From NCBI RefSeq assembly GCF_006345805.1, contig NC_043011.1, positions 45,830,464 through 45,894,463 of the forward strand: DNA of 64,000 nt, in the 5' to 3' direction. This stretch comes from Octopus sinensis (Eukaryota). This document shows positions 1-64,000 of the stretch, one piece after another; positions within the stretch are counted from its first letter, which is position 1; the number at the start of each line of letters is the position of its first letter. Under the pieces are notes generated by a model. The model ran no database searches, was not told where the DNA came from, and saw only the letters and a list, made by a program, of their open reading frames with translations. The position numbers and the translations under genes are program-made.

Positions 1-17
1 CCGGGCAATACTGCTAG
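1..17 (+). mobile_element. 3' terminus of a Helitron extending left of the window
   Basis: CCGGGCAATACTGCTAG|T matches the 3' end at 31043-31060. Confidence 0.6.
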
Positions 18-44
18 TTACATATTTAGTATATATATATATTT

Positions 45-402
45 AGGTGTGGCTGTGTGGTAAGAAGCTTGCTTCCCAGTCACATGGTTCAGGGTTCAAT
101 CCCACTGCATGACTGTTTTCTACTATAGCCTTCTGCCGATCAAAGCCTTGTGAGTGGATTTGGTAGATGGAAACTGAAAGAAGCCAATCATATATATATG
201 TGTATGTGTGTGTGTGAGTGCCTTTGCATCTGTGTTTGTCCCCCACCTCCCACCACAACTTGCATCCCCATAACTTGGTGGTTCTGCAAAAGAGGCCAGG
301 CTTAAAAAATAAATGTATTGGGTCGATTCATGCAGCTTAAAATTCAGGGCAGTGCACCAGCATGGCTGCAGTCACATGACTGATACAAGTAAAAGGTAAA
401 AG

Positions 403-403
<1 letters not shown>
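45..403 (+). mobile_element. tRNA-derived SINE family A (internal (TA/TG)n)
   Basis: The head GGTGTGGCTGTGTGGTAAG...GGTTCAATCCC has A/B-box-like motifs and the tail is TGATACAAGTAAAAG. Copies also lie at 15490-15890(-), 16170-16560(-), 26418-26880(+), 33178-33620(+), 42871-43262(+) and 50985-51366(-). Confidence 0.85.
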
Positions 404-438
<35 letters not shown>

Positions 439-576
439 ATATATATATGTGTGTGTATATATATATGTATATATATATATATGTGTGTGTGTGTGTATAT
501 ATATATATATGTATATATATGTGTGTGTGTATATATATATATATATGTATACATATATATAATATATATTATAATG

Positions 577-614
<38 letters not shown>

Positions 615-652
615 AATATAATTTATATATATATATAATGTATACATATATA

Positions 653-690
<38 letters not shown>

Positions 691-694
<4 letters not shown>

Positions 695-932
695 GGAAGA
701 GGGAAACAAAATCAAGGCAGGACAAGCTTATCAGTTCATTTAAATTATTTTAATGGTGAACCGAAGTAAGAAAAAGTAAATAATAGTGTCTTACAGCTGT
801 TTCTGGGATGGGATATCTCAGAAACAGCTGTAAGACACTATTATTTACTTTTTCTTACTTTGATTCACCATTGAAATAATTTAAATGAACTGATAAGCTT
901 GTCCTGCCTTGATTTTGTTTCCCTCTTCCTTT
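691..932. repeat. Palindrome a1 (about 115-bp arms, tiny loop); a duplicate lies at 1973-2214
   Basis: TAAAGGAAGAGGGAAAC...CAGCTGTTTCTG / CAGAAACAGCTG...GTTTCCCTCTTCCTTTA are reverse complements with few mismatches. Confidence 0.95.
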
Positions 933-1104
933 AATTTATACCTGTTGACTCGAAAGTAGGCTTTGGATACCCAACTCCAGCACTCATTGTGAACTTGAAT
1001 CCTAGTAGCTTATCAATGGGAGCACTCAGACAGCATACCTATTAGTTTAGATCACTAGTGGCCTAAACTCTTCCTATTCTATATATATATATATATATAT
1101 ATAT

Positions 1105-1438
1105 GGCGCATGGCTCAGTGGTTAGAGCGTCGAGCTTACGATCGTGAGGTTGTGAGCTCGAATCCCGGACCGGGCTGCGTGTTGTGTTCTTGAGCAAGGC
1201 ACTTTATTTCACGTTGCTCCAGTTCACTCAGCTGTAGAAATGGGTTGCGACGTCACTGGTGCCAAGCTGTATCAACCTTTGTCTTTCCCTTGGATAACAC
1301 TGGTGGCGTGGAGAGGGGAGGCTGGTATACATGGGCGACTGCTGGTCTTCCATAAACAACCTTGCCCAGACTTGTGTCTAGGAGGGTAACTTTCTAGGTG
1401 CAATCCCATGGTCATTCATGACCGAAGGGGGTCTTTAC
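1105..1438 (+). mobile_element. tRNA-derived SINE family D; duplicate at 2381-2714 and an older copy at 49322-49642(-)
   Basis: The head GGCGCATGGCTCAGTGGTTAGAGC...GAGCTCGAATCCCGG is followed by a CTTGAGCAAGGCACTTTA core. Confidence 0.85.
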
Positions 1439-1681
1439 CTTATATATATATATACATATATATATAGGTTATGAGAGGTAATGGTGTCAGTGAGACACAA
1501 AGGTGTCAGGTAATGCTGAATAAGTGCTATGGATAGACCATAGTTAAGTTCCAGATTTGGTGATTATGTGAATAATGGGTCCATCTTAGGTCATATATCA
1601 GTGTGTGTATATAAAAAATATTTTTTGTATTGAGAAAAAAACCCAAGGCTGTATAGATTTTAGAACATATATAAATAGAAG

Positions 1682-1729
1682 GTCTTACAGCTGTTTCTAG
1701 TATATTTATTATATCCCTTCATCAGAGAC
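1682..1729 (-). ncRNA. Minimal type I hammerhead ribozyme motif (Penelope-like), left arm of palindrome b1
   Basis: RNA: GUCU-CUGAUGA-A-GGGAUAU(AAUAA)AUAUACU-A-GAAAC-AGCU-GUA-AGAC. Stem I is GUCU/AGAC, stem III is short with a palindromic loop, and the triplet is GUA. Stem II has a mismatch and a non-canonical base. Confidence 0.7.
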
Positions 1730-1826
1730 GGTGTGAGAAGATGGTTAAGCAATAGTTAATTTAGATGACCACTCTCTATTTCGTATCTTATCTAAATTAA
1801 CTATTGCTTAACTGACTTCTCACACC

Positions 1827-1874
1827 GTCTCCGATGAAGGGATATAATAAATATCCTAGAAACAGCTGTAAGAC
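1827..1874 (+). ncRNA. Hammerhead motif, right arm of palindrome b1 (core U4>C)
   Basis: GTCT-CCGATGA-A-GGGATAT(AATAA)ATATCCT-A-GAAAC-AGCT-GTA-AGAC. Confidence 0.65.
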
Positions 1875-1941
1875 CTTCTATTTATAAATGTTCTAAAATC
1901 TACACAGCCATGGGTTTTTTTCTCATTACGAAAATATATAT

Positions 1942-1972
<31 letters not shown>

Positions 1973-2958
1973 TAAAGGAAGAGGGAAACAAAATCAAGGC
2001 AGGACAAGCTTATCAGTTCATTTAAATTATTTTAATGGTGAACCGAAGTAAGAAAAAGTAAATAATAGTGTCTTACAGCTGTTTCTGGGATGGGATATCT
2101 CAGAAACAGCTGTAAGACACTATTATTTACTTTTTCTTACTTTGATTCACCATTGAAATAATTTAAATGAACTGATAAGCTTGTCCTGCCTTGATTTTGT
2201 TTCCCTCTTCCTTTAATTTATACCTGTTGACTCGAAAGTAGGCTTTGGATACCCAACTCCAGCACTCATTGTGAACTTGAATCCTAGTAGCTTATCAATG
2301 GGAGCACTCAGACAGCATACCTATTAGTTTAGATCACTAGTGGCCTAAACTCTTCCTATTCTATATATATATATATATATGGCGCATGGCTCAGTGGTTA
2401 GAGCGTCGAGCTTACGATCGTGAGGTTGTGAGCTCGAATCCCGGACCGGGCTGAGTGTTGTGTTCTTGAGCAAGGCACTTTATTTCACGTTGCTCCAGTT
2501 CACTCAGCTGTAGAAATGGGTTGCGACGTCACTGGTGCCAAGCTGTATCAACCTTTGTCTTTCCCTTGGATAACACTGGTGGCGTGGAGAGGGGAGGCTG
2601 GTATACATGGGCGACTGCTGGTCTTCCATAAACAACCTTGCCCAGACTTGTGTCTAGGAGGGTAACTTTCTAGGTGCAATCCCATGGTCATTCATGACCG
2701 AAGGGGGTCTTTACCTTATATATATATATACATATATATATAGGTTATGAGAGGTAATGGTGTCAGTGAGACACAAAGGTGTCAGGTAATGCTGAATAAG
2801 TGCTATGGATAGACCATAGTTAAGTTCCAGATTTGGTGATTATGTGAATAATGGGTCCATCTTAGGTCATATATCAGTGTGTGTATATAAAAAATATTTT
2901 TTTGTATTGAGAAAAAAACCCAAGGCTGTATAGATTTTAGAACATATATAAATAGAAG

Positions 2959-3006
2959 GTCTTACAGCTGTTTCTAGTATATTTATTATATCCCTTCATC
3001 AGAGAC
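2959..3006 (-). ncRNA. Hammerhead motif, left arm of palindrome b2 (duplicate of 1682-1729)
   Basis: Identical sequence at offset +1277. Confidence 0.7.
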
Positions 3007-3103
3007 GGTGTGAGAAGATGGTTAAGCAATAGTTAATTTAGATGACCACTCTCTATTTCGTATCTTATCTAAATTAACTATTGCTTAACTGACTTCTCGC
3101 ACC

Positions 3104-3151
3104 GTCTCCGATGAAGGGATATAATAAATATCCTAGAAACAGCTGTAAGAC
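3104..3151 (+). ncRNA. Hammerhead motif, right arm of palindrome b2 (duplicate of 1827-1874)
   Basis: Identical sequence at offset +1277. Confidence 0.65.
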
Positions 3152-3207
3152 CTTCTATTTATAAATGTTCTAAAATCTACACAGCCATGGGTTTTTTTCT
3201 CATTACG

Positions 3208-3250
<43 letters not shown>

Positions 3251-4751
3251 TCTGTAAAATGGTTGGTGTTAGGAAGGCCATTCTACCATAGAATCCAAGC
3301 CAAAACAGAATATGGAACCTGGTGCGTCTCCTAGCCTTACTAGTTCCTGTCAAGCTGTTCAACTCATACCAGCATGGAAAACAGACGTTAAATGTTGATG
3401 ATGATTAAACAATATAACAACTTTAAAGTAAAGGTCTGTGTTTTATTAAAAGTTTTTCAAACAACAAATTTGAGATAAAAAGCAACTTTCCATGTATAAC
3501 AAACTGAGTCTGTTATAGATGGAAATAGAGATGACCTTTGAATATAGAGGTTCCAACACTGATGGACATTTAAATGGCAGCAAATATCATCTCAGACCAG
3601 ATTTTGTCTGTTGTAAACCATAGGGCAAGATAGAGAATTTGTGAGAGGTTACTGGCTTTAATAACTAAGCTGGATAAGCATAATTAATACAGTAAGTGCT
3701 GCAGGAAAAAAAGAGAAAGAAATAGTTTAAGAAAGTATTGTGTAATAGATACTCTTTGTTAATATTAGAATAGATAAATTGGCAGAGTTGGTATCATGTT
3801 GGGCACAATGCTTAGTGGTATGTTGTCTATCCTATCTTTCTGAGATTAAATTTTGCTGGGGTTTGGTTTTGCCTTTCATCCTTTATTCAGTTATTCATCC
3901 TTTATACCAGTTATTCATTGGGGTTGGTGTAATTGACTTGCCCCCCTCCCTTAAAATCACTGGTCTTCTGCCAAAATTTGAAACCAATATTAGAATAAAT
4001 GAGAAAAATAAAGTGAAATGCTAAACTGTTATTGTCAATTAAAATTGCCAAATTTTAATTGTCCAAATATAGCTAATCAACTAGAATGGCTGTAATATTT
4101 GTACTTTTTCACATCCCCATTAAAATTCAGAATCCCTAGAAACAATACTGATTTGAAATTTTGGCACAAATCCAGCAATTTATTTATTTATTAATTTTTT
4201 TTGGCGGGGTTTATGTTGATTACATTACCCCAAATGCTCAACTGGTACTTTTTAACCCTGAAAAAATGAAAGATGATCTCAACAGCATTTGAACTCAGAA
4301 CGTAAAGATGCACAAAATACTTCTGAACATTCTGCCCCATAGAAACAATATTAAATGTTATCTTTATGTAATATTATCCATACTTTTTAAAAATTCAATG
4401 TAATATTCATTTGAATTTGCTTGTAGAATTAGAAGCAAATGAAATTATATCTTATGTACAAATGACATGTTTGAATTAACTAAAAGTTTACTACGAACCA
4501 GTTTTATTTAAAAATTATACATGTTTCTGAGAGAAAGGTAAAAACATATCTTTATTTAATGTTCACATTGTCATGCTTGCATTGACCAGAGGCAAGTTTT
4601 TTTCACTGCCTGATAATCTTCCTGATGCCAACTTTCATCTATTTCAAAGCATGGTTAAATTTCCCTATGGGAGACTGGAAATGAAAAACATGATGGAAAT
4701 GATGAAGATGATGTGGATTTGTAACCATCACATGATGACTAGACAGGAGTG

Positions 4752-4787
<36 letters not shown>

Positions 4788-6098
4788 TGATTGACTTTTT
4801 TGACTTTCTGACTACCAGATCCACTCACAAATCTTTGGTTGGCCCAGAGCTATAATAGAAGACCTTTTCCCAAGGTTCCACATGGTGGGACTGAACCCAA
4901 GACCACACAGCTATGTCTGAACCTACAGCTCTACCTGTGCCTACTTAAAAGATAATCAAAATTCAAATGTATTCAGTACATCTTACTGATGAGCAATGAA
5001 TCCAGAAATACTGAGATGAATATAACGAGAATTATGAACAAAACTGCAGGATAATATGAGCATTGTCTAACTAACTGGCACCTCATTGGTTATGACAATG
5101 AGGGTTCCAGCTGATCTGACCAATGAAACAACCTGCTCGTGAAATTTACATGCATGTGGATGAGCATGCAACAAACACATGTACCTATAACATAGTTCTC
5201 AGGAAGATTCAGTGTGACACTGTGTGTGACAAGGCTGGCCCTTTGAAATATAGATACAACTCAATTTTTGCCTGCTGAGTGGACTGGAGTAACATGAAAT
5301 AAAGTGCCTTGCTCAAGGAGCACAATGTGTCGCTGGGAACTGAACTCACAACCTTACGATTGTGAGCTGAATAGATATGACAAACTATAACAAACTATTA
5401 TAAATAGTATGCATGATACAACGCGTCACCAGACTTTGGTGCCCAGGGGTGCTTCAGAACATTCTGGGTGGGCACTAATTTGTAATAATGCTAAAGCGGA
5501 GTGTCTGTTGTAAACCATAGGGCAAGATAGACCAGCCCCCAAAATGGATGGCACTGGAGCGAGTGATCAATGTCAGACCAGCCGGGTGACAGGTTGAGTG
5601 ATCACTGGCGAGGTGACTTTCTGATGCCTGGTTGAGTAAGAGGGCACCATAGCATGCATGGAAGCCGCTGGTGTGAGCCCAGGTGAAGCCGACCACAGGT
5701 GCAGATCTTGGTAGTAGTAGCAAATACTCAAGAGGAAGAAAGGAAGACAGAGAGAGAAAATGAAATGATTGTGGAGCCGCAAAGCGTGTGGTGCTGTCGG
5801 CTGAGTATGTCCTTTGTCGGGCAGGTGGCTGCAGTGCTAAGTGGGCCACTAATTTGTAATAATGCTGAAGTGGAGTTTCAAAATAAGTATATCGCTGTAA
5901 ATCTGAGAGTGCCCCATTGAATAGTGAAGAGGCAGTGCTGTCTAGTGCACCCTCTCCCTTGTGACAGGCATGATATATGATATGATACAAGGCTTTTGAT
6001 TGTGGTGTAAAGAAAATGATATACAAATATAATACATACAGAAAAGAGGTAGGAAATAATGTTCTGTAAGTTTTGTTGATGAATTTTATACTCTACAC

Positions 6099-6317
6099 CA
6101 GTGCTTTTCAGACTTTTTGCTGGAGCGGAACCCCAAGGAAACATTCCACTGGCTCGAGGAACCCCTGTGTAATGATTTAATAGTCTTATGCACACATATC
6201 TGCACAGGAGAATTAAAAATTACTGCTGATTTTAGCAGTTTTGTAACTTCTTGCGGAACCCCTAGACTGTACTGGCAGAACCCTAAGATTCTGCGGAACC
6301 CTGGTTGAAAACCACTG
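6099..6317. mobile_element. hAT (Charlie-like) MITE, 219 bp
   Basis: The TIRs are CAGTGCTTTTCA / TGAAAACCACTG. The 8-bp TSD is CTCTACAC (6091-6098 and 6318-6325). Confidence 0.85.
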
Positions 6318-7294
6318 CTCTACACATACACACTTTTGTGTGTCAACAACAAAGAAACCAATAGAACATGTATGTATGTTTAGTACAATAGTTCTGGCAA
6401 AGCAGCTCTATACCATTGACAGAAATTTTGGGTTAGGAAAGAGCTATCTGTCTTAGCTATTGGTAAAAGGCAGCTTAGTTCTTCTGTGGGTTTGGCCACA
6501 GCTCTGATAGTTGGAAGCAGACTGGTAGTGCCTGAGTTGTTTGTAATGGCTTTGTCTGAATTTCAGATTTTTTAGTTGGTCTACTGTGTGGTTACTTACA
6601 ATATCTTTTGTAATACTTCCACAATTACTGCTAGAAAAACTGTGTACAACAGTACTTTGACTGAGTACTGTATCTTCAGGCTGTGTTGATCAGTTTTGCC
6701 ACTCTGGCTCGGCTGCATACTTGAGAATAATTACTAACAATTTCTGTTGAGTTCCCCTGCAATAATTCTTTTTAAGAATGACTCTTATTAATATAGCATC
6801 AGTAAAAGTCACTAATTGGTCTGAATGGTGATAATGAAAACACGTCTATTGAAGAATTAGGCACACTAGCTGATTGTATGAAAGATGATGATGCTAGTGT
6901 ATCTGGGTGGATGAATAGCTGTTGTATCAGTTGATTGTTCTGAAATGTGATGCTGTAGGCATACTTGTTTACGAAATAGGTGGACTAGTTGATTAGAAAA
7001 GTTGATGATGTAGGCGTGTTTTGTCTGACGAATGACATGGCTCACCTGTTGATTATTCCAAATGATGATGTCATTTGATAACAGCCTGTCTAAGGTTAGA
7101 TGGTTGTTGACAAAAGCAAACAGACAATTTTGTAAATCTATGTTTCAGTCATTTGAATACTACAAATATAAACACGTGAATTATTCAGCTGATTGTAAAC
7201 AAAAAGTCTCGCTGTTTATACAAACGGGGCTGTTTGTTTGTAGCCCACCTTGAAAGCATGTTCAAGCTTCTTCTCTTTATTTAGATTATTTTCA

Positions 7295-7727
7295 TTCGGC
7301 CGATGCCAGCACTGCCCCGACTGGCTTCTGTGCCGGTGGCACATAAAAAGCACCATTCGAACGTGGCCGATGCCAGCGCCGCCCCGACTGGCTCCTGTGC
7401 CGGTGGCACATAAAAAGCACCATCCGAACGTTGCCAGCGCTGCCTTGGCTGGCTACCATGCCACTGGCACGTTAAAAGCTCCAACCGATCGTGGCCGATG
7501 CCGGACACACCCCCCCCTGGCGCCTGTGCAGGTGGCACGTAAAAAGCACCCACTACACTCGTGGAGTGGTTGGCGTTAGGAAGGGCATCCAGCCGTAGAA
7601 ACTCTGCCAGATCAGACTGGAGCCTGGAGCAGCCCCTGGCTTCCCAGACTCTGGTCGAACCGTCCAACTCGTGCTAGCGCGGAAAACGGACGTTAAACGA
7701 TGGTGATGATGATGATGATGATGATGA
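7295..7727 (+). mobile_element. SINE family C (GGAAGGGCATCCAGC domain, RTE-like (GAT)n tail) with tandemly repeated 5' module
   Basis: GAGTGGTTGGCGTTAGGAAGGGCATCCAGC...GGACGTTAAACGATGATG. Copies also lie at about 3250, 8695(-), 13785, 17150, 19340(-), 43420, 48606 and 58474. Confidence 0.8.
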
Positions 7728-7758
7728 CGGATATTGGTCCTCATCTTGTTTGTTGTTA

Positions 7759-7802
7759 ACACAATGTTTCGGCTGATATACCCTCCAGCCTTCTTCAGGT
7801 GT
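7759..7802 (-). ncRNA. Minimal type I hammerhead motif, second family, left arm of palindrome 7729-7961
   Basis: ACAC-CUGAAGA-A-GGCUG(gaggguauau)CAGCC-GAAAC-AUU-GUGU. The other arm reads GAAACGUU, so the consensus stem III is palindromic ACGU. Confidence 0.7.
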
Positions 7803-7889
7803 CTTGGGGAAATTTCGAATCTGGGTTCTCATTCCTAAGGTAGGGGAATTTTGAACCTGGGTTCTCATTCTTAAGGTAATTTCCCCAAG

Positions 7890-7933
7890 ACACCAGAAGA
7901 AGGCTGGAGGGTATATCAGTCGAAACGTTGTTA
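7890..7933 (+). ncRNA. Hammerhead motif, right arm of palindrome 7729-7961 (core U4>A, stem I partly lost)
   Basis: ACAC-CAGAAGA-A-GGCTG(gagggtatat)CAGTC-GAAAC-GTT-GTTA. Confidence 0.55.
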
Positions 7934-9065
7934 GCAACAAACAAGATGAGGACAAATATCCTTTGAATGTAAATAATGTACTTAATTCACCGTCTCTTGA
8001 ATATAGAACTGTATGCTTCTTCTCTTTGTTTGATTGACTGAAGGAGTATTACCTCAAATTTCTAACATCAGAAAAGGCATCAGGCTGTAGAAAATTCTGC
8101 CTCAACAAAGTCTAATTTGAGTCATGCAAGCACAGAAAAGCAAATGTTAAAACAATGATGAACTAAAGAATATAAATTTCCACTTCAAATTTTATATTTT
8201 ACTGATCATTTAAAGTTTCAAAAACATTGCAAAACAAAACCAGAAATCCAAAGAATTTCCATCTTTTTACTCTATTAGTGAGTTCTGTAAGACTGCTTTA
8301 CGTTTTGATAATATCTTGAAGATTGTTTACTTGGAATTCTCTCCCCTTGGCTTTCTTTACTTGACATTCTCTACCCTCGCATTGAACTGCGGCCACACTG
8401 AAGCATTATCTTAAAGGAATTTTAGTCAATCATGTTGAACCCTGTATTTATTTCAGTCTGGTATTTATTGCATCAGTTTCTGTTTGTTGGATTGCTAAGT
8501 TATAAACCATGGGGTAGTGGGTGAGAAAACATAAGCAACACTGGTTATACAAGAAGTTTCTGCACAGTCTCCATCAACTGAATTCTGCTCACTTGAGGAG
8601 GCTTGTGTAGAAGATTCTTGCCCAGTGTGTTGTAAAACGAAATCAAACCAAAAAAAAAAAAATGGTTAAAAAATAAACCTTTTAACCACTCAACTCATTA
8701 TCATCATCATTTAATGTCTGGTTTCCATGCTGGCATGGGTTGGACGGTTTGACAGGAGCTGGTCAAGCAGAAAATTGCACCAGACTTCTGTGTCTGTTTT
8801 GACATGGTTTTTATTGCTGGATGTCCTTCCTAACACCAACTGTCACTAATGTTTTCAACCATGTTTTTAGATTTTTATGTAAAAATTCCATTCTTCTTAT
8901 GTGTTACCATAATTTTTTCCTTCTCTTTTTAGTTAGAAAAACTTCAAATCTATATCCACTGATTCTTCTATTTCGGTTTGCTTGTTTTAAAATAATTATA
9001 GAAAAGTTTCATCGTAGTGAACAGAATGATGAAATCATTAACATGAAACGTCCCTGTTGGGCAGT

Positions 9066-9805
9066 TTAACCCTTTAGCTTTCAGGTTACTCTGTCAAATG
9101 TAATGCTTATCTATTCACATCGTATTGAATTAACCATTTACCCTAAAGTCCAACTCTAAAGTCTACCCTAAATTCCAACCCCTCCTCAAAGCGGTAGGGT
9201 GGTGTAAACAGGCAGTGTCAGAGCTATGCCGTCGGGAACTTCGGTTCCTGGTAGGGCCATCCAAGGCGTATTGGTCTGGCACCAAGCGGTATTAGGGCCG
9301 CAGCCTGGCCAACGGGGCTCTGGTAAAAATTCCAAGAGGCATCTGATCGGTGGCTTCAGGGTCATTCTGTCCCTGCATCTGTGGAGACTCACAGCAAACA
9401 GGGCGTCCAGTCACTTGGGATATGCATGCGGGATGTCGGGGACCACTTGTGAATTCAGTATTCCCACGAAACTTCTTCTATGAATCCTATGGAACTGTGA
9501 ATGGCTTGCTATCTCCAGTAAACTCACACAGGACCATCGAGTGTGGGCTGCCATGGTTCGTGATGCTGTCAGGACTAGAGAAGAAGCCGGCTCGACCTGC
9601 CCTGGGGGAACGCCGTCACAAGTACAAGTACAGGTAAGAATTAACCATGCATAATCTCCATAGCTTTTAGACTTTGATGATGTGATTGTTTATTTTTAAA
9701 ATGACATTATAGGGTAGGTCTGAGAGGCCAGATGTGGATCATTTGAACATAAACTAGGTTAGATATTAGGGCTGGATGTGGCCTGTTTAAATACTAAAAG
9801 GTTAA
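9066..9805. mobile_element. piggyBac-type MITE interrupted by the retro-insertion at 9138-9637
   Basis: The termini are TTAA|CCCTTTAGC...TAAAAGG|TTAA. The body matches the other copies in the window. Confidence 0.7.
9138..9637 (+). mobile_element. 5'-truncated non-LTR retrotransposon (RTE-like) 3' end with 11-bp target-site duplication
   Basis: The TSD is GAATTAACCAT (9127-9137 and 9638-9648). The GC-rich body ends in a WAAMVRDAVRTREEAGST-like C-terminus and a (CAAGTA)n tail. Confidence 0.7.
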
Positions 9806-12020
9806 TATGTAAATATGTTTCATTTGAAGTTATATAAAACTTGAGAAACGAAATGTGTTATGAAGTAGTCTGAATATTTTTATGAGGAAAATAAGGAAAT
9901 TGTGACACTTTTGTCTTTCTCAAAGACATTAATAATATCTACAGAAGTTAAGCTTTTTATGTGGCACCAGTATCAATTCTGTTGTGGTAGATGGGTCTTC
10001 ATGAGTATAGCAATGACCCAGATATTTTGGTCTTTAATCATCTCTTTCCTAGGACTCAGTGTCTCAAGATTGGCCTTAATTCATCTGCCCTTCCACATTC
10101 TTGAAAGAAGCACAAATTGCTGCATGAGGAGGAACAGCATAATAGAAACAACTAGAGTGGTTTTAGGGCACTATGGTATAGCTGTAGCTGGCAATTTCTG
10201 GCTTACTGGTTAATTCACATGCTGCTTCTACTTGGTGACCAATTTATCATTTCACAAATAACCACTGATATAATACATACAGAAAAGTGGTAGGAAATAA
10301 TGATCTATAAGTTTTGTTGATGAATTTTATACTCTACACATACACACATTTGTGTGTATGATACTTGGCAGTGAGTCAACAAAGAAACCAAAAGAACATG
10401 TATGTATGTTTAGTAAAACAGTTCTGGCAAAACTGTTTGTTATACCTTTATGGTTCACCTGTCTTATTTGCATTAACTTCAACTGTTAGGTAATTCAGTA
10501 ATTTGCACAATTATATATTAAAATATTGCTTTAGACTGAATTGAATATTATTTGCATGCTTATTTGCATACTGCTGTCAACTTTTTAATTATTGAATGCA
10601 TGTCTGCTAATTTGTTGCTTATGTCATATGTAGCTGCTGTCTTGTCAGTCATTTCACATGTAGTTGCTATCTTGTCAGTTACATCACATGTGGCTGCCAG
10701 CTTGTTGGTTATGTTACATTTCCATTTTTATTGCATGTGTATCCCTTTAGCATCCACATTACTCTGTTAAATGTAATGCTTATCAATTCCTATTGTTTTG
10801 AATTAATCATGCATAATCATGGAGCTTTGAGATTTTAATGATGTGATTCTTTATTTCTTAGAATGGCATTATAGGTTAGATGCGAGAGGCTGGATCTGGT
10901 TGGGTCAGATATGGCTGGTTTAAATGCTAAAAGGATATATGTGTGTTATTGCTTTTGCTACCGACCTACCCATAGATACCTGAGAATTTTTTGGTTAATG
11001 CCCCAAAAGATCTATTCACATTAAAAGGAGAATTTCAATGCAAATCTCATTAGTACATGCAGGAAAAGACATGATTTCACTCAGCTGAGTTACATTGTCT
11101 GATATTATTTTACGTGAAATCCAAGTGCTGCAAATTTTTGGAGAGTTTTTTTTTTTCCACTTTGATTTTCTGAAATGTTTCACTGTGGACAAAAACTGGA
11201 TACTAGTCTCATGTTGCCAAGCAGCAAGTTTGAATTTGACCGATTTTTGAAAGACAGAAAATTCTAGCAAAATATATGGTAAACATAAAAACCATTTGTG
11301 TGATTGTGAATCGGATATTTCTATTTCCGAAAGTGAAACTATTCTGACAACAGTTACGATAGCAATAAAAAAGTGAATTTGTACCTGAACATAGTAAGAA
11401 TTTAACGGCAGTTTTTCTTAGTTATTTTTAGGAAGATATTAGATCTAGCCAGAGTCTTTCCACGGAAATGAAACTTAGATTATTTTTTTATTTTTTCCTT
11501 TGAAGTGATTACTGTGGAAACAAATCATTATGCAGAACATAAAGAATTTTGTTTGAGGTTTCCCACATGCTTGGAAGAAATTTGAGCATTTTTAAGAATA
11601 TGGTATGTGTGTGTGTGTGTGTGTGTAAGGGTAAGATCCAAGAATCAAGGTGTAAGGAGATAGTAAGCTTTGAGCAGTCTGTAGAACGTATAAAAAACAA
11701 CTTTCAGGAACAGTAGTGATTTATAGACGTAGGAAGTTGTAGATTTTTCCGATATTGAAGTTCGGAAAGCTGAAAAAATTCTTTTATAGCTTATGGTTAG
11801 CAGCAGGGATTGCTGTGGATGTGAAGAGACATCCCAAATCAGGGAATGGTGTAGATAAAATCCAGGCTGCAGAACCTCAAAAGTAGTAATTATCCAACCA
11901 AGGGTAGCGGATTACCCCTTGTTCAGATAATTACTTCTCCTGAGGTACTGTTAGCTATGAAACATGTAACCTGGATGTCATCTACCTCATTTCCTAATTT
12001 TGAATGTATGTATATATATA

Positions 12021-12058
<38 letters not shown>

Positions 12059-12189
12059 ATATAAGCAAAGTTAGACAAGGCTGGTTTATGGGATTACTCT
12101 GGGTAATGATATATATATATATATACATACATATATATATATATATATCATCATCGTTTAACGTCCGCTTTCCATGCTAGCATGGGTTG

Positions 12190-12227
<38 letters not shown>

Positions 12228-12491
12228 TATATACACATATATATACATATATATATATTTTACTGTTATTGATTTTATTGTTATCATTTCTTAAATATTG
12301 GCATGAAACATGTGTTGTCATTTTACCAAATATATACGTTTTATTTATTATTTTGTACATTACTTAATCATAGGTATATGTTTTTATCTTATATTTAATT
12401 TTTTCTATATTGTATAATTTAACTTTTTCATTGTTGAATTGATAAAAGGTGGGTTTTTTTTCTAATTGATATATATATATATATATATATA

Positions 12492-13760
12492 TTGGGTTGT
12501 CTGGAAAGTTTATGCCGATTTATAGTAGCTTACCTTTCGACTTATTTTAGCACATGGTTGAGTTCATAAAATAGGTTTTGACTACACCTCCATTTAGAGC
12601 ATAGTTTAAGTTATCTTTTCGTGGAAGGTTCTTATAATCTGTGTTAATTCTGTATCCCTTTAAAATGGAAGATAAGAAAGTTCATTTTCGGCACTTGATG
12701 CTTTTCTTTTTCCGTAAAGGGAAAAATGCCTCACAAGCAACCAAAGAAATATGCACAGTTTACGGTGATGTTTCTTTATCCGAAAGAACTGTACAGAAAT
12801 GGTTTGCAAGGTTCTGGGCTGGAGATTGTAGCCTTATTGATAAAGAGTGATCATGCAGACCATTCACTACAGATGATGACCAAATCATGTCATTAATTGA
12901 GAATAACCCACATTGCACAACCTGAGAATTGGCAGTAAGCCTCAACCTATCAAAATCCGTCATTCATGAGCACCTGGTAAAGCTTGGGTACACAAATTGC
13001 TACGATGTTTGGGTACCACATGAGTTGAGTGAGAAGAACCTTTTGGGTCACATTTCCATCCGTGATTCGCTTTATAAACGGAATGAAAATGCGCCTTTTT
13101 TAAAACAAATTGTGACAGGTGATGAGAAATGGATTATCTACCGAATTGTTCAGAGAAAGCGATCCTGGAGTAAGCAACATGAGCCACCCTTAGCCACTCC
13201 AAAAGCAGGTCTTCACCTTAAAAAAGTCTTGATTTGTGTCTGGTGGGATTGGAAAGGAATTCTGTACTATGAGCTTCTCCCAAGTAACCTGACAGTTAAT
13301 TCTGAGAAATACTGTACACAACTGGATGAGTTAAAAGCAGCAATTCAAGAGAGACGTCCAGAATTGGCCAACAGGAAGGGTGTTGTTTTCCAACATGATA
13401 ATGCAAGACTGCACGTTTCTTTTGGAACCAGACAAAAATTGCTGCACCTCAGCTTGGATGTGTTACCCCACCCTCCCTATTTACCAGATATTGCTCCTTT
13501 GGATTTCCACTTATTCAGGTCTCTGCAGAATAGTCTTAATGGTAAAAGTTCCATGGATGACGTAAAAAGATACCTTGATGAATTCTCTGCCATGAGACCA
13601 CCTCAGTTCTGGGAAGAGGGTATTTTCAAGTTAAAGTAAAGATGGAGACGCATTGTGCATCAAAATGCTTCATATTTGGTTGATTAAAAATGTAATGGCA
13701 AGTATTTATTGACCTTTTCCTTTCCTTTAAGAATAGGTGTGAACTTTCCAGACAACCCAA
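12492..13760 (+). mobile_element. Full-length mariner (DD34D) DNA transposon, mellifera-subfamily-like, 1269 bp
   Basis: The TIRs are TTGGGTTGTCTGGAAAGTT (19 bp perfect, about 30 bp imperfect). The flanks are TA within (TA)n tracts. It contains a transposase reading frame. Confidence 0.95.
12665..13687 (+). pseudogene. Mariner transposase pseudogene with three in-frame stops
   Basis: MEDKKVHFRHLMLFFFRKGKNASQA...WVPHEL...GDEKW...HDNARLH...YLPDIAPLDFHLF...RWRRIVHQNASYLVD*. The stops are at 12848-50 (TGA), 12923-25 (TGA) and 13637-39 (TAA). All segments are in one frame (ORFs 12641..12850 and 12929..13639). Confidence 0.93.
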
Positions 13761-14635
13761 TATATATATATATATATATGTGTGTATGTGGCACGTAAAA
13801 GGCATCCACTACACTCTCGGAGTGGTTGGCGTTAGGAAGGGAATCCAGCTGTAGAAACTCTGCCAGATCAAGATTGGAGCCTGGTGCAGCCATCTGGTTT
13901 GCCAGACCTCAGTCAAATTGTCCAACCCATGCTAGCATGGAAAGCGGACGTTAAACGATGATGAGGATGATGATGATTTATAAATTTTTTTCAAACTTAC
14001 TTTTTATTCACCTGTAATTTTGATTAATTTGTATTGTGAATCAATATTATATATGTTTCTAAGTATTTGTGTATGCATGTGAGTTTATTTCACTTAGTTG
14101 ATGGCATGTATTTTTTCTAGTTTTCGCGAATGATAAATTCTGTTATTTCATTGTTTTACCTTTATGTAGATAATCCAGTAATTTGCACAATTCTATATTA
14201 AAATATTGCTTTATACTGAATAGAATATTAGCTAATAACTCATTTTCTATGCTAAAGTTTAAGCAAAAGTTAAATAATTTCATATCTTGTTGAATTCACC
14301 TGTATTTATGTATAATTAGATTTGTTTTGAGACAAAAATTATGCAATAGAATCGGTTAAGAACCTTTTGTTAAATTTTATTCCAAAAAATCACATTAATA
14401 TGTTGATAAACAAAAAGTTGTTTTATAAAACCCATCTAAATTCATGATTATTTTAGAATTTAATTAAAACACGTAAGGGGTGCATTTTGGTTAGAGATAT
14501 ATTAATGAGAAAGTTAAATATGTACAGATGCAGGAAGACCAGAGTTCAAAAGAGGACTAAGTACATAATTATGTAGAATGTATACTTTATTGTGATAGCA
14601 AGAGACTCTATGGAGAGCTCATCCATTTCCTGGGT

Positions 14636-14940
14636 GTTTTTCTGAACCACATCACACACCACCTGCTGGACGACGTGGTCTCAGAGAGCCAGTGTGGATT
14701 TAGGAACAACAGGGGGGCAATAGACATGGTCTTTGCAGTATGGCAGATACAAGAGAAGTGCTGAGAACAAAACCAGAACCTCTACATCCTCTTCGTGGAT
14801 CTGACGAAGGCTTTTGACACTGTCAGCCGAGAGGGCCTGTGGGATATCTTGTCTGAGCTAGGCTGCCCACCAAAGCTTGTCAGGATCATCCAGTCATTTC
14901 ACAATGGCATGATGGCTCACATCAGGGAAAACGGAGATGT
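14636..14940 (+). mobile_element. RTE-clade LINE reverse transcriptase fragment (same family as 18090-18833)
   Basis: It encodes, with a frameshift, LLDDVVSESQCGFRNNRGAIDMVFAVWQIQEK..EQNQNLYILFVDLTKAFDTVSREGLWDILSELGCPPKLVRIIQSFHNGM. It is nucleotide-similar to the reverse complement of R1+R2. Confidence 0.85.
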
Positions 14941-15010
14941 ATAATAATGACTCCTGCATTTCATTACATTTACTCATCATTATATTAACTCCTTCACTAT
15001 ATTAACTCAT

Positions 15011-15245
15011 CAAGGCGGCGAGCTGGCAGAAACATTAGCGCGCCGGGCGAAATGCTTAGCGGTATTTCGTCTGCCACTACGTTCTGAGTTCAAATTCCGC
15101 CGAGGTCGACTTTGCCTTTCATCCTTTCGGGGTCGATAAATAAAGTACCAGTTACGCACTGGGGTCGATGTAATCGACTTAATACCTATGTCTGTCCTTG
15201 TTTGTCCCCTCTGTGTTTAGCCCCTTGTGGGTAGTAAAGAAATAT
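15011..15245 (+). mobile_element. tRNA-derived SINE family B, full-length
   Basis: AAGGCGGCGAGCTGGCAGAA...GAGTTCAAATTCCGCC...TAGCCCCTTGTGGG.AATAAAGAAATA. Copies also lie at 25439-25672(+), 26516-26754(+), 26881-27042(-), 46967-47129(+) and 47621-47849(-), with older variants at about 4075, 16760, 19075, 35490 and 53278. Confidence 0.85.
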
Positions 15246-15904
15246 ATATTAACTCATCAATTTCATGTCCTTAGTTAATATAGTAACATCTTTGAACAGG
15301 GCCTAATTCAGACAACTATGTGAAGCTGCTGGAGACTAGTCGAACCCAGGCTGGAGAGGGTTGTTGCTGGAAAGTATGATAGCAGGATTTGGCTCCTTGC
15401 CATATCTCTGAAAAGAGTCCAAAGTAGTTAGAGCATTTCTATAACTGCCAGCCCCAATTTCTAACCTCCTTATTCCTCTGATTGTAATGTCATGGATTAC
15501 TCTTTTACTCATGCTGGAGCACCGCCTTTAGTTGAGCAAAGTACTAAGAGCCTTTAGTCGAGCAAATAAATACTAGGCTTACTTTTTAAGCCTAGTACTT
15601 ACTCTATCGGTCTCATTTGCCGAACCGCTAAGTTAGGAGGATGTAAACTCACCAGCATTGGTTGTCAAGCGATGTTGGAGGACAAACAGACAGACAAACA
15701 TACACACACACACACACACACATATATGACGGGCTTCTTTCAGTTTCCGTCTACCAAATCCACTCACAAGGCTTTGGTCAGCCTGAGGCTGTAGTAGAAG
15801 ACACTTGCCCAAAGTGCCACGCAGTGCGAATGAACCTGGAACCATGTGGTTGGTAAGCAAGCTACCTACCACACAGCCACTCTTACGCTATGTGAGTAAG
15901 ACAC

Positions 15905-16148
15905 AGTTGAGAAAGACACTAACTGCACTGCATGCAGCATCAACGCTGAGCTGGTGGCCAAGATTAAGGAGGTATTTGTGAACCTTTCCACGGACACAGA
16001 GAGGAATGCATGTGACAGGTTCTGGAGTTGTCTTGAGGTTGTGACGAAAACTGTTGAGTTTTTGAAATTACTTTTATTTTTGGATGAGATAATGTGTTTT
16101 TTTTTCCTTTTCTTTCCAAACTGTCAAGTTTATCCCGAACACACTGTG
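15905..16148 (+). mobile_element. Tc1/mariner-superfamily (maT-like) transposase C-terminal relic with right TIR
   Basis: KIKEVFVNLSTDTERNACDRFWSCLEVV (ORF 15954..16205) resembles the ACxRFRxRLEAV motif. It ends TATCCCGAACACACTG next to (TA)n. Confidence 0.5.
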
Positions 16149-18089
16149 TATATATATATATACTCTTTTTACTCTTTTACTCTTTTACTTGTTTCAGTCA
16201 TTTGACTGCAGCCATGCTGGAGCACCGCCTTTAATCGAGCAACTCGACCCCGGGACTTATTCTTTTTTTGTAAGCCCAGTACTTATTCTATCGGTCTCTT
16301 TTGCCGAACCGCTAAGTAACAGGGACATAAACACACCAGCATCGGTTGTCAAGCAATGCTAGGGGACAAACACACACACGCATATATATATATATACATA
16401 TATACGACGGGCTTCTTTCAGTTTCCCTCTACCAAATCCACTCACAAGGCTTTGGTCAGCCGAGGCTATAGTAGAAGACACTTGCCCAAGGTGCCACGCT
16501 GTGGGACTGAACCTGGAACCATGTGGTTGGTAGACAAGCTACTTACCACACAGCCACATCTTTTATTTTGTACTCGTTTCAGTCATTAAACTGCGACCAT
16601 GCTGGGGCATTATCTTGAAGAATTTTAGTTGAACAATTTGACTCTAGAACTTAATTTTTTTTTTAAAGCCAGGTACTTATTCGATTTGTATCTTTTGCTG
16701 AACTGCTAAGTCATGGGGATGTAAACACACCAACACCAGTTGTCAAGTAGTGGTGGAGGATAAACAGAATCATTTGCATGCTAGTAAAATGCTTACCAGC
16801 ATTTCATCAGTCCTTATGTTCTGAGTCCAAATTTTAGCTGAGTTTGACTTAGCCGTCCATCCTTTTGGGGGTCAATAAAATAAGGACCAGTTGAACTGAG
16901 GTCGATGTAATCCACTTGCCTCCTTCCCCAAACTTGCTGGCCTTGTGCCAATATTTGAAACCAATATATATAAGGCCCACCCACCCACCCATATGTATAT
17001 AAGATGGGCTTCTCTCAGTTTCTGTCTATCAAATTCACTCAAGGCCTTTAGTTGACCTGTGGCTATAGTAAAATGCACTCGCCCAAAGTGCCATGTGCCT
17101 CCTTTGAGTAATTCTTAATGTCTTTGCTTCACGCCTTCATCTTTTTTTTTTTTTTGGTGGCACGTCAAAAGCATGGGTGGCACGTAAAAAGCATGGGTGG
17201 CACGTAAAAACACCAACCGATTGTGACCGTTGCCAGCCTTGCCTGGCACCTGTGCCAGTGCCACGTAAAAAGCACCTACTACACTCACGGAGTGGTTGGT
17301 GTTAGGAAGGGCATCCAGCTGTAGAAACACTGCCAGATCAGAATGGGCCTGGTACAGCCTCCTGGCTTCTCAGACCCCAGTCGAACCGTCCAACCCATAC
17401 TAGCATGGAAAACGGACGTTAAACGATGATAATGATGATGTGCTTCATTTGTTATCCCATTTATTCCTTTGATCACCATTCACTATCTATTATCCTCAAT
17501 GACTCACTGCCATGCTTCATTATTTCTTAATACATCTATCTATTGAACCAATTGTCTTTTTCCTCTCCATCAATATCTCTCTATAATAAAACTCGTTCTT
17601 CTTTACACCTTTCCTTTCTTATGCTATCTCACTCTTCCCTCCCTCTCTTTATTTCCTTTCACATTTTCCTGTCCCTCTGTGTCTTTCACAGTTCACTTGA
17701 TTCTTGGGTGGCTACTTCTATTTTCCCTATTTAAGTATCTAGCATCTGTCTATGATATTTTCTTTTCCCTTTTTACACCTCTTTCAGTGTAGCCATTCTT
17801 TTTCCTTTGAGCTCAGTATATAAAATGGACAAAATGCTGCTAAGTACTTCTCCTGGCATGCTAACAATTCTACCAGCTACTGCAGTATTTTAGAGCCAGC
17901 CTTAATATGAGGTGGTATTAAAAAGTTCTAGGAATACTCATATTTACTAAAAAATAACTTATTTACCTAAGTTTTAACATCATTAACATTACCTGAGTTT
18001 TAACATCAGCAATACACCAGTCCCAGTATTCCTGCCACCTTTGGAATCTGGTTTGGAAGTCGTTTTCCATAATCAACTCAAGGACCTTC

Positions 18090-18416
18090 CTGCAGGTCTG
18101 GTTCATTCAATGCTGCAAGCACACAATCATCTGCAAACAGGAAGTCTCTCACTACGGCGTCCAGGACCTTGGTTTTTGCCTTCAGACGTCTGAGGTCAAA
18201 GAATCGGCTGTTACATCTGTAACGAATAGTGGCACTAGCATTCAGACTTTGACAGGGTGCGGAAGAGCACGGTGGCAAATATGAGGCTGAAGAGTGTGGG
18301 AGCCATCATGCAGCCTTGCTTCATGCCATTGGAGACCGAGAATGGATCAGAGACATCTCCATTTTCCACGATGCGAACCAGCATGCCATCATGAAATGAC
18401 TGGATGAGCCTGACGA
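18090..18416 (-). mobile_element. RTE-clade LINE reverse transcriptase fragment R2
   Basis: VRLIQSFHDGMLVRIVENGDVSDPFSVSNGMKQGCMMAPTLFSLIF followed by RRLKAKTKV...FLFADDCVLAA (ORFs 18235..18684 and 18078..18278). These include the GxxQG and (F)ADD RT motifs. Confidence 0.88.
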
Positions 18417-18640
18417 TGATGTAAAAAAACAGTGGCCTTTGAGCTGCATTTTTGTCTTTGGGAAAAGATGGAAGTTTGCATGTGTGAAATCTGGTGAATA
18501 GGGTGGGTGTGGAAGTGATGCCATGTTGTTTTAGTGAGAAACTCACAAGTGAGGAGAGCTTAGTGACCGGGTGCATTATCGTCGTTAAGAATCCAATTCT
18601 TCGCACCCCACAAATCCGGTCACTCTCGCTGAATGTCTCT

Positions 18641-18833
18641 TGACGAGCTTTACTGGGCAGCCTAGCTTGGACAAGATATCCCACAGGCCCTCTCGGCTGA
18701 CAGTGTCAAAAGCGTTCGTCAGGTCCATGAAGAGGATGTAGAAGTTCTGGTTTTGTTCTCGGCACTTCTCTTGTATCTGCCATACTGCAAAGACCATGTC
18801 TATTGTCCCCCTGTTGTTCCTAAATCCACACTG
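18641..18833 (-). mobile_element. RTE-clade LINE reverse transcriptase fragment R1
   Basis: QCGFRNNRGTIDMVFAVWQIQEKCREQNQNFYILFMDLTNAFDTVSREGLWDILSKLGCPVKLV, in ORF 18585..18971. Confidence 0.88.
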
Positions 18834-20906
18834 AATGTCCCTCCAAAACATTGCAGTAAAACCCTCAATTGCTGGGCTGACCCTGAGGGACAAATTCTCG
18901 ATGCACAATACCATATTTCCAGGAGTGATGCTTGTGTCAGGTCTTCCAGATTGCTCATCATCTTCCATCATATCAAAATATCATGGAAATTAAAAAAATA
19001 ATATATATCTACATATCTTGATTTAAAATAATTTTCATGTAAGTTAGATAGCACTTTCTAACATCACTGTAATGTAAGTTGGTGAGCTGGCAGAAATGTT
19101 ACCATACTGGGCAAAATGCTGAGTGGCATTTCATCTGGCTCATTACGTTCTGTGTTCAAATTCTGCTGAGGTTGACTTTGATTTTATAAAATAAGTTGAT
19201 CTAATTGACTTACCAGCTCCCCTGAAATTATTAGACTTATGCCAAAATTTGAAATCAATATCTCTCTGATGTTTTATTTTATTGAAACAGTTAAAAATAA
19301 ATGCTAACTTAACAAATATATCTAATGAAATATAAGTGAGTTTCAACATCGTCCCTTAACATGTTTTCCAAGCTGGCATGGGTTGGACGGTTTGACCAGA
19401 GCTGGCGAGCAGGAGATCCGCATCAATTGGCTTGGTTTCTATAGCTAGATGCCCTTCTCAATACTGATCACTTTACATTGCGTGCTGGGTGATTTTATTG
19501 TGCCACTGGCATGTTAGTGTAAACACTGGTATAATAAATGTTATAATCTTAGTTTGAGTCATTTATTTGGCTTTATTATACTTTAAATTTTTATTGCAAC
19601 AATTTTTCTAATAATTTTTTTTTAAAACTATATTATGTTAAAAATTCTATAAGTATATCAGACATAAAAGATTGAAATCTGACCCATGATATTACTTATC
19701 TTTAGCACCTGAGCTAGGTTTTCTGATGACAATAGCTCAGCATATGTCTAACTTACCAACATCACCTGAGCATTCAATAATCTATATCCTTTTGTTGTCT
19801 CCTTTCATGTAGATATAATGCAAGTAAAATAAGTTTAATGTTCAACAACAATTGCTGCAGCAGCAGCAGTACCAGAGACATGGTACCAGCAGCCAGTCCT
19901 GTGTTGTTTGTCAACTCACAGCAAGGAAGCAAGATATTTTCCAGGTATAAAATAAATGTTAAGACAGTGTTAACAGTAAGAAGAGATTTGTTTAGCACTT
20001 GTTTTATTGATCTGTCTGCTTTCCAAACAAGTGGAGCTATTAGTTCTACAGACATCAAGTTTTTATTTAGCCATTCAATTTAAGAAAGGATATTGGGAAT
20101 GAACAAAATCATAATAATAATAATAATAATAATGATAAAAATAAAAATAATACAATCGAATCGATTAGCCATGCCAAATGAATTTGTCTGATAAATGAGG
20201 TTTGATCTGTTTTTACAATAGCTCTGAATGAGCATTACTTGCCTAGCAGTAGAAAACATCTGAGGAGACACTAAAGAGAGAGGAGAGGGTGGATAAGTTG
20301 GTTGTTATGGTGAGTGTTGAGGCAATTACTTGAATAGACTTCACAGTCTTAATTGTCCCAATCTTGAAGATGCTTAACTGAATTTCAATAGAATTTTATC
20401 TATAGCTGGCAGATTTCTTCCCATATTTTATTTGTGAAATTAAAAATATCCAGCATTTAATTCACATGCATAAGGACAGACATTTTCTTTTTGCACTGAT
20501 TGTATTGTTTCCCATCAATATGAGAAGCTTCTTGGATACATTATCCATATTTATGAGACCAATAACAGTTGTTCACCTACTTTTGATAAACTTCATTGTC
20601 TTATAAGTTCTTTTATGACACGTTGTCTGAGTATACTACAGGAGCCAGAACATAGATTCATGCTGGCCATCAGTGTCTTTATTTAGCATAGCCATCACAT
20701 GCAAGTGACAGCCACTAGCAAAAGCATGGTAGTAAGTACAATATTTGCACTAATTGTTTCAGGTGCTTATGTAGTTTCAGGAGACATAGCCAAACTTTTT
20801 GGCCCAGCCGCACTTGATCTTGGGCAGAACATTATGCCCGGGGTAACATGTTCTGAACAATCTAAAAACAATGGACATGGTTGGAAAGTGAAATTTTAAC
20901 AACAAA

Positions 20907-23900
20907 GCCAGCCAGGTCAGGCCAGGTCAACCAAGCCAGGCCAGGCCAGCCAGCCAGGCAAGCCCAGGACCGGCCAGGGCCAGCCTAGGCCAGTGCCGGG
21001 GCAAAGCCGGGGCAGCAAGGCATCCAAAACTGGGCCAGTCAGCCAGCCTAGGCCAGTTTCCAGCCAGCAATTCAAATCTGGGCCAGCCTGGCAGCCAAGA
21101 CCTGGCTAGCCAGCCAGCCTAAGCCAGTTTCCAGCCAGCAAAACAAAGCCGGGGCAGCCAAGGGGCGGGCAGCCAGCCAGCCAGCCATGGCTTGCGTCAG
21201 CCACTCACCCAAGCCTGGACCAGCCAGCCAGCCAGCCAGCTTAGGGCAGTTTCAAGCCAGCAAGCCAAGACCGGGCCAGCCAGGCATCCAAAACTGGGCC
21301 AGCCAGCCAGCCAGCCTAGGTCAGTTTCCAGCCAGCAAGCCAAATCCGGGACAGCCTGTCAGCCAAGGCCCAGCCAGCAAGCTAGCCTACGTCAGTTTCC
21401 AGCCAGCAAGCCAAATCCGGGCCATCCTGGCAGCCAAGGCCCAGCCAGCAAGCCAAGGCGGGGCCAGCCAGGCTGCCAAAAAGCATCCAGGCAGCCAGCC
21501 TAGGACAATTTCCAGCCAGCAAACCAAGGATGGGCCAGCCAGCCAAGGCCAGAGCCAACCAGCCAGCAATTCAAGGCCGGGCCAACAAGGCAAACAAAGG
21601 CGTGCCAGCCAGGCAACCTAGGCCAGTTTCCAGTTAGCAAGCCAAGGGCGGGCCAGTCAGGCAGCCAGGCGAATGCTGGACCAGCCAGGCAGCCAACATG
21701 CAGCCAGGAAACCAAGGCTGGGCAAGCCATGCAGCCAGCCATCCTAAGGACATCCAGCCAGCCAGCCTAGGCCTGTTTCCAGCTAGCAAACTAAGGCCAG
21801 ACCAGCCAAGCAGCCAAGGCCCAGCCAGCCTAGGCAAGTTTCCGGGCAGCCAGCCAAGGCCATTTACCAGCCAGCAAACCAAGGTTGGACTAGCCAAGCA
21901 TCCAAGGGACGGCCAGCCAGCTAGCCTAGTCCAGTTTCCAGCCAGCAAGCCAAGAGCGGGCCAGCCAGGCATCCAAGGCCCAGCCAGCCAGCAAGACCAG
22001 GCAGTTTGCTGCCAGCCAACCAAGTCCGGGCCAGCCAGGCAGCCAAGGCCCAGCCAGGCAGCCAAGGCCCAGCCAGGCAGCCAAGGCCCAGCCAGGCAGC
22101 CAAGGCCCAGCCAGCTGAGGCCAGTTTCCAGCCAGCAAACCATGGCCGGTTCAGCCAAGCAGCCAAGAACTGGCCAGCCAGCCAGTCTAGGCCAGTTTCC
22201 AGCCAGCAAACCTTGGCCGGGCCAGTCAGGTGACCATGGACCAGCCCGCCAGTTTCCAGCTAGTAAACCAAGGCTGGACCAGCCAACCAGCCAAGGACTG
22301 GCCAGCCAGCCAGCCTAGATCAGTTTCCAACCAGGAAGCCAAGGCCGGGCCAGCCAGCCAGGCTAGGCCAGTTTCCAACCAGTAAACTAAGGCCGGACCT
22401 ACCAAGCAGCCAAGGCCAGGCCAGCCAGCCAAGGCCACTTTCCAGCCAGCAAACCAAGGCCATGACAGCAAGCCTAGGCCAGTTTCCAGCCAGCAAGCCA
22501 TGAGCGGGCCTGCCAGACACCCAAGGATCTGCCAGCCAGCCAGTCGAGGTGAGTTTTCAGGCAGCAAATCAAGGCCGGGCATGCCAGGCAGCCAAGTCCC
22601 ATCCAGCCAGCAAGCTAAGGCCAGTTTTCAGGCAGTCAAGGCCTGGCCAGCCAGGCAGCCAACATGCAGCCAGCCAGCCAGTCTAGGCCAGTTTCCAGCC
22701 AGGAAACCAAGGCTGGGCAAGCCAGGCAGCCAGCTAGGCATCCAAGGATCAGCCAGCCAGCCCAGGCAGTTTCCAGCCTGCAAACCAAGTCCGGGCCAGT
22801 GAAGCAGCGAAGGCCCAGCCAGCCAGCCAGTCTGGGCAAGTTTCAGCCAGCAAGCCAAAGCCGGGCCACCCAGGCAGCCAAGACCTGCCTATCCAGCCAG
22901 CCAGGTGCGAGGACCATGCAGCCAGCTAGTCTTGGCCAGTTTCCAGCCAGCAAGCCTAGGCCATGCCAGACAGGCGGCGAAGGATCGGCCAGCCAGCCAA
23001 AGCCAGTTTCCAGCTAGTAAACCAAGGCCGGACCAGCCAAGCAGCCAAGGACTGGCTAGCCAGCCAGCCTAGGCCAGTTTCCAGCCATGAAGACAAAGCC
23101 GGGCCAGCTAGGTAGCCAAGTATCAGCCAGCCTTAGCTAGTTTCAAGCCAGCAATCCAAGACTGGGCCAGCCAGGCAGCCAAGGATCATCCAGCCAGCCA
23201 GCCAGCCAAGGCGAGTTTTCAGGCAGCACACCAAAGCTGGGCAAGGCAGCAAGCTAAGGCCAGTTTTCAGCCAGCAAACCAAGGCCTGGCCAGCCAGCCA
23301 GCAAACCTACGCCGTTCCAGCCAGGCAGCCAAGTACCAGCCAGCCAGCCTAGGCTAGTTTTCAGCCAGCAAATAAGGCCCGGCCAGCCAGGCAGCCAAGG
23401 ACCGTGTAGCCTGGCCAACCTAGGCCAGTTTACAGCCGGCGAACCAAGGTCGGGCCAGCCAACTTAGGCCAGTTTCCAGCCAGGAAGCCAAGGCCGGGCC
23501 AGCCAGGCATCCAAGGCCAGAGCCAGCCAGCAAGCCAAAGCCCAGGCAGCCAAAACCTGGCCAGCCAGCCAGCCTAAGCCAGTTTCAAGCCAGCAAGCCA
23601 AGGCCGGGCCAGCCAGCCAAGCGTGGGTCAACCTGGCTGCCAAGGACCATCCAGTCAGCCAGTCTAGGCCAGTTTCCAGCCAGCAAACCTAGGCTGGGCC
23701 AGACAGGGGGCCAAGGACTGGCCAACCAGCCAGCCAAAGCCAGTTTCCAGCTAGTAAACCAAGGCCGGACCAGCCAAGCAGCCAAGGCCTGGCTACCCAG
23801 TCAGCCTAGATCAGTTTCCAGCCAGGAAGCCATGAGCGGGCCAGCCAGGCAGCCAAGGATCAACCAGCCAGCCAGCCTTAGCCAGTTTCAAGCCAGGAAT

Positions 23901-24593
23901 CCAAGGCCGGGCCAGCTAGGCAGCCAGCCAGCCAGCCAGCCAGCCTTAGCTAATTTCAAGCCAGCAATCCAAGGCTGGGCCAGCCAGGCAGACGGCGAAT
24001 GACCATCCAGCCAGGCAGCCGTGGAACGTCCAGCCAGCTAGCCTAGGCCAGTTTCCAACCAGCAAACTAAGGCTGGACCAGCCAAGCAGCCAAGGCCTGG
24101 CCACCCAGCCAGCCTAGGCCAGTTTCCAGCCAGCAAGCCATGAGTGGGCCAGCCAGGCAGCCAAGGGTTGTTCAGCCAGCCAGCAAGCTAACGCCAGCCA
24201 GCCAGCCTAGGCCAGTTTCTAGCCAGTAAACCAAGGCTGGGCCCAACAGGCAGCCAGGGCCTGGCCAGCTAGCCACCCTAGACAAGTTTCCTGCTAGCAA
24301 GCCAAGTGTGGGCCAGCCAGGCAGCCGTGGAACGTCCAGCCAGCCAGCCTAGAATAGTTTCCAGCCAGCAAACTAAGGCTGGATCAGCCAAGCAACCATG
24401 GCCCAGCCAGCCAGCCTATGCCAGTTTCCAGCCAGCAAACTAAAGCCAGGGCAGCCAAGGCCCGGTCAGCCAGCCAAGGCCAGTTTCAAGCCAGCAAGCC
24501 AAATCTGGGCCAGTCCAGCCAGCCAGCTAACTTATGCCAGTTTCCAGCCAGCAAGCCAAGGTCGGGCCAGCCAGGCAACCAAGAACCATCCAT

Positions 24594-24632
<39 letters not shown>

Positions 24633-25343
24633 AGTACCGTCCAGCCAGCCTAGGCCAGTTTGCAGAGACCAAACCAAGGCTGGGCCAGCCAACCTAGGCC
24701 AGTTTCCAGCCAGCAAGCCAAGTGCGGGCCAGCTAGGCATCCAAGGACCGGCCAGCTGGCCACTCTCAGCCAGTTTCTAGCCAGCAAACCAAGGCTGGTC
24801 CAGCCAAGCAGCCAAGGCCTGGCCAGCCAGCCAGACCAGGCCAGTTTCGAACCAGCCAGCCTGGCAGCCAAGGACGGTCCAGCCAGCCAGCCTAGGCCAG
24901 TTTCCAGCCAGCAAACCTAGGCCGGGCCAGACTGGTGGCTAATCACCGGCCAGCCAGTAAACTAAGGCCGGAGCAGCCAAGTAGCCAAGGACCGTCCAGC
25001 CAACCAGCCTATGCCAGTTTGCAGTCAGGCAGCCCAGGCCTGCCCAGCCAGCCAGCCAGCCTATGCCAGCATGCCAAGGCCAGGCCAGCCAGCTAGCCCA
25101 GGACCTTCCAGCTAGCCAGCCAAGGGCCGGCCAGTCAGCCAAGCCAGGACCAGCCAGGCAGCCTAGGTCAGTTTCCAGCCTGGTAGCCAAGGCTGGGCCA
25201 ACCAGCCAGCCAGCCTAGGCCAATTTCCAGCCAATAAGGAAAGGCAGAGCCAGCCAGGCACCCTAAGTTCGGCCATCCAGCTAGCCTAGGCCAGTTTGTA
25301 GCCAGCCCTGGTCATGGCTGGCTGGCTGGCCCTGGCCTTGGTT
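20907..25343. repeat. GC-rich degenerate tandem array, unit about 70 bp built from CCAG/CCAAGG/CCTAGG modules
   Basis: The anchor GGCCAGTTTCCAGCCAGCAA recurs roughly 55 times (hand count), with spacing often 68-73 bp. The + strand is very T-poor and the edges against AT-rich DNA are sharp. Confidence 0.92.
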
Positions 25344-28300
25344 GAGCATTGGGGTCAAGTTAATCTCCCCTAAAATTTCTGTCCTTGTACCAAAGTTTGA
25401 CACTTATGTTAATCTCAATGGTATATAGATTTTATAGCTAAGGCGGCGAGCTGGCAGAAACATTAGCACGCTGGGCGAAATGCATAGCCGTATTTCGTCT
25501 GCCGTTACATTCTGAGTTCAAATTCCGCTGAGGTTGACTTTGCCTTTCATCCTTTCGGGGTCGATAAATTAAGTACCAGTTATGCACTGGGGTCGATGTA
25601 ATCGACTTAATCCGTTTGTCTGTCCTTGTTTGTCCTCTCTGTGTTTAGTCCCTTGTGGGCAGTAAAGAAATAGGTATATAGATTTTGTGTGAAACTAGTT
25701 TTGATTGTTATCATCCTATAAGCATATATACTAAATCTTAGTCCAATTATTATATTATTCATAGGCTTGGAAACAAGAGGTGCAGTGGGGGTGCAAACAC
25801 ACCCCTTGAAATTTTTGTTGGGCAGTGAAAACACTTTGAGCACTATCCTGAAAAACTGGGTTTGCACACACTAAACAAATTTCGTTCTTGCATTTATAAC
25901 AAGTATATGTTTATTTCCTCTGAAGCAAACTCAAAATTTTAATGAAACCCACCCATGGTTAATCATATCTATATAAATGCTGTTGGCATAAGAGAGAGAG
26001 AGAAGATTGGCTATGTAGTTTTATTAATAAAATGCTGAAAGATCAGCTTGTAACCTTGAAGCTTTAATCTGCTTCGTCATTGATATAGTGTTCACCTTTC
26101 CATGATGGCATGGATTAGCTTGATCAATTTAGCAGCTGTTTAGCATTATGTAACAGAGATTATCTTACTGATACTTCCTAGAGAATAGACTAGATTATAT
26201 AGCAGAACACACACACACACAAACACACACATACATTTTCTCTCTCTCTTTCATATTTGAAGACACGCAAACTTAGGTAGAGTTTCTGATGTTTTCTCGT
26301 ACAGGTATATTGATACATGTACATACATGTTCCCACATGTTCCATTCACAATATGCATATTCATGGGCACTCTCGTGTCCACATGCATACAGATTATTAT
26401 ATGCACTGGTGCACATAGGCACAGGTGTGGCTTTGTGGTAAGACGTTTGCTTCCTAGCAACATGGTTCTGGGTCCAGTCCCACTGCATGGCATCTCAAGC
26501 AAGTGTCTTCTACTAAAAGGCGGTGAGCTGGCAGAAATGTTAGTACACTGGGTGAAATGCTTGCGGTATTTCATCTGTCTTTACGTTTTGAGTTCAAATT
26601 CCGCCGAGGTCAACTTTGCCTTTCATTCTTTTGGAGGCGATAAATTAAGTACCAGTCAATGTAATTGACTTAATCCCTTTGTCTGTCAATGTAATCGACT
26701 TAATCCCTTTGTCTGTCCCCTCTGTGTGTAGCCCCTTGTGGGCAATAAAGAAATAAGTGTCTTCTACTATAGACTCAAGGTGACCAAAGCTTTGTGGATT
26801 ACTTTGGTAGATGGAAACTGAAAGAAGCCTGTGTGTATGTGTGTGTGTCTTTTTGACTGTGTTTGACCCCCCATCCTCACTCTTTATTGCCCACAAGGGG
26901 CTAAACATAGAGGGGACAAACAAGGACAAATAAAGGGATTAAGTCGATTACATCGACCCTAGTGCGTAACTGGTACTTAATTTATCGACCCCGAAAGGAT
27001 GAAAGGCAAAGTCGACATCAGCAGAATTTAAACTCAGAACGTAACATAATGGCAATGAGTTTTGGTGTGTTGAAGTTCACATAACTTAGCAGTCTGGCAA
27101 AAGAGATTGATATAATAAGTATCAAAAAATTCTTCAGGATAGTGCCTATTAGTCTAATAATGACTGAGACAAATAAAAGAAGATAAATTCACACATTCTT
27201 GTATACAAACACATTTATATACAATTCTTTATATACTTTCTTTCTTGAAGTATATGTATGTGTTTACACAAATGCATGTACACACATCTATGTGCATAAA
27301 TTTGGGTGAAAATATTGCACATATTTGCAAAAGAGTTTTCAATTCAATAATAAATTCAAAGAAATCAATAAATTGTACCATATTTACACATGCCCATCAG
27401 ATGCATTAGTAAACGTATATGCAAACCTGCAGTTCCAAACGCCCATGTTCGTTTACAATTCTAAATTCTTACCTACTTACATAGATACAGACACTTTTGT
27501 AAATGCATGTATATGCACACATTCAAACTTTCACACAGGTTTATGTTTATATCTGTACAAGGCCGATATATAAAAATGCTATCAATGATAGCAGTGTCTG
27601 TCAGTTTAAAGAACAGAATTGTTTATAGATTTCATTGTAGATTAAACAAAAATGTTACTCTAAAAGTTGGAATAATCTTATTTTACATGTTTGGCTCTGA
27701 GACTTAAACAGGGCGTTTATTTTTTTTTTTTTAAATGCTAACATCTATAATTTGTATCATTCTGTAGTGAATGGATATTGATCAGCACAGCTATTATCCC
27801 ACGGAGAACTTACACATGAAATCAATAATCTTGTTTTGGATGTTAATTCTCTTGGAATATTTTCTAACTCCATTGTAGCTTATATTTCCTCCACTCCCTA
27901 GACCTTAATTCTGCTTTTTGTCATTCTTTCATGTCTCATTCATTCAACTCAGTTATGAAAACCAAGTTAAAAGAAATGATCTATATTACATGTTTAATAA
28001 TTCTGTCATTTGAAAACCTGTTGTAGACCATACAAGATGATGCCAATAATCAATGCATTAATACTAGTGGCATTTTTTTTTTTTGCCTTTCTTATTTTGG
28101 TTTTTTCTTCTCTTGTATATTTTCTTCATGAAAATGCGTGGTGGGGCATGTAAAATTTTTCTCAGTGTTGGATAGTTTTCCTTTTGTCCACGATTTTTCA
28201 ATACATATTTTGTCTATAGTTGCTGTGTGCAAGTTATTGTGAAGCAGTTGCCTAGCAACTAACAAAATAGATGTTTGCTCACCATTTTTCTTTCTTGTTT

Positions 28301-28636
28301 TCTCTTCCTATTTTTCCCCAAACAAACCATGTACGTTCCGTTTGATCCCATCAGGGGATAAAGATAGGTATTGCCAGAGTCTGAGTGCAGGGTTGAAAAA
28401 TGTCGGTTCCGATCTGGTATAAACATCAGATGTTGAAAGATTAATCTCTTGGAACGAAACGGTTGAAAAAAGATGACAGGATATGAATGTTGCATGAAAT
28501 GATTCTTTTTCAATGGAAATGTCATACCATTTTGTTAGCGTGGAACAGGTCTTGCTGTCATACCCTATCTGTAGATTCTAAATCCTTGAAAGTAGTGTCA
28601 CACGAAGAGTAATGATGTTAATATTGGTCAAACAAT

Positions 28637-28823
28637 TTAATCTTTTAGCATTTAAACTGACCATATGTGGCCCAAATATTCTACCTGTTTTATGTTCAAA
28701 TCACCCAGATCCTGTTTCTCACACTTACCCTACAATGTCTTTCTAAAACTAAACCACGTCATTGAAATATTGAAGCAAAAAGATTAGGCATGATTAATTA
28801 AAGACAATGTGTTAAAGGGTTAA
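28637..28823. mobile_element. piggyBac-type MITE, internally deleted
   Basis: TTAATCTTTTAGCATTTAAAC...TTAAAGGGTTAA, with the same body as the other copies. Confidence 0.65.
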
Positions 28824-29111
28824 GGAATTTGATTGGACTTTCATGAAATAAAGATTTTCTTTTGATTGTCTCTATGAATGCAATAGCACTCCTAAATATT
28901 GTATAAATGTTCAAGCAGGCATAAAATAATCTGCCTGTAGTTCATGGAAAAAATCCATCACCACTATAAAAAAAAAAAAGACTGTGAAGATGGTTGTTAT
29001 CCCCTAAGTCCAACTCCTGAAATTACTGCAGAGCTTACTATAGTCACTACCACTGCTGACATCTTAATATCTGCTTTTCCATTCTTGTTTGGATTAGACA
29101 GGATGAATTAT

Positions 29112-29156
29112 TCTGTGCTGATGAAGGGAAATAATCCGGAAATAGCAATACACAGA
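29112..29156 (+). ncRNA. Solo type I hammerhead motif, third family
   Basis: TCTGTG-CTGATGA-A-GGGA(AATAA)TCCG-GAAAT-AGCA-ATA-CACAGA. Stem I is 6 bp and both core boxes are intact, but there is a G-G mismatch at the base of stem II. Confidence 0.6.
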
Positions 29157-29416
29157 TATTGTTTTGAGCTGAGTGGGGGTGCTAGATTCCCTTGTTCAAA
29201 AATATAAGGACACAGATCGTGTTGTGTAGCCAATTAGAGAAGATGTCTCATGGGGCTAAATTACAGCAACATTCATCTTAAACCAGGACTGCCATGTTAT
29301 GTTGGCAAATAATCTTTACTCTAAAGTACTGTTGCTGAATATCTCTCGTTGTGAGATTTACAAATAGTAATTTTCTAACTATATGGGTGACAGATATTTT
29401 AAGCATATTAAGTGAG

Positions 29417-29733
29417 GGCGCGTGGCTTAGTGGTTAGGGCATTCGGCTCATGATCGTAAGGTTGTGAGTTCGATTCCTGGCGACGCGTTGTGTCCTTGAG
29501 CAAGACACTTTATTTCACGTTGCTCCAGTCCACTCAGCTGGCAAAAATGAGTTGTACTTGTATTTCAAAGGGTCAGCCTTGTCACTCTCTGTGTCACGCT
29601 GATTATCCCCGAGAACTACGTTAAGGGTACACGTGTCTGTGGAATGCTCAGCCATTTGCACGTTAATTTCATGAGCAAGCTGTTCCGTTGATCGTATCAG
29701 CTGGGACCCTCGTCGTCGTAACCGGCGGAGTCT
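29417..29733 (+). mobile_element. tRNA-derived SINE family E; older copy at 5090-5373(-)
   Basis: The head GGCGCGTGGCTTAGTGGTTAGGGC...GAGTTCGATTCC shares the family D core but has a different 3' half. Confidence 0.8.
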
Positions 29734-30657
29734 TTAGAAAGCATATTAATAGGAGTTTCCCTGTCTTCATATTCCTAATTGCTTAGTCTATCTAGCTTTT
29801 TCCTTAACTTCAATTCTTTAATTTTGTTCAGAGGTCCATTCTCATTTTTCTTTCGGCTACCCACTCCCATGAGCCTAATCTTTTACATGTCTCTGTTCTT
29901 GTTTTGTTTTCTTTTTTCTTCCTTCTTCCTTCCTTTTCTTTTCTGGTAATTTTCTTCCATTCTAATTTATTACTGTCAGTTTAAATCTATTTAACTGTTT
30001 ACCTGAATTTTCCCCATCTGTTTCCTTTGCTTTTCCCTTCTAATTACATGCTCATCCTTTGCCCTCCTCTATCTCCTTTTTCCTTCATTCTATCACCATT
30101 CTTTTTTCTCAATCACCTTCTCCCTGCTTTAAGACAGATTCTCTGATCATCCTGCTAACTGCTAAATATAGGGCTATTTTTGTTTACCATTTCTATTTTG
30201 AACTGTCCAACCGAGTACGGTAGAATTATGTAAGAGTTATCTTACACAACTACTAGAATCAGCTGTATAAAATGCATTCAAAATATACGATTTTATTTTA
30301 TTCTTTTATCACATGACTCTTTTCCATAATGATAAAGCCTGTCCTTGTTTGGATAAGACTATTTAACACAAGGATATATGTGTGGAATATTTAAATGAAT
30401 CCCGACTCAAAAATTTCTGGTGAAGTGCATAGCATCAAAGCACACCAATCAAAATATGTATACACACACACACATACACACACATACACACTTGTATAAG
30501 TGTGTATATGCATGTACGTGTGTGTCCGTATATGCTTTCATATGTACATTTATGTGCTTATATATATATAAACATATGATGAGGATTCCGTTGATCAGTA
30601 AATGTTATTACTTCCTCCCATATTGATGTGTTAATGAGTGAGCTTTCCTCTAACACA

Positions 30658-31059
30658 TCTCTCTATATATAAACGGCAGTTTGTCTGTCTGTGTGTCTGT
30701 GTGGCTGTCAGGTTGTACCCTCACCCTGACCACGGCTTTCAACCGATTCTGTTGAAACTTGACACACACATAGCCCAATGTCATAATTCAAAACTAACGC
30801 AGCGAAAATTTTGAAAAGTTCCCCCAGTTCTGAAAAAAATCGATAAATTCGACATGGGGTCGAGAATCTAAGCTTTTTATATGCAACACATTTTCTGTCG
30901 GGAGACAGCTAGGAACATCGTATACATAGAAGTATTCGAGTGAAGAGAAGACATTGCAACCTACGCATGCGCCTTCGTTCCCTAGAGGGAAAGAACTAGA
31001 TTAGTCGTTGCCTACTAGGGGCTCTTACATACCCGGGCAACGCCGGGCTATGCTGCTAG
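30658..31059 (+). mobile_element. Non-autonomous mini-Helitron (402 bp)
   Basis: It starts A|TC and ends with the hairpin CCCGGGCAACGCCGGG followed by CTAG|T. It contains the codons TARNIVYIEVFE*, resembling the RepHel helicase C-terminus. Confidence 0.85.
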
Positions 31060-31537
31060 TGTACCTTTAACATAATTGTAAGGCAGAATCAGTGTCACAT
31101 TGTGGTGTGATCAAGCTCTTCGATTGAATTTTTCATTTAATTCTTGTGGCAAACTTCTATACATTTTCTGTTTCTGTCAGCTGAATTTCACTCACAATAT
31201 ATGAAGCATTCTTAGGTCATAGAAAATCACATTTGTTGGTGTGTTACACTGTGGAATTGAACTCAGGCTCATGTTGTTTTAAAGTGAATGCCTTATGCTT
31301 TCAGCTCTATCTTTCTCCCACTATATCTATCTATCTATCTATCATTTTATTTTTTTTATTTATTTATTTATTTTTTGTTCTTTTCTTCCCTTTTACGATC
31401 CCTCTTGATCGAAAACCTACGCCACCCCCTTTTTTTTGTTTCTTTTGTTTTTTTGTTTTTTTCATCCCCCAAAAGAAAAGCTCTACCTTGTAACTTGTCC
31501 CATCTGTGTGTAGCCCTGTGTGGCCAATAAAGAAACT

Positions 31538-31830
31538 TATCTATCCATCCATCCATCCATCCATCCCTCTATCTATCTATCTATCTATCCATCTATCTAG
31601 CTATCTATCCATCCATCTATCTATCTGTATATCTATCTATCCATCTATCTAGCTATCTATCTATTTAGCTATCTATCCATCTATCTATCTGTCTATCCAT
31701 CTATCTATCTATCTATCTATAGACATCTATATATCTATCCATCTATCTATCTATACAAATATAGACATCTATCTATCTATCTATCTATCTATACACATCT
31801 ATATCTGCCTATCTACACATATATATATAT
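31538..31830. repeat. (TCTA/TCCA)n compound microsatellite
   Basis: Direct reading. Confidence 0.95.
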
Positions 31831-33177
31831 ATGCTCACATATTTGTATATCTATGTATTTATCTACAATATGTGTATATATGCACACATGTACGCTCACA
31901 TGAACTGTGTGTGTATTTAAATGTGTGTATGTCTCTGTATATACTTACACAACCACAAGAATGTTGCTTGTGGTTTAAAAAAAAATAAGCGAAAAGACAT
32001 TGGAAACCTAAATATATATTTAGAAATCTTTGTGAATCTGAAAAGACAGAAATAGGGGGAAATGTTGAAGGTGATGAAGTCATGAAGTTAAAAAGCAGCA
32101 TCATGTAATCACTTTGAATGGACTGACCCGTCATAGAATGTAGTAAATGTCAGTTAAAATCGAACTAGAAATAAAATATAGCTGTCAGCTTGATGTATGG
32201 AACCTGTAAAAGTATGGACAAATTGGCATTAAAATAATTGCATCTCACTTCTCATTTCTCTTCTTGTTTAAGATGGCAAATGAAAAGCGTGTTCTAATAG
32301 GTATTGAAGGGTATTGCTTTTTGCTTTTAGGTCCAAGTATGGATTAACATCCATCCATTCGTTGCCTGTTGTTTAAAGTACATTCCGCCTCTTTCGATAA
32401 AGCTTTCTTCCTAATAGTGTTGTGTCTGGTAAGCTGATAGCAGGAGAAATCTCTGTTAAAACTTGGAATCATGAACGTGACATTTTCAGCCTCTTTAATC
32501 AGCATTAAATACTTAGCTGAGTGGGCACCGAGAAGAAAGAAATAAAATAGCCATGTAGTAATTATCTGTCTATAGTGTGATGTCACCGACTTGGGTGAAA
32601 TTATTCAGAAGAGCAACAACAGCAATATAAATGCACTACTTTTAATATTCGCTTTTGATCATTGCTAGCAATAGAAGTTAGACATTTAAAAAAAACAAAA
32701 CAAAAAAAAAAGCAAAAAAAAAACATTGCAATGATATGCTATCATTCCCTTGATGGTGACTTACCCACTGAAAAGAATAAGCATTTTTTTGTTGTCTTTG
32801 ATTTCAGCAGTTTCTTTCATTGATTATTTCATGGTGACAGAATAAATTCTTATTAAATAAATAAAAACAAATGTTAGTTTTTAATAATTGCTTAAGAAAT
32901 ATTTCAGTATTGCTTTACTATCAATAACATAGATCAACAACCAGCTTGTATGTATTACAGCTAGGTAAAGCATCATACCTACTATACAAAAGGCTGATGT
33001 TTCAAATTCTAATGTGTGTTATATAGGTTTATTGATTCTTTAGTTATGAAAAGAAAAGCCTTATAAACTACTTCACAGATCAGCAGTTCAGTTATTGTAA
33101 CTTACCACTTGTTATTATTTTCATTCTTTATCCATCTCACAATATGGTGCTTTGTATTAAAATGATTTACAATATAT

Positions 33178-33341
33178 ATAGGTGCAGGAGTGGCTGTGTG
33201 GCAAGTAGCTTGCTTACCAACCACATGGTTCCAGGTTCAGTCTCACTGCGTGGCACCTTGGGCAAGTGTCTTCTACTATAGCCTCGGGCTGACCAAAGCC
33301 TTGTGAGTGGATTTGGTAGAAACTGAAAGAAGCCCATCATA

Positions 33342-33401
<60 letters not shown>

Positions 33402-33620
33402 CATGTGTATATATTTGTGTGTCTGTGTTTGTCTCCCCCAACATCGCTTGACAACCGATGCTGGTGTGTTTACGTCCCTGTAACTTAGCGATTCAGCAAA
33501 AGAGACCGATAGAATAAGTACTAGGCTTACAAAGAATAAGTCGTGGGGTCAATTTGCTCGACTAAAGGCGGTGCTCCAGCATGGCCACATTCAAATGACT
33601 GAAACAAGTAAAATGAGTAA
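33178..33620 (+). mobile_element. SINE family A, full-length copy
   Basis: It has the complete head, the GGCACCTTGGGCAAGTG core, the internal microsatellite and the tail. Confidence 0.85.
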
Positions 33621-34790
33621 AAAAAAAAAGAAAAAGATTATATCTCATTACCAAATATTTCTAAATAGGACAAGCTCTTCCTATTTCAGCCATCCATCCT
33701 ACGTTGTACAATACCTACCATAGAAAATGTTCTTCTTTTACCAGTGAATATATAATCTTGCATATAGGATACTAATAGAATAGAAACTGTCAATGGTGAG
33801 AACAGATGCTCAGTAAAGTTGTGTTTGTTAATACGTCACCTGACATGAAATGTCTGGTGGAGACAAAAGTTAGTTGCTATTTTATTCTATGTCAACTAAT
33901 TAACAACTTAATCCAATATATTTATTATACAAATATATAACATTAAAGTAATGAGCAGAAACAGTAAAGAAATAAAACAAAACTCAATCATGTACTATTA
34001 GAATTTCTGTTTATTTATATATATAATACGCACACAGACACAAACACGTGTGTATATGCATGTGTGTGTTTATATATGTGCTCCACACAATACACTCTAC
34101 ATGCAGTCGATAAAGAAAGAATGGAAGACTCTACAGGATTGTGAAAACAAGCAAAGAGTAGCAGGCCTTCACACAGAATTTTATTCTCTTTAGTAAATAA
34201 TGTTTCAGGGCCAAGTTCCAAGGTTAACACTGAGGTCAAGGCAAACAGTCAAATAATGAAAATGCAATGACACACTCCTTAGTAGCTTCTAGATAAACAC
34301 TGATGTTGATTCACATAAGGACATTTTTTTTTTTTCTTTTATATTAATCGAGGCACTGAACTGCATAGCTTGTTCAGAAAAATAAGTCACGTCTCTAAAA
34401 ATGAAACGATCTTCTATGTTGAAAACATATCTCCATACCACTTGAATGTAAATGTCTATATATTTCACAATCAGCAAAAATATAGAGTTTATAACATAAC
34501 AGTATCTTTGTCTTCACTATCGCTTCTTTCTTTCTTTCTCTTCATCTCTAGTTCTTGGATGCTCCTCAGACATATAAGTTTATGGATCTTTATTCTATAG
34601 AATATTACTATCATTTTGTCTGTCTACATTTGTATCAATAAATAATACATGTACACGCATATACATATGTATTTATAAATTTTATATATATATATATATA
34701 TTTATAAATTTTTAATATATATGTGTGTATTTATAAATATATTTATACTTTTAAATACATATATATAAGCGAAATATATACACTTATATA

Positions 34791-34837
<47 letters not shown>

Positions 34838-37800
34838 CTATTACTCATATATAGATTTTATTTTCTTAAAATAGACAGATCATCATCCCAGAATTTATTT
34901 CTCATCAGTGTATCTTTATTAGTATAAAGTTCAATATTAAATCATTCTTTTGTCATTATCTTTAGTAAATAAACACATTAAAATGAGTTATGACATTTAC
35001 AAAATATGGTGATTTTTATTTAGTGAAAAATGTAAATAGATATAGTAAGGATAATAATTTAGGTGGGAGACTAAAAACACTTTAGTTTTTTTTTTTTATC
35101 CTCACTTTCTTAACAAGTTGAATCCATTTATTCAAAGTTGAGCTTTTCACTGAAGAAGTCCATTTTTGCTTTCCACTGATAAAGTTTTTCTTTTTTTTTA
35201 TATGTATATATATATAACATGACTGTTGGTCATATTACTGGTCATATTGTGTAAATTGTGTAAATTGAATCATTAGTCAGAGAAAGGCCAAGAAATACAG
35301 AGACAGGTGGGTTGTGGGTGGGCAGAGTGGAGAGATAGAAGGAAATAGAGAGAGACTGACGTAATACTTTAGTTGAATATATTCATATATTGAATAACTT
35401 AAAAAAATATTGTAAGTGTGCAAATGTTTGCTACACACTGTTAAACAGACAAACTTATCTATTCTGTTGCCACCACAATGGTTTTTAATGGAGGTACTCA
35501 GCCAATTTTTGTGGGGAGAGTCAATACCATTGACACTGGCACTTTATTTTACAGATCCCCACTAGAAGGATAAAAAGCAAATCTGACCTTGGTGAGATTT
35601 GAACTCAGAATATAAAGAGCCACAAGACATTTCTTTCCAGTGTTCTAATGGTTCTGCCAATCCACTGCCCTCTCTCACTGACCACCTTAATGCATTTACA
35701 CAAAGTTTTGACCAGTAGGCATATTAAAAATACTTTATAATTCTGCTCCTCACACACATTCTGAAAGAAAAGATGGTATTAAATTATTCGAGTGAAAACC
35801 TCAAGTTTGAGTGAAAAGTTTTAACCTAAAATTCTGTCAGTTCCAAAACATGGATTTCACACAATGTTTCTTTCATGTAAATAATATCATCCTGTAGTTT
35901 TAAGAAGGGCGGTGTGCTAATTAGGAAGTAGAATGAATTGAAGTAGGGCTGATGTTTATCAATTGCCAATGATAATTCATTGAACAACGAATCATGTTGA
36001 TACATTAGAATAATGAATTTTGTTGGTTAAATCTAAAATTTTAAAGTTATTTCATTAATATTTTCTACCTAACAACAACCATTTTGTCAGCATAAACCAG
36101 ATATGATCTTCTGAAAAGATGGTAAAGCAACCATTTATGCCACTGTATAGTGGTAGTAGCAATGATATACTGTGCTGTATGTAGTCTTTTGTATATTTAG
36201 AGTGTCTGGTTTTAGACCAATAATTAATTGCTACTATCTATAATTTCTGAAAATCATTTTTATTTTAGTGTTTACCCAGTAACAACTCTAAGAAAGATGA
36301 AAGTATCACAACCTGTTGAGTTTTCTGTAAAACATGACATGTTGTATCTAATGAAAAGAAACCAATGCCAAAAATTCTATGAAGTATCTTAAAGTATTTG
36401 TAATATATACACACCATATTCAAAATTATGATTATCAAAATAATTTACAAATTATGTTTGGTGTTGGTCAGTTAGATTTAATAGATTTTAGAAAATAATT
36501 CCAGTTAAAATAGATTAGTATTATTAAATGTTAGATTTTTTGAATCAGGATATATGTTTAATCACTATTAGCAAAGTAAAAATAAAAATGCTTTTCTGAT
36601 CAACCATCATATGTCAGTATTAGTGTGTGTGTGTGTGGTGTGTGTGTGTGTGTGTGTGAATTAACAATTCTGTAGCAGATATCTTGAAGACCACTTCAAA
36701 TATTTTATTTGCTGACTAATTTTCTCTCCTTTATATATACAAATATATATAATGTTTTCCCAAATAAAACTGTGCTTCATACTTTTGAAGCTTCAATGAA
36801 GTTATAGGGTGAAACTCAAGCATTCAACTATGAGTGCACAGCAGAAACAACTGTAAGCTAATGAAGTTCATAATATAATTGTATATTCCTTTGACATTCT
36901 AGTTTGTAAATATATAGACATTCTATTTATGATGAGAGAGCCTAATTCATATACACCAGCGTGGAATATGTCATTTGAATAGTGTAGAGGTATCTGAAAT
37001 TTTGATCATTAAAGAATTTAAAGCTATAAGGATATTGTAGAAAAGAAACATTTTTGAAATACATGCCAGTGGAAACTATTATGCTACTTTTGTTAAAAAT
37101 TTTAGTTATTACACCTTCGATATTATTAAAAATCATTTCTAGAAAGCTTGACATATATCTAAAACATTCCGTTCAGGAAAGTCTACTCGCAGTGTTTGAT
37201 AAATATTGGTACTAGGAGTGAAAACCCTGTGTAAACCTTTGAAAACAGATAATGAGCCCTTAAATAAAGTCATGGCCCTTAGTGTTTAATTATATATTAT
37301 TATTTTAATTTTGACTGTAGTGTTAGATGTTACATTTTTAAAGAAATTGATTAAAAATTATCAAATAACACACATCATGCAAAAAAGATTAGGAGAAATG
37401 TGAAGAATTCATGAGTTTGCCAATGATGCAAAAATATTACATTACAATAGACATAGAAATGGTGATATGGCACTTAATGTCTGAGATAAACAGATATTAG
37501 TCTAGGTTGAATAAAAATAGATTTTCTTGAAGCACTCTTGGTTAGTCTCATATACACAAACAAAACGTTGGTTCAGAGAGTCACACATGTCTTGAATATT
37601 GGACATTTTTAAATAAAGCAAAAGAAATTCATAAATTATTTATTTTCCTTGAACAGCATAAGTTATTTTTGTGAAAGGGAAGTTCGATAAATTACAATTC
37701 TCCTATTTCAGCTTCTCTATTTTACTGATAAAGTTTGTTTTCAGCAGACATAGTTACATTATAGCCATCTTGCCTAAATTTAGATTTTTAAGTTATAGAC

Positions 37801-39443
37801 AATCTTGAGAAATGTTTTATTCTTTCTGAAATAATGGTTGCTTAGTATTTTGTAGACATTGATTCCTTCTAATAAAAGCTTATACACATGGAGAGATAAT
37901 ATTTTCACATGCTAAAGTCATTACCACTCATTTTGAAATCTTAAAAATATTTACTGCCATAGAATTTTCTAAAGTTTGACCTTTATTCATTGCAATAGAT
38001 TGCTAAGACATTAAGTGGTAATAGTTAAGCAATAGATTAATATTTGAGGCAACATATTTTACAAAAATGCTGCATTCCAGTGCAAGCACATCTTAATAAC
38101 TGTGTTTGCTTATCTTTATCAAAGCCTAAAGATGGTAACATTTATCATTTTGTTAACGATTTATAGTCTTAATTTCTTCATAACTCTGTAACATAATGAC
38201 TATATAATTTTAAATGAAAATGATTTAACTACAATATATGTATTTTGTACGTTATTAAGAAGGCTAATGATATATTTATAATAATATAGTACAAGAGTTA
38301 TGTTGTCGGTGTTTTCATTTACGTTTTGTCAATATGAATATATATAATATATATATATATGTAACCAGGGTTTGTTTAATGTCTTATAAATGGCTATTTT
38401 GATACTGTCCAACTCTGTATAAGTTATTGAAACATTGTTTAATGTTGTTTCAAACAACAGCAGCAGTATTTATAAACAAGAAACTATCAAATCAAAAAGA
38501 GGGAAGCTTTCCATAGATTTAGAAATTCCAATCAGTTATTACAAAACAGTAACCTGTGTCAACTAATAAGCAGGGAAATCAAACAATAAGTGAGTGAATC
38601 TGTTAACACACTTTAAAGCTTGCTAATTGGTCAGCCAAGATATTTTTCGTTGTTGTATTTGAGTCAAATGATCTGCCATGTTCAATGTAAGAAGGAAGAA
38701 AAAAAAATCCTTTTCAACTCACATATTTTTACCTCATTAAAAAAAACCAAAACCAAAAAAAAACAAACAACAAAACTGAGTTAATATTAAATTAATTAAA
38801 TTAGTGAAATCTCTGAACCATGGATTTAAAAAAATATTAGTAACTCAAATTAAGTCTAAATGTTGTGACAACTCAGACGTAATCCGTTTGTCTTGAGACA
38901 GTAAGCCATTTTGAGAAAATGTTCTTTAAAATATATTTGGAAATAGAAACTAATAATGCATGCATTATACAACTAATTTTATCCTGTTTTTAATATTTCA
39001 GAGATTTAAGGGAAATAGAATAAATATTAATAATACTCTTACAGAATTTTGATTTTTTTTTTTCAAATAGTTTGTTGCAGTAGTAATGTTTTATATAAGT
39101 AAGCTGTTTTAAGTTTTAAAAAACATTGTAATTTTTCAGAAGATTGTAATAAATCCATGAGACTTCATATAAAGCATTTCTGATATAAAAGAAGTTTGGA
39201 TGATAAAAAAAAAAAGATTCAAAAACATGAGCAGCCAAAATAAACAATAACAAAGAATTAAAGTATTGAATAGCATTCAGAAGACGGAGTAGGGTGGGTG
39301 TGTATGATCTTTGATGTCCTCCATATAAGTCTTTTTGTTGTCACTATAGACTATCTCGCCTAAGAATTTGTTAAAATGTCTTCATTTGTTTTGCATTCAA
39401 AGATTTACAGCACAGTGCAATTTTATATATACATATATATATA

Positions 39444-39474
<31 letters not shown>

Positions 39475-39652
39475 TCGTTTTCAGGAAAATTACATGATGA
39501 ATCTATGTGTCAATACTAACTTTTATGACTGAGTTTCCTGTGTGTGCCTATATATATATAAATATATATATATATTATATATATTATATGTATGTATATA
39601 TATTTATATATATTAATATGTATGTATATATATATATATATATATTAATATG

Positions 39653-39688
<36 letters not shown>

Positions 39689-40380
39689 TATGTATGTATA
39701 TATATATATATATTAATATGTATGTAATATAATTAGATACAGCATAAACATATATGAAATATATGTATATATTTAATGTGTTTATATATACTATAATATA
39801 TATATTTGTGTATGTAAATATACACACACATATACACCCACACACTATATTCTTCTTTAGTAAGTAATAGTTTCTTTTAGAGGACAAAATAAATATTGCA
39901 AAAATTAAAGAGAATGAATGTTATTTTTCTTTCATATTTTTTTCTTTTTTTTTTTTTTCATTTTGTTGTGGTCACTTCGTGAAATGGAAATTAGAATTGA
40001 GTTATTTTGCTGTGATATACAGTAGTGATGTATATATAGGATTTCATGAAACTTTTTTTTTTTTTTTGCCAGCTCATGTCGTTTTATTTCTTTCTGAAGT
40101 CTTCCATCTCTCTTTCTCTTTGTTTGTCTTCTTTTTTTTTTCTTTTGCATATATTTTATGCTTTCTTTGCATAAATCTTTGATATTCCACCACTTCAATC
40201 TGTAGGAAGATATTTCCCTGTTTCATTATTATAATGTTCTGTGCATATTGTTCCCCAAAAATATTTTGAGAACATTTAATTAAATGTATTTACATGTCTG
40301 AATAATTTAAAAGAAAAGACTGCAACATGAGATTTTCATTATTGGTGTTTGGTTTTATGTACATTTTATGCTGGAATTTG

Positions 40381-40428
40381 TCAAAGAACTGTATCAAATA
40401 TGGCCATGCCTTTGGTGATGTTTTCATC
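40381..40428 (-). CDS. KCNIP: KChIP/KCNIP-like terminal coding exon (DENITKGMAIFDTVL*)
   Basis: ctttctttaacag|GAT GAA AAC ATC...GTT CTT TGA. This resembles the KChIP4 C-terminal H10 helix DENIMRSMQLFENVI*, with the same 48-nt length. Confidence 0.9.
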   Translation of the reverse strand, partial: DENITKGMAIFDTVL

Positions 40429-41380
40429 CTGTTAAAGAAAGAGAAATTAAAATTTTTGTTATTGCTTAATTTTGTTATTTCTTTGGCACAAGTTTTGATA
40501 AATTAATATTTCTTTAATGACATTTCAAATATTACAAACAATCAGTTACAAATTGAATTAAAATTGTTTTATAGCCACATCTTTGTAAATTAATATTCTT
40601 TTAATGAACTGTGTAAATGTTAGATAAAAGATCAATAAAATTGGCTTTATAGTTTGCTGATTTGTGTTAAATTTATTATTTTTGGATTAGGATTAGTAAA
40701 GTTTCAGTAATATAACTTTAAAATTAGTTGAAAGTATACTTGAGTGTGTAGATTGACACTCGGGCATAATGAGCCAATAAACATGATGGTTGTTTAAGGG
40801 TTAAGTAAAGGTTTGTCTAATAATTTGCATGAAATGGGAGGTGCAACATCAGATTCAAAACATTTTCTTGCTCAGAAAGGTTGATGTTAAAATTTTAAGT
40901 GGCTCCTTATTTTGCACAACATTAAGATTTTAACATCAGTGGCAGGAAATTTGGAAAATAAAAGGCTGATTTCTTATTCAGCATGTATTAATCCTTCATA
41001 ATCACAACAGAAACTGTGATAAAACCATTATAAAAAAAGGTGTTCCATTCCATTAAATATACTTTACTTTTTATTACAAGCAGTTAGGAGTGATCAGCAT
41101 TAATTGTAATCCAGCTGATATACGATCAGAGACACTCCAGTTGTGACCATCCTTCGCTTGTAATTCTTGTAGAAATGTATGTTAAGTAAAAAGCATTAGC
41201 TTAACATTCCCAGAGGGAAATTCAGGCAACTGCAATTACTTCATGTTATAGGAGGGGACGGGTTAAAGAAGAGGGGTGAATACTTAAGATATTTTTAACT
41301 TCTGTTCTTTGTGGTTAAGATTCTATGTTATGGAGGTTATTACTTGTTTCATAGAAAAATTTGTAAAACAATAAACAAGG

Positions 41381-41388
41381 TGTCTAAA

Positions 41389-41452
<64 letters not shown>

Positions 41453-41917
41453 TATATATATATATATATGATATTTATATATATATAATATTTATATATA
41501 TATATATATGATATTTATATATATATGATATTTATATATATATAATATTTATATATAAAATATTTATATATATAATATATATGATATATATATATAATAT
41601 ATATATATGATATATATATATATATATATATATGATATATAATATATATATGATATATATAATATATATATGATATATATATATAATATATATATACAAT
41701 ATATATATAATAATATATATATATATACGATATATATATATATATATATATATATGATATATATATATATAATATTTATATATATGATATATATATATAA
41801 TATTTATACATATAATATATATATAATATATGAATATATAATATATGAATATATAATGTATATATATTATATAGATATATATAATATATAGATATATAAT
41901 ATATATATATATATATT
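41381..41917. repeat. (CT)n-(TA)n compound microsatellite, about 540 bp, in the last KCNIP intron
   Basis: Direct reading. Similar TA/TG arrays lie at 403-690, 34660-34833, 39420-39830 and 59455-59565. Confidence 0.95.
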
Positions 41918-44633
41918 CTTCAAAAGCATGTAAGTAATGGGAAGACATGGGAAAGTAATCTAGGATATAGAAGATTTTGTCAGCACTCGATATATATTTT
42001 CTGGGCAAAGAAAATTAAGTGCAAACAAATTGTATTAAGATTAAGCACACATACAAATAACAAAGAGAAAATAATGTTGGTATTGATTCAGCCCAAGCTG
42101 TGTTGATGTGAAAATGATTTGAAGAAACACTCTGCATCAATTCTGTATATTCTTAGCATAAGTCTTGTGCAAAATAACATTTTAAAATATTATATTTGTT
42201 TATAATTTAGTTTAACTTGATTAAATTTCCTTTTATCCGAGGAAAAAATGTATTATATATGAACAGGGTAAGATGGTATTTTGAATTATCTTCTCATTTG
42301 ATGCCAATTTGCTATAAGTATTCTATTTTCCAGCAATCAATACTACAAAATTAGGTATTATTCAAATGTTTCAGTCATTTGCTGTGATAAATAATTCTAG
42401 ATCAGATAAATTCTGAATAAATTTTTCCAGTAAAACATGGTAGCATAGACCATGCTTTATAGGTCTTGATGACCCACTCTATTCCTATAAATGATTTATT
42501 AGAAGCAGATTCTCTGAGATGGGTTGTCTTCTTAAGAAAATGCTAAACCATGAAAACTCAGTCTTGAATTTAATTTCACTTGTGAAAATTTGTGATGTAA
42601 AATATCAAAACTGTTTTTTGTTAAAAAACTACATCAGTATAAAAGATATAGTTAATCAAGTTAGCTGATCAAAATACATTTGCTCTCATTAGTTCACCAT
42701 TAATCTTTACTCCATCTCTCTCCCTCCAGCATTCTTGCAGCATTTGCCAACACACTGTTCCTGATCTTTTGCCCTTATGCTCCCTTCAGTTCACCTTGAG
42801 GGCTCACTGTGATGCCTTATCATCACCCTGATTAATTCTGCCAACCCATACATAATGTGACATAGACACATAGGCGTAGGAGTGGCTGTGTGGTAAGTTG
42901 CTTGCTTACCAACCACATGGTTCCGGGTTCAGTCCCACTGCGTGGCACCTTCTACTATAGCCTCGGGCCGACCAAAGCCTTGTGAGTGGATTTGGTAGAC
43001 AGAAACTGAAAGAAGCCTGTTGTATATATGTATATATATGTGTGTGTATATGCTTGTGTGTCTGTGTTTGTCCCCCAACATCGCTTGACAACCGATGCTG
43101 GTGTGTTTACGTCTCTGTAACTTAGCAGTTTGGCAAAAGAGACCGATAGAATAAGTACTAGGCTTACAAAGAGTAAGTCCTGGGGTCGATTTGCTTGACT
43201 GAAAGTGGTGCTCCAGCACGGCCACAGTCAAATGACTGAAACAAATAAAAGAGTAAAGAGAGACATATATCTCCTCTACTGCAAGAAACCTGTTTTTGTC
43301 CCCTCCAATCATACCTTAGTATTTCAATGCATAGCATAAAACCACCCACTTTCTTTCTTCTGTAGATCTACTCAGTTGAAGAGGCCTTTTTAGTTTTGTG
43401 AGTTACTTGGTAACCTCATTAGTGCTGGTGCCACACAAAAACCACCAAATACACTCTGTAAAGTGGTTGACATAAAGATGGGCATCCAGGCATAGAAACC
43501 ATGTCAAAGCAAACAAAGCTTCTCATCACAGTTGGATCCTGTTGATCCACCTAACCTATCCTAGCATGAAGGTCAGACATTAAACGATGATGATCTTAAA
43601 ACAAGATGAATTTATTGCTACAAAGTTATACTATTTTCTTTAGAATGTTTTATTTCTTTTTTTCTTTTTTTTTGGTGAATTTAGAATTTAAAATCATTCA
43701 AAGAGGTTTTATTACTATAGAGTGGAAGGATAAAGTGTTCTGAAATTAAAAGATGGCTGGGATAAATAATCTAATGGGAAAACTAATTTCTGGTGGTGCT
43801 GTTTGAAGTACCATTTATTTTGTTGAAGTCAGATCATAATTTCAGTATCAAGAACTGCAAGAGACTGAACTACAACTGGGTCCTGGCAAGAAAACAAAAG
43901 AAGAAAAAGAAAAAAAAAACAATAATATATTTAGAATTGAAACAAAGAAAAATCAAAGAAAATAACCCCCAACCCAAAGATGTGTGTGTGTGTGTGTGTA
44001 ATTTTATAGAAGATGAATTTCACTAATATAATTCTGAGTGTTACCATTATATCTACATGAGGAGAATCACTGTCCTCTTGGAGGCTTTGCTCCTAGTGTA
44101 TGTTGCATATGTGTGTATGTATGTATGTATGTGTGTGTGTGTGTGTGTATAAAATATAGTATTCTTTTTTATATTAAGTTTACATCAGTTAATGTCCCCA
44201 TTCCTGATTTAAGATGGTAGGATGCAATTTGAGTGAAATTTGGTTGCTATGTTTAGCAAGTCAATCTGCTATGCAAAAACCTTGCATTATTGTCTCAAAG
44301 TAAACTTATTGTTCAGCTCAGTTTAGCTTTGAGCAAATAGATCTCTGATGAAAGGCATTCCAATTGAGCAAACAGCTTTTCATTTTTGCGATGATATTTT
44401 GGATAGTGTTGTTCTTGATGCATTTAGTTGTTTTTTTCAGTAGGTCAAGACCCCATGTAGAAGTGTTATCACCTTACAGAATGGTGTGGTTGGTGAATAT
44501 TGTTTGGCAACAATAAACAGCCAGAGGACTCCCGTCTGTCAAAACAAATTTCTCTTAAACTGTTTAGGTTTTTGCTTCAGAAACATGGTTGGTATAAGAA
44601 TCAGTGTGACTATTTAGTAAGTGTGTTCAAGTA

Positions 44634-45040
44634 TACGAGAGGGTGTTGAAAAGTTCCTGGTTTTGGATTAAATATTGTTTTATTCAACATGTTCTCCTCT
44701 CAGATTTACACACTTATTGCAGCAGTCCTTCAGTTTTTCTAAACCCTGTAAAAGAACTTGAAAGGTTAGACATGGTTGGAGGCCCAATTGTAATACCCTT
44801 GACCCTTTAGCAATCAGATTACTCTGTCAAATGTAATGTTTATTTATCCAAACTATTTTCAACTAATCATTATTTTGTAGCTTTGAGATTTTGATGATGT
44901 GATTGTTTATTTTTTTGAATGACATTGTAAGGCTGGTGTGAAAGGCTGGATCTGGCCATGTTTGAACACGAAACAGGGAGAATATTTTGACCTGATATGG
45001 TCAAGGGTTAAAGCCAGGAACTTTTCAGCACCCCTTTGTA
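44634..45040. mobile_element. Mariner-type MITE with a nested piggyBac-type MITE (44799-45011)
   Basis: The TIRs are TA|CGAGAGGGTGTTGAAAAGTTCCTGG and CCAGGAACTTTTCAGCACCCCTTTG|TA. The nested element runs TTGACCCTTTAGCA...CAAGGGTTAA. Confidence 0.7.
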
Positions 45041-45078
45041 TATATGTATGGATCAAGTGTAGTGTGCAAGAGAGAAGT

Positions 45079-45360
45079 AGTGGCACAATGGCCCAGTGGT
45101 TAGGGCAGCGGACTCGCAGTTGGAGGATTGCTGTTTCAATTCCCAGACCAGGCATTGTGTGTGCTTATTGAGCAAAAACACCTAAAGCTCCATGAAGCTC
45201 CGCCTGGCGGGGGGGGGGCCCTGTTATACTCTTTCGCCACAACTTTCTCTCACTCTTTCTTCCTGTTTCTTGAGTAAAACTGCGATGGACTGGCGTTCCG
45301 TCCGGCTGGGGGGAACACATACGCCACAGAATCTGGGAAACCTAGGCTTGAAAAGGACGA
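45079..45360 (+). mobile_element. tRNA-derived SINE with a V-domain-like segment
   Basis: The head is TGGCCCAGTGGTTAGGGC. The segment CTGCGATGGACTGGCGTTCCGTCC resembles the conserved V-SINE domain as I recall it. Confidence 0.55.
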
Positions 45361-45510
45361 AAAGGGAGGCAAGAGAGAAGGCTGCATTTGTTACTAAGCC
45401 AAATGTTAGTAACAAAAAGATGAAATTGGTATATAAATTGAAATATAAGAGAATGAAGTTGACATTTGAAAGTTGTTTTTGAGTAGAAAAATCTTATGTT
45501 TGTTACTTAC

Positions 45511-45573
45511 TGTCCGACATGTATCCATAAATTCTTCGAGTGATATAACACCATCTTTATTTAGATCCATTTT
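45511..45573 (-). CDS. KCNIP: KChIP/KCNIP-like coding exon (63 nt; KMDLNKDGVISLEEFMDTCRT, EF-4)
   Basis: tttgttttaaag|AAA ATG GAT...CGG ACA|gtaagt. It lies within ORF 45406..45630 and contains the EF loop DLNKDGVISLEE. Confidence 0.93.
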
Positions 45574-45809
45574 CTTTAAAACAAACACAAAAAGAAAGAA
45601 ATAAGAATCACATAAAAAAAAAATAATCAAAGGTAAATATCATCATCATGTTTGAAGTATTGATTATCATAACAGACTTTGGTCCTAACATTAAAAAGGG
45701 ACAAATAAAGGGGACATAAGAGAGACTTGGAATAACTTTTATGGTTTTCAAGTTATAATTTCTAGAGGGAAAATATCATATTCTCATATCTTATTTTCTC
45801 ACTTTGATC

Positions 45810-46600
45810 CCTCAGAGTGATTTAGAACACATCAAGAATAGGGTCTTTTTCTGCAATAAGTTTGTAATCAACAATCTGTGTAGTAAAGGGGTTGGAAAGT
45901 GCAAAGGCTCATCAGATAGACCTTTCAGCCAATTCAAAAACCAGTGTGCATTCACAAATTTGCCATTTCATCAAAGAAATCATGGTGCTTCAGCTAAATG
46001 GAATTATTTTGCTACATCACATGGAAGAGGTGAGAATGATGGAATGGTAGTGATGTGAAAAATACTGTCTGGCGGAAAACCTTGCAGATGAAGGAACCTG
46101 TTACAAATCTGGACGAATTCATTGCTATTTCAAAAAAATAAGCTTCTGTCATTTGTTATTGCTAATTGTCCATAAGAACAAATTAGAGCCAATACAGATT
46201 CTCTGAAGGAAAGAATGGCAACAATTCAAAATAATTATGAAGAACAAAACACTTTCGCCCCATTGAAACAACTCAAAATGGTATAATCAGATCAGAATAT
46301 GGTAAATTCTATTTGGTAAAATACACATCTGACTGTGAAAAGGTTGGTACGAAAACCAAAAGCCAACAAAATCAGCTGAAATCACAGTTTGAGTTTGTAT
46401 GCTTTCTCAATTTCATTTTTACAAATGTAGCATTTGTTTTCGATATTAACCAGTGTCTGAAGATTAACATTTTTAGAGAACTTTGCTTTTTTGTACTGAA
46501 TGTATTTCAAAGCAAACTTTTGCAAGTTACATCCAGGACACAATTTGTTTGTCAATACACACAAAAAAAAAATCCAAAACAAACAACAAAAAACCATTTT
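45810..46600 (+). mobile_element. Degenerate DDE-type DNA-transposon transposase relic (possibly Sola-like; superfamily uncertain)
   Basis: ORF 45804..46058 contains SSDRPFSQFKN...AKWNYFATSHGRGENDG, resembling the SDG...QFKN...W.FFATSHGKG..DG motif. Stops follow. Confidence 0.55.
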
Positions 46601-48021
46601 AACCGCTGATCAATAAAATGCTGTTGTGTATTGTAACCCACCTCTCTCTCTTCTATTCACATGTGCATTTCCAACATAGATGCTGGAAATGCATCTATAT
46701 AGGTATTTCCCTTATGGAGAAATAGATATGGAGAAAAAATGGTATTTCCTCTACCACATGTTATGCCTGGAACTTATGGAATAAAACATCTTGGTTCATG
46801 CTGTAAAGTGGTTGGTGATAGGAATGTTATCCAATAGTAGATATCATGCCATAAAATGGAAGGCATGAATGGAGGACATGTAGGCTGCATAGCTTCATTT
46901 ATTCGCAGGGCAGGGGACTCAGCTGGAAGAACAACTCTAAAAAGAAAACCTAGCCCATGCCATCTGGTTCTGAGTTCAAATTCTGCTGAGGTCGACTTTG
47001 CCTTTCATCCTTTTGGGGTCGATAAATTAAGTACCAGTTATGCACTAGGGTCGATATAATCGACTTCACCCCTTTGTCTCATTGTTTGTCCCCTCTATGT
47101 TTAGCCCCTTGTGGGCAATAAAGAAATAAGTCACTCTGTCTATGCTATGAAGTGGTGGGTGATGGAAATGACATTTAGTCATTAAAAATAAAAAAACATG
47201 GCATACACAAGTGGCTAGTTTTCTATATTTGCCAAAAGTTGATTGTAGTGGGCTTTGAATTCAAAATGTAAAATATGTAGCTACATTCTTAGGGGTAGTA
47301 CATTGTATTCAGCTTTACATATGATTGTGTGAACATCAGTTAACAAGTGCAAATGTATTATCAATGCTGCAGAGACGTGGTTCCTCAGATGAATACTAAA
47401 AGTGTCTTTTTAGGTACAGACAGTGACCAGCATCAAATTTCTTAGATAGTATAGACCACCAGAAAGCTTCTTAACAACATTAGAAACAACAGGCTAAGTT
47501 AATTTGATATCATATACAAAGACAAAACCTGGAGCACATAGAGACACCCATGAGACTGGAAGAAAGCAAGAAGACAGAGAGAAAAAAAAAGATACTTGAT
47601 GGCCAGCCTTACCACCTGTGTCTTTACTACCCACGAGGGGCTAAACACAGAGGGGACAAACAAGGACAGACAAATGGATTAAGTTGATTATATTGACCCC
47701 AGTGCGTAACTGGTATTTAATTTATCGACCCCGAAAGGATGAAAGGCAAAGTCGACCTCGGCGGAATTTGAACTCAGAACATAACGGCAGACGAAATACG
47801 GCTGCGCATTTCGTCCGGCGTGCTACCGATTCTGCCAGCTCGCCACCTTCAGGAAGACCAAACCAATAATGTTGAATGTGAGAGAGGAAATGGTTGAGTT
47901 CCTCTATAACTATTGCCTGTGAGTACAGAACCAGAAAGAATTTTTTTTTTTGCTTTTTTTTTTGTGTTACATATTTGTTTACTTTCTTACTGCTGCAAAT
48001 AACTCATAAATGGATACTTAC

Positions 48022-48234
48022 TGAAAAAACCCTGTCAACATGCTCTCTTGCCGTATTTTCATCCACAGAAGGCTCAGTAAAACGGCCCATCATTTCATAT
48101 ATTGCAGATACTATATCCATCATTTCGTCTTTTGTAATTATCCCATCTCCATTTATATCATAGAGATTAAACGCCCATTGAAGTCTTTCTTGCAATGTGC
48201 CTCGAGATAATACTGAAAGCCCCATGACAAATTC
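48022..48234 (-). CDS. KCNIP: KChIP/KCNIP-like coding exon (213 nt; EFVMGLSVLSRGTLQERLQWAFNLYDINGDGIITKDEMMDIVSAIYEMMGRFTEPSVDENTAREHVDRVFS, EF-3)
   Basis: ttacag|GAA TTT GTC ATG...TTT TCA|gtaagt. It overlaps ORF 48004..48225 and contains the canonical EF loop DINGDGIITKDE. Confidence 0.95.
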
Positions 48235-48424
48235 CTGTAAAGTATAAAAGAAAGAAATTTGTATGCATGAACAAATGTTTAATCCTTAATAAAAATTAAT
48301 GATTTATGCATTACAGTTCATTTTGGAACATTTGCTTTGTTTTTCACATGTGCTTGTGCATGTATATTTAAGTGTCTATATTTCCTTCTTCTTCCTTTTC
48401 TCTTGGACTTTCCTCTGTCTCCTG

Positions 48425-48457
48425 TTTCTGAAGAAGAGCTTTGCTCAAAACATAAAA
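48425..48457 (+). ncRNA. Degenerate hammerhead relic (fourth family)
   Basis: TTT-CTGAAGA-A-GAGC(TTT)GCTC-aAAAC-aTA-AAA. Two G>A changes at inferred CpG sites destroy the GAAA box and stem III. Confidence 0.5.
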
Positions 48458-49092
48458 CAACCACACTTTCTTTCGTTTTCTGAGTGTCTTATTAATACTT
48501 TACATGTACCATGTTGTTATTTTTTTCTTGTTTTTATTTCTCCAGTTTTTTTTATTAATTGCATATATATATACATATATATGTATGCATGTGTATATAT
48601 ATATATATCAATGGAAATTGCGGATGTGCTACCAGTGCCGGTGGCATGTCAAAACTCTGCTTGTGAAGACCCGTTGAGGCAAGTGATGATCAGAATCGAA
48701 ATCGATCAATGGAAATCGATCAATGGAAATTGCAGATGTGTTACCAGTGCCGGTGGCATGTAAGAGAACTTTCCGTTTCGCGACCGTTGCCAGCACCGCC
48801 CTGTTTCGTGTCCATTGCCAGCCTCGCCTGGCCCTCGTGCCGGTGGCACATAAAAAGCACCATCCGTTCGTGGCCGTTTGCCAGCTCTGTCTGGCACCAG
48901 TGCGGGTGGCACATAAAAATCACCCACTACACTCACGGAGTGGTTGGCGTTAGGAAGGGCATCCAGCCGTAGAAACACTGCCAGATTTGACTGGGCCTGA
49001 TGATGCCTTCTGGCTTCACAGACCCCAGTAGAACCGTCCAACCCATGCTAGCATGGAAAACGGACGCTAAACAATGATGATGATGATGATGA

Positions 49093-49129
<37 letters not shown>

Positions 49130-49232
49130 ATTCAAATAAACAATCAATTAAAAATTGAATAATAAAATTAACAGACAACAACAGAACATGCACAAAGAAT
49201 CTATTAGGTTGATGCTTGATGAAAGGAGAAAG

Positions 49233-49265
49233 TTTGACGTTTTGAGTATAGCTCTTCATCAGAAA
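49233..49265 (-). ncRNA. Degenerate hammerhead relic (fourth family), sense to KCNIP
   Basis: UUU-CUGAUGA-A-GAG(CUAUA)CUC-aAAAC-GUC-AAA. Only G12>A departs from a minimal hammerhead. Its upstream flank resembles that of 48425. Confidence 0.55.
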
Positions 49266-49855
49266 GGAGAAGGGAAAGTCCAAAGAAGGAAAAGAAATCG
49301 CCAACAGCACATGTGTGGTTAGACCGGCTTCAGTCATAAATGACCACGGGATTGCGCCTAGAAAGTTATCCTCCGAAGCACAAGTCCAGACAAGGTTGTT
49401 TATGGAAGACCAGCAGTTGCCCATGCATATCAGCCTCTCCTCTCTACACCATCAGTGTTATCTAAGGAGATGGGTACAGGCCAATACAGCTTGGCTCCAT
49501 TGACATTGCAACCCATTTCTAAAGCTGTGTGAACTGGAGCAACGTGAAAGAAAGTGTCTTGTTCAAGGACACAACACACAGCCTGGTCTGGTAATCAAAC
49601 TCACTACCTCATGGTTGTGAGCCTGATACTCTAACCACTGAGAAAACAAGTACTGATTGGTGGCATGAAGGGCAGGTGTGACGGCTGTTACCTCAATGGG
49701 TCCCGTCTAATGCATGGAAAATGTAGACTTAAATAATGATGTCCATGTATATATATATAGGGGAGAATTCACAAAAAAAAACAAACAAAAGATGAAGACA
49801 GGTGGTGTAGACAACAAACAGATGTGTTAGTATAATGCTCGGAAAGTGATAAAGT

Positions 49856-49891
49856 CTTTAATGTTTTGAGCCTATGCTTTTCCACAGAAAG
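49856..49891 (-). ncRNA. Highly degenerate hammerhead-like relic, sense to KCNIP
   Basis: CUUU-CUGUGGA-AAAGC(AUAG)GCUC-aAAAC-AUU-AAAG. Confidence 0.35.
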
Positions 49892-51170
49892 AAACAAAGA
49901 GAAAATAAAATCATCATCATCATCATTTAACGTCCGCTTTCCATGCTAGCATGGGTTGGACTAATATATATATATAATAATATTAGGGAAAACTAATTAG
50001 ATTTACACATAATAATAAATTGGTAATTTAGAAATAATGTTAATGTATTGCACTGGGGTTTAACCTACACCTCAATTTTCGCAGTCTTGATAGGGCACAG
50101 TTCTTGTGACACAGTTCTGAATTATTGCTTTACATTTAAGTAAAAGCATCATCTCTGACACACCATGAAAAGGTCAATATTTTCAGAATTTAATTTATTT
50201 CTCGCAGAATGTTTAAAAAAAAAAAACAGCTCTATATGGCACCAAAATTAAATATATTATTTCATTATTAATATTGTTGTTACTCTGATGTTAATGATGT
50301 TAATTTATTTGATATGAAATTTTTTTAAACTTAGAAACACAATCATAATGCATGTTGTCAGTAATTATTTGTATGTTTATCAATTAGACTCGATATGTGT
50401 AATTGGTTATTGTCTCTACGAATCCTAATGCAACACATCAATAGGCCAGTTTGTTTTCAAAGTATATTTCTACCACATCATCTTCTCTGAGTCTACTTAA
50501 AGAATATTTAAAGTTCCTGTTGTGTCTGGGTAGAGTCATTTTCTTTTTGTGCCTTATAATTCAACGCGCTCACCGTTAAAATTTCCACTTATATCTTTCC
50601 TAAAATTTTCAATAGTCTGCGTGTGTGTGTGTGCCTGTGCATGCACGTATGTGTGTATGTATGTGTGCATGTATATATGTGTGTGTGCATCTGTATCCTG
50701 TATATTCAAGTGCTTGCATGTCCGTGTTTGTGTATTTTCTATGTATGTGTGTGAGTGCGTGTTTGTATATGTATGCACCTCTTTCTCCTTGTGTATGTGT
50801 GTGTTTTGCAACTATGTACCACGTTTGTATGTGGATGGATGTGCATTTCTATATGTGTGGATCCATGTCTCCATATGTGTCCTTGTATGTGTGTATATAT
50901 ATGGTAAATCCATCTTGTTGTACATTTACTACAACCTGTAAAGGACAGACTTGTAAAGGATTTCTTTTTTTTCTAAAGTTCTACTTGTTTCAGACTGTGG
51001 CCATGCTGGAGCACCACCTTTTTAGTTGAGCAAATCGACCCCAAGACTTATTCTTTGTAAGCCTAGTACTTATTCTATTGGTCTCTTTTGCCGAACCACT
51101 AAGTTACAGGGATGTAACACACCAGCATCGGTTGTCAAGCAATGTTGGGAGGACAAACACAGACACACAA

Positions 51171-51209
<39 letters not shown>

Positions 51210-51970
51210 CGATGGCTTTTTTCTGTTTCTGTCAACCAAATCCACTCACAAGGCTTTGGTTGGCCCGAGTAGTAGAAGATATTTGCTCAAAGTATCATGC
51301 AGTGGGCCTGAACCCAGAACCATGTGGTTGGTAAACAAGCTACTTACCACACAGCCACTCCTGCACCTATATTTGATCTTATGACATTTAGTAGTTTATG
51401 TTCATTTTATGAATGTTACAACATGGAAGTTAGAAACACAGACTGGATAAAATGTAAACAATATATAGACAGACACATTTGTGTTGAATTACAAGTCAGC
51501 TCCAAATATATGTGATAATAAATATTTCACTTTTAACATCAGCTGTTAAATACAAACTAGTAATATTGATTTAAGAGGATAATTACCTGAGAATTGTGAT
51601 ATTCATTCTTTCTCAAGGTCATTAGTAATGTAATTAGCAATTATTGAGTGATTAACTCTACTGTGCACCACTCACCTTTACTAAATTAGATACTACTTAA
51701 CCTGTAAGCTGAAAGAGATGAGTGTTTCCGTCACTAACGAAATAGAAAATAATTGTTGCAGATTAACTCCCAAAATAACTTTCATCCTTTTTCCACGTGC
51801 CGTGAAACCAAGTTTTACAGAAGAAAACAGTGTCTTAAATCCATCCCAAACTTTTTCTCCACCATGGTGCACATGTGTGTGTGTGTATGTGTGCGTCTGT
51901 TGGCAGTGGTAGGGAATGTAGCAAGTTAAAGGAAAACATATTGGATGTATTTATAAGATGTAAATCTTAC

Positions 51971-52041
51971 CTCAAAATTAACTGAGCCACTATGGTCATG
52001 GTCAAATGCATTGAATACATAATGTGCATAATTGCTGGAAT
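51971..52041 (-). CDS. KCNIP: KChIP/KCNIP-like coding exon (71 nt; (D)SSNYAHYVFNAFDHDHSGSVNFE, EF-2)
   Basis: ttatccag|AT TCC AGC AAT...TTT GAG|gtaagatt. The phase-1 start completes GAT with the previous exon. The EF-hand loop DHDHSGSVNFEE spans the next junction. Confidence 0.93.
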
Positions 52042-52839
52042 CTGGATAAGATAAACAAAAAGTAGGAATGGTTAGAATATTAAGAAACAGTAAAAGCTTT
52101 ATATTATGTTACACTCAAAATTCTACACAGAGTCACACATATAATTTTTATATGATTCCTACACACGCTAAATCATTACAATCCTCATGTTCTGATCATG
52201 ATCAAAACCAAAAAGTACATTTTTTTTTTAATTAAGAGCACTGAAAAAAAATTGTATCATGCTAGCTATTTTTATTAATTAAGACCACTTGCCTTCTGTG
52301 TTTGTTGCAAAAAATGCAAGTTGTGATAACCATGTCAATTTTCTCTAACAGTAACAATATTAATGATACATTTAAGTAGAATTCCAAACCAGATTATAGA
52401 CTCCAATGAAATCTGTCTTCAATATTTAAATTCAATAAAATGGGTAAATGTAAGATCCCTTGATTAGTAGGCTTCTTTCACTGGCAATGTCCAATAAAAT
52501 CCAAATATGTTTGTAGCTGTGTCACCTTGCCTGAAAACGAAGATTATTCCTGAAGCATATGAATTAATTTTATGATTTCTTGACAAGCTGCTATGATTGT
52601 CTCCCCTTTTCTTTAGATGTGGGGGTCACTAACAATTACTGCTGGGTTTTTGTTTTTCTCATACTTCATTTAGTACAACATCCTTTAAATTCTTTATATA
52701 CATTACATCCAGTTATGCCTGTTTCTCCTGAAACTAGGGAATTTACATTCTGCAGTAATATAACTGCTTCGAATTCTCTCTCTCTCTCTCTCTCATAAGA
52801 CATTATCCTGCAGAAATTATACTATGTTATATACCATTT

Positions 52840-53015
52840 TATTTCCTCATAAGTAATATTTGTATCATTAATGTGATGAGAAGAATTGTCATATCTCAGA
52901 GGCTTTAATACGATGTCATTAAGTCTTGGCAGTGAAGATGAGAAGGATGAAGAGGCATACATTGTTAAAGAGAATAGTAAAGCCCAATCAGTAGTTGATG
53001 AAAGAGATGGCAAGA
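52840..53015 (-). mobile_element. Old LINE (CR1/L2-like) 3' relic; a related copy lies at about 55120-55280
   Basis: The two diverged intronic copies share TTAATGTGATGAGAAGAATT...GTTAAAGAGAATAG.AAAGCC. Family assignment is tentative. Confidence 0.4.
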
Positions 53016-56000
53016 GAAATAGGAACAGAATATAAAATAGAAAATGATAGAGTTGTTAGATTTGAGGAAGGATTGAAAAAGGAGGTTGGCTAGATAGAAT
53101 TCACAATTGCAAAATGAAATGTTTCTTCTTTTTGAAAATGAGGTTGTGATGTTTATGGCTGTCTCTAGAATGTTAAAAATGTGGTATCACTCGCTATAAG
53201 AATCAAACTTATGTTATGGCTTAATTTTGTAGGTAATTAACTGTTTACTATTTGCTGTAAATATTAGTAACAATTATAAGGTGACAAGCTGAGAGACTCA
53301 TTAGCACATTGGACGAAATGCTTAAGAGCTTTCATCTGTCTTTAAGTTCTGAGTTCAAATTCTGTCAAGGTTAGCTTTACCTTTCGTCCTTTTGGGGGTT
53401 GATAAAATAAGTACCAGTTGTGCACTGGAGTAGATGTAATTGACTTATTCTCTCCCCTGAAATTGCTGGCCTTGTGCTAACATTTCTTGCCAATATCAAT
53501 AACTGTTATGTATTTCAGTTTATATCTTAACTATTGAGATTTATAAAATGATTTAAGGTTCAAATAAATGTTGGATTACTACAACAAAATGTTTTGGCAG
53601 TAAATTATTATAGATACCAGTATAGATTATTCTTTTTTATTGGAAATTTTTGTTTTTTTTACCAGAAAGCCAAACTTTTGAAAACTACAAATAAAGTCAA
53701 CAAAAAATTTTTTGAGTTGAATTTAAATGCAAAAACAACCAAAAAATTTCTCTTAATCAATTTAACATTGATATAAGATAGAATTTAAGCTCTGTAAATA
53801 AATATAATAAATATCTGAAGGAAACATTTAAATTTTACATTAACAATTCAGAACTAAACACAATACCAAAAACTTATATTGCAAAAGTTATTTAGTCTAG
53901 CTATCATTGATTTTTACCAATATTACTTCTGATCATTGTTGCTGGTGTTATTATTATTATTATTAGTAGTAGTAGTTGATGTTGTTGTTATAAATTTGTC
54001 AGCAGCAACAATGTGAATGAGCTTTGTAATCTGATAGATATATCTCAAGAGTATGTTACAAAAGATCATTGTTGTACAGTCCTTTAGAAACGGTTTCTGT
54101 TATTGATTTTCCTTCAGTAATATTCCTCCCTAGGAAATTATCTAATGAATTATTGTTAAATCAGTCTCGAAAGAAAATATAAAGAAAATTGAATAATTTT
54201 ATTTAATAAAAATAAATTCACTGAAATGTCTTGAATCTTACAATAAAATGAAATCAGAGAAATGAATCAAATTTATTATTATCTGATGTTGTAGTTGAGT
54301 CTATAAGTTGTGACTCAGTTTCAATTCCAGATTGAAACCAGTTCACTTATATTGTTAATACCATTGTGAATGGCTTAGCTATAATAACACCATATTATGC
54401 TTCCATTATAATTCTTAAGCTTTGTGCTTATGTAGGGAAATAGTATTTTGTATTCAGCGTATAGCATACAGCTTCAAGTAGACTGCATTAATAATTTCAT
54501 TCAGTAACTTTACATTATTTTAACTGATAACATTTCCTATAATATTTCCAATAGTTTTGAAAAGTAAATTTAGTCGTATAATCTTTTTAAAAGATCAATT
54601 AACATAATTTTATCACAACTTTTATATTTTACTGTAATGAAAAGATGTTTGACCTTCTAAAACAGTTAGATTTCACAGATTTTATGAAAGATAAACAGAC
54701 ATTTCCTGAACATTATACAGTTAATCTTTACATCACCTCTGTTCTGTAATTAAATCATTTAGTTTACTTTGTCTTTATGCAAAACCTGACTCACTGAATA
54801 TTTATGATTCTCAAATAATATTGCTATAACTTTGTACATTTTAATTGAAAGCTGAGTGAATCAGGTTGTGGCAAATTTTTTAATGGAAAATATATTATAT
54901 TAAAAATTAAATTAGCAGTAAAATACTACACATGCAGATTAGTGGGGGGAAAAAGAGAGAAAGAGGTTAATAAAAGAAGTGTTTAAGAATATTGGGTTAC
55001 TAATAAGAGTGGATAAAATAAACTGTCTCAGAAACTAGAGTTATTTTCTGCTTGCTCATAAATGAGGAAGGAACAAATATTTGGTTTAGAGATTCTTTTA
55101 CTTTCCCATACTTATGTATTATTTGTGGCATTAATGTGATGAGAAGAATTATGTAATGGCTCAGGGGTCCTTAATACAATGTTAAGTCTTGAAAGTGAGG
55201 ATGAGAAGGACGAAGAGCTATATATTGTTAAAGAGAATAGAAAAGCCAAATCTGCAGCTAATGAAAGGGGAGATGGAAAGGACAGAAGCTAATGTAAGAT
55301 TAACAATCCTACACATGGAAAGGAATTTATGTATGACATGTATATGAAAAGATTAGAATGATATTTCATTCTTAGATTCTAGCTTAGTTTTGGAAATGAT
55401 AAAAACCCCAAGAAATCAATCGCATGACAAGACATTGTTTGATATCTTTAGAAATTACTGTTAAACAAATAATTTGTTGAAATATTTTGCTAATGGTCAG
55501 CAAAAGTGTCAATTGGAATAATGTTACATAATATTAAAAAATATCATCTTGTTATACATCTAAGGTGTGTAGCAAGATAATGTTTGCTTTATATTACTAA
55601 AACTGATTTTAAAACAAACAAGAAAGGATGACTGTTGAAATTATGTAGAGATAACATTTGTTGCAGTTAGAAACATCACTGTATTTCGTTGAAGTATCTC
55701 AATATATATTTGTAATAAAATATTAAGACAGTAGCATGTTACTGTCTTCTAAATTGTGTAGGTTCCTTAAAATTGGAAAATGTTCTTCCCACTTTCAGTA
55801 ATTTATCAATTTCAGTTCAGTAAATATAAAAAGCTAATATCTACTTGCATTGATTCTTTGTAGTCATATTCTTGTTACTAAAATATATTTTGCGATTGTC
55901 AGAGAAGGATATCAGAAACATTTGTCTACGTAGTCATAGAATCCAAGAGTTAAATTCTTAATCTAATATTTATTCATGTCATCTCAAGAAAACTATATTT

Positions 56001-56335
56001 CAAGTAGATTTATTACTTCTAACACATATATATGTGTGTGTGTGTGTGTGTTGATGGGGCGATGCTACGAAGGATATCTAGCTATAGAAATCCTGCTAAA
56101 GCAGATAGTGAAACAATGCACTGTCCTTTACCTTGTTAGATTCCTTCAAACAGTCAGTCCATCCATGCCAGCATAGAAGACATGTTAATAGAGATGATAT
56201 GATGGTGTCTTCTATTGAGAATGATGTATGAATATTCAGTTGTTTGATCAAGTAGAGTCTTAGGAATAAAGCCTTGTTTCTCGAAGATGGTACTCTGAGT
56301 CCCTAATATAACCAGGATGACCTGATAGTTGATGT

Positions 56336-56552
56336 TTAACCCTTCAGCATTCAAACTGGCCATATCCAGCCTAGATATTCTACCATATCCAGCCAGATGA
56401 AACCTCTCACACCTACCCTACAAGGTCCTTATAAAACTAAGCAGTCACATTGTGAAAATCTCAAAGCTACTCAAAGATGCTTGATTAATTCAAAACAATG
56501 TGAATAAATAAGCATTACATTTGACAGAATAATCTGAATGGTAAAGGGTTAA
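56336..56552. mobile_element. piggyBac-type MITE (about 215 bp), intact copy
   Basis: TTAA|CCCTTCAGCATT...AATGGTAAAGGG|TTAA. A TTAA TSD with CCC/GGG ends is the piggyBac signature. Confidence 0.8.
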
Positions 56553-57960
56553 ATAGCTTTTCTACCTCCAAACACCACCAGCTTCATTGAATCTTCAGAC
56601 CAGGTTGTTACTGATATGTTCAAACCTTATATTTTATGGTACACCTTTATTTTGAGATTCTCTGTGTTTCTTTCAGTTACTTTAAATATTACAAAGAATT
56701 TAGTAAAATAACTTAGTTATCATTAAGCTAGTGTTAGGAACATAAATTGTGACTAAGATTTGGTGGTAGATTTTAATTCAAAACTTATGAAAACAAGACA
56801 TTTGTACTATAGAGCCAGAGCCAGTTTCAGCCAGGTTGGTAACGAAAGGGTTAAGCAGTTTATTAAATTCTTAGATGGTGAAGCTAAACCTACTGTAAAT
56901 GAATTTATTGGGTGGTTACAGCATTGTCAAATTTTGAATGCTATTGAAGATTTGACAGAGGCATGGTGAGATGTGAAAACAATCATGATGATCTTGTTTG
57001 GACTAAAATCTATCTGTAGTGTAATGCAGATTTCCTGGATTTTGAAGAATCAATACAAAATATTAATAAGGAGATTGTTGGGTTGAACATGAAATAAATG
57101 TAGAAAAGGTAGCTTTAGTTTTATAGATCTACTTTTTGAGTTTCATCAATTCCAATCCTTGTGCTACCAGTTCTCTTATCAACTCCCTCTTCTCAGTTTG
57201 TCACATGGATCCTCTAACTGATTTTTTATATAATTTTCTTGGTTAAAATAAGCCTATCTGGTGACATTTGTTACCTTTGTACTATTCTAAGTAGAGTTTC
57301 TTTCCTAGGAAAAACACTAGCAGAATTAAGTAGGCACCCACCACATAAGTTTTGTATAATGTTAATGTCGCTTTCTCAGGCCATTTGGCTCTTTAATTTT
57401 CTAGACTATTTTCAAAGACAGGTTTTATCCAGATTTGGGCAGGTGTTAGGAATTCTTTGCTTCTCCTTGAATATCACAGTCTTTTGTTTTTAATTACTAC
57501 CTTCAGCTCTGTAGAAATAGCTCCCAAGCAAAACTTTTTCTCTGTATAACTGACTACACCAGTATCTAGGGCAAGATGGTTGATATTGGTTTGGCTTGGG
57601 AATATGGCTAAAAAGTCCAGACATGCAACCCATTAAAGTGAAATTGGAGAAATTAATACTGATTATTTCTAAACAATGTAAATTTTTTCTTACAATCATT
57701 GAAAATGAAACTTGTTTTAATAAAATTTCCTGCATGTATATTCTATATATATGTTAAAAGAACACTAGATTTTCTGGTTGTCTGTTTGTTCATTTATGTG
57801 TTGAGTGAAGCCAGTTTTGGCCATAAGTACATTTGTATAAATGTCTATTAGTGAAATGTCCATTTGGGGAAATGTCTGTCAGCCATTTTATTGGTAGTCT
57901 GCTTTTTATTAATCTTCTTTGAGTATATGCATAGGACATATCTATTTCATATTTCACTGT

Positions 57961-58186
57961 TTAACCCATTAGTATTTAAACTGGCCATATCTGGCCCAAT
58001 TATTCAACCTGTTTTATGTTCAAACTTACCAGATCCAGCCTCTCACACCCACCCTACAATGTCATTCCAAAAACAAACAAACACATCACTGAAATCTGGA
58101 AGCTATGAGATAATGCATAAATAATTCAAAACAATGTGAATAAATAATCCTTACATATGACAGTATTCTGAAAGCTAAAAGTTTAA
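57961..58186. mobile_element. piggyBac-type MITE, same family
   Basis: TTAACCCATTAGTATTT...AGCTAAAAGTTTAA, and the internal sequence aligns by eye to 56336-56552. Confidence 0.7.
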
Positions 58187-58640
58187 AGTAATAAATAGTT
58201 TGAGCTTTTATAATTGAAGTCTGGTGATATCTTTGTGACAAGGAATATACTGTAGAAATTTAACTCTTGTTTATACCATTGAGCACGTGGTAAGATTAAT
58301 TTTGCATTCCCTTGTTTCACACAGGCCACACTCTCTAAGAACTTGTCAATACTAACAGCTAAAAATATATGAATATCATTATATGGCTTAACCACATACC
58401 GAAAATTTAGAAATAGCAGCCAAAGACCGCTTATTCCTTTTTACTCCACATATAACATTACCTGTAACTACATGCGTTAGGAAGGGCATCCAGCTGTAGA
58501 AACATTGCCAGATAAGACCGGAGCCTGGTGCAGCCTTCTGGCTTCCCAGATCCCCGGTCAAACCGTCCAACCCATGCTAGCATGGAGAACGGGCGTTAAA
58601 CGATGATGAGGATGATGATGATATATATATATATATATAT

Positions 58641-58945
58641 TATTGACAAGAAAGTAAGTTTTAAATGTAGTATAGCTGTGAAAACAGCTGAGAAAGATTA
58701 GGTGTTTACCCTTATAAGACAGAAAAAAGTTGCTAGCATGCAGCTACAGAAATTGAACCCTGTATCCATCAGATACTGGCTGAGTGCTCTACCATTAAAC
58801 TAAATAGCTCCTGTCAGAGGCTGTTTAACTGCCTGCTGGTCATAGCCACCTGCTGACAACTTTTTCTGTCTTATAAGAGTAAATGCCCAATCTATTTCTG
58901 CTGTTTTCACAGCTATACTGCATTCGAAATTTTCTTTCCTGTCTG
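58641..58945. repeat. Head-to-head inverted element with about 90-bp arms and a tRNA-like centre
   Basis: 58641-58732 is the imperfect reverse complement of 58857-58945. The minus strand of 58741-58810 has A-box (TAGTTTAATGGTAGAGC) and B-box (GGTTCAATTT) like motifs. Confidence 0.65.
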
Positions 58946-59187
58946 TAAAATACTAACACATATGAATGACATTTTCAAAGTTTGTTCATACTACATCCAT
59001 TACACACACATACATACACACATGTGAATGTATGCTAGCAATTTTTCTTAAAGTCTTTCAACTGTCTTATTTGTCCTTTACGCTGTGTTTGAACTATAGC
59101 TTCACTAAAGCCATGAAACTATCAAAACACTGTCTCTGCTCCTGGATGAAATAATTGCTTAAGAGGATCTTAATACAGATTTATTTA

Positions 59188-59223
<36 letters not shown>

Positions 59224-59472
59224 AGATAATAATCCCAAGAATGTTGTGTTCATTTATCATTCATTAATCAAACCAACTTGAAATTTTCTATCAGCAGCAA
59301 CTCCTTTTTAATTAGTAACCTGGAGAAAATGGTTCTGTAAAAGCGACTGCTATTAATGTGTTACTTTTGTAAAAGGTGAGATTTGAACTCAGAATGTAAA
59401 GAGCTGGAATAAATACCACAAACCACTTTGTCCAATGTTCTAACAACTCTGCTGCATATAATGATTTATATA

Positions 59473-59542
<70 letters not shown>

Positions 59543-59808
59543 TATATATGATTTATAATTATATATTCCAAGAATAAGAAGAAAGAAAGTGTCATGGAAA
59601 GCAAGAACTCACTCAAGATATTAGAAAATGTTTGTTTTGTTATGAGTTTCTTAACAGAGCAAATGTTAGCTCTGTGAGGTTGTACATAAATATAATTTTC
59701 ATTTAATTTACATTATTTGAAATTTCGTATAGTAGCTGCTCTTCTTGTTTTATTGTGTTGCCTTGATAGTCATATTGTTTTACAAATAAATAAGTTAACT
59801 ATTCTTAC

Positions 59809-59878
59809 CTCCTTGAGGAAAAAATTGAGCATAAATGTCCTTAAATGTATCTTCGTTCACTATACCTGTCGGACACTC
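59809..59878 (-). CDS. KCNIP: KChIP/KCNIP-like neuronal calcium sensor, internal coding exon (70 nt; ECPTGIVNEDTFKDIYAQFFPQG)
   Basis: Minus-strand reading is ttctatag|GAG TGT CCG ACA GGT...CAA GGA G|gtaagaat. It carries the CPxG motif of the NCS-family non-binding EF-1. The 70-nt size and phase match my recollection of the vertebrate KCNIP exon. It is too short for the ORF track and was found by manual translation. Confidence 0.93.
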
Positions 59879-60731
59879 CTATAGAAAAGAAAAGAAAGAA
59901 AACATATGTAAGGAATAGCTGAACAGTGTTCAGAAAATCTGTGATTAAATACATAAAAGTAACTGGAAATTGCCTGTGGAGTTGCTAGCTGCTGGCTATA
60001 TATTGGTCTCTTCACTTAAAAAAAATAAAAGGTGTCTTTCTCAACATTAATCAAACATTATGGATTCATATTAATATTTTCATTCAATTGCTTTAATTTG
60101 TTAGTATTTACATTGAACAGCTGTTTTGTGTGATTGTTATTTTATGAAGTCCGGTGTTACATTTGCCACCTCCCAAAAATAAAATAAGCAATTATAGTTA
60201 TGATAATAATTTGTTAAACAGAAAGTATTGAAGGAGAAAATGTATATGTTGTAGACTTGTCTTCAAAGATGGTTTCATCTGTAAGTTGAGTGATAAATCA
60301 GCATAGATTAATTTCTTACATAGACAGAGAAAATGACAGTTAATCATTAAATGGTTTCTCAATTTCCAGAAACTGGAAACTGAGAAATTATATAAAAGAA
60401 AACATGATTAATACCAATTATTGGAGTATTAAAATACAATGTGTTTCACGAAAAGAAAATTTGAACATAAATATATATAAATTAATAAAAATCTCAGTAA
60501 GTTCATTAGCTTGAAGTGAGGTGTACTCTAACATTTTAGGCAGTCTAAGTTGTCTACTAAAATTAGAAATATTCTCAAATGTTCGAAGCATTATTGCATG
60601 TCATAAGTGACTTGGCAGATAATAAGCTTTTGCAGAATTTAGTTATATCTCTTTATATTTTCAGTTCAGATCCTGCAAAGGTTAAACTTGCCAATTCGAA
60701 TCGATAAAATAAACTAACAGTCTAAGTAGAT

Positions 60732-60884
60732 CAGGGGCGGACCCAAGGAGGGACAGGTGCCCCCCCCCTCCTCAAGGAAAGAAGTGTGCCCTTCTAAATA
60801 ATGTTATTACGCCCTTTTCTCCTGGAACTGTATTCCCTTCTGACCTTGTGCCCTCCCTTTGAAAAATTCCCGGGACTGCACCTG
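60732..60884. mobile_element. Probable hAT-type MITE relic
   Basis: A GC-rich island running CAGGGGCGGACCC...GGGACTGCACCTG in AT-rich intron. No convincing TSD was found. Confidence 0.45.
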
Positions 60885-63800
60885 TAGATAGATCAGTATA
60901 ATTAAGTATACTCTTCTCTAAATTTCAAAAGCTTATGTTAGAAATATTTATTGTATATAAAGTTTTTTTTCCTTTAATATTCTCAATCCAATCCTCCTTT
61001 GACAGAGTAAATTATACAACAAGAAAAGTCAGTTTATTTTTGTGTATCAGTTGAAAATGAAGTCACAAGGTAGAGAGGACAAACAGCCCAACTACTTAAT
61101 CTGAAGACCATTCTTTTCACAATGGACTTCATTCATAAGAAAAGAAATCCTGTTAATTATAGTAAACTGTAAAGATATGCTTTATCATTAATATTATATT
61201 TACCAAAGTTGCTTGGTTGGTCTCACCATATGTACATACGTTGTTAAGAAATACTGCATATTCTGAATACTTAAAGCTATATTCACAGTTTTAAGCATTT
61301 GTATGAAGTGTATTTTTGGAGTGATATTGAGTATTCAGCTTTTTGCGTGGCTAAAATTTAGAAAACTCTTCTCTTCAAATATTATCTCCACGTATTTTAG
61401 TATTTGTTCAGAGAAGAGAATTTTTTTTAAACATTGATTTTCCTTACTGATGAACATTAAGATAATTTGTGTTATGAGACTACCAGCATTGATCTTAAAA
61501 CTGTCAAACATTTTACAATTCATGTTTAGTAAAATCAATTAGTATAAAACACTGGAAACAATATTGATAAAGAATTGTTCCTTGCTATATCTTGTATATG
61601 ATATGTCATCTGATAGAGTGGTTTGCATGGAGTAAAATATTGAGAAGTATCAATAAGTACTATTAAAAGAATAATCAAATTATTGCAGTGACATAAAGCT
61701 TAAGTGATCAGTCTGACAGTTCAAGTCCTCATATAGTTCCACTCACCCTAACTACTGTCCTAATTTCTCTTAAACCCCAACTCGTACAACATCACCCATA
61801 AATGTGTCTACACCATTAGCTTGAATTCTTCCTTTACAGATATGGCATTTTAATGTATGAGATCCTGCAAGTGAGCTCCTAATTATAGTGATACTAGTAA
61901 GCTCATACCTACTGCCACATCACTTTGGCTGGCATACTGCAAATTACCTCTCTCAAAGCTCTATATAAATCAGTATGTTCAGATTCCATAGTCTTACTTA
62001 TTACTCTAGAATATTTCTTCAGGCAGACACAAAGACCTTATTTCTTTGTTATCATCAGTTAAGAAAAACAGCTTGTAAAATTTATTAAATTTGCTCCCTT
62101 CTTTAAAATTAAATCTATTTATTTACTTCTAAGTGTTTTATTAACTAAGCTTATCGAATCAATGGAATTTTATTTACCCAAAAAGGAAATATATTTAAGG
62201 CCACGTCTAAATGTTAGCAAAATAATTTAAAAAGAGCATATTCTGTCCAATATATTAATTCAAAATTATAAATAAAAGTAAAATAAAACATCTCTATATG
62301 CTTCAAGCTCTACAAAATTCATGTTCACATTTCCATATAATGATGTAAGTACTGGATTTCTTTTTAAATTTGTAGAAGAAAAATATAAATTGAAAGGTGT
62401 AACTTGAACCAAGCTTCATTTCTTGGATGAGTAGAAAGGAAACTCTTTTGGTATTAAAAAGATGGACTGAGAGTGTAAGAAAGTCAAGTAGGAGTATATC
62501 TGTTTGTATATATATATATATGAGTGTGAGTACAAGAAAATAATAGCAACAGCAGCAACAATGAAAACTGTCAACAAATATAAAACAAAGTACACCAGTA
62601 TCAAAACAGAGAGAAGAAGAAGAAAATAAAAAGAAACCTATCAATATAAAAATAATATATTTGTGAAATATATGAGGCTATTTAGCATGAAAGCTTTTCT
62701 AAATGTTTCCCACTTGTAGTATAAAGTAGTGTCTCAGCTTTTTGCTTATCCATTGCACTATATTTATACGTGTTGAAAGGGACCAACATTTTTAGCTTGA
62801 TGAATTCTTTAAAAGCTGTCTGCTTCATTATTTGACCCCTTTCAAATAAAATACACTTATACAATTGTTCTGTAGTTTTTCACCTAAGAATGTTCCAGAA
62901 TTAGACATCTTTTCGATGACCAAAAGGTACTGACCTATTTACTTTTCTAGTGACATTGTTTTCCATTATATAAAAGCAGAGCTATTAATAAGACACATTA
63001 TAAGAATTGTCAGGATAGAAACTGCAAATTCTTGTTTATCAACATACAAACAAGACATCAGTTTCAAGAGAAAACACATTCATTATCCTTAAACACTGTC
63101 ATTAAACAATGAATGTTGTCCATATTTCAATCACAATAATGTCTGTCACTTCTCTTCAGGCCTACAGTTAGACCTCCTGTAGTGGTCATAACAGTGATTT
63201 TTTTTTTACATTTTTTTTCTTTTGATTGCCAGAAAATGAACAAAATGAAGAGAACTACACTAAATCTATAATTGATAACCAATTTATAGTTATTTTGTCT
63301 TGACAGAAGTGGAAAAATGTGACTATTTGAATGCTTGGCGTTTCAAATATAATTAAGAATGTACTATTTAGAAAGTAAAGTTAACTGACGTCACAAAGTA
63401 TTTAAATACAACTAGAAAGTCCTTCATGTCTAAATGAACCTTGGTTACATATTTAGTGTGACATTATGCATTAAACTATCTGGTGTGTTCATTTGCTTAA
63501 TAAACTTGTCTTAATGAATATTTTACAAATACAACATTTAAACACAAATTTAGAAAGACGAAAATGTCTTCAAGTTTCAGCAATATAGCAGTATAGGTAT
63601 GGAAAATGGATGCACAAAACAAATGATATGAAATTAATTCCAGTAGAGAGGAACTTTAATAAAACATGGCAATCTCAACAAAGAATCCTTGAAGACATTT
63701 CAGTCTTGGAGAATGTGAACGCATGCCAAGTATACAATAAATTACTGGGTTCACGAATAGTAAAAAATTAATTGAAATTATTTGTCTAATAAACTAAGTG

Positions 63801-64000
63801 AAAATTAAAATGAAGAAAAAGAGCAAAACAACCAGAGATAAAACAATAAAACACATCAATTAGCTTATGCATGCATGCACACACACACACATGCGCATGC
63901 ACATGCACACACGTGTACACACAAACACGAGCATACACAAACTCTCACAAAGAGTTGCTTACGTATATTTATATATGTATTTGCTTATATATATATATAT

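What the first reader, a model, noticed from the sequence alone, without database searches (positions are those of the whole stretch)
17906..18975. Mariner and RTE LINE woven together: five alternating collinear blocks with microhomology at the switches
On the minus strand the order is mariner M1 (18975-18834), RTE R1 (18833-18641), mariner M2 (18640-18417), RTE R2 (18416-18090), mariner M3 plus TIR (about 18089-17906). Both parents stay in their native order. R1 stops at KLV and R2 resumes at VR, with TCGTCA present at both points (+ strand TGACGA at 18641 and 18411). M1 ends and M2 restarts with the same GACATTCAG (+ strand CTGAATGTC at 18831 and 18629). M2 to M3 appears to skip only about 20 nt. 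An uninterrupted RTE copy spanning the R1/R2 join lies 3.5 kb away in opposite orientation (14636-14940) and could be the donor. Simple nesting does not give this pattern. It implies one polymerase switching back and forth four times between two templates, either an RT between two RNAs or MMBIR/FoSTeS on DNA.
Basis: partly seen in the sequence, partly recalled or inferred. Interest (0 to 1): 0.75.

Follow-up and report, generated by a model that had tools for sequence, protein, structure and literature searches.

The report
Interleaved mariner and LINE fragments
Two unrelated dead transposons, a mariner and a LINE, really are spliced together in five alternating, in-order pieces, most likely a scar of one sloppy DNA repair or replication accident; it is a neat record of a known kind of event, not a new element.

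Summary
On the minus strand, 18965-17906 reads mariner / LINE-RT / mariner / LINE-RT / mariner. Both parents are collinear. This was checked against mariner relatives (P0001, L002, L003) and against two uninterrupted LINE references (window 14636-14940; L001).

The LINE pieces abut with a 6-nt overlap (TCGTCA). M1 and M2 overlap by 9-12 nt (GACATTCAG). M2 to M3 skips 24-27 nt.

These repeats are same-parent re-copies at exit and re-entry, not mariner/LINE microhomology. True inter-template identity is CAG at J1, AA at J4 and 0-1 nt at J2 and J3, which is not above chance (p about 0.08).

Two independent LINE insertions would need a coincidence of about 0.15%, so the blocks are coupled.

The best reading is one template-copying repair or replication event at a resident, already degraded mariner. 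It could be four serial switches, or two neighbouring nascent ends extended on one continuous donor.

An ordinary nested insertion followed by a local block swap is not excluded. Reverse transcription across two RNAs is disfavoured. The nearby LINE copy is an unproven donor.

No second copy, no reads and no genome were available. Moderate-to-low interest: an unusual instance of known complex rearrangement.

The parts
18911..18965 (-). M1a: mariner transposase fragment (EDDEQSGRPDTSITPGNM). It ends at an older 393-nt internal deletion with a 2-nt GG overlap at 18912-18911.
   Evidence: Local alignment to the relative mariner L002 2580-2634. Translation.
18831..18912 (-). M1b: mariner fragment (GIVHREFVPQGQ..FYCNVLE + GACATTCAG). 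About 11 nt present in all relatives are missing before GACATTCAG. The last 3 nt (CAG, 18833-18831) are shared with the start of R1.
   Evidence: tblastn P0001 aa 18-41. DNA alignment to L002 and L003. Protein alignment.
18641..18833 (-). R1: LINE reverse-transcriptase fragment, RVT_1 profile 43-97, no indels against either reference.
   Evidence: Pfam. 93.9% identical to window 14690-14885. 77.7% identical to L001 10178-10370. P0018 aa 60-123.
18417..18640 (-). M2: mariner fragment (RDIQRE*PDLW ... HPPYSPD ... LKGHCFF), 224 nt. It restarts 9-12 nt behind the end of M1 (AG[A/G]GACATTCAG).
   Evidence: 77% identical to L003 199-404. P0001 aa 46-114. Repeated 9-mer positions.
18087..18416 (-). 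R2: LINE reverse-transcriptase fragment, RVT_1 profile 106-160, through the FADD motif to ..EPDLQE. It restarts 6 nt behind the end of R1 (TCGTCA). It lacks the LINE 3' end.
   Evidence: Pfam. L001 10365-10693 at 76.7%. P0018 aa 123-231. Alignments.
17906..18088 (-). M3: mariner C-terminal fragment (KVLELIMENDFQTRFQRWQEYWDWCIA), 3' untranslated part and terminal inverted repeat. It contains its own 24-nt deletion and a 26-nt tandem duplication (17963-18008).
   Evidence: Alignment to L003 through GAACTTTTTRATAC.CC. P0001 aa 125-152. Repeat D10.
14636..14940 (+). Uninterrupted fragment of the same LINE family spanning the R1/R2 join, in opposite orientation. It is a candidate donor only, and is itself truncated at both ends.
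   Evidence: blastn. tblastn P0018 aa 42-143. Three-way alignment. Polarised differences.

Best explanation
A mariner copy was resident at this site and already degraded. It is 5'-truncated and carries a 393-nt internal deletion. It acquired about 520 nt of one continuous stretch of a LINE reverse-transcriptase gene in a single error-prone episode of repair or replication synthesis on DNA.

Nascent DNA ends at two points about 225 nt apart in the mariner were extended on a LINE template and rejoined to the mariner. This could have happened in two ways:
- One end hopped mariner to LINE to mariner to LINE to mariner. These are four switches of the FoSTeS/MMBIR or gap-filling type, with the stretch already copied acting as an anchor that brings each return close to the point of departure.
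- Two neighbouring 3' ends, for example adjacent lagging-strand fragments or two nicks, each copied part of the same donor. The upstream extension stopped when it ran into the downstream primer.

Returns slightly behind the departure point left a 9-12-nt mariner duplication and a 6-nt LINE duplication. A return ahead of it lost 24-27 nt of mariner.

Shown: block structure, collinearity, the duplications, the deletion and the junction sequences. Inferred: that it was one event, that it was DNA-templated, and which sub-path was used.
For: 1. R1 and R2 are exactly adjoining parts of one LINE, with a 6-nt overlap, in two independent uninterrupted references. By my estimate, independent insertions would give this about 0.15% of the time.

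2. M1/M2 overlap by 9-12 nt and M2/M3 are 24-27 nt apart in coordinates of the mariner relatives. The MMBIR model states that a return behind or ahead of the departure point gives a duplication or a deletion (PMC2621351).

3. All blocks share one orientation and there is no filler longer than 3 nt.

4. M3 ends at the native mariner terminus, as in L003. The mariner was therefore resident DNA and the LINE pieces were added in place.

5. The mariner blocks carry more indels and stops than the LINE blocks. This fits an old mariner and a later capture.

6. There is precedent for capture of nearby sequence inside terminal-inverted-repeat transposons by template switching at 1-36-bp microhomology. 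The median captured size is 224 bp and there is a bias towards donors on the same chromosome (PMC8277862). Serial switching (FoSTeS x2, x3) and serial replication slippage at the 21 bp to 10 kb scale are also described (PMC2583991).

7. A same-family LINE copy lies 3.1-3.5 kb away.
Against: - Inter-template microhomology is weak (3, 0-1, 0 and 2 nt) and not significantly above chance.
- No ancestral or intermediate state, no second genome and no reads could be examined.
- The candidate donor stops 265 nt short of R2. It is 5.7% diverged from R1 and 15.5% from the start of R2 (Fisher p = 0.025).
- A pre-existing nested insertion followed by a local swap explains the same sequence.
- A break-and-rejoin path with filled-in staggered ends would also produce the 9-nt and 6-nt duplications.
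Confidence: 0.5

Rival explanations
1. Two steps. First, an ordinary LINE fragment sat nested in the mariner as M1-M2-[R1R2]-M3, and J4 is inherited from that insertion. Later a local rearrangement swapped the adjacent blocks M2 and R1. The swap was made either by three breaks with staggered 5' overhangs that were filled in and rejoined in the wrong order, or by serial replication slippage within about 420 nt (forward, back, forward).
For: - The product A-C-B-D needs only three new junctions (J1 to J3).
- Filled-in 9-nt and 6-nt overhangs would appear on both daughter ends, exactly as seen.
- Junction microhomology is no better than chance, as expected for end joining.
- Random rejoining of two internal fragments gives this order and orientation in 1 of 7 non-original outcomes.
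- The region is dense in nested repeats.
- Serial slippage at this scale is described (PMC2583991).
Against: - It needs more separate events: insertion, loss of the LINE 3' part, then the swap.
- Three closely spaced staggered breaks are an unusual lesion.
- The CAG shared at J1 would be coincidence (about 5%).
Confidence: 0.22
2. The donor was LINE RNA, copied by the LINE's own reverse transcriptase at two nicks or lesions about 250 nt apart on one strand of the resident mariner. Each 3'-OH primed internally on the same RNA molecule. The downstream cDNA ran until it met the upstream primer, which gives the 6-nt overlap. The 9-12-nt mariner duplication is then an ordinary target-site duplication, and CAG at J1 is a typical 5'-junction microhomology.
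For: - R1 is flanked by a 9-12-nt direct repeat of target sequence, within the usual range of LINE target duplications (background knowledge).
- There is 3-nt microhomology at the 5' junction.
- Both LINE pieces have the same sense and are contiguous.
- Contiguity follows automatically once two primers share one template (my inference).
Against: - Both primings would be internal, in the reverse-transcriptase coding region. R2 stops at ..DLQE with no LINE 3' end or tail, unlike standard target-primed insertion.
- No evidence exists for paired nicks.
M3 ends at the native mariner terminus, and nothing flanking the whole unit looks like a retro-insertion.
Confidence: 0.13
3. Assembly or sequencing artefact. 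The five blocks are not contiguous in any real molecule.
For: - It is a single copy in a repeat-dense region.
- No reads were available.
- No independent record of the junctions was found, although the species does not seem to be in those collections.
Against: - Identity between the parents at the junctions is only 0-3 nt, far below any assembler word size. Graph misjoins at shared repeats cannot create J1 to J4, so each junction must exist in reads.
- All blocks carry their own substitutions, consistent with age.
Confidence: 0.08
4. Two unrelated insertions of LINE fragments into the same mariner. The fragments happen to end and start at adjoining LINE positions.
For: - The first 58 nt of R2 are more diverged from the 14.6-kb copy than R1 is (15.5% against 5.7%, p = 0.025).
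- The window is full of repeats.
Against: - Adjoining end points within 10 nt, the same orientation and the right order are expected about 0.15% of the time.
- Both fragments lack the LINE 3' end, which ordinary insertions keep.
- The excess divergence is shared by both lineages (4 against 5 derived changes), so it is regional rather than a sign of different origin.
- R1 and R2 are equally distant from L001 (77.7% and 76.5%).
Confidence: 0.04

Closest known systems
Pack-TIR / gap-filling capture inside terminal-inverted-repeat DNA transposons (Tan et al. 2021, PMC8277862), and the older 'abortive gap repair with filler DNA' idea for Ac/Ds, P and Tc1/mariner derivatives (PMC3814204)
   Same: - Foreign sequence of a few hundred bp sits inside a DNA transposon.
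- Microhomology at the breakpoints is short or absent.
- A candidate parent lies nearby on the same chromosome.
- The mariner lost only a small amount (24-27 nt) at one breakpoint.
- The host element also carries a typical microhomology-flanked internal deletion.
   Different: - The captured sequence is another transposon, not a gene.
- It is split in two by a retained piece of the host element, with same-parent duplications at the re-entries.
- The 5' inverted repeat is missing, so the unit is not a mobilisable Pack element.
- Only a single copy is seen.
FoSTeS x n / MMBIR complex rearrangements and serial replication slippage (PMC2621351, PMC2583991)
   Same: - Several junctions were formed in one locus.
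- The segments are templated.
- Junction identity is 0-3 nt.
- Duplication or deletion depends on whether the return is behind or ahead of the departure point.
- Repeat-rich, inverted-repeat-flanked architecture surrounds the site.
   Different: - The scale is hundreds of bases rather than kilobases to megabases.
- Only two templates are used, alternately, and each is kept in its own order.
- No inversion or copy-number gain is seen beyond 6-12 nt.
Chimeric retrocopies made by LINE reverse-transcriptase template switching (U6-L1 type; reviewed in PMC5408686 and PMC5470649, listed)
   Same: Two unrelated sequences are fused in the same sense, with a LINE as one partner.
   Different: - Those chimeras end in a LINE 3' end with a tail and are flanked as a whole by a target duplication. 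Here the LINE 3' end is absent.
- The outer partner here is a resident DNA transposon that ends at its own terminus.
- This structure alternates twice.

Membership tests
mariner (Tc1/mariner superfamily, Pfam Transposase_1 PF01359) | Homology to the mariner transposase catalytic region | tested here: met
   The concatenated M1+M2+M3 translation hits 17 proteins, best E = 6e-36 and 56-65% identity. Nearly all of them carry PF01359. The blocks are collinear with them. A direct Pfam scan of the broken pieces found nothing.
mariner (Tc1/mariner superfamily, Pfam Transposase_1 PF01359) | Terminal inverted repeats at both ends with a TA target duplication | tested here: not met
   The 3' end aligns with the 3' end of relative L003 down to about 17911. 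No inverted copy of that end exists anywhere in the window, and the sequence upstream of 18965 is not mariner. The copy is 5'-truncated.
   RVT_1 matches R1 at profile 43-97 and R2 at 106-160. The joined pieces match at E = 2e-16. 492 homologues were found, the best 75% identical over 100% of the query.
   Only 520 nt of the reverse-transcriptase gene are present, and no clade reference set was available. I use 'LINE' throughout.
Ordinary target-primed LINE insertion | Insert keeps the element's 3' end and is flanked by one target-site duplication | tested here: not met
   R1 ends at ..KLV and R2 ends at ..DLQE, both inside the reverse-transcriptase domain. Only R1 is flanked by a direct repeat.
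Pack-TIR / gap-filling capture | Foreign DNA between the two inverted repeats of one element, microhomology at breakpoints, parent copy elsewhere | tested here: inconclusive
   Foreign DNA inside the mariner body is present. The 5' inverted repeat is absent. Microhomology is 3, 0-1, 0 and 2 nt, not above chance. A candidate parent lies at 14636-14940 but is truncated and unproven.
FoSTeS/MMBIR/serial replication slippage | Multiple junctions made in one event, shown by comparison with the unrearranged state | not testable with these tools
   No allele, orthologue, reads or rest of the genome could be reached. The species is absent from the searchable collections.
LINE reverse-transcriptase template-switch chimera (U6-L1 type) | 3' partner is a LINE 3' end, and the whole chimera is flanked by one target duplication | tested here: not met
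   The 3' partner is a mariner end at its native terminus. No LINE 3' end is present.

The most novel reading that the evidence does not exclude
The weave is a fossil of two neighbouring nascent 3' ends being extended on one continuous ectopic template, not of one end hopping four times. The 224-nt M2 block is about the size of an Okazaki fragment. The 9-12-nt and 6-nt duplications would be strand-displacement flaps formed where one extending end met the next 5' end.

If this is general, interleaved collinear chimeras would be a specific genomic signature of multi-end template switching at stalled forks or paired nicks. They could be searched for genome-wide.
Probability: 0.2. Interest if true: 0.6.

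Novelty: new member of a known kind. Interest (0 to 1): 0.3.

Why it matters
Most evidence for serial template switching in animal germlines comes from large human copy-number variants, or from single filler captures inside transposons.

A sub-kilobase scar in which two unrelated templates alternate twice while each stays in order is a compact natural record of how repair synthesis leaves and returns to a template. It also carries measurable back-steps (6 and 9-12 nt) and one forward step (24-27 nt).

If such interleaved chimeras are recurrent in this genome, they would give a countable signature for this class of error. They would also offer a way to tell one-end from two-end models.

By itself the locus is non-functional repeat debris. 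It has no gene, no mobility and only one copy.

Tried and rejected
- **Pfam scan of the separate mariner pieces.** No hits. Identity was established through homologues instead.

- **Other copies of the mariner family or of any junction in the window.** None were found. There is only a distant (about 30% aa) mariner at 12929-13700.

- **Attempts to reach the same genome.**
  - The best LINE protein hit is 75% identical. Its contig (L001) is 77% identical at the DNA level, so it comes from another species.
  - Exact look-ups of the chimeric ORF 18585-18971 and of the ORF 12929-13639 found nothing on record.
  - J1 and J2 words of 22-23 nt are absent from the metagenome contigs. These negatives are uninformative because the species is evidently not in those collections.

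- **Species identification with the near-intact mariner ORF.** This failed. The best hit is 72% identical and the hits are widely scattered across animals.

- **Rfam and tRNA scans.** Nothing was found, so I do not call the flanking short repeats tRNA-derived.

- **Tandem duplication plus two precise deletions.** Rejected. It needs three events with exact boundaries.

- **Gene conversion or patchy mismatch repair.** Rejected. The parents share no homology.

- **Twin priming.** Rejected. It gives an inversion.

- **Circle excision and re-integration.** Rejected. It needs transposase-like staggered cuts at non-terminal sites.

- **The flanking inverted repeat pair (17253-17413 / 19363-19511).** It belongs to an abundant dispersed family. 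Its position around the chimera may be coincidental.
Full report
**1. What is there**

Reading the minus strand from 18965 to 17906 gives five blocks.

- **M1 (18965-18831)** is mariner transposase. It is itself two pieces.
  - 18965-18911 encodes EDDEQSGRPDTSITPGNM and aligns to L002 2580-2634.
  - 18912 onward encodes GIVHREFVPQGQ.. and aligns to L002 3028 onward.
  - That is an older 393-nt internal deletion with a GG overlap.
- **R1 (18833-18641)** is a reverse-transcriptase fragment, RVT_1 profile 43-97.
- **M2 (18640-18417)** is mariner again (RDIQRE*PDLW .. HPPYSPD .. LKGHCFF).
- **R2 (18416-18087)** is reverse transcriptase, profile 106-160, through the FADD motif to EPDLQE.
- **M3 (18088-17906)** is the mariner C-terminus (KVLELIMENDFQTRFQRWQEYWDWCIA), its 3' untranslated part and its terminal repeat.

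Mariner identity rests on 17 homologues, with E down to 6e-36 and nearly all carrying PF01359. A direct Pfam scan of the fragments found nothing. I verified only that the second parent is a non-LTR reverse transcriptase. The 'RTE' clade label was not tested.

**2. Collinearity**

In coordinates of the mariner relative P0001, the blocks are aa 18-41, 46-114 and 125-152. In coordinates of the LINE relative P0018, they are aa 60-123 and 123-231.

Two uninterrupted LINE references span the R1/R2 join.
- Window 14636-14940 on the plus strand is 93.9% identical to R1 and 85.5% identical to the first 62 nt of R2.
- L001 is a contig from another species, about 77% identical.
- In L001 the two matches overlap by 6 nt (10365-10370).

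DNA of two mariner relatives (L002, L003) aligns to M1b, M2 and M3 in order.

**3. The junctions**

| Junction | Sequence | What is shared |
|---|---|---|
| J1 | ..TTTTGGAGGGACATTCAG/TGTGGATTT | The LINE references read ..GAGAGCCAG/TGTGG, so CAG is shared (3 nt). |
| J2 | ..AAGCTCGTCA/AGAGACATTCAGCGAGAG | The LINE would continue GG.. and the mariner (from M1) reads AGG before GACATTCAG. At most 1 nt is shared. |
| J3 | ..GTTTTTTTACATCA/TCGTCAGGCTCATCC | Nothing is shared. |
| J4 | ..CTGCAGGAA/GGTCCTTGAG | The LINE continues CTG. The mariner relatives read CA(A/G)AAGGT, so AA is shared, with an imperfect CAG.AA. |

They are repeats of the same parent at exit and re-entry.
- M2 restarts 9 nt behind the end of M1, or 12 nt with one mismatch.
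- R2 restarts 6 nt behind the end of R1.
- M3 resumes 24-27 nt (8-9 codons) ahead of the end of M2.

They are not identity between mariner and LINE. With microhomologies of 3, 1, 0 and 2 nt, a sum of 6 or more is expected by chance with p about 0.08.

All nine mariner relatives carry four codons (R/H-L-R-E) between VL. and DIQ. These are missing from M1, about 11 nt. I cannot tell whether this loss belongs to the event.

**4. State of the host element**

- The mariner has no 5' inverted repeat in the window, and the sequence upstream of 18965 is unrelated.
- Beyond the 393-nt deletion it has a 24-nt deletion and a 26-nt tandem duplication in M3, two stops and a frameshift in M2.
- By contrast, R1 has no indel and R2 has one 1-nt indel and one stop.
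- M3 stays aligned with L003 down to the shared terminal motif.

The mariner was therefore resident DNA at this site, and probably already dead, when the LINE sequence arrived.

**5. Is it more than chance or simple history?**

Two independent LINE insertions would have to end and start within about 10 nt of each other, in the same sense and in the right order. I estimate this at about 0.15%. Both would also have to lack the LINE 3' end.

The higher divergence at the start of R2 is 9/58 against 11/193 (Fisher p = 0.025). It is split evenly between the two lineages when polarised with L001: 4 against 5 changes for R2, and 5 against 6 for R1. R1 and R2 are equally distant from L001. I therefore read the excess as regional rather than as evidence of two origins.

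Simple nesting cannot give M-R-M-R-M with both parents in order.

**6. Mechanism**

The economical reading is a template-copying repair or replication accident on DNA.
- The literature supports serial switching with short or no microhomology.
- It also supports duplications or deletions depending on whether the return is behind or ahead of the departure point (PMC2621351; PMC2583991).
- Capture of nearby sequence inside terminal-inverted-repeat transposons is documented, with a median captured size of 224 bp and a bias towards nearby donors on the same chromosome (PMC8277862).
- Template switching during gap repair of Tc1/mariner elements has been proposed (PMC3814204).

I see three sub-paths that the sequence cannot separate.

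Returning within 6-24 nt of each departure point is natural if the stretch already copied re-pairs with its template and the foreign 3' tail loops out. This is my inference.

(b) Two neighbouring 3' ends, about 225 nt apart in the mariner, are both extended on one continuous donor. The upstream extension stops where it meets the downstream primer. Contiguity of R1 and R2 then needs no coincidence, and the overlaps are displacement flaps. This is also my inference.

(c) An ordinary nested fragment (M1-M2-R1R2-M3) later had its blocks M2 and R1 swapped. The swap was made by serial slippage, or by three staggered breaks that were filled in and rejoined. That route also yields the 9-nt and 6-nt duplications, and it gives this order and orientation in 1 of 7 random non-original rejoinings.

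An RNA donor copied by the LINE's own enzyme at two nicks is possible. It requires two internal primings and leaves no LINE 3' end.

Reverse transcription hopping between a mariner RNA and a LINE RNA fits worst, because the mariner ends at its native terminus.

An assembly artefact is unlikely. The parents share only 0-3 nt at each junction, so no assembler word could bridge them. Without reads it cannot be excluded.

**7. The proposed donor**

The copy at 14636-14940 does span the join and lies 3.1-3.5 kb away in inverted orientation. However:
- it stops 265 nt short of the end of R2;
- it is itself truncated at both ends;
- it cannot be distinguished from any other family member without the rest of the genome.

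**8. What could not be done**

No second copy of the mariner family or of any junction exists in the window. The species is not represented in the searchable protein, contig or metagenome collections. Copy number, ancestral state, donor identity and read support all remain open.

**9. Verdict**

This is an unusually tidy example of a known class, namely complex microhomology-poor template-switch or rejoining rearrangement inside a dead DNA transposon. It is not a new element or system. Interest is moderate to low.

Noticed in passing
window 21000-25260: About 4.3 kb of a G+C-rich satellite with a roughly 71-bp unit (CCAGCCAGC.. motifs). G+C reaches 62% and there is strong strand asymmetry (AT skew 0.42). 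It generates long spurious ORFs on both strands.
   Followed up: no
window 12929-13700 (+): A second, unrelated mariner with a nearly open 236-aa reading frame. It is 69-72% identical to mariner/SETMAR-like proteins of bees and ants, but only about 30% identical to the family in the chimera. It lies about 1 kb upstream of the 14636-14940 LINE fragment.
   Followed up: partly
window 15017-15230, 19075-19185, 25439-25542, 26522-26618, 47747-47849, about 17800-17880 (-): A short interspersed repeat family. The copy at 15017-15230 appears flanked by a direct repeat (ttaactcatcaa). Copies abut both sides of the chimera in opposite orientations. ARAGORN and Rfam do not recognise them as tRNA-derived.
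   Followed up: partly
window 17196-17440 and 19343-19511; also 7465-7714, 13788-13972, 48842-49088, 58476-58617: A second abundant repeat of about 250 bp that contains a 20-bp tandem motif (GGTGGCACGTAAAAAGCATG). Two copies in inverted orientation bracket the chimera about 2 kb apart (76-88% complementary). Such architecture is said to favour fork stalling, but with at least 10 copies in the window this may be coincidence.
   Followed up: partly
window 14636-14940: This LINE fragment lacks both its 5' part and its 3' end. That is not what target-primed insertion leaves. It may be a deletion remnant or another captured filler.
   Followed up: no
window 18585-18971 (-) and 18235-18684 (-): Two open frames of 128 aa and 149 aa read straight through J1 and J2, and through J2 and J3. 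They are probably chance frames in decayed sequence. The 128-aa one was looked up and is not on record as a called gene. The 149-aa one was not looked up.
   Followed up: partly
window 17963-18008 and 18008-18030: Within M3 there is a 26-nt tandem duplication (GATGTTAAAACT[C/T]AGGTAA..). There is also a 24-nt deletion of the ..AQGDYFEGD coding stretch relative to L003. These show that this mariner copy accumulated mid-sized indels away from the LINE junctions too.
   Followed up: partly
window 39549-39822, 41412-41916, 31538-31792: Long (TA)n arrays and a (TATC)n array lie in a stretch of 23-28% G+C.
   Followed up: no

What the first reader, a model, noticed from the sequence alone, without database searches (positions are those of the whole stretch)
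20907..25312. 4.4-kb GC-rich, strand-asymmetric array with a unit of about 70 bp and modular internal shuffling
In an otherwise very AT-rich window this block is mostly C, A and G on the + strand. T is nearly confined to the GTTT anchor and CCTAGG. The approximate unit is CCTAGG-CCAGTTT-CCAGCCAG-CAAA-CCAAGG-CCGGG-CCAGCCAGG-CAGCCAAGG-ACTGG-(CCAG)n, with about 55 copies. Modules are skipped, repeated or swapped rather than uniformly diverged, and there are dense short palindromes (CCWWGG, GGCC). The minus strand is G-rich (GGCT)n, which could form two-tier G-quadruplexes or R-loops, loosely analogous to immunoglobulin switch regions. It lies about 15 kb downstream of KCNIP with the G-rich strand in the gene's sense. 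I cannot match it to any named satellite or transposon. It may be a dispersed minisatellite family, a mobile element's internal array or a chromatin or recombination element.
Basis: partly seen in the sequence, partly recalled or inferred. Interest (0 to 1): 0.72.

Follow-up and report, generated by a model that had tools for sequence, protein, structure and literature searches.

The report
Old, decayed 71-bp GC-rich minisatellite
A 4.4-kb non-coding tandem array of about 62 decayed 71-bp units, each made of three CCAG-based sub-repeats of about 23 bp, lies 15 kb past the end of a KChIP ion-channel-partner gene in an AT-rich animal genome; it looks like an ordinary old minisatellite, not a gene, a recognisable mobile element or a special DNA-structure element.

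Summary
The array is real, at 20899/20907-25312, followed by a 35-nt inverted tail to 25344. It has 62.5% G+C against 34% in the rest of the window, and T is 10.8%. The dominant period is 71 bp. All 40 anchor matches lie inside it on the + strand (0.01 expected by chance).

The 71-mer is itself three related sub-repeats: A (25 bp), B (23 bp) and C (23 bp), each ending in CCWAGG and built on CCAG. A segmentation places 97% of the array in these modules. 28% of module transitions are out of order, against 0-5% in simulated arrays that diverge by point changes only. So the "modular shuffling" is real. I explain it as out-of-register slippage or unequal exchange between paralogous sub-repeats.

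Units are old (mean 75% pairwise identity) and CpG-depleted (observed/expected 0.17, with the consensus CpG split CG/TG/CA 10/10/8). The array is non-coding.

Side claims that fail:
- Palindromes are not enriched.
- There is no G3 quadruplex motif on either strand.
- GC skew is only about -0.12.
- Single-strand DNA folds are no better than shuffles.

I found no terminal inverted repeats, no target-site duplication and no other copy in the window. No relative turned up in the prokaryotic, viral or metagenomic collections. Whether the family is dispersed in the source genome could not be tested.

Verdict: a new member of a known kind, of low interest.

The parts
20899..25312 (+). Main tandem array. 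It holds about 62 unit-equivalents of a 71-bp unit made of A (CCAGTTTCCAGCCAGCAAACCAAGG), B (CTGGGCCAGCCAGGCAGCCAAGG) and C (ACTGGCCAGCCAGCCAGCCTAGG). The parse finds 66 A, 69 B and 55 C modules.
   Evidence: TRF period 71. Anchor statistics. The Viterbi parse covers 4365 of 4481 nt. The unit profile gives 70 + strand hits.
20907..20993 (+). Degenerate left edge that looks like a (GCCAG)/(CCAG)n microsatellite. It has no GTTT anchor and is the most diverged part of the array.
   Evidence: TRF gives period 5 with 18 copies at 69% matches. Identity to the module consensus is 0.79 at the ends and 0.82-0.85 inside.
22031..22114 (+). Perfect 19-bp x 4.4 duplication of a shortened B module (CCAGCCAGGCAGCCAAGGC). 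This is evidence of recent slippage inside an otherwise old array.
   Evidence: TRF gives 100% matches and no indels. The parse shows a BBBB run.
24586..24632 (+). Nearly pure (CCAG)n tract of 11.8 copies. It is the tetranucleotide core on which all three modules are built.
   Evidence: TRF gives period 4 at 97% matches. There are 28 runs of (CCAG)>=3 inside the array and none outside.
25310..25344 (-). Short inverted copy of part of the unit at the right end (…TGGCTGGCTGGCTGGCCCTGGCCTTGG).
   Evidence: Inverted-repeat pairs I8-I25 all share this arm. It is the only minus-strand profile hit (E 0.012). The hairpin it forms with the last unit is not better than shuffles (z -1.3).

Best explanation
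This is a non-coding, old, G+C-rich minisatellite, with no evidence of any function.

Shown:
- The array has nested periodicities of 4 bp (CCAG), 19/23-25 bp (modules A, B, C) and 71 bp (ABC).
- Whole modules are skipped or duplicated far more often than point divergence can mimic.
- Short perfect tracts show that slippage still occurs.
- The array ends are more diverged than the interior.
- Units are about 75% identical to each other, with no decay over distance.
- CpG is strongly depleted, with equal TG and CA derivatives at the one consensus CpG.

Inferred:
- The array grew from a (CCAG)n-type microsatellite seed. That seed duplicated into a unit of about 23 bp, then into a three-module 71-bp unit, which was then amplified.
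- It has since been remodelled by replication slippage and unequal sister-chromatid or homologue exchange. These can pair out of register because A, B and C are paralogous (B and C share 20 of 23 positions).
- The array has decayed under point mutation, including methyl-CpG deamination.
- It most likely has no sequence-specific function. Its G+C richness and A-over-T asymmetry are inherited from the CCAG seed rather than selected.
For: - Period and anchor statistics.
- Lags 23, 19 and 48 stand 5-7 sd above background. They are not multiples of 4, so they are not echoes of the CCAG period.
- Module alignments: B/C identical at 20 of 23 positions, A/B at 17 of 25.
- The parse covers 97% of the array. 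134 of 186 transitions are canonical and 28% are non-canonical (BA 15, BB 14, AC 10, CC 6, AA 4, CB 3). Simulated arrays diverging only by point changes give 0-5% at 13-18% substitution and 6-15% at 22%.
- A perfect 19-bp x 4.4 tract and a (CCAG)~12 tract.
- Ends 0.78-0.79 identical to consensus, interior 0.82-0.85. 29 full units have mean pairwise identity 0.751, with Spearman rho against distance of -0.08 (p 0.12).
- CpG observed/expected 0.17 against 0.38 in the rest of the window; AAGGC[CG/TG/CA]G splits 10/10/8.
- G>A and C>T are the commonest changes, 97 each.
- Non-coding: 71 is not a multiple of 3. Array ORFs have no Pfam domain and no homologues on either strand.
- No RNA family matches.
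- No other copy in the window. No target-site duplication or terminal inverted repeats.
Against: - Neutrality is an inference from absence. I could test no expression, methylation, population or cross-species data.
- Module A (the GTTT anchor) is slightly better conserved (0.85) than B (0.815) and C (0.80). This could reflect a bound motif, or simply fewer slippage-prone CCAG runs.
- 62% G+C persisting in a 34% G+C genome despite about 25% divergence between units may need a maintaining force such as GC-biased gene conversion.
- A transcript of the minus strand would fold better than shuffles (RNA z -3.4).
- Copy number in the source genome is unknown.
Confidence: 0.75

Rival explanations
1. 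The array is one locus of a dispersed, lineage-specific satellite or minisatellite family with many arrays across the genome. It could have spread by segmental exchange, extrachromosomal circles or mobile-element carriage. This is compatible with the anatomy described above but differs on origin and copy number.
For: Cephalopod repeat surveys set aside simple and unknown repeats, so such families would have gone undescribed. Dispersed short satellite-like arrays are common in molluscs. The unit is complex enough (71 bp with a distinctive anchor) to be a family consensus.
Against: No solitary unit, partial unit or second array occurs in the other 59.6 kb of the window, even with a sensitive profile. 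No array-derived ORF appears in 5.8 billion or 1.84 billion predicted proteins. The exact anchor gives only single chance matches in the metagenome, prokaryote and viral collections. None of these collections samples the source genome well, so this counts for little.
Confidence: 0.15
2. The array is the internal tandem-repeat region of a mobile element. It could be an over-expanded core-repeat array of a Helentron/pearl/DTC84-type non-autonomous element, or 5' monomers of the LINE whose RT fragment lies at 18.1-19.0 kb on the minus strand.
For: The array has a microsatellite-like tract at one end (20907-20993) and a short inverted piece at the other (25310-25344). LINE RT fragments (Pfam RVT_1) lie 1.9 kb to the left, with their 5' side facing the array. 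Mollusc mobile elements often carry satellite-like arrays.
Against: There is no target-site duplication: the longest direct match between the flanks is 6 nt, and it is not at the junctions. There are no conserved flanking modules or terminal inverted repeats. The inverted piece is array sequence itself, and its hairpin is not significant. Described elements carry 1-5 core repeats, not about 62, and a separate terminal ACGG-type microsatellite. A SINE-like segment at about 19.08-19.18 kb and about 1.7 kb of unique sequence lie between the RT fragment and the array.
Confidence: 0.07
3. The array is a functional structure-forming or protein-binding element: an R-loop or two-tetrad G-quadruplex zone, a recombination hotspot, a transcription pause or termination zone, or a chromatin boundary downstream of KChIP, loosely like immunoglobulin switch regions.
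For: There are 33 two-tetrad G2 motifs on the minus strand and none on the plus strand. The G-richer strand is the KChIP sense strand. A minus-strand RNA would fold with z -3.4. Module A is slightly better conserved.
Against: There is no G3 quadruplex motif on either strand, and GGG runs favour the opposite strand (56 against 29). GC skew is only about 0.12. DNA folds do not differ from shuffles. Palindromes are not enriched. CpG observed/expected is 0.17, which is unlike an unmethylated regulatory island. The array is 15 kb beyond the stop codon. Units have drifted to 75% identity with frequent module loss, which is not what a constrained binding array shows.
Confidence: 0.04
4. The array is an assembly artefact or a contaminant.
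For: Tandem arrays are prone to collapse or expansion in assemblies. The composition changes abruptly at both edges.
Against: The window has no N. Both junctions run into host-type sequence, and a SINE-like repeat present 11 times in the window starts 95 nt from the right edge. Units are individually distinct, with no internal pair of at least 110 bp at 88% identity or more, so ordinary reads can be placed uniquely. The motif forms no array in the prokaryotic, viral or metagenomic collections.
Confidence: 0.03

Closest known systems
Classical G+C-rich minisatellites (VNTRs) of vertebrates, for example the human hypervariable loci studied by Jeffreys and by Vergnaud (from my own knowledge, not tested here)
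   Same: The unit falls in the 10-100 bp range. The head-to-tail array is kilobases long at a euchromatic, gene-adjacent site. G+C content is well above the surrounding DNA. The strands differ in composition. Variant repeats are interspersed along the array, and it evolves by slippage, unequal exchange or conversion.
   Different: There are no G-runs or quadruplex motifs. The asymmetry is A over T rather than purine over pyrimidine. The sub-repeat hierarchy is clear (4, 23, 71 bp). Units are far more diverged (75%). Length polymorphism and association with recombination hotspots are unknown. The host is an AT-rich animal genome whose species I could not determine.
Hierarchically built satellites, such as mouse major satellite, whose 234-bp unit traces back to shorter sub-repeats, and alpha-satellite higher-order repeats (from my own knowledge)
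   Same: There are nested periodicities from successive rounds of duplication. Register shifts between paralogous sub-repeats produce length variants. The array edges are more diverged than the interior.
   Different: It is a single 4.4-kb array, not megabase-scale heterochromatin. It shows no homogenisation and no convincing order above 71 bp: blocks of about 745 bp are 0.69-0.71 identical against 0.67-0.69 in shifted controls.
Tandem-repeat-containing non-autonomous elements of molluscs and insects (pearl, DTC84, DINE-1, Helentron-borne Cg170; PMC3879986, PMC7492417)
   Same: These are satellite-like tandem repeats at gene-adjacent euchromatic sites, associated with a tetranucleotide microsatellite motif.
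   Different: Those elements have 1-5 core repeats, a separate microsatellite at one end, conserved left and right flanks with inverted repeats, and an AA target-site duplication. Here there are about 62 units, the tetranucleotide is embedded in every module, and no conserved flanks, terminal inverted repeats or target-site duplication are seen.
Immunoglobulin class-switch regions
   Same: They are kilobase-scale, degenerate, strand-asymmetric tandem repeats of short G/C-rich motifs.
   Different: Switch regions have dense G-clusters on the non-template strand, high GC skew, and germline promoters that drive transcription through them. This array has no G3-run quadruplex motifs, a skew of about 0.12, more GGG runs on the opposite strand, and no evidence of transcription.

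Membership tests
Minisatellite (VNTR) | Head-to-tail tandem array with a unit of roughly 10-100 bp | tested here: met
   The period is 71 bp with sub-periods of 19/23/25 bp. All anchors lie on one strand.
Minisatellite (VNTR) | Array length of about 0.5-30 kb at a discrete locus | tested here: met
   The array is 4.4 kb and bounded by unique sequence on both sides.
Minisatellite (VNTR) | Interspersed variant repeats, and indels of whole repeats or sub-repeats | tested here: met
   28% of module transitions are non-canonical, against 0-5% in the point-mutation null.
Minisatellite (VNTR) | Length polymorphism between individuals | not testable with these tools
   No reads or second assembly of the source species were available. 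Exact look-ups of the flank and array ORFs found nothing.
Satellite DNA family | Many arrays or a high genomic copy number with homogenised monomers | tested here: inconclusive
   There is one array in 64 kb, monomers are only 75% identical and show no local homogenisation. Genome-wide copy number could not be tested.
TE-borne tandem-repeat element (pearl/DTC84/Helentron type) | Conserved flanking modules with terminal or subterminal inverted repeats, and a target-site duplication | tested here: not met
   There is no target-site duplication at the junctions. The only inverted repeat is a 35-nt copy of array sequence.
TE-borne tandem-repeat element (pearl/DTC84/Helentron type) | Short core array (usually up to 5-6 repeats) followed by a distinct tetranucleotide microsatellite | tested here: not met
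   There are about 62 units, and CCAG is embedded in every module rather than appended.
G-quadruplex-forming minisatellite or switch-region-like R-loop element | Clusters of G3 or longer runs (canonical G4 motifs) and strong GC skew on one strand | tested here: not met
   There are no G3 motifs on either strand, GC skew is about 0.12, and GGG runs number 56 on the + strand against 29 on the - strand. Only 33 two-tetrad motifs exist on the minus strand.
CpG island | G+C above 50-55% with CpG observed/expected of at least 0.6 | tested here: not met
   G+C is 62.5% but CpG observed/expected is 0.17.
Protein-coding repeat | Period a multiple of 3, an open frame, and homologues or domains | tested here: not met
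   The period is 71. ORFs occur on both strands and in all frames. There are no Pfam hits and no homologues.
Structured RNA family | Match to an Rfam covariance model at the gathering score | tested here: not met
   There are no gathering-level matches in the window, and only noise (E 0.26-0.99, far below gathering scores) in 20500-25800.

The most novel reading that the evidence does not exclude
The array is one member of an undescribed, lineage-specific family of G+C-rich, CCAG-based minisatellites. GC-biased gene conversion at recombination-active sites keeps them G+C-rich in a 34% G+C genome. Alternatively, or in addition, read-through transcription from KChIP makes CUGG-rich hairpin RNA from it, giving it a role in recombination or in RNA or chromatin regulation.
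Probability: 0.07. Interest if true: 0.5.

Novelty: new member of a known kind. Interest (0 to 1): 0.15.

Why it matters
It matters little by itself. It is a clean worked example of how a complex 71-bp minisatellite unit can be built from a tetranucleotide seed through nested duplication. It also shows how paralogous sub-repeats allow out-of-register exchange that looks like "module shuffling".

It could serve as a marker: a distinctive long VNTR next to a neuronal gene. It is also a reminder that repeat surveys which drop simple and unknown repeats leave such arrays uncatalogued.

It would matter more only if genome-wide data showed a dispersed family tied to recombination, methylation or transcription.

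Tried and rejected
1. Coding repeat: rejected. The period is 71, there is no Pfam domain, and neither strand's ORF has a homologue. The single hit, P0099, is an unrelated repeat-rich adhesin-like protein at 32% identity.

2. Finding related arrays through spurious ORFs, or through the flank ORF at 20699-20899, in public assemblies: nothing is on record.

3. Exact-anchor scans of the metagenome, prokaryote-genome and viral collections returned 48, 36 and 1 loci. All are single 18-mer matches, as chance predicts (about 17 expected in genome contigs under uniform composition). No locus has more than 3 loose anchor matches.

4. Higher-order repeat above 71 bp: a unit subtype recurs at spacings of about 722-754 bp, but block identity barely exceeds shifted controls. 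I do not accept it as a higher-order repeat.

5. Terminal hairpin or foldback at the right end: not significant.

6. Palindrome enrichment, canonical G4 and DNA secondary structure: none exceeds its null.

7. Target-site duplication or terminal inverted repeats: none.

8. Orthologous locus: one distant KChIP orthologue contig (L086) conserves only the exons. It has no comparable array within 6.7 kb 3' of the last exon. It is too diverged to be informative.

9. Organism: not determined. The abundance of a SINE-like repeat would fit an octopod, given the literature. That rests on my recollection of such sequences and is not a tested result.

10. Literature searches for the motif and for cephalopod or mollusc minisatellites found no description of this repeat.
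Full report

Yes. Between about 20900 and 25312 the + strand changes abruptly. The window's usual composition is A/C/G/T 32/17/17/34%; inside the block it is 26.6/35.2/27.3/10.8%. That is 62.5% G+C against 34%.

Tandem Repeats Finder reports many overlapping rows of period 71 across 21002-25257, plus rows of period 4, 19, 23, 25, 44 and 48. Base-by-base autocorrelation peaks at lag 71 (0.46), 4 (0.45), 23 (0.395), 19 (0.385), 67/75 (0.37) and 48 (0.365). The background is 0.281 +/- 0.017.

CCAGTTTCCAGCCAGCAA with up to 2 mismatches occurs 40 times, always on the + strand and always inside the block, with 0.01 expected by chance. A looser 16-mer gives 54 copies whose commonest spacing is 71. 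A profile built from 29 complete units finds 71 hits, all inside the block. 70 are on the + strand and one is on the - strand at 25310-25343. That last hit is a short inverted copy of unit sequence, which extends the feature to 25344.

The window contains no N.

**2.

"About 55 copies of about 70 bp" is fair: the array is 62 unit-equivalents long.

"T nearly confined to GTTT and CCTAGG" is only partly true. 209 of 476 T (44%) lie in those contexts. The consensus also carries T in two CTGG sites, and C>T substitutions add the rest.

"Dense short palindromes" is not supported. There are 67 six-base palindromes against 69 +/- 8 in composition-matched shuffles. The commonest CCWWGG form, CCAAGG, is not a palindrome.

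"Minus strand G-rich" is modest: 35% G against 27% C. The strong asymmetry is A over T.

The KChIP context is correct. EF-hand exons lie on the minus strand. The 48.1-kb exon finds KChIP-named relatives at up to 91% identity. A distant orthologue contig aligns to four exons, at about 52.0, 48.1, 45.5 and 40.4 kb. The last exon reads DENITKGMAIFDTVL* and ends near 40381. So the array is 15 kb 3' of the stop codon, and its G-richer strand is the gene's sense strand.

**3. Anatomy**

The 71-mer consensus is CCAGTTTCCAGCCAGCAAACCAAGG | CTGGGCCAGCCAGGCAGCCAAGG | ACTGGCCAGCCAGCCAGCCTAGG. It is three related sub-repeats:
- A is 25 bp.
- B is 23 bp.
- C is 23 bp.

B and C are identical at 20 of 23 positions, and A and B at 17 of 25. 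All three consist of CCAG-type tetramers closed by CCWAGG. Lags 19 and 23 are not multiples of 4, so this level is not an echo of the tetranucleotide period.

A Viterbi-style segmentation into A, B, C or "junk" assigns 4365 of 4481 nt to modules (66 A, 69 B, 55 C). 134 of 186 adjacent transitions follow A>B>C>A. The other 28% are BA (15), BB (14), AC (10), CC (6), AA (4) and CB (3).

To test whether these are only misclassified diverged modules, I simulated perfect (ABC)62 arrays and mutated them with point substitutions and 1-4-nt indels only. Non-canonical transitions were 0-5% at 13-18% substitution and 6-15% at 22%. The observed substitution rate against consensus is 12.7%. So whole modules really are skipped and duplicated. 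That explains the spread of anchor spacings: 25, 44, 48, 67, 71, 75, 94 and about 119.

**4. Age and dynamics**

The 29 complete units are on average 75% identical pairwise (range 65-94%), with no decline over distance (rho -0.08, p 0.12). Identity to consensus is lower at both ends (0.78-0.79) than in the interior (0.82-0.85). That is the usual pattern when exchange renews the interior but not the edges.

No internal pair of at least 110 bp reaches 88% identity. One unit subtype recurs at spacings of about 722-754 bp, but blocks of about 745 bp align at 0.69-0.71 against 0.67-0.69 for shifted controls. I therefore do not accept an order above 71 bp.

A perfect 19-bp x 4.4 tract (22031-22114) and a (CCAG)~12 tract (24586-24632) show that small-scale slippage is still active.

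CpG is strongly depleted, with observed/expected 0.17 against 0.38 in the rest of the window. The single consensus CpG (AAGGC-CG-G) is split CG/TG/CA 10/10/8. G>A and C>T are the commonest changes, at 97 each, so there is no strand bias in them. This fits methyl-CpG decay. Despite its G+C content, the block is not a CpG island.

**5. What it is not**

*Not coding.* The period is not a multiple of 3. ORFs occur on both strands simply because stop codons are rare. The ORFs have no Pfam domain. A word-indexed search of 5.8 billion proteins found no homologue of the + strand ORF. An exhaustive phmmer search of 1.84 billion representatives with the - strand ORF gave one hit, P0099, an unrelated repeat-rich adhesin-like protein at 32% identity.

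*Not a known RNA.* There are no gathering-level Rfam matches and no tRNA.

*Not a recognisable mobile element.*
- There is no target-site duplication.
- There are no terminal inverted repeats apart from the 35-nt inverted piece of array sequence, whose hairpin is no better than shuffles (z -1.3).
- No solitary units occur elsewhere in the window.
- The left flank (19400-20906) is unique. The right flank is unique for 95 nt and then enters a SINE-like repeat of about 240 bp that has 11 hits in the window.
- LINE RT fragments (RVT_1) lie at 18.1-19.0 kb. A SINE-like segment and 1.7 kb of unique DNA separate them from the array.
- The mollusc and insect elements that carry tandem repeats have 1-5 core repeats, one terminal microsatellite, flanks with inverted repeats and an AA target-site duplication (PMC3879986). 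None of these features was found here.

*Not a contaminant.* The exact anchor occurs only as single matches in the metagenome (48 loci), prokaryote-genome (36) and viral (1) collections. No locus shows more than three loose anchor matches.

**6. Structural and functional ideas**

There is no G3-run quadruplex motif on either strand. GGG runs are commoner on the + strand (56) than on the - strand (29). Only 33 two-tetrad motifs exist on the minus strand.

A 300-nt sample folded as single-stranded DNA gives -62 kcal/mol (minus strand, z -1.4) and -52 kcal/mol (plus strand, z -0.8). Neither differs from dinucleotide shuffles.

As RNA, the minus-strand version folds better than shuffles (z -3.4), because CUGG repeats pair through G-U. 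The plus-strand version does not (z -1.4). This matters only if KChIP transcription reads 15 kb past its stop codon, which I could not test.

The switch-region, R-loop and G4 analogy is therefore weak.

**7. Best explanation**

This is an old, non-coding, G+C-rich minisatellite. I infer that it grew from a (CCAG)n seed by nested duplication (4, then about 23, then 71 bp). It was then amplified to about 60 units. It has been remodelled by out-of-register slippage or unequal exchange between paralogous modules, and it has decayed by point mutation, including CpG loss. It most likely has no sequence-specific function.

The anatomy, the rearrangement excess, the age and the CpG pattern are shown. 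The seed origin, the exchange mechanism, germline methylation and neutrality are inferred.

**8. Limits**

I could not determine the source species. Published surveys say SINE expansion is octopod-specific among cephalopods, and that simple and unknown repeats are usually discarded. That would fit an octopod origin for this SINE-rich window and would explain why the repeat has no name. I did not test this.

I could not search the source genome, so whether the family is dispersed or private to this locus remains open. So do length polymorphism, methylation, transcription and orthology.

Literature searches for the motif and for cephalopod or mollusc minisatellites returned nothing that describes it.

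**9. Verdict**

It is a new member of a known kind, of low interest unless genome-wide data reveal a dispersed or functional family.

Noticed in passing
window 25440-25680 (also 15012-15249, 47614-47849, 26881-27045, 46968-47131 and weaker copies): A dispersed SINE-like repeat of about 240 bp has 11 BLAST hits in the 64-kb window at 70-92% identity. One copy starts 95 nt from the array's right edge. ARAGORN and Rfam do not call it a tRNA.
   Followed up: partly
window 7298-7550, 17156-17210 and 48706-49041: A second, unrelated tandem structure has a 67-bp unit x 3.9 copies (…GGTGGCACATAAAAAGCACC…). Related pieces occur at two other sites, and their spurious ORFs share the peptide DALPNANHS-SVVGAFYVPPA. 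It is probably part of another dispersed element that tends to form short internal arrays.
   Followed up: no
window 12929-13639 (+): A mariner-type transposase remnant: a 236-aa ORF matching Pfam Transposase_1 at E 9e-26.
   Followed up: partly
window 18081-18980 (-) and 14561-14761 (+): Frameshifted LINE reverse-transcriptase fragments (Pfam RVT_1). A short piece carrying the same peptide motif (QCGFRNNRG-IDMVFAVWQIQEKC) lies in the opposite orientation 4 kb away.
   Followed up: partly
window about 52044-51966, 48247-48026, 45589-45503 and 40431-40381 (-): Four 3' exons of a KChIP (Kv channel-interacting protein) gene are spread over about 12 kb. The orthologue contig L086 packs the same four exons into about 10.8 kb, and its last three exons span 3.6 kb against about 7.9 kb here, with no intron similarity.
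   Followed up: partly
window 41412-41916, 39549-39822, 403-690, 34659-34834 and 31538-31792: Very long (TA)n tracts of up to about 500 bp and a 255-bp (TATC)n tract. The 41-42 kb bin falls to 18.5% G+C, just 3' of the last KChIP exon.
   Followed up: no
L086 8048-9338: In the distant KChIP orthologue contig (ENA ERZ26168041), a well-homogenised 145-bp satellite (8.9 copies, 96% identity) sits in the intron just upstream of the EF-hand exon. It is unrelated in sequence to the window's array.
   Followed up: no
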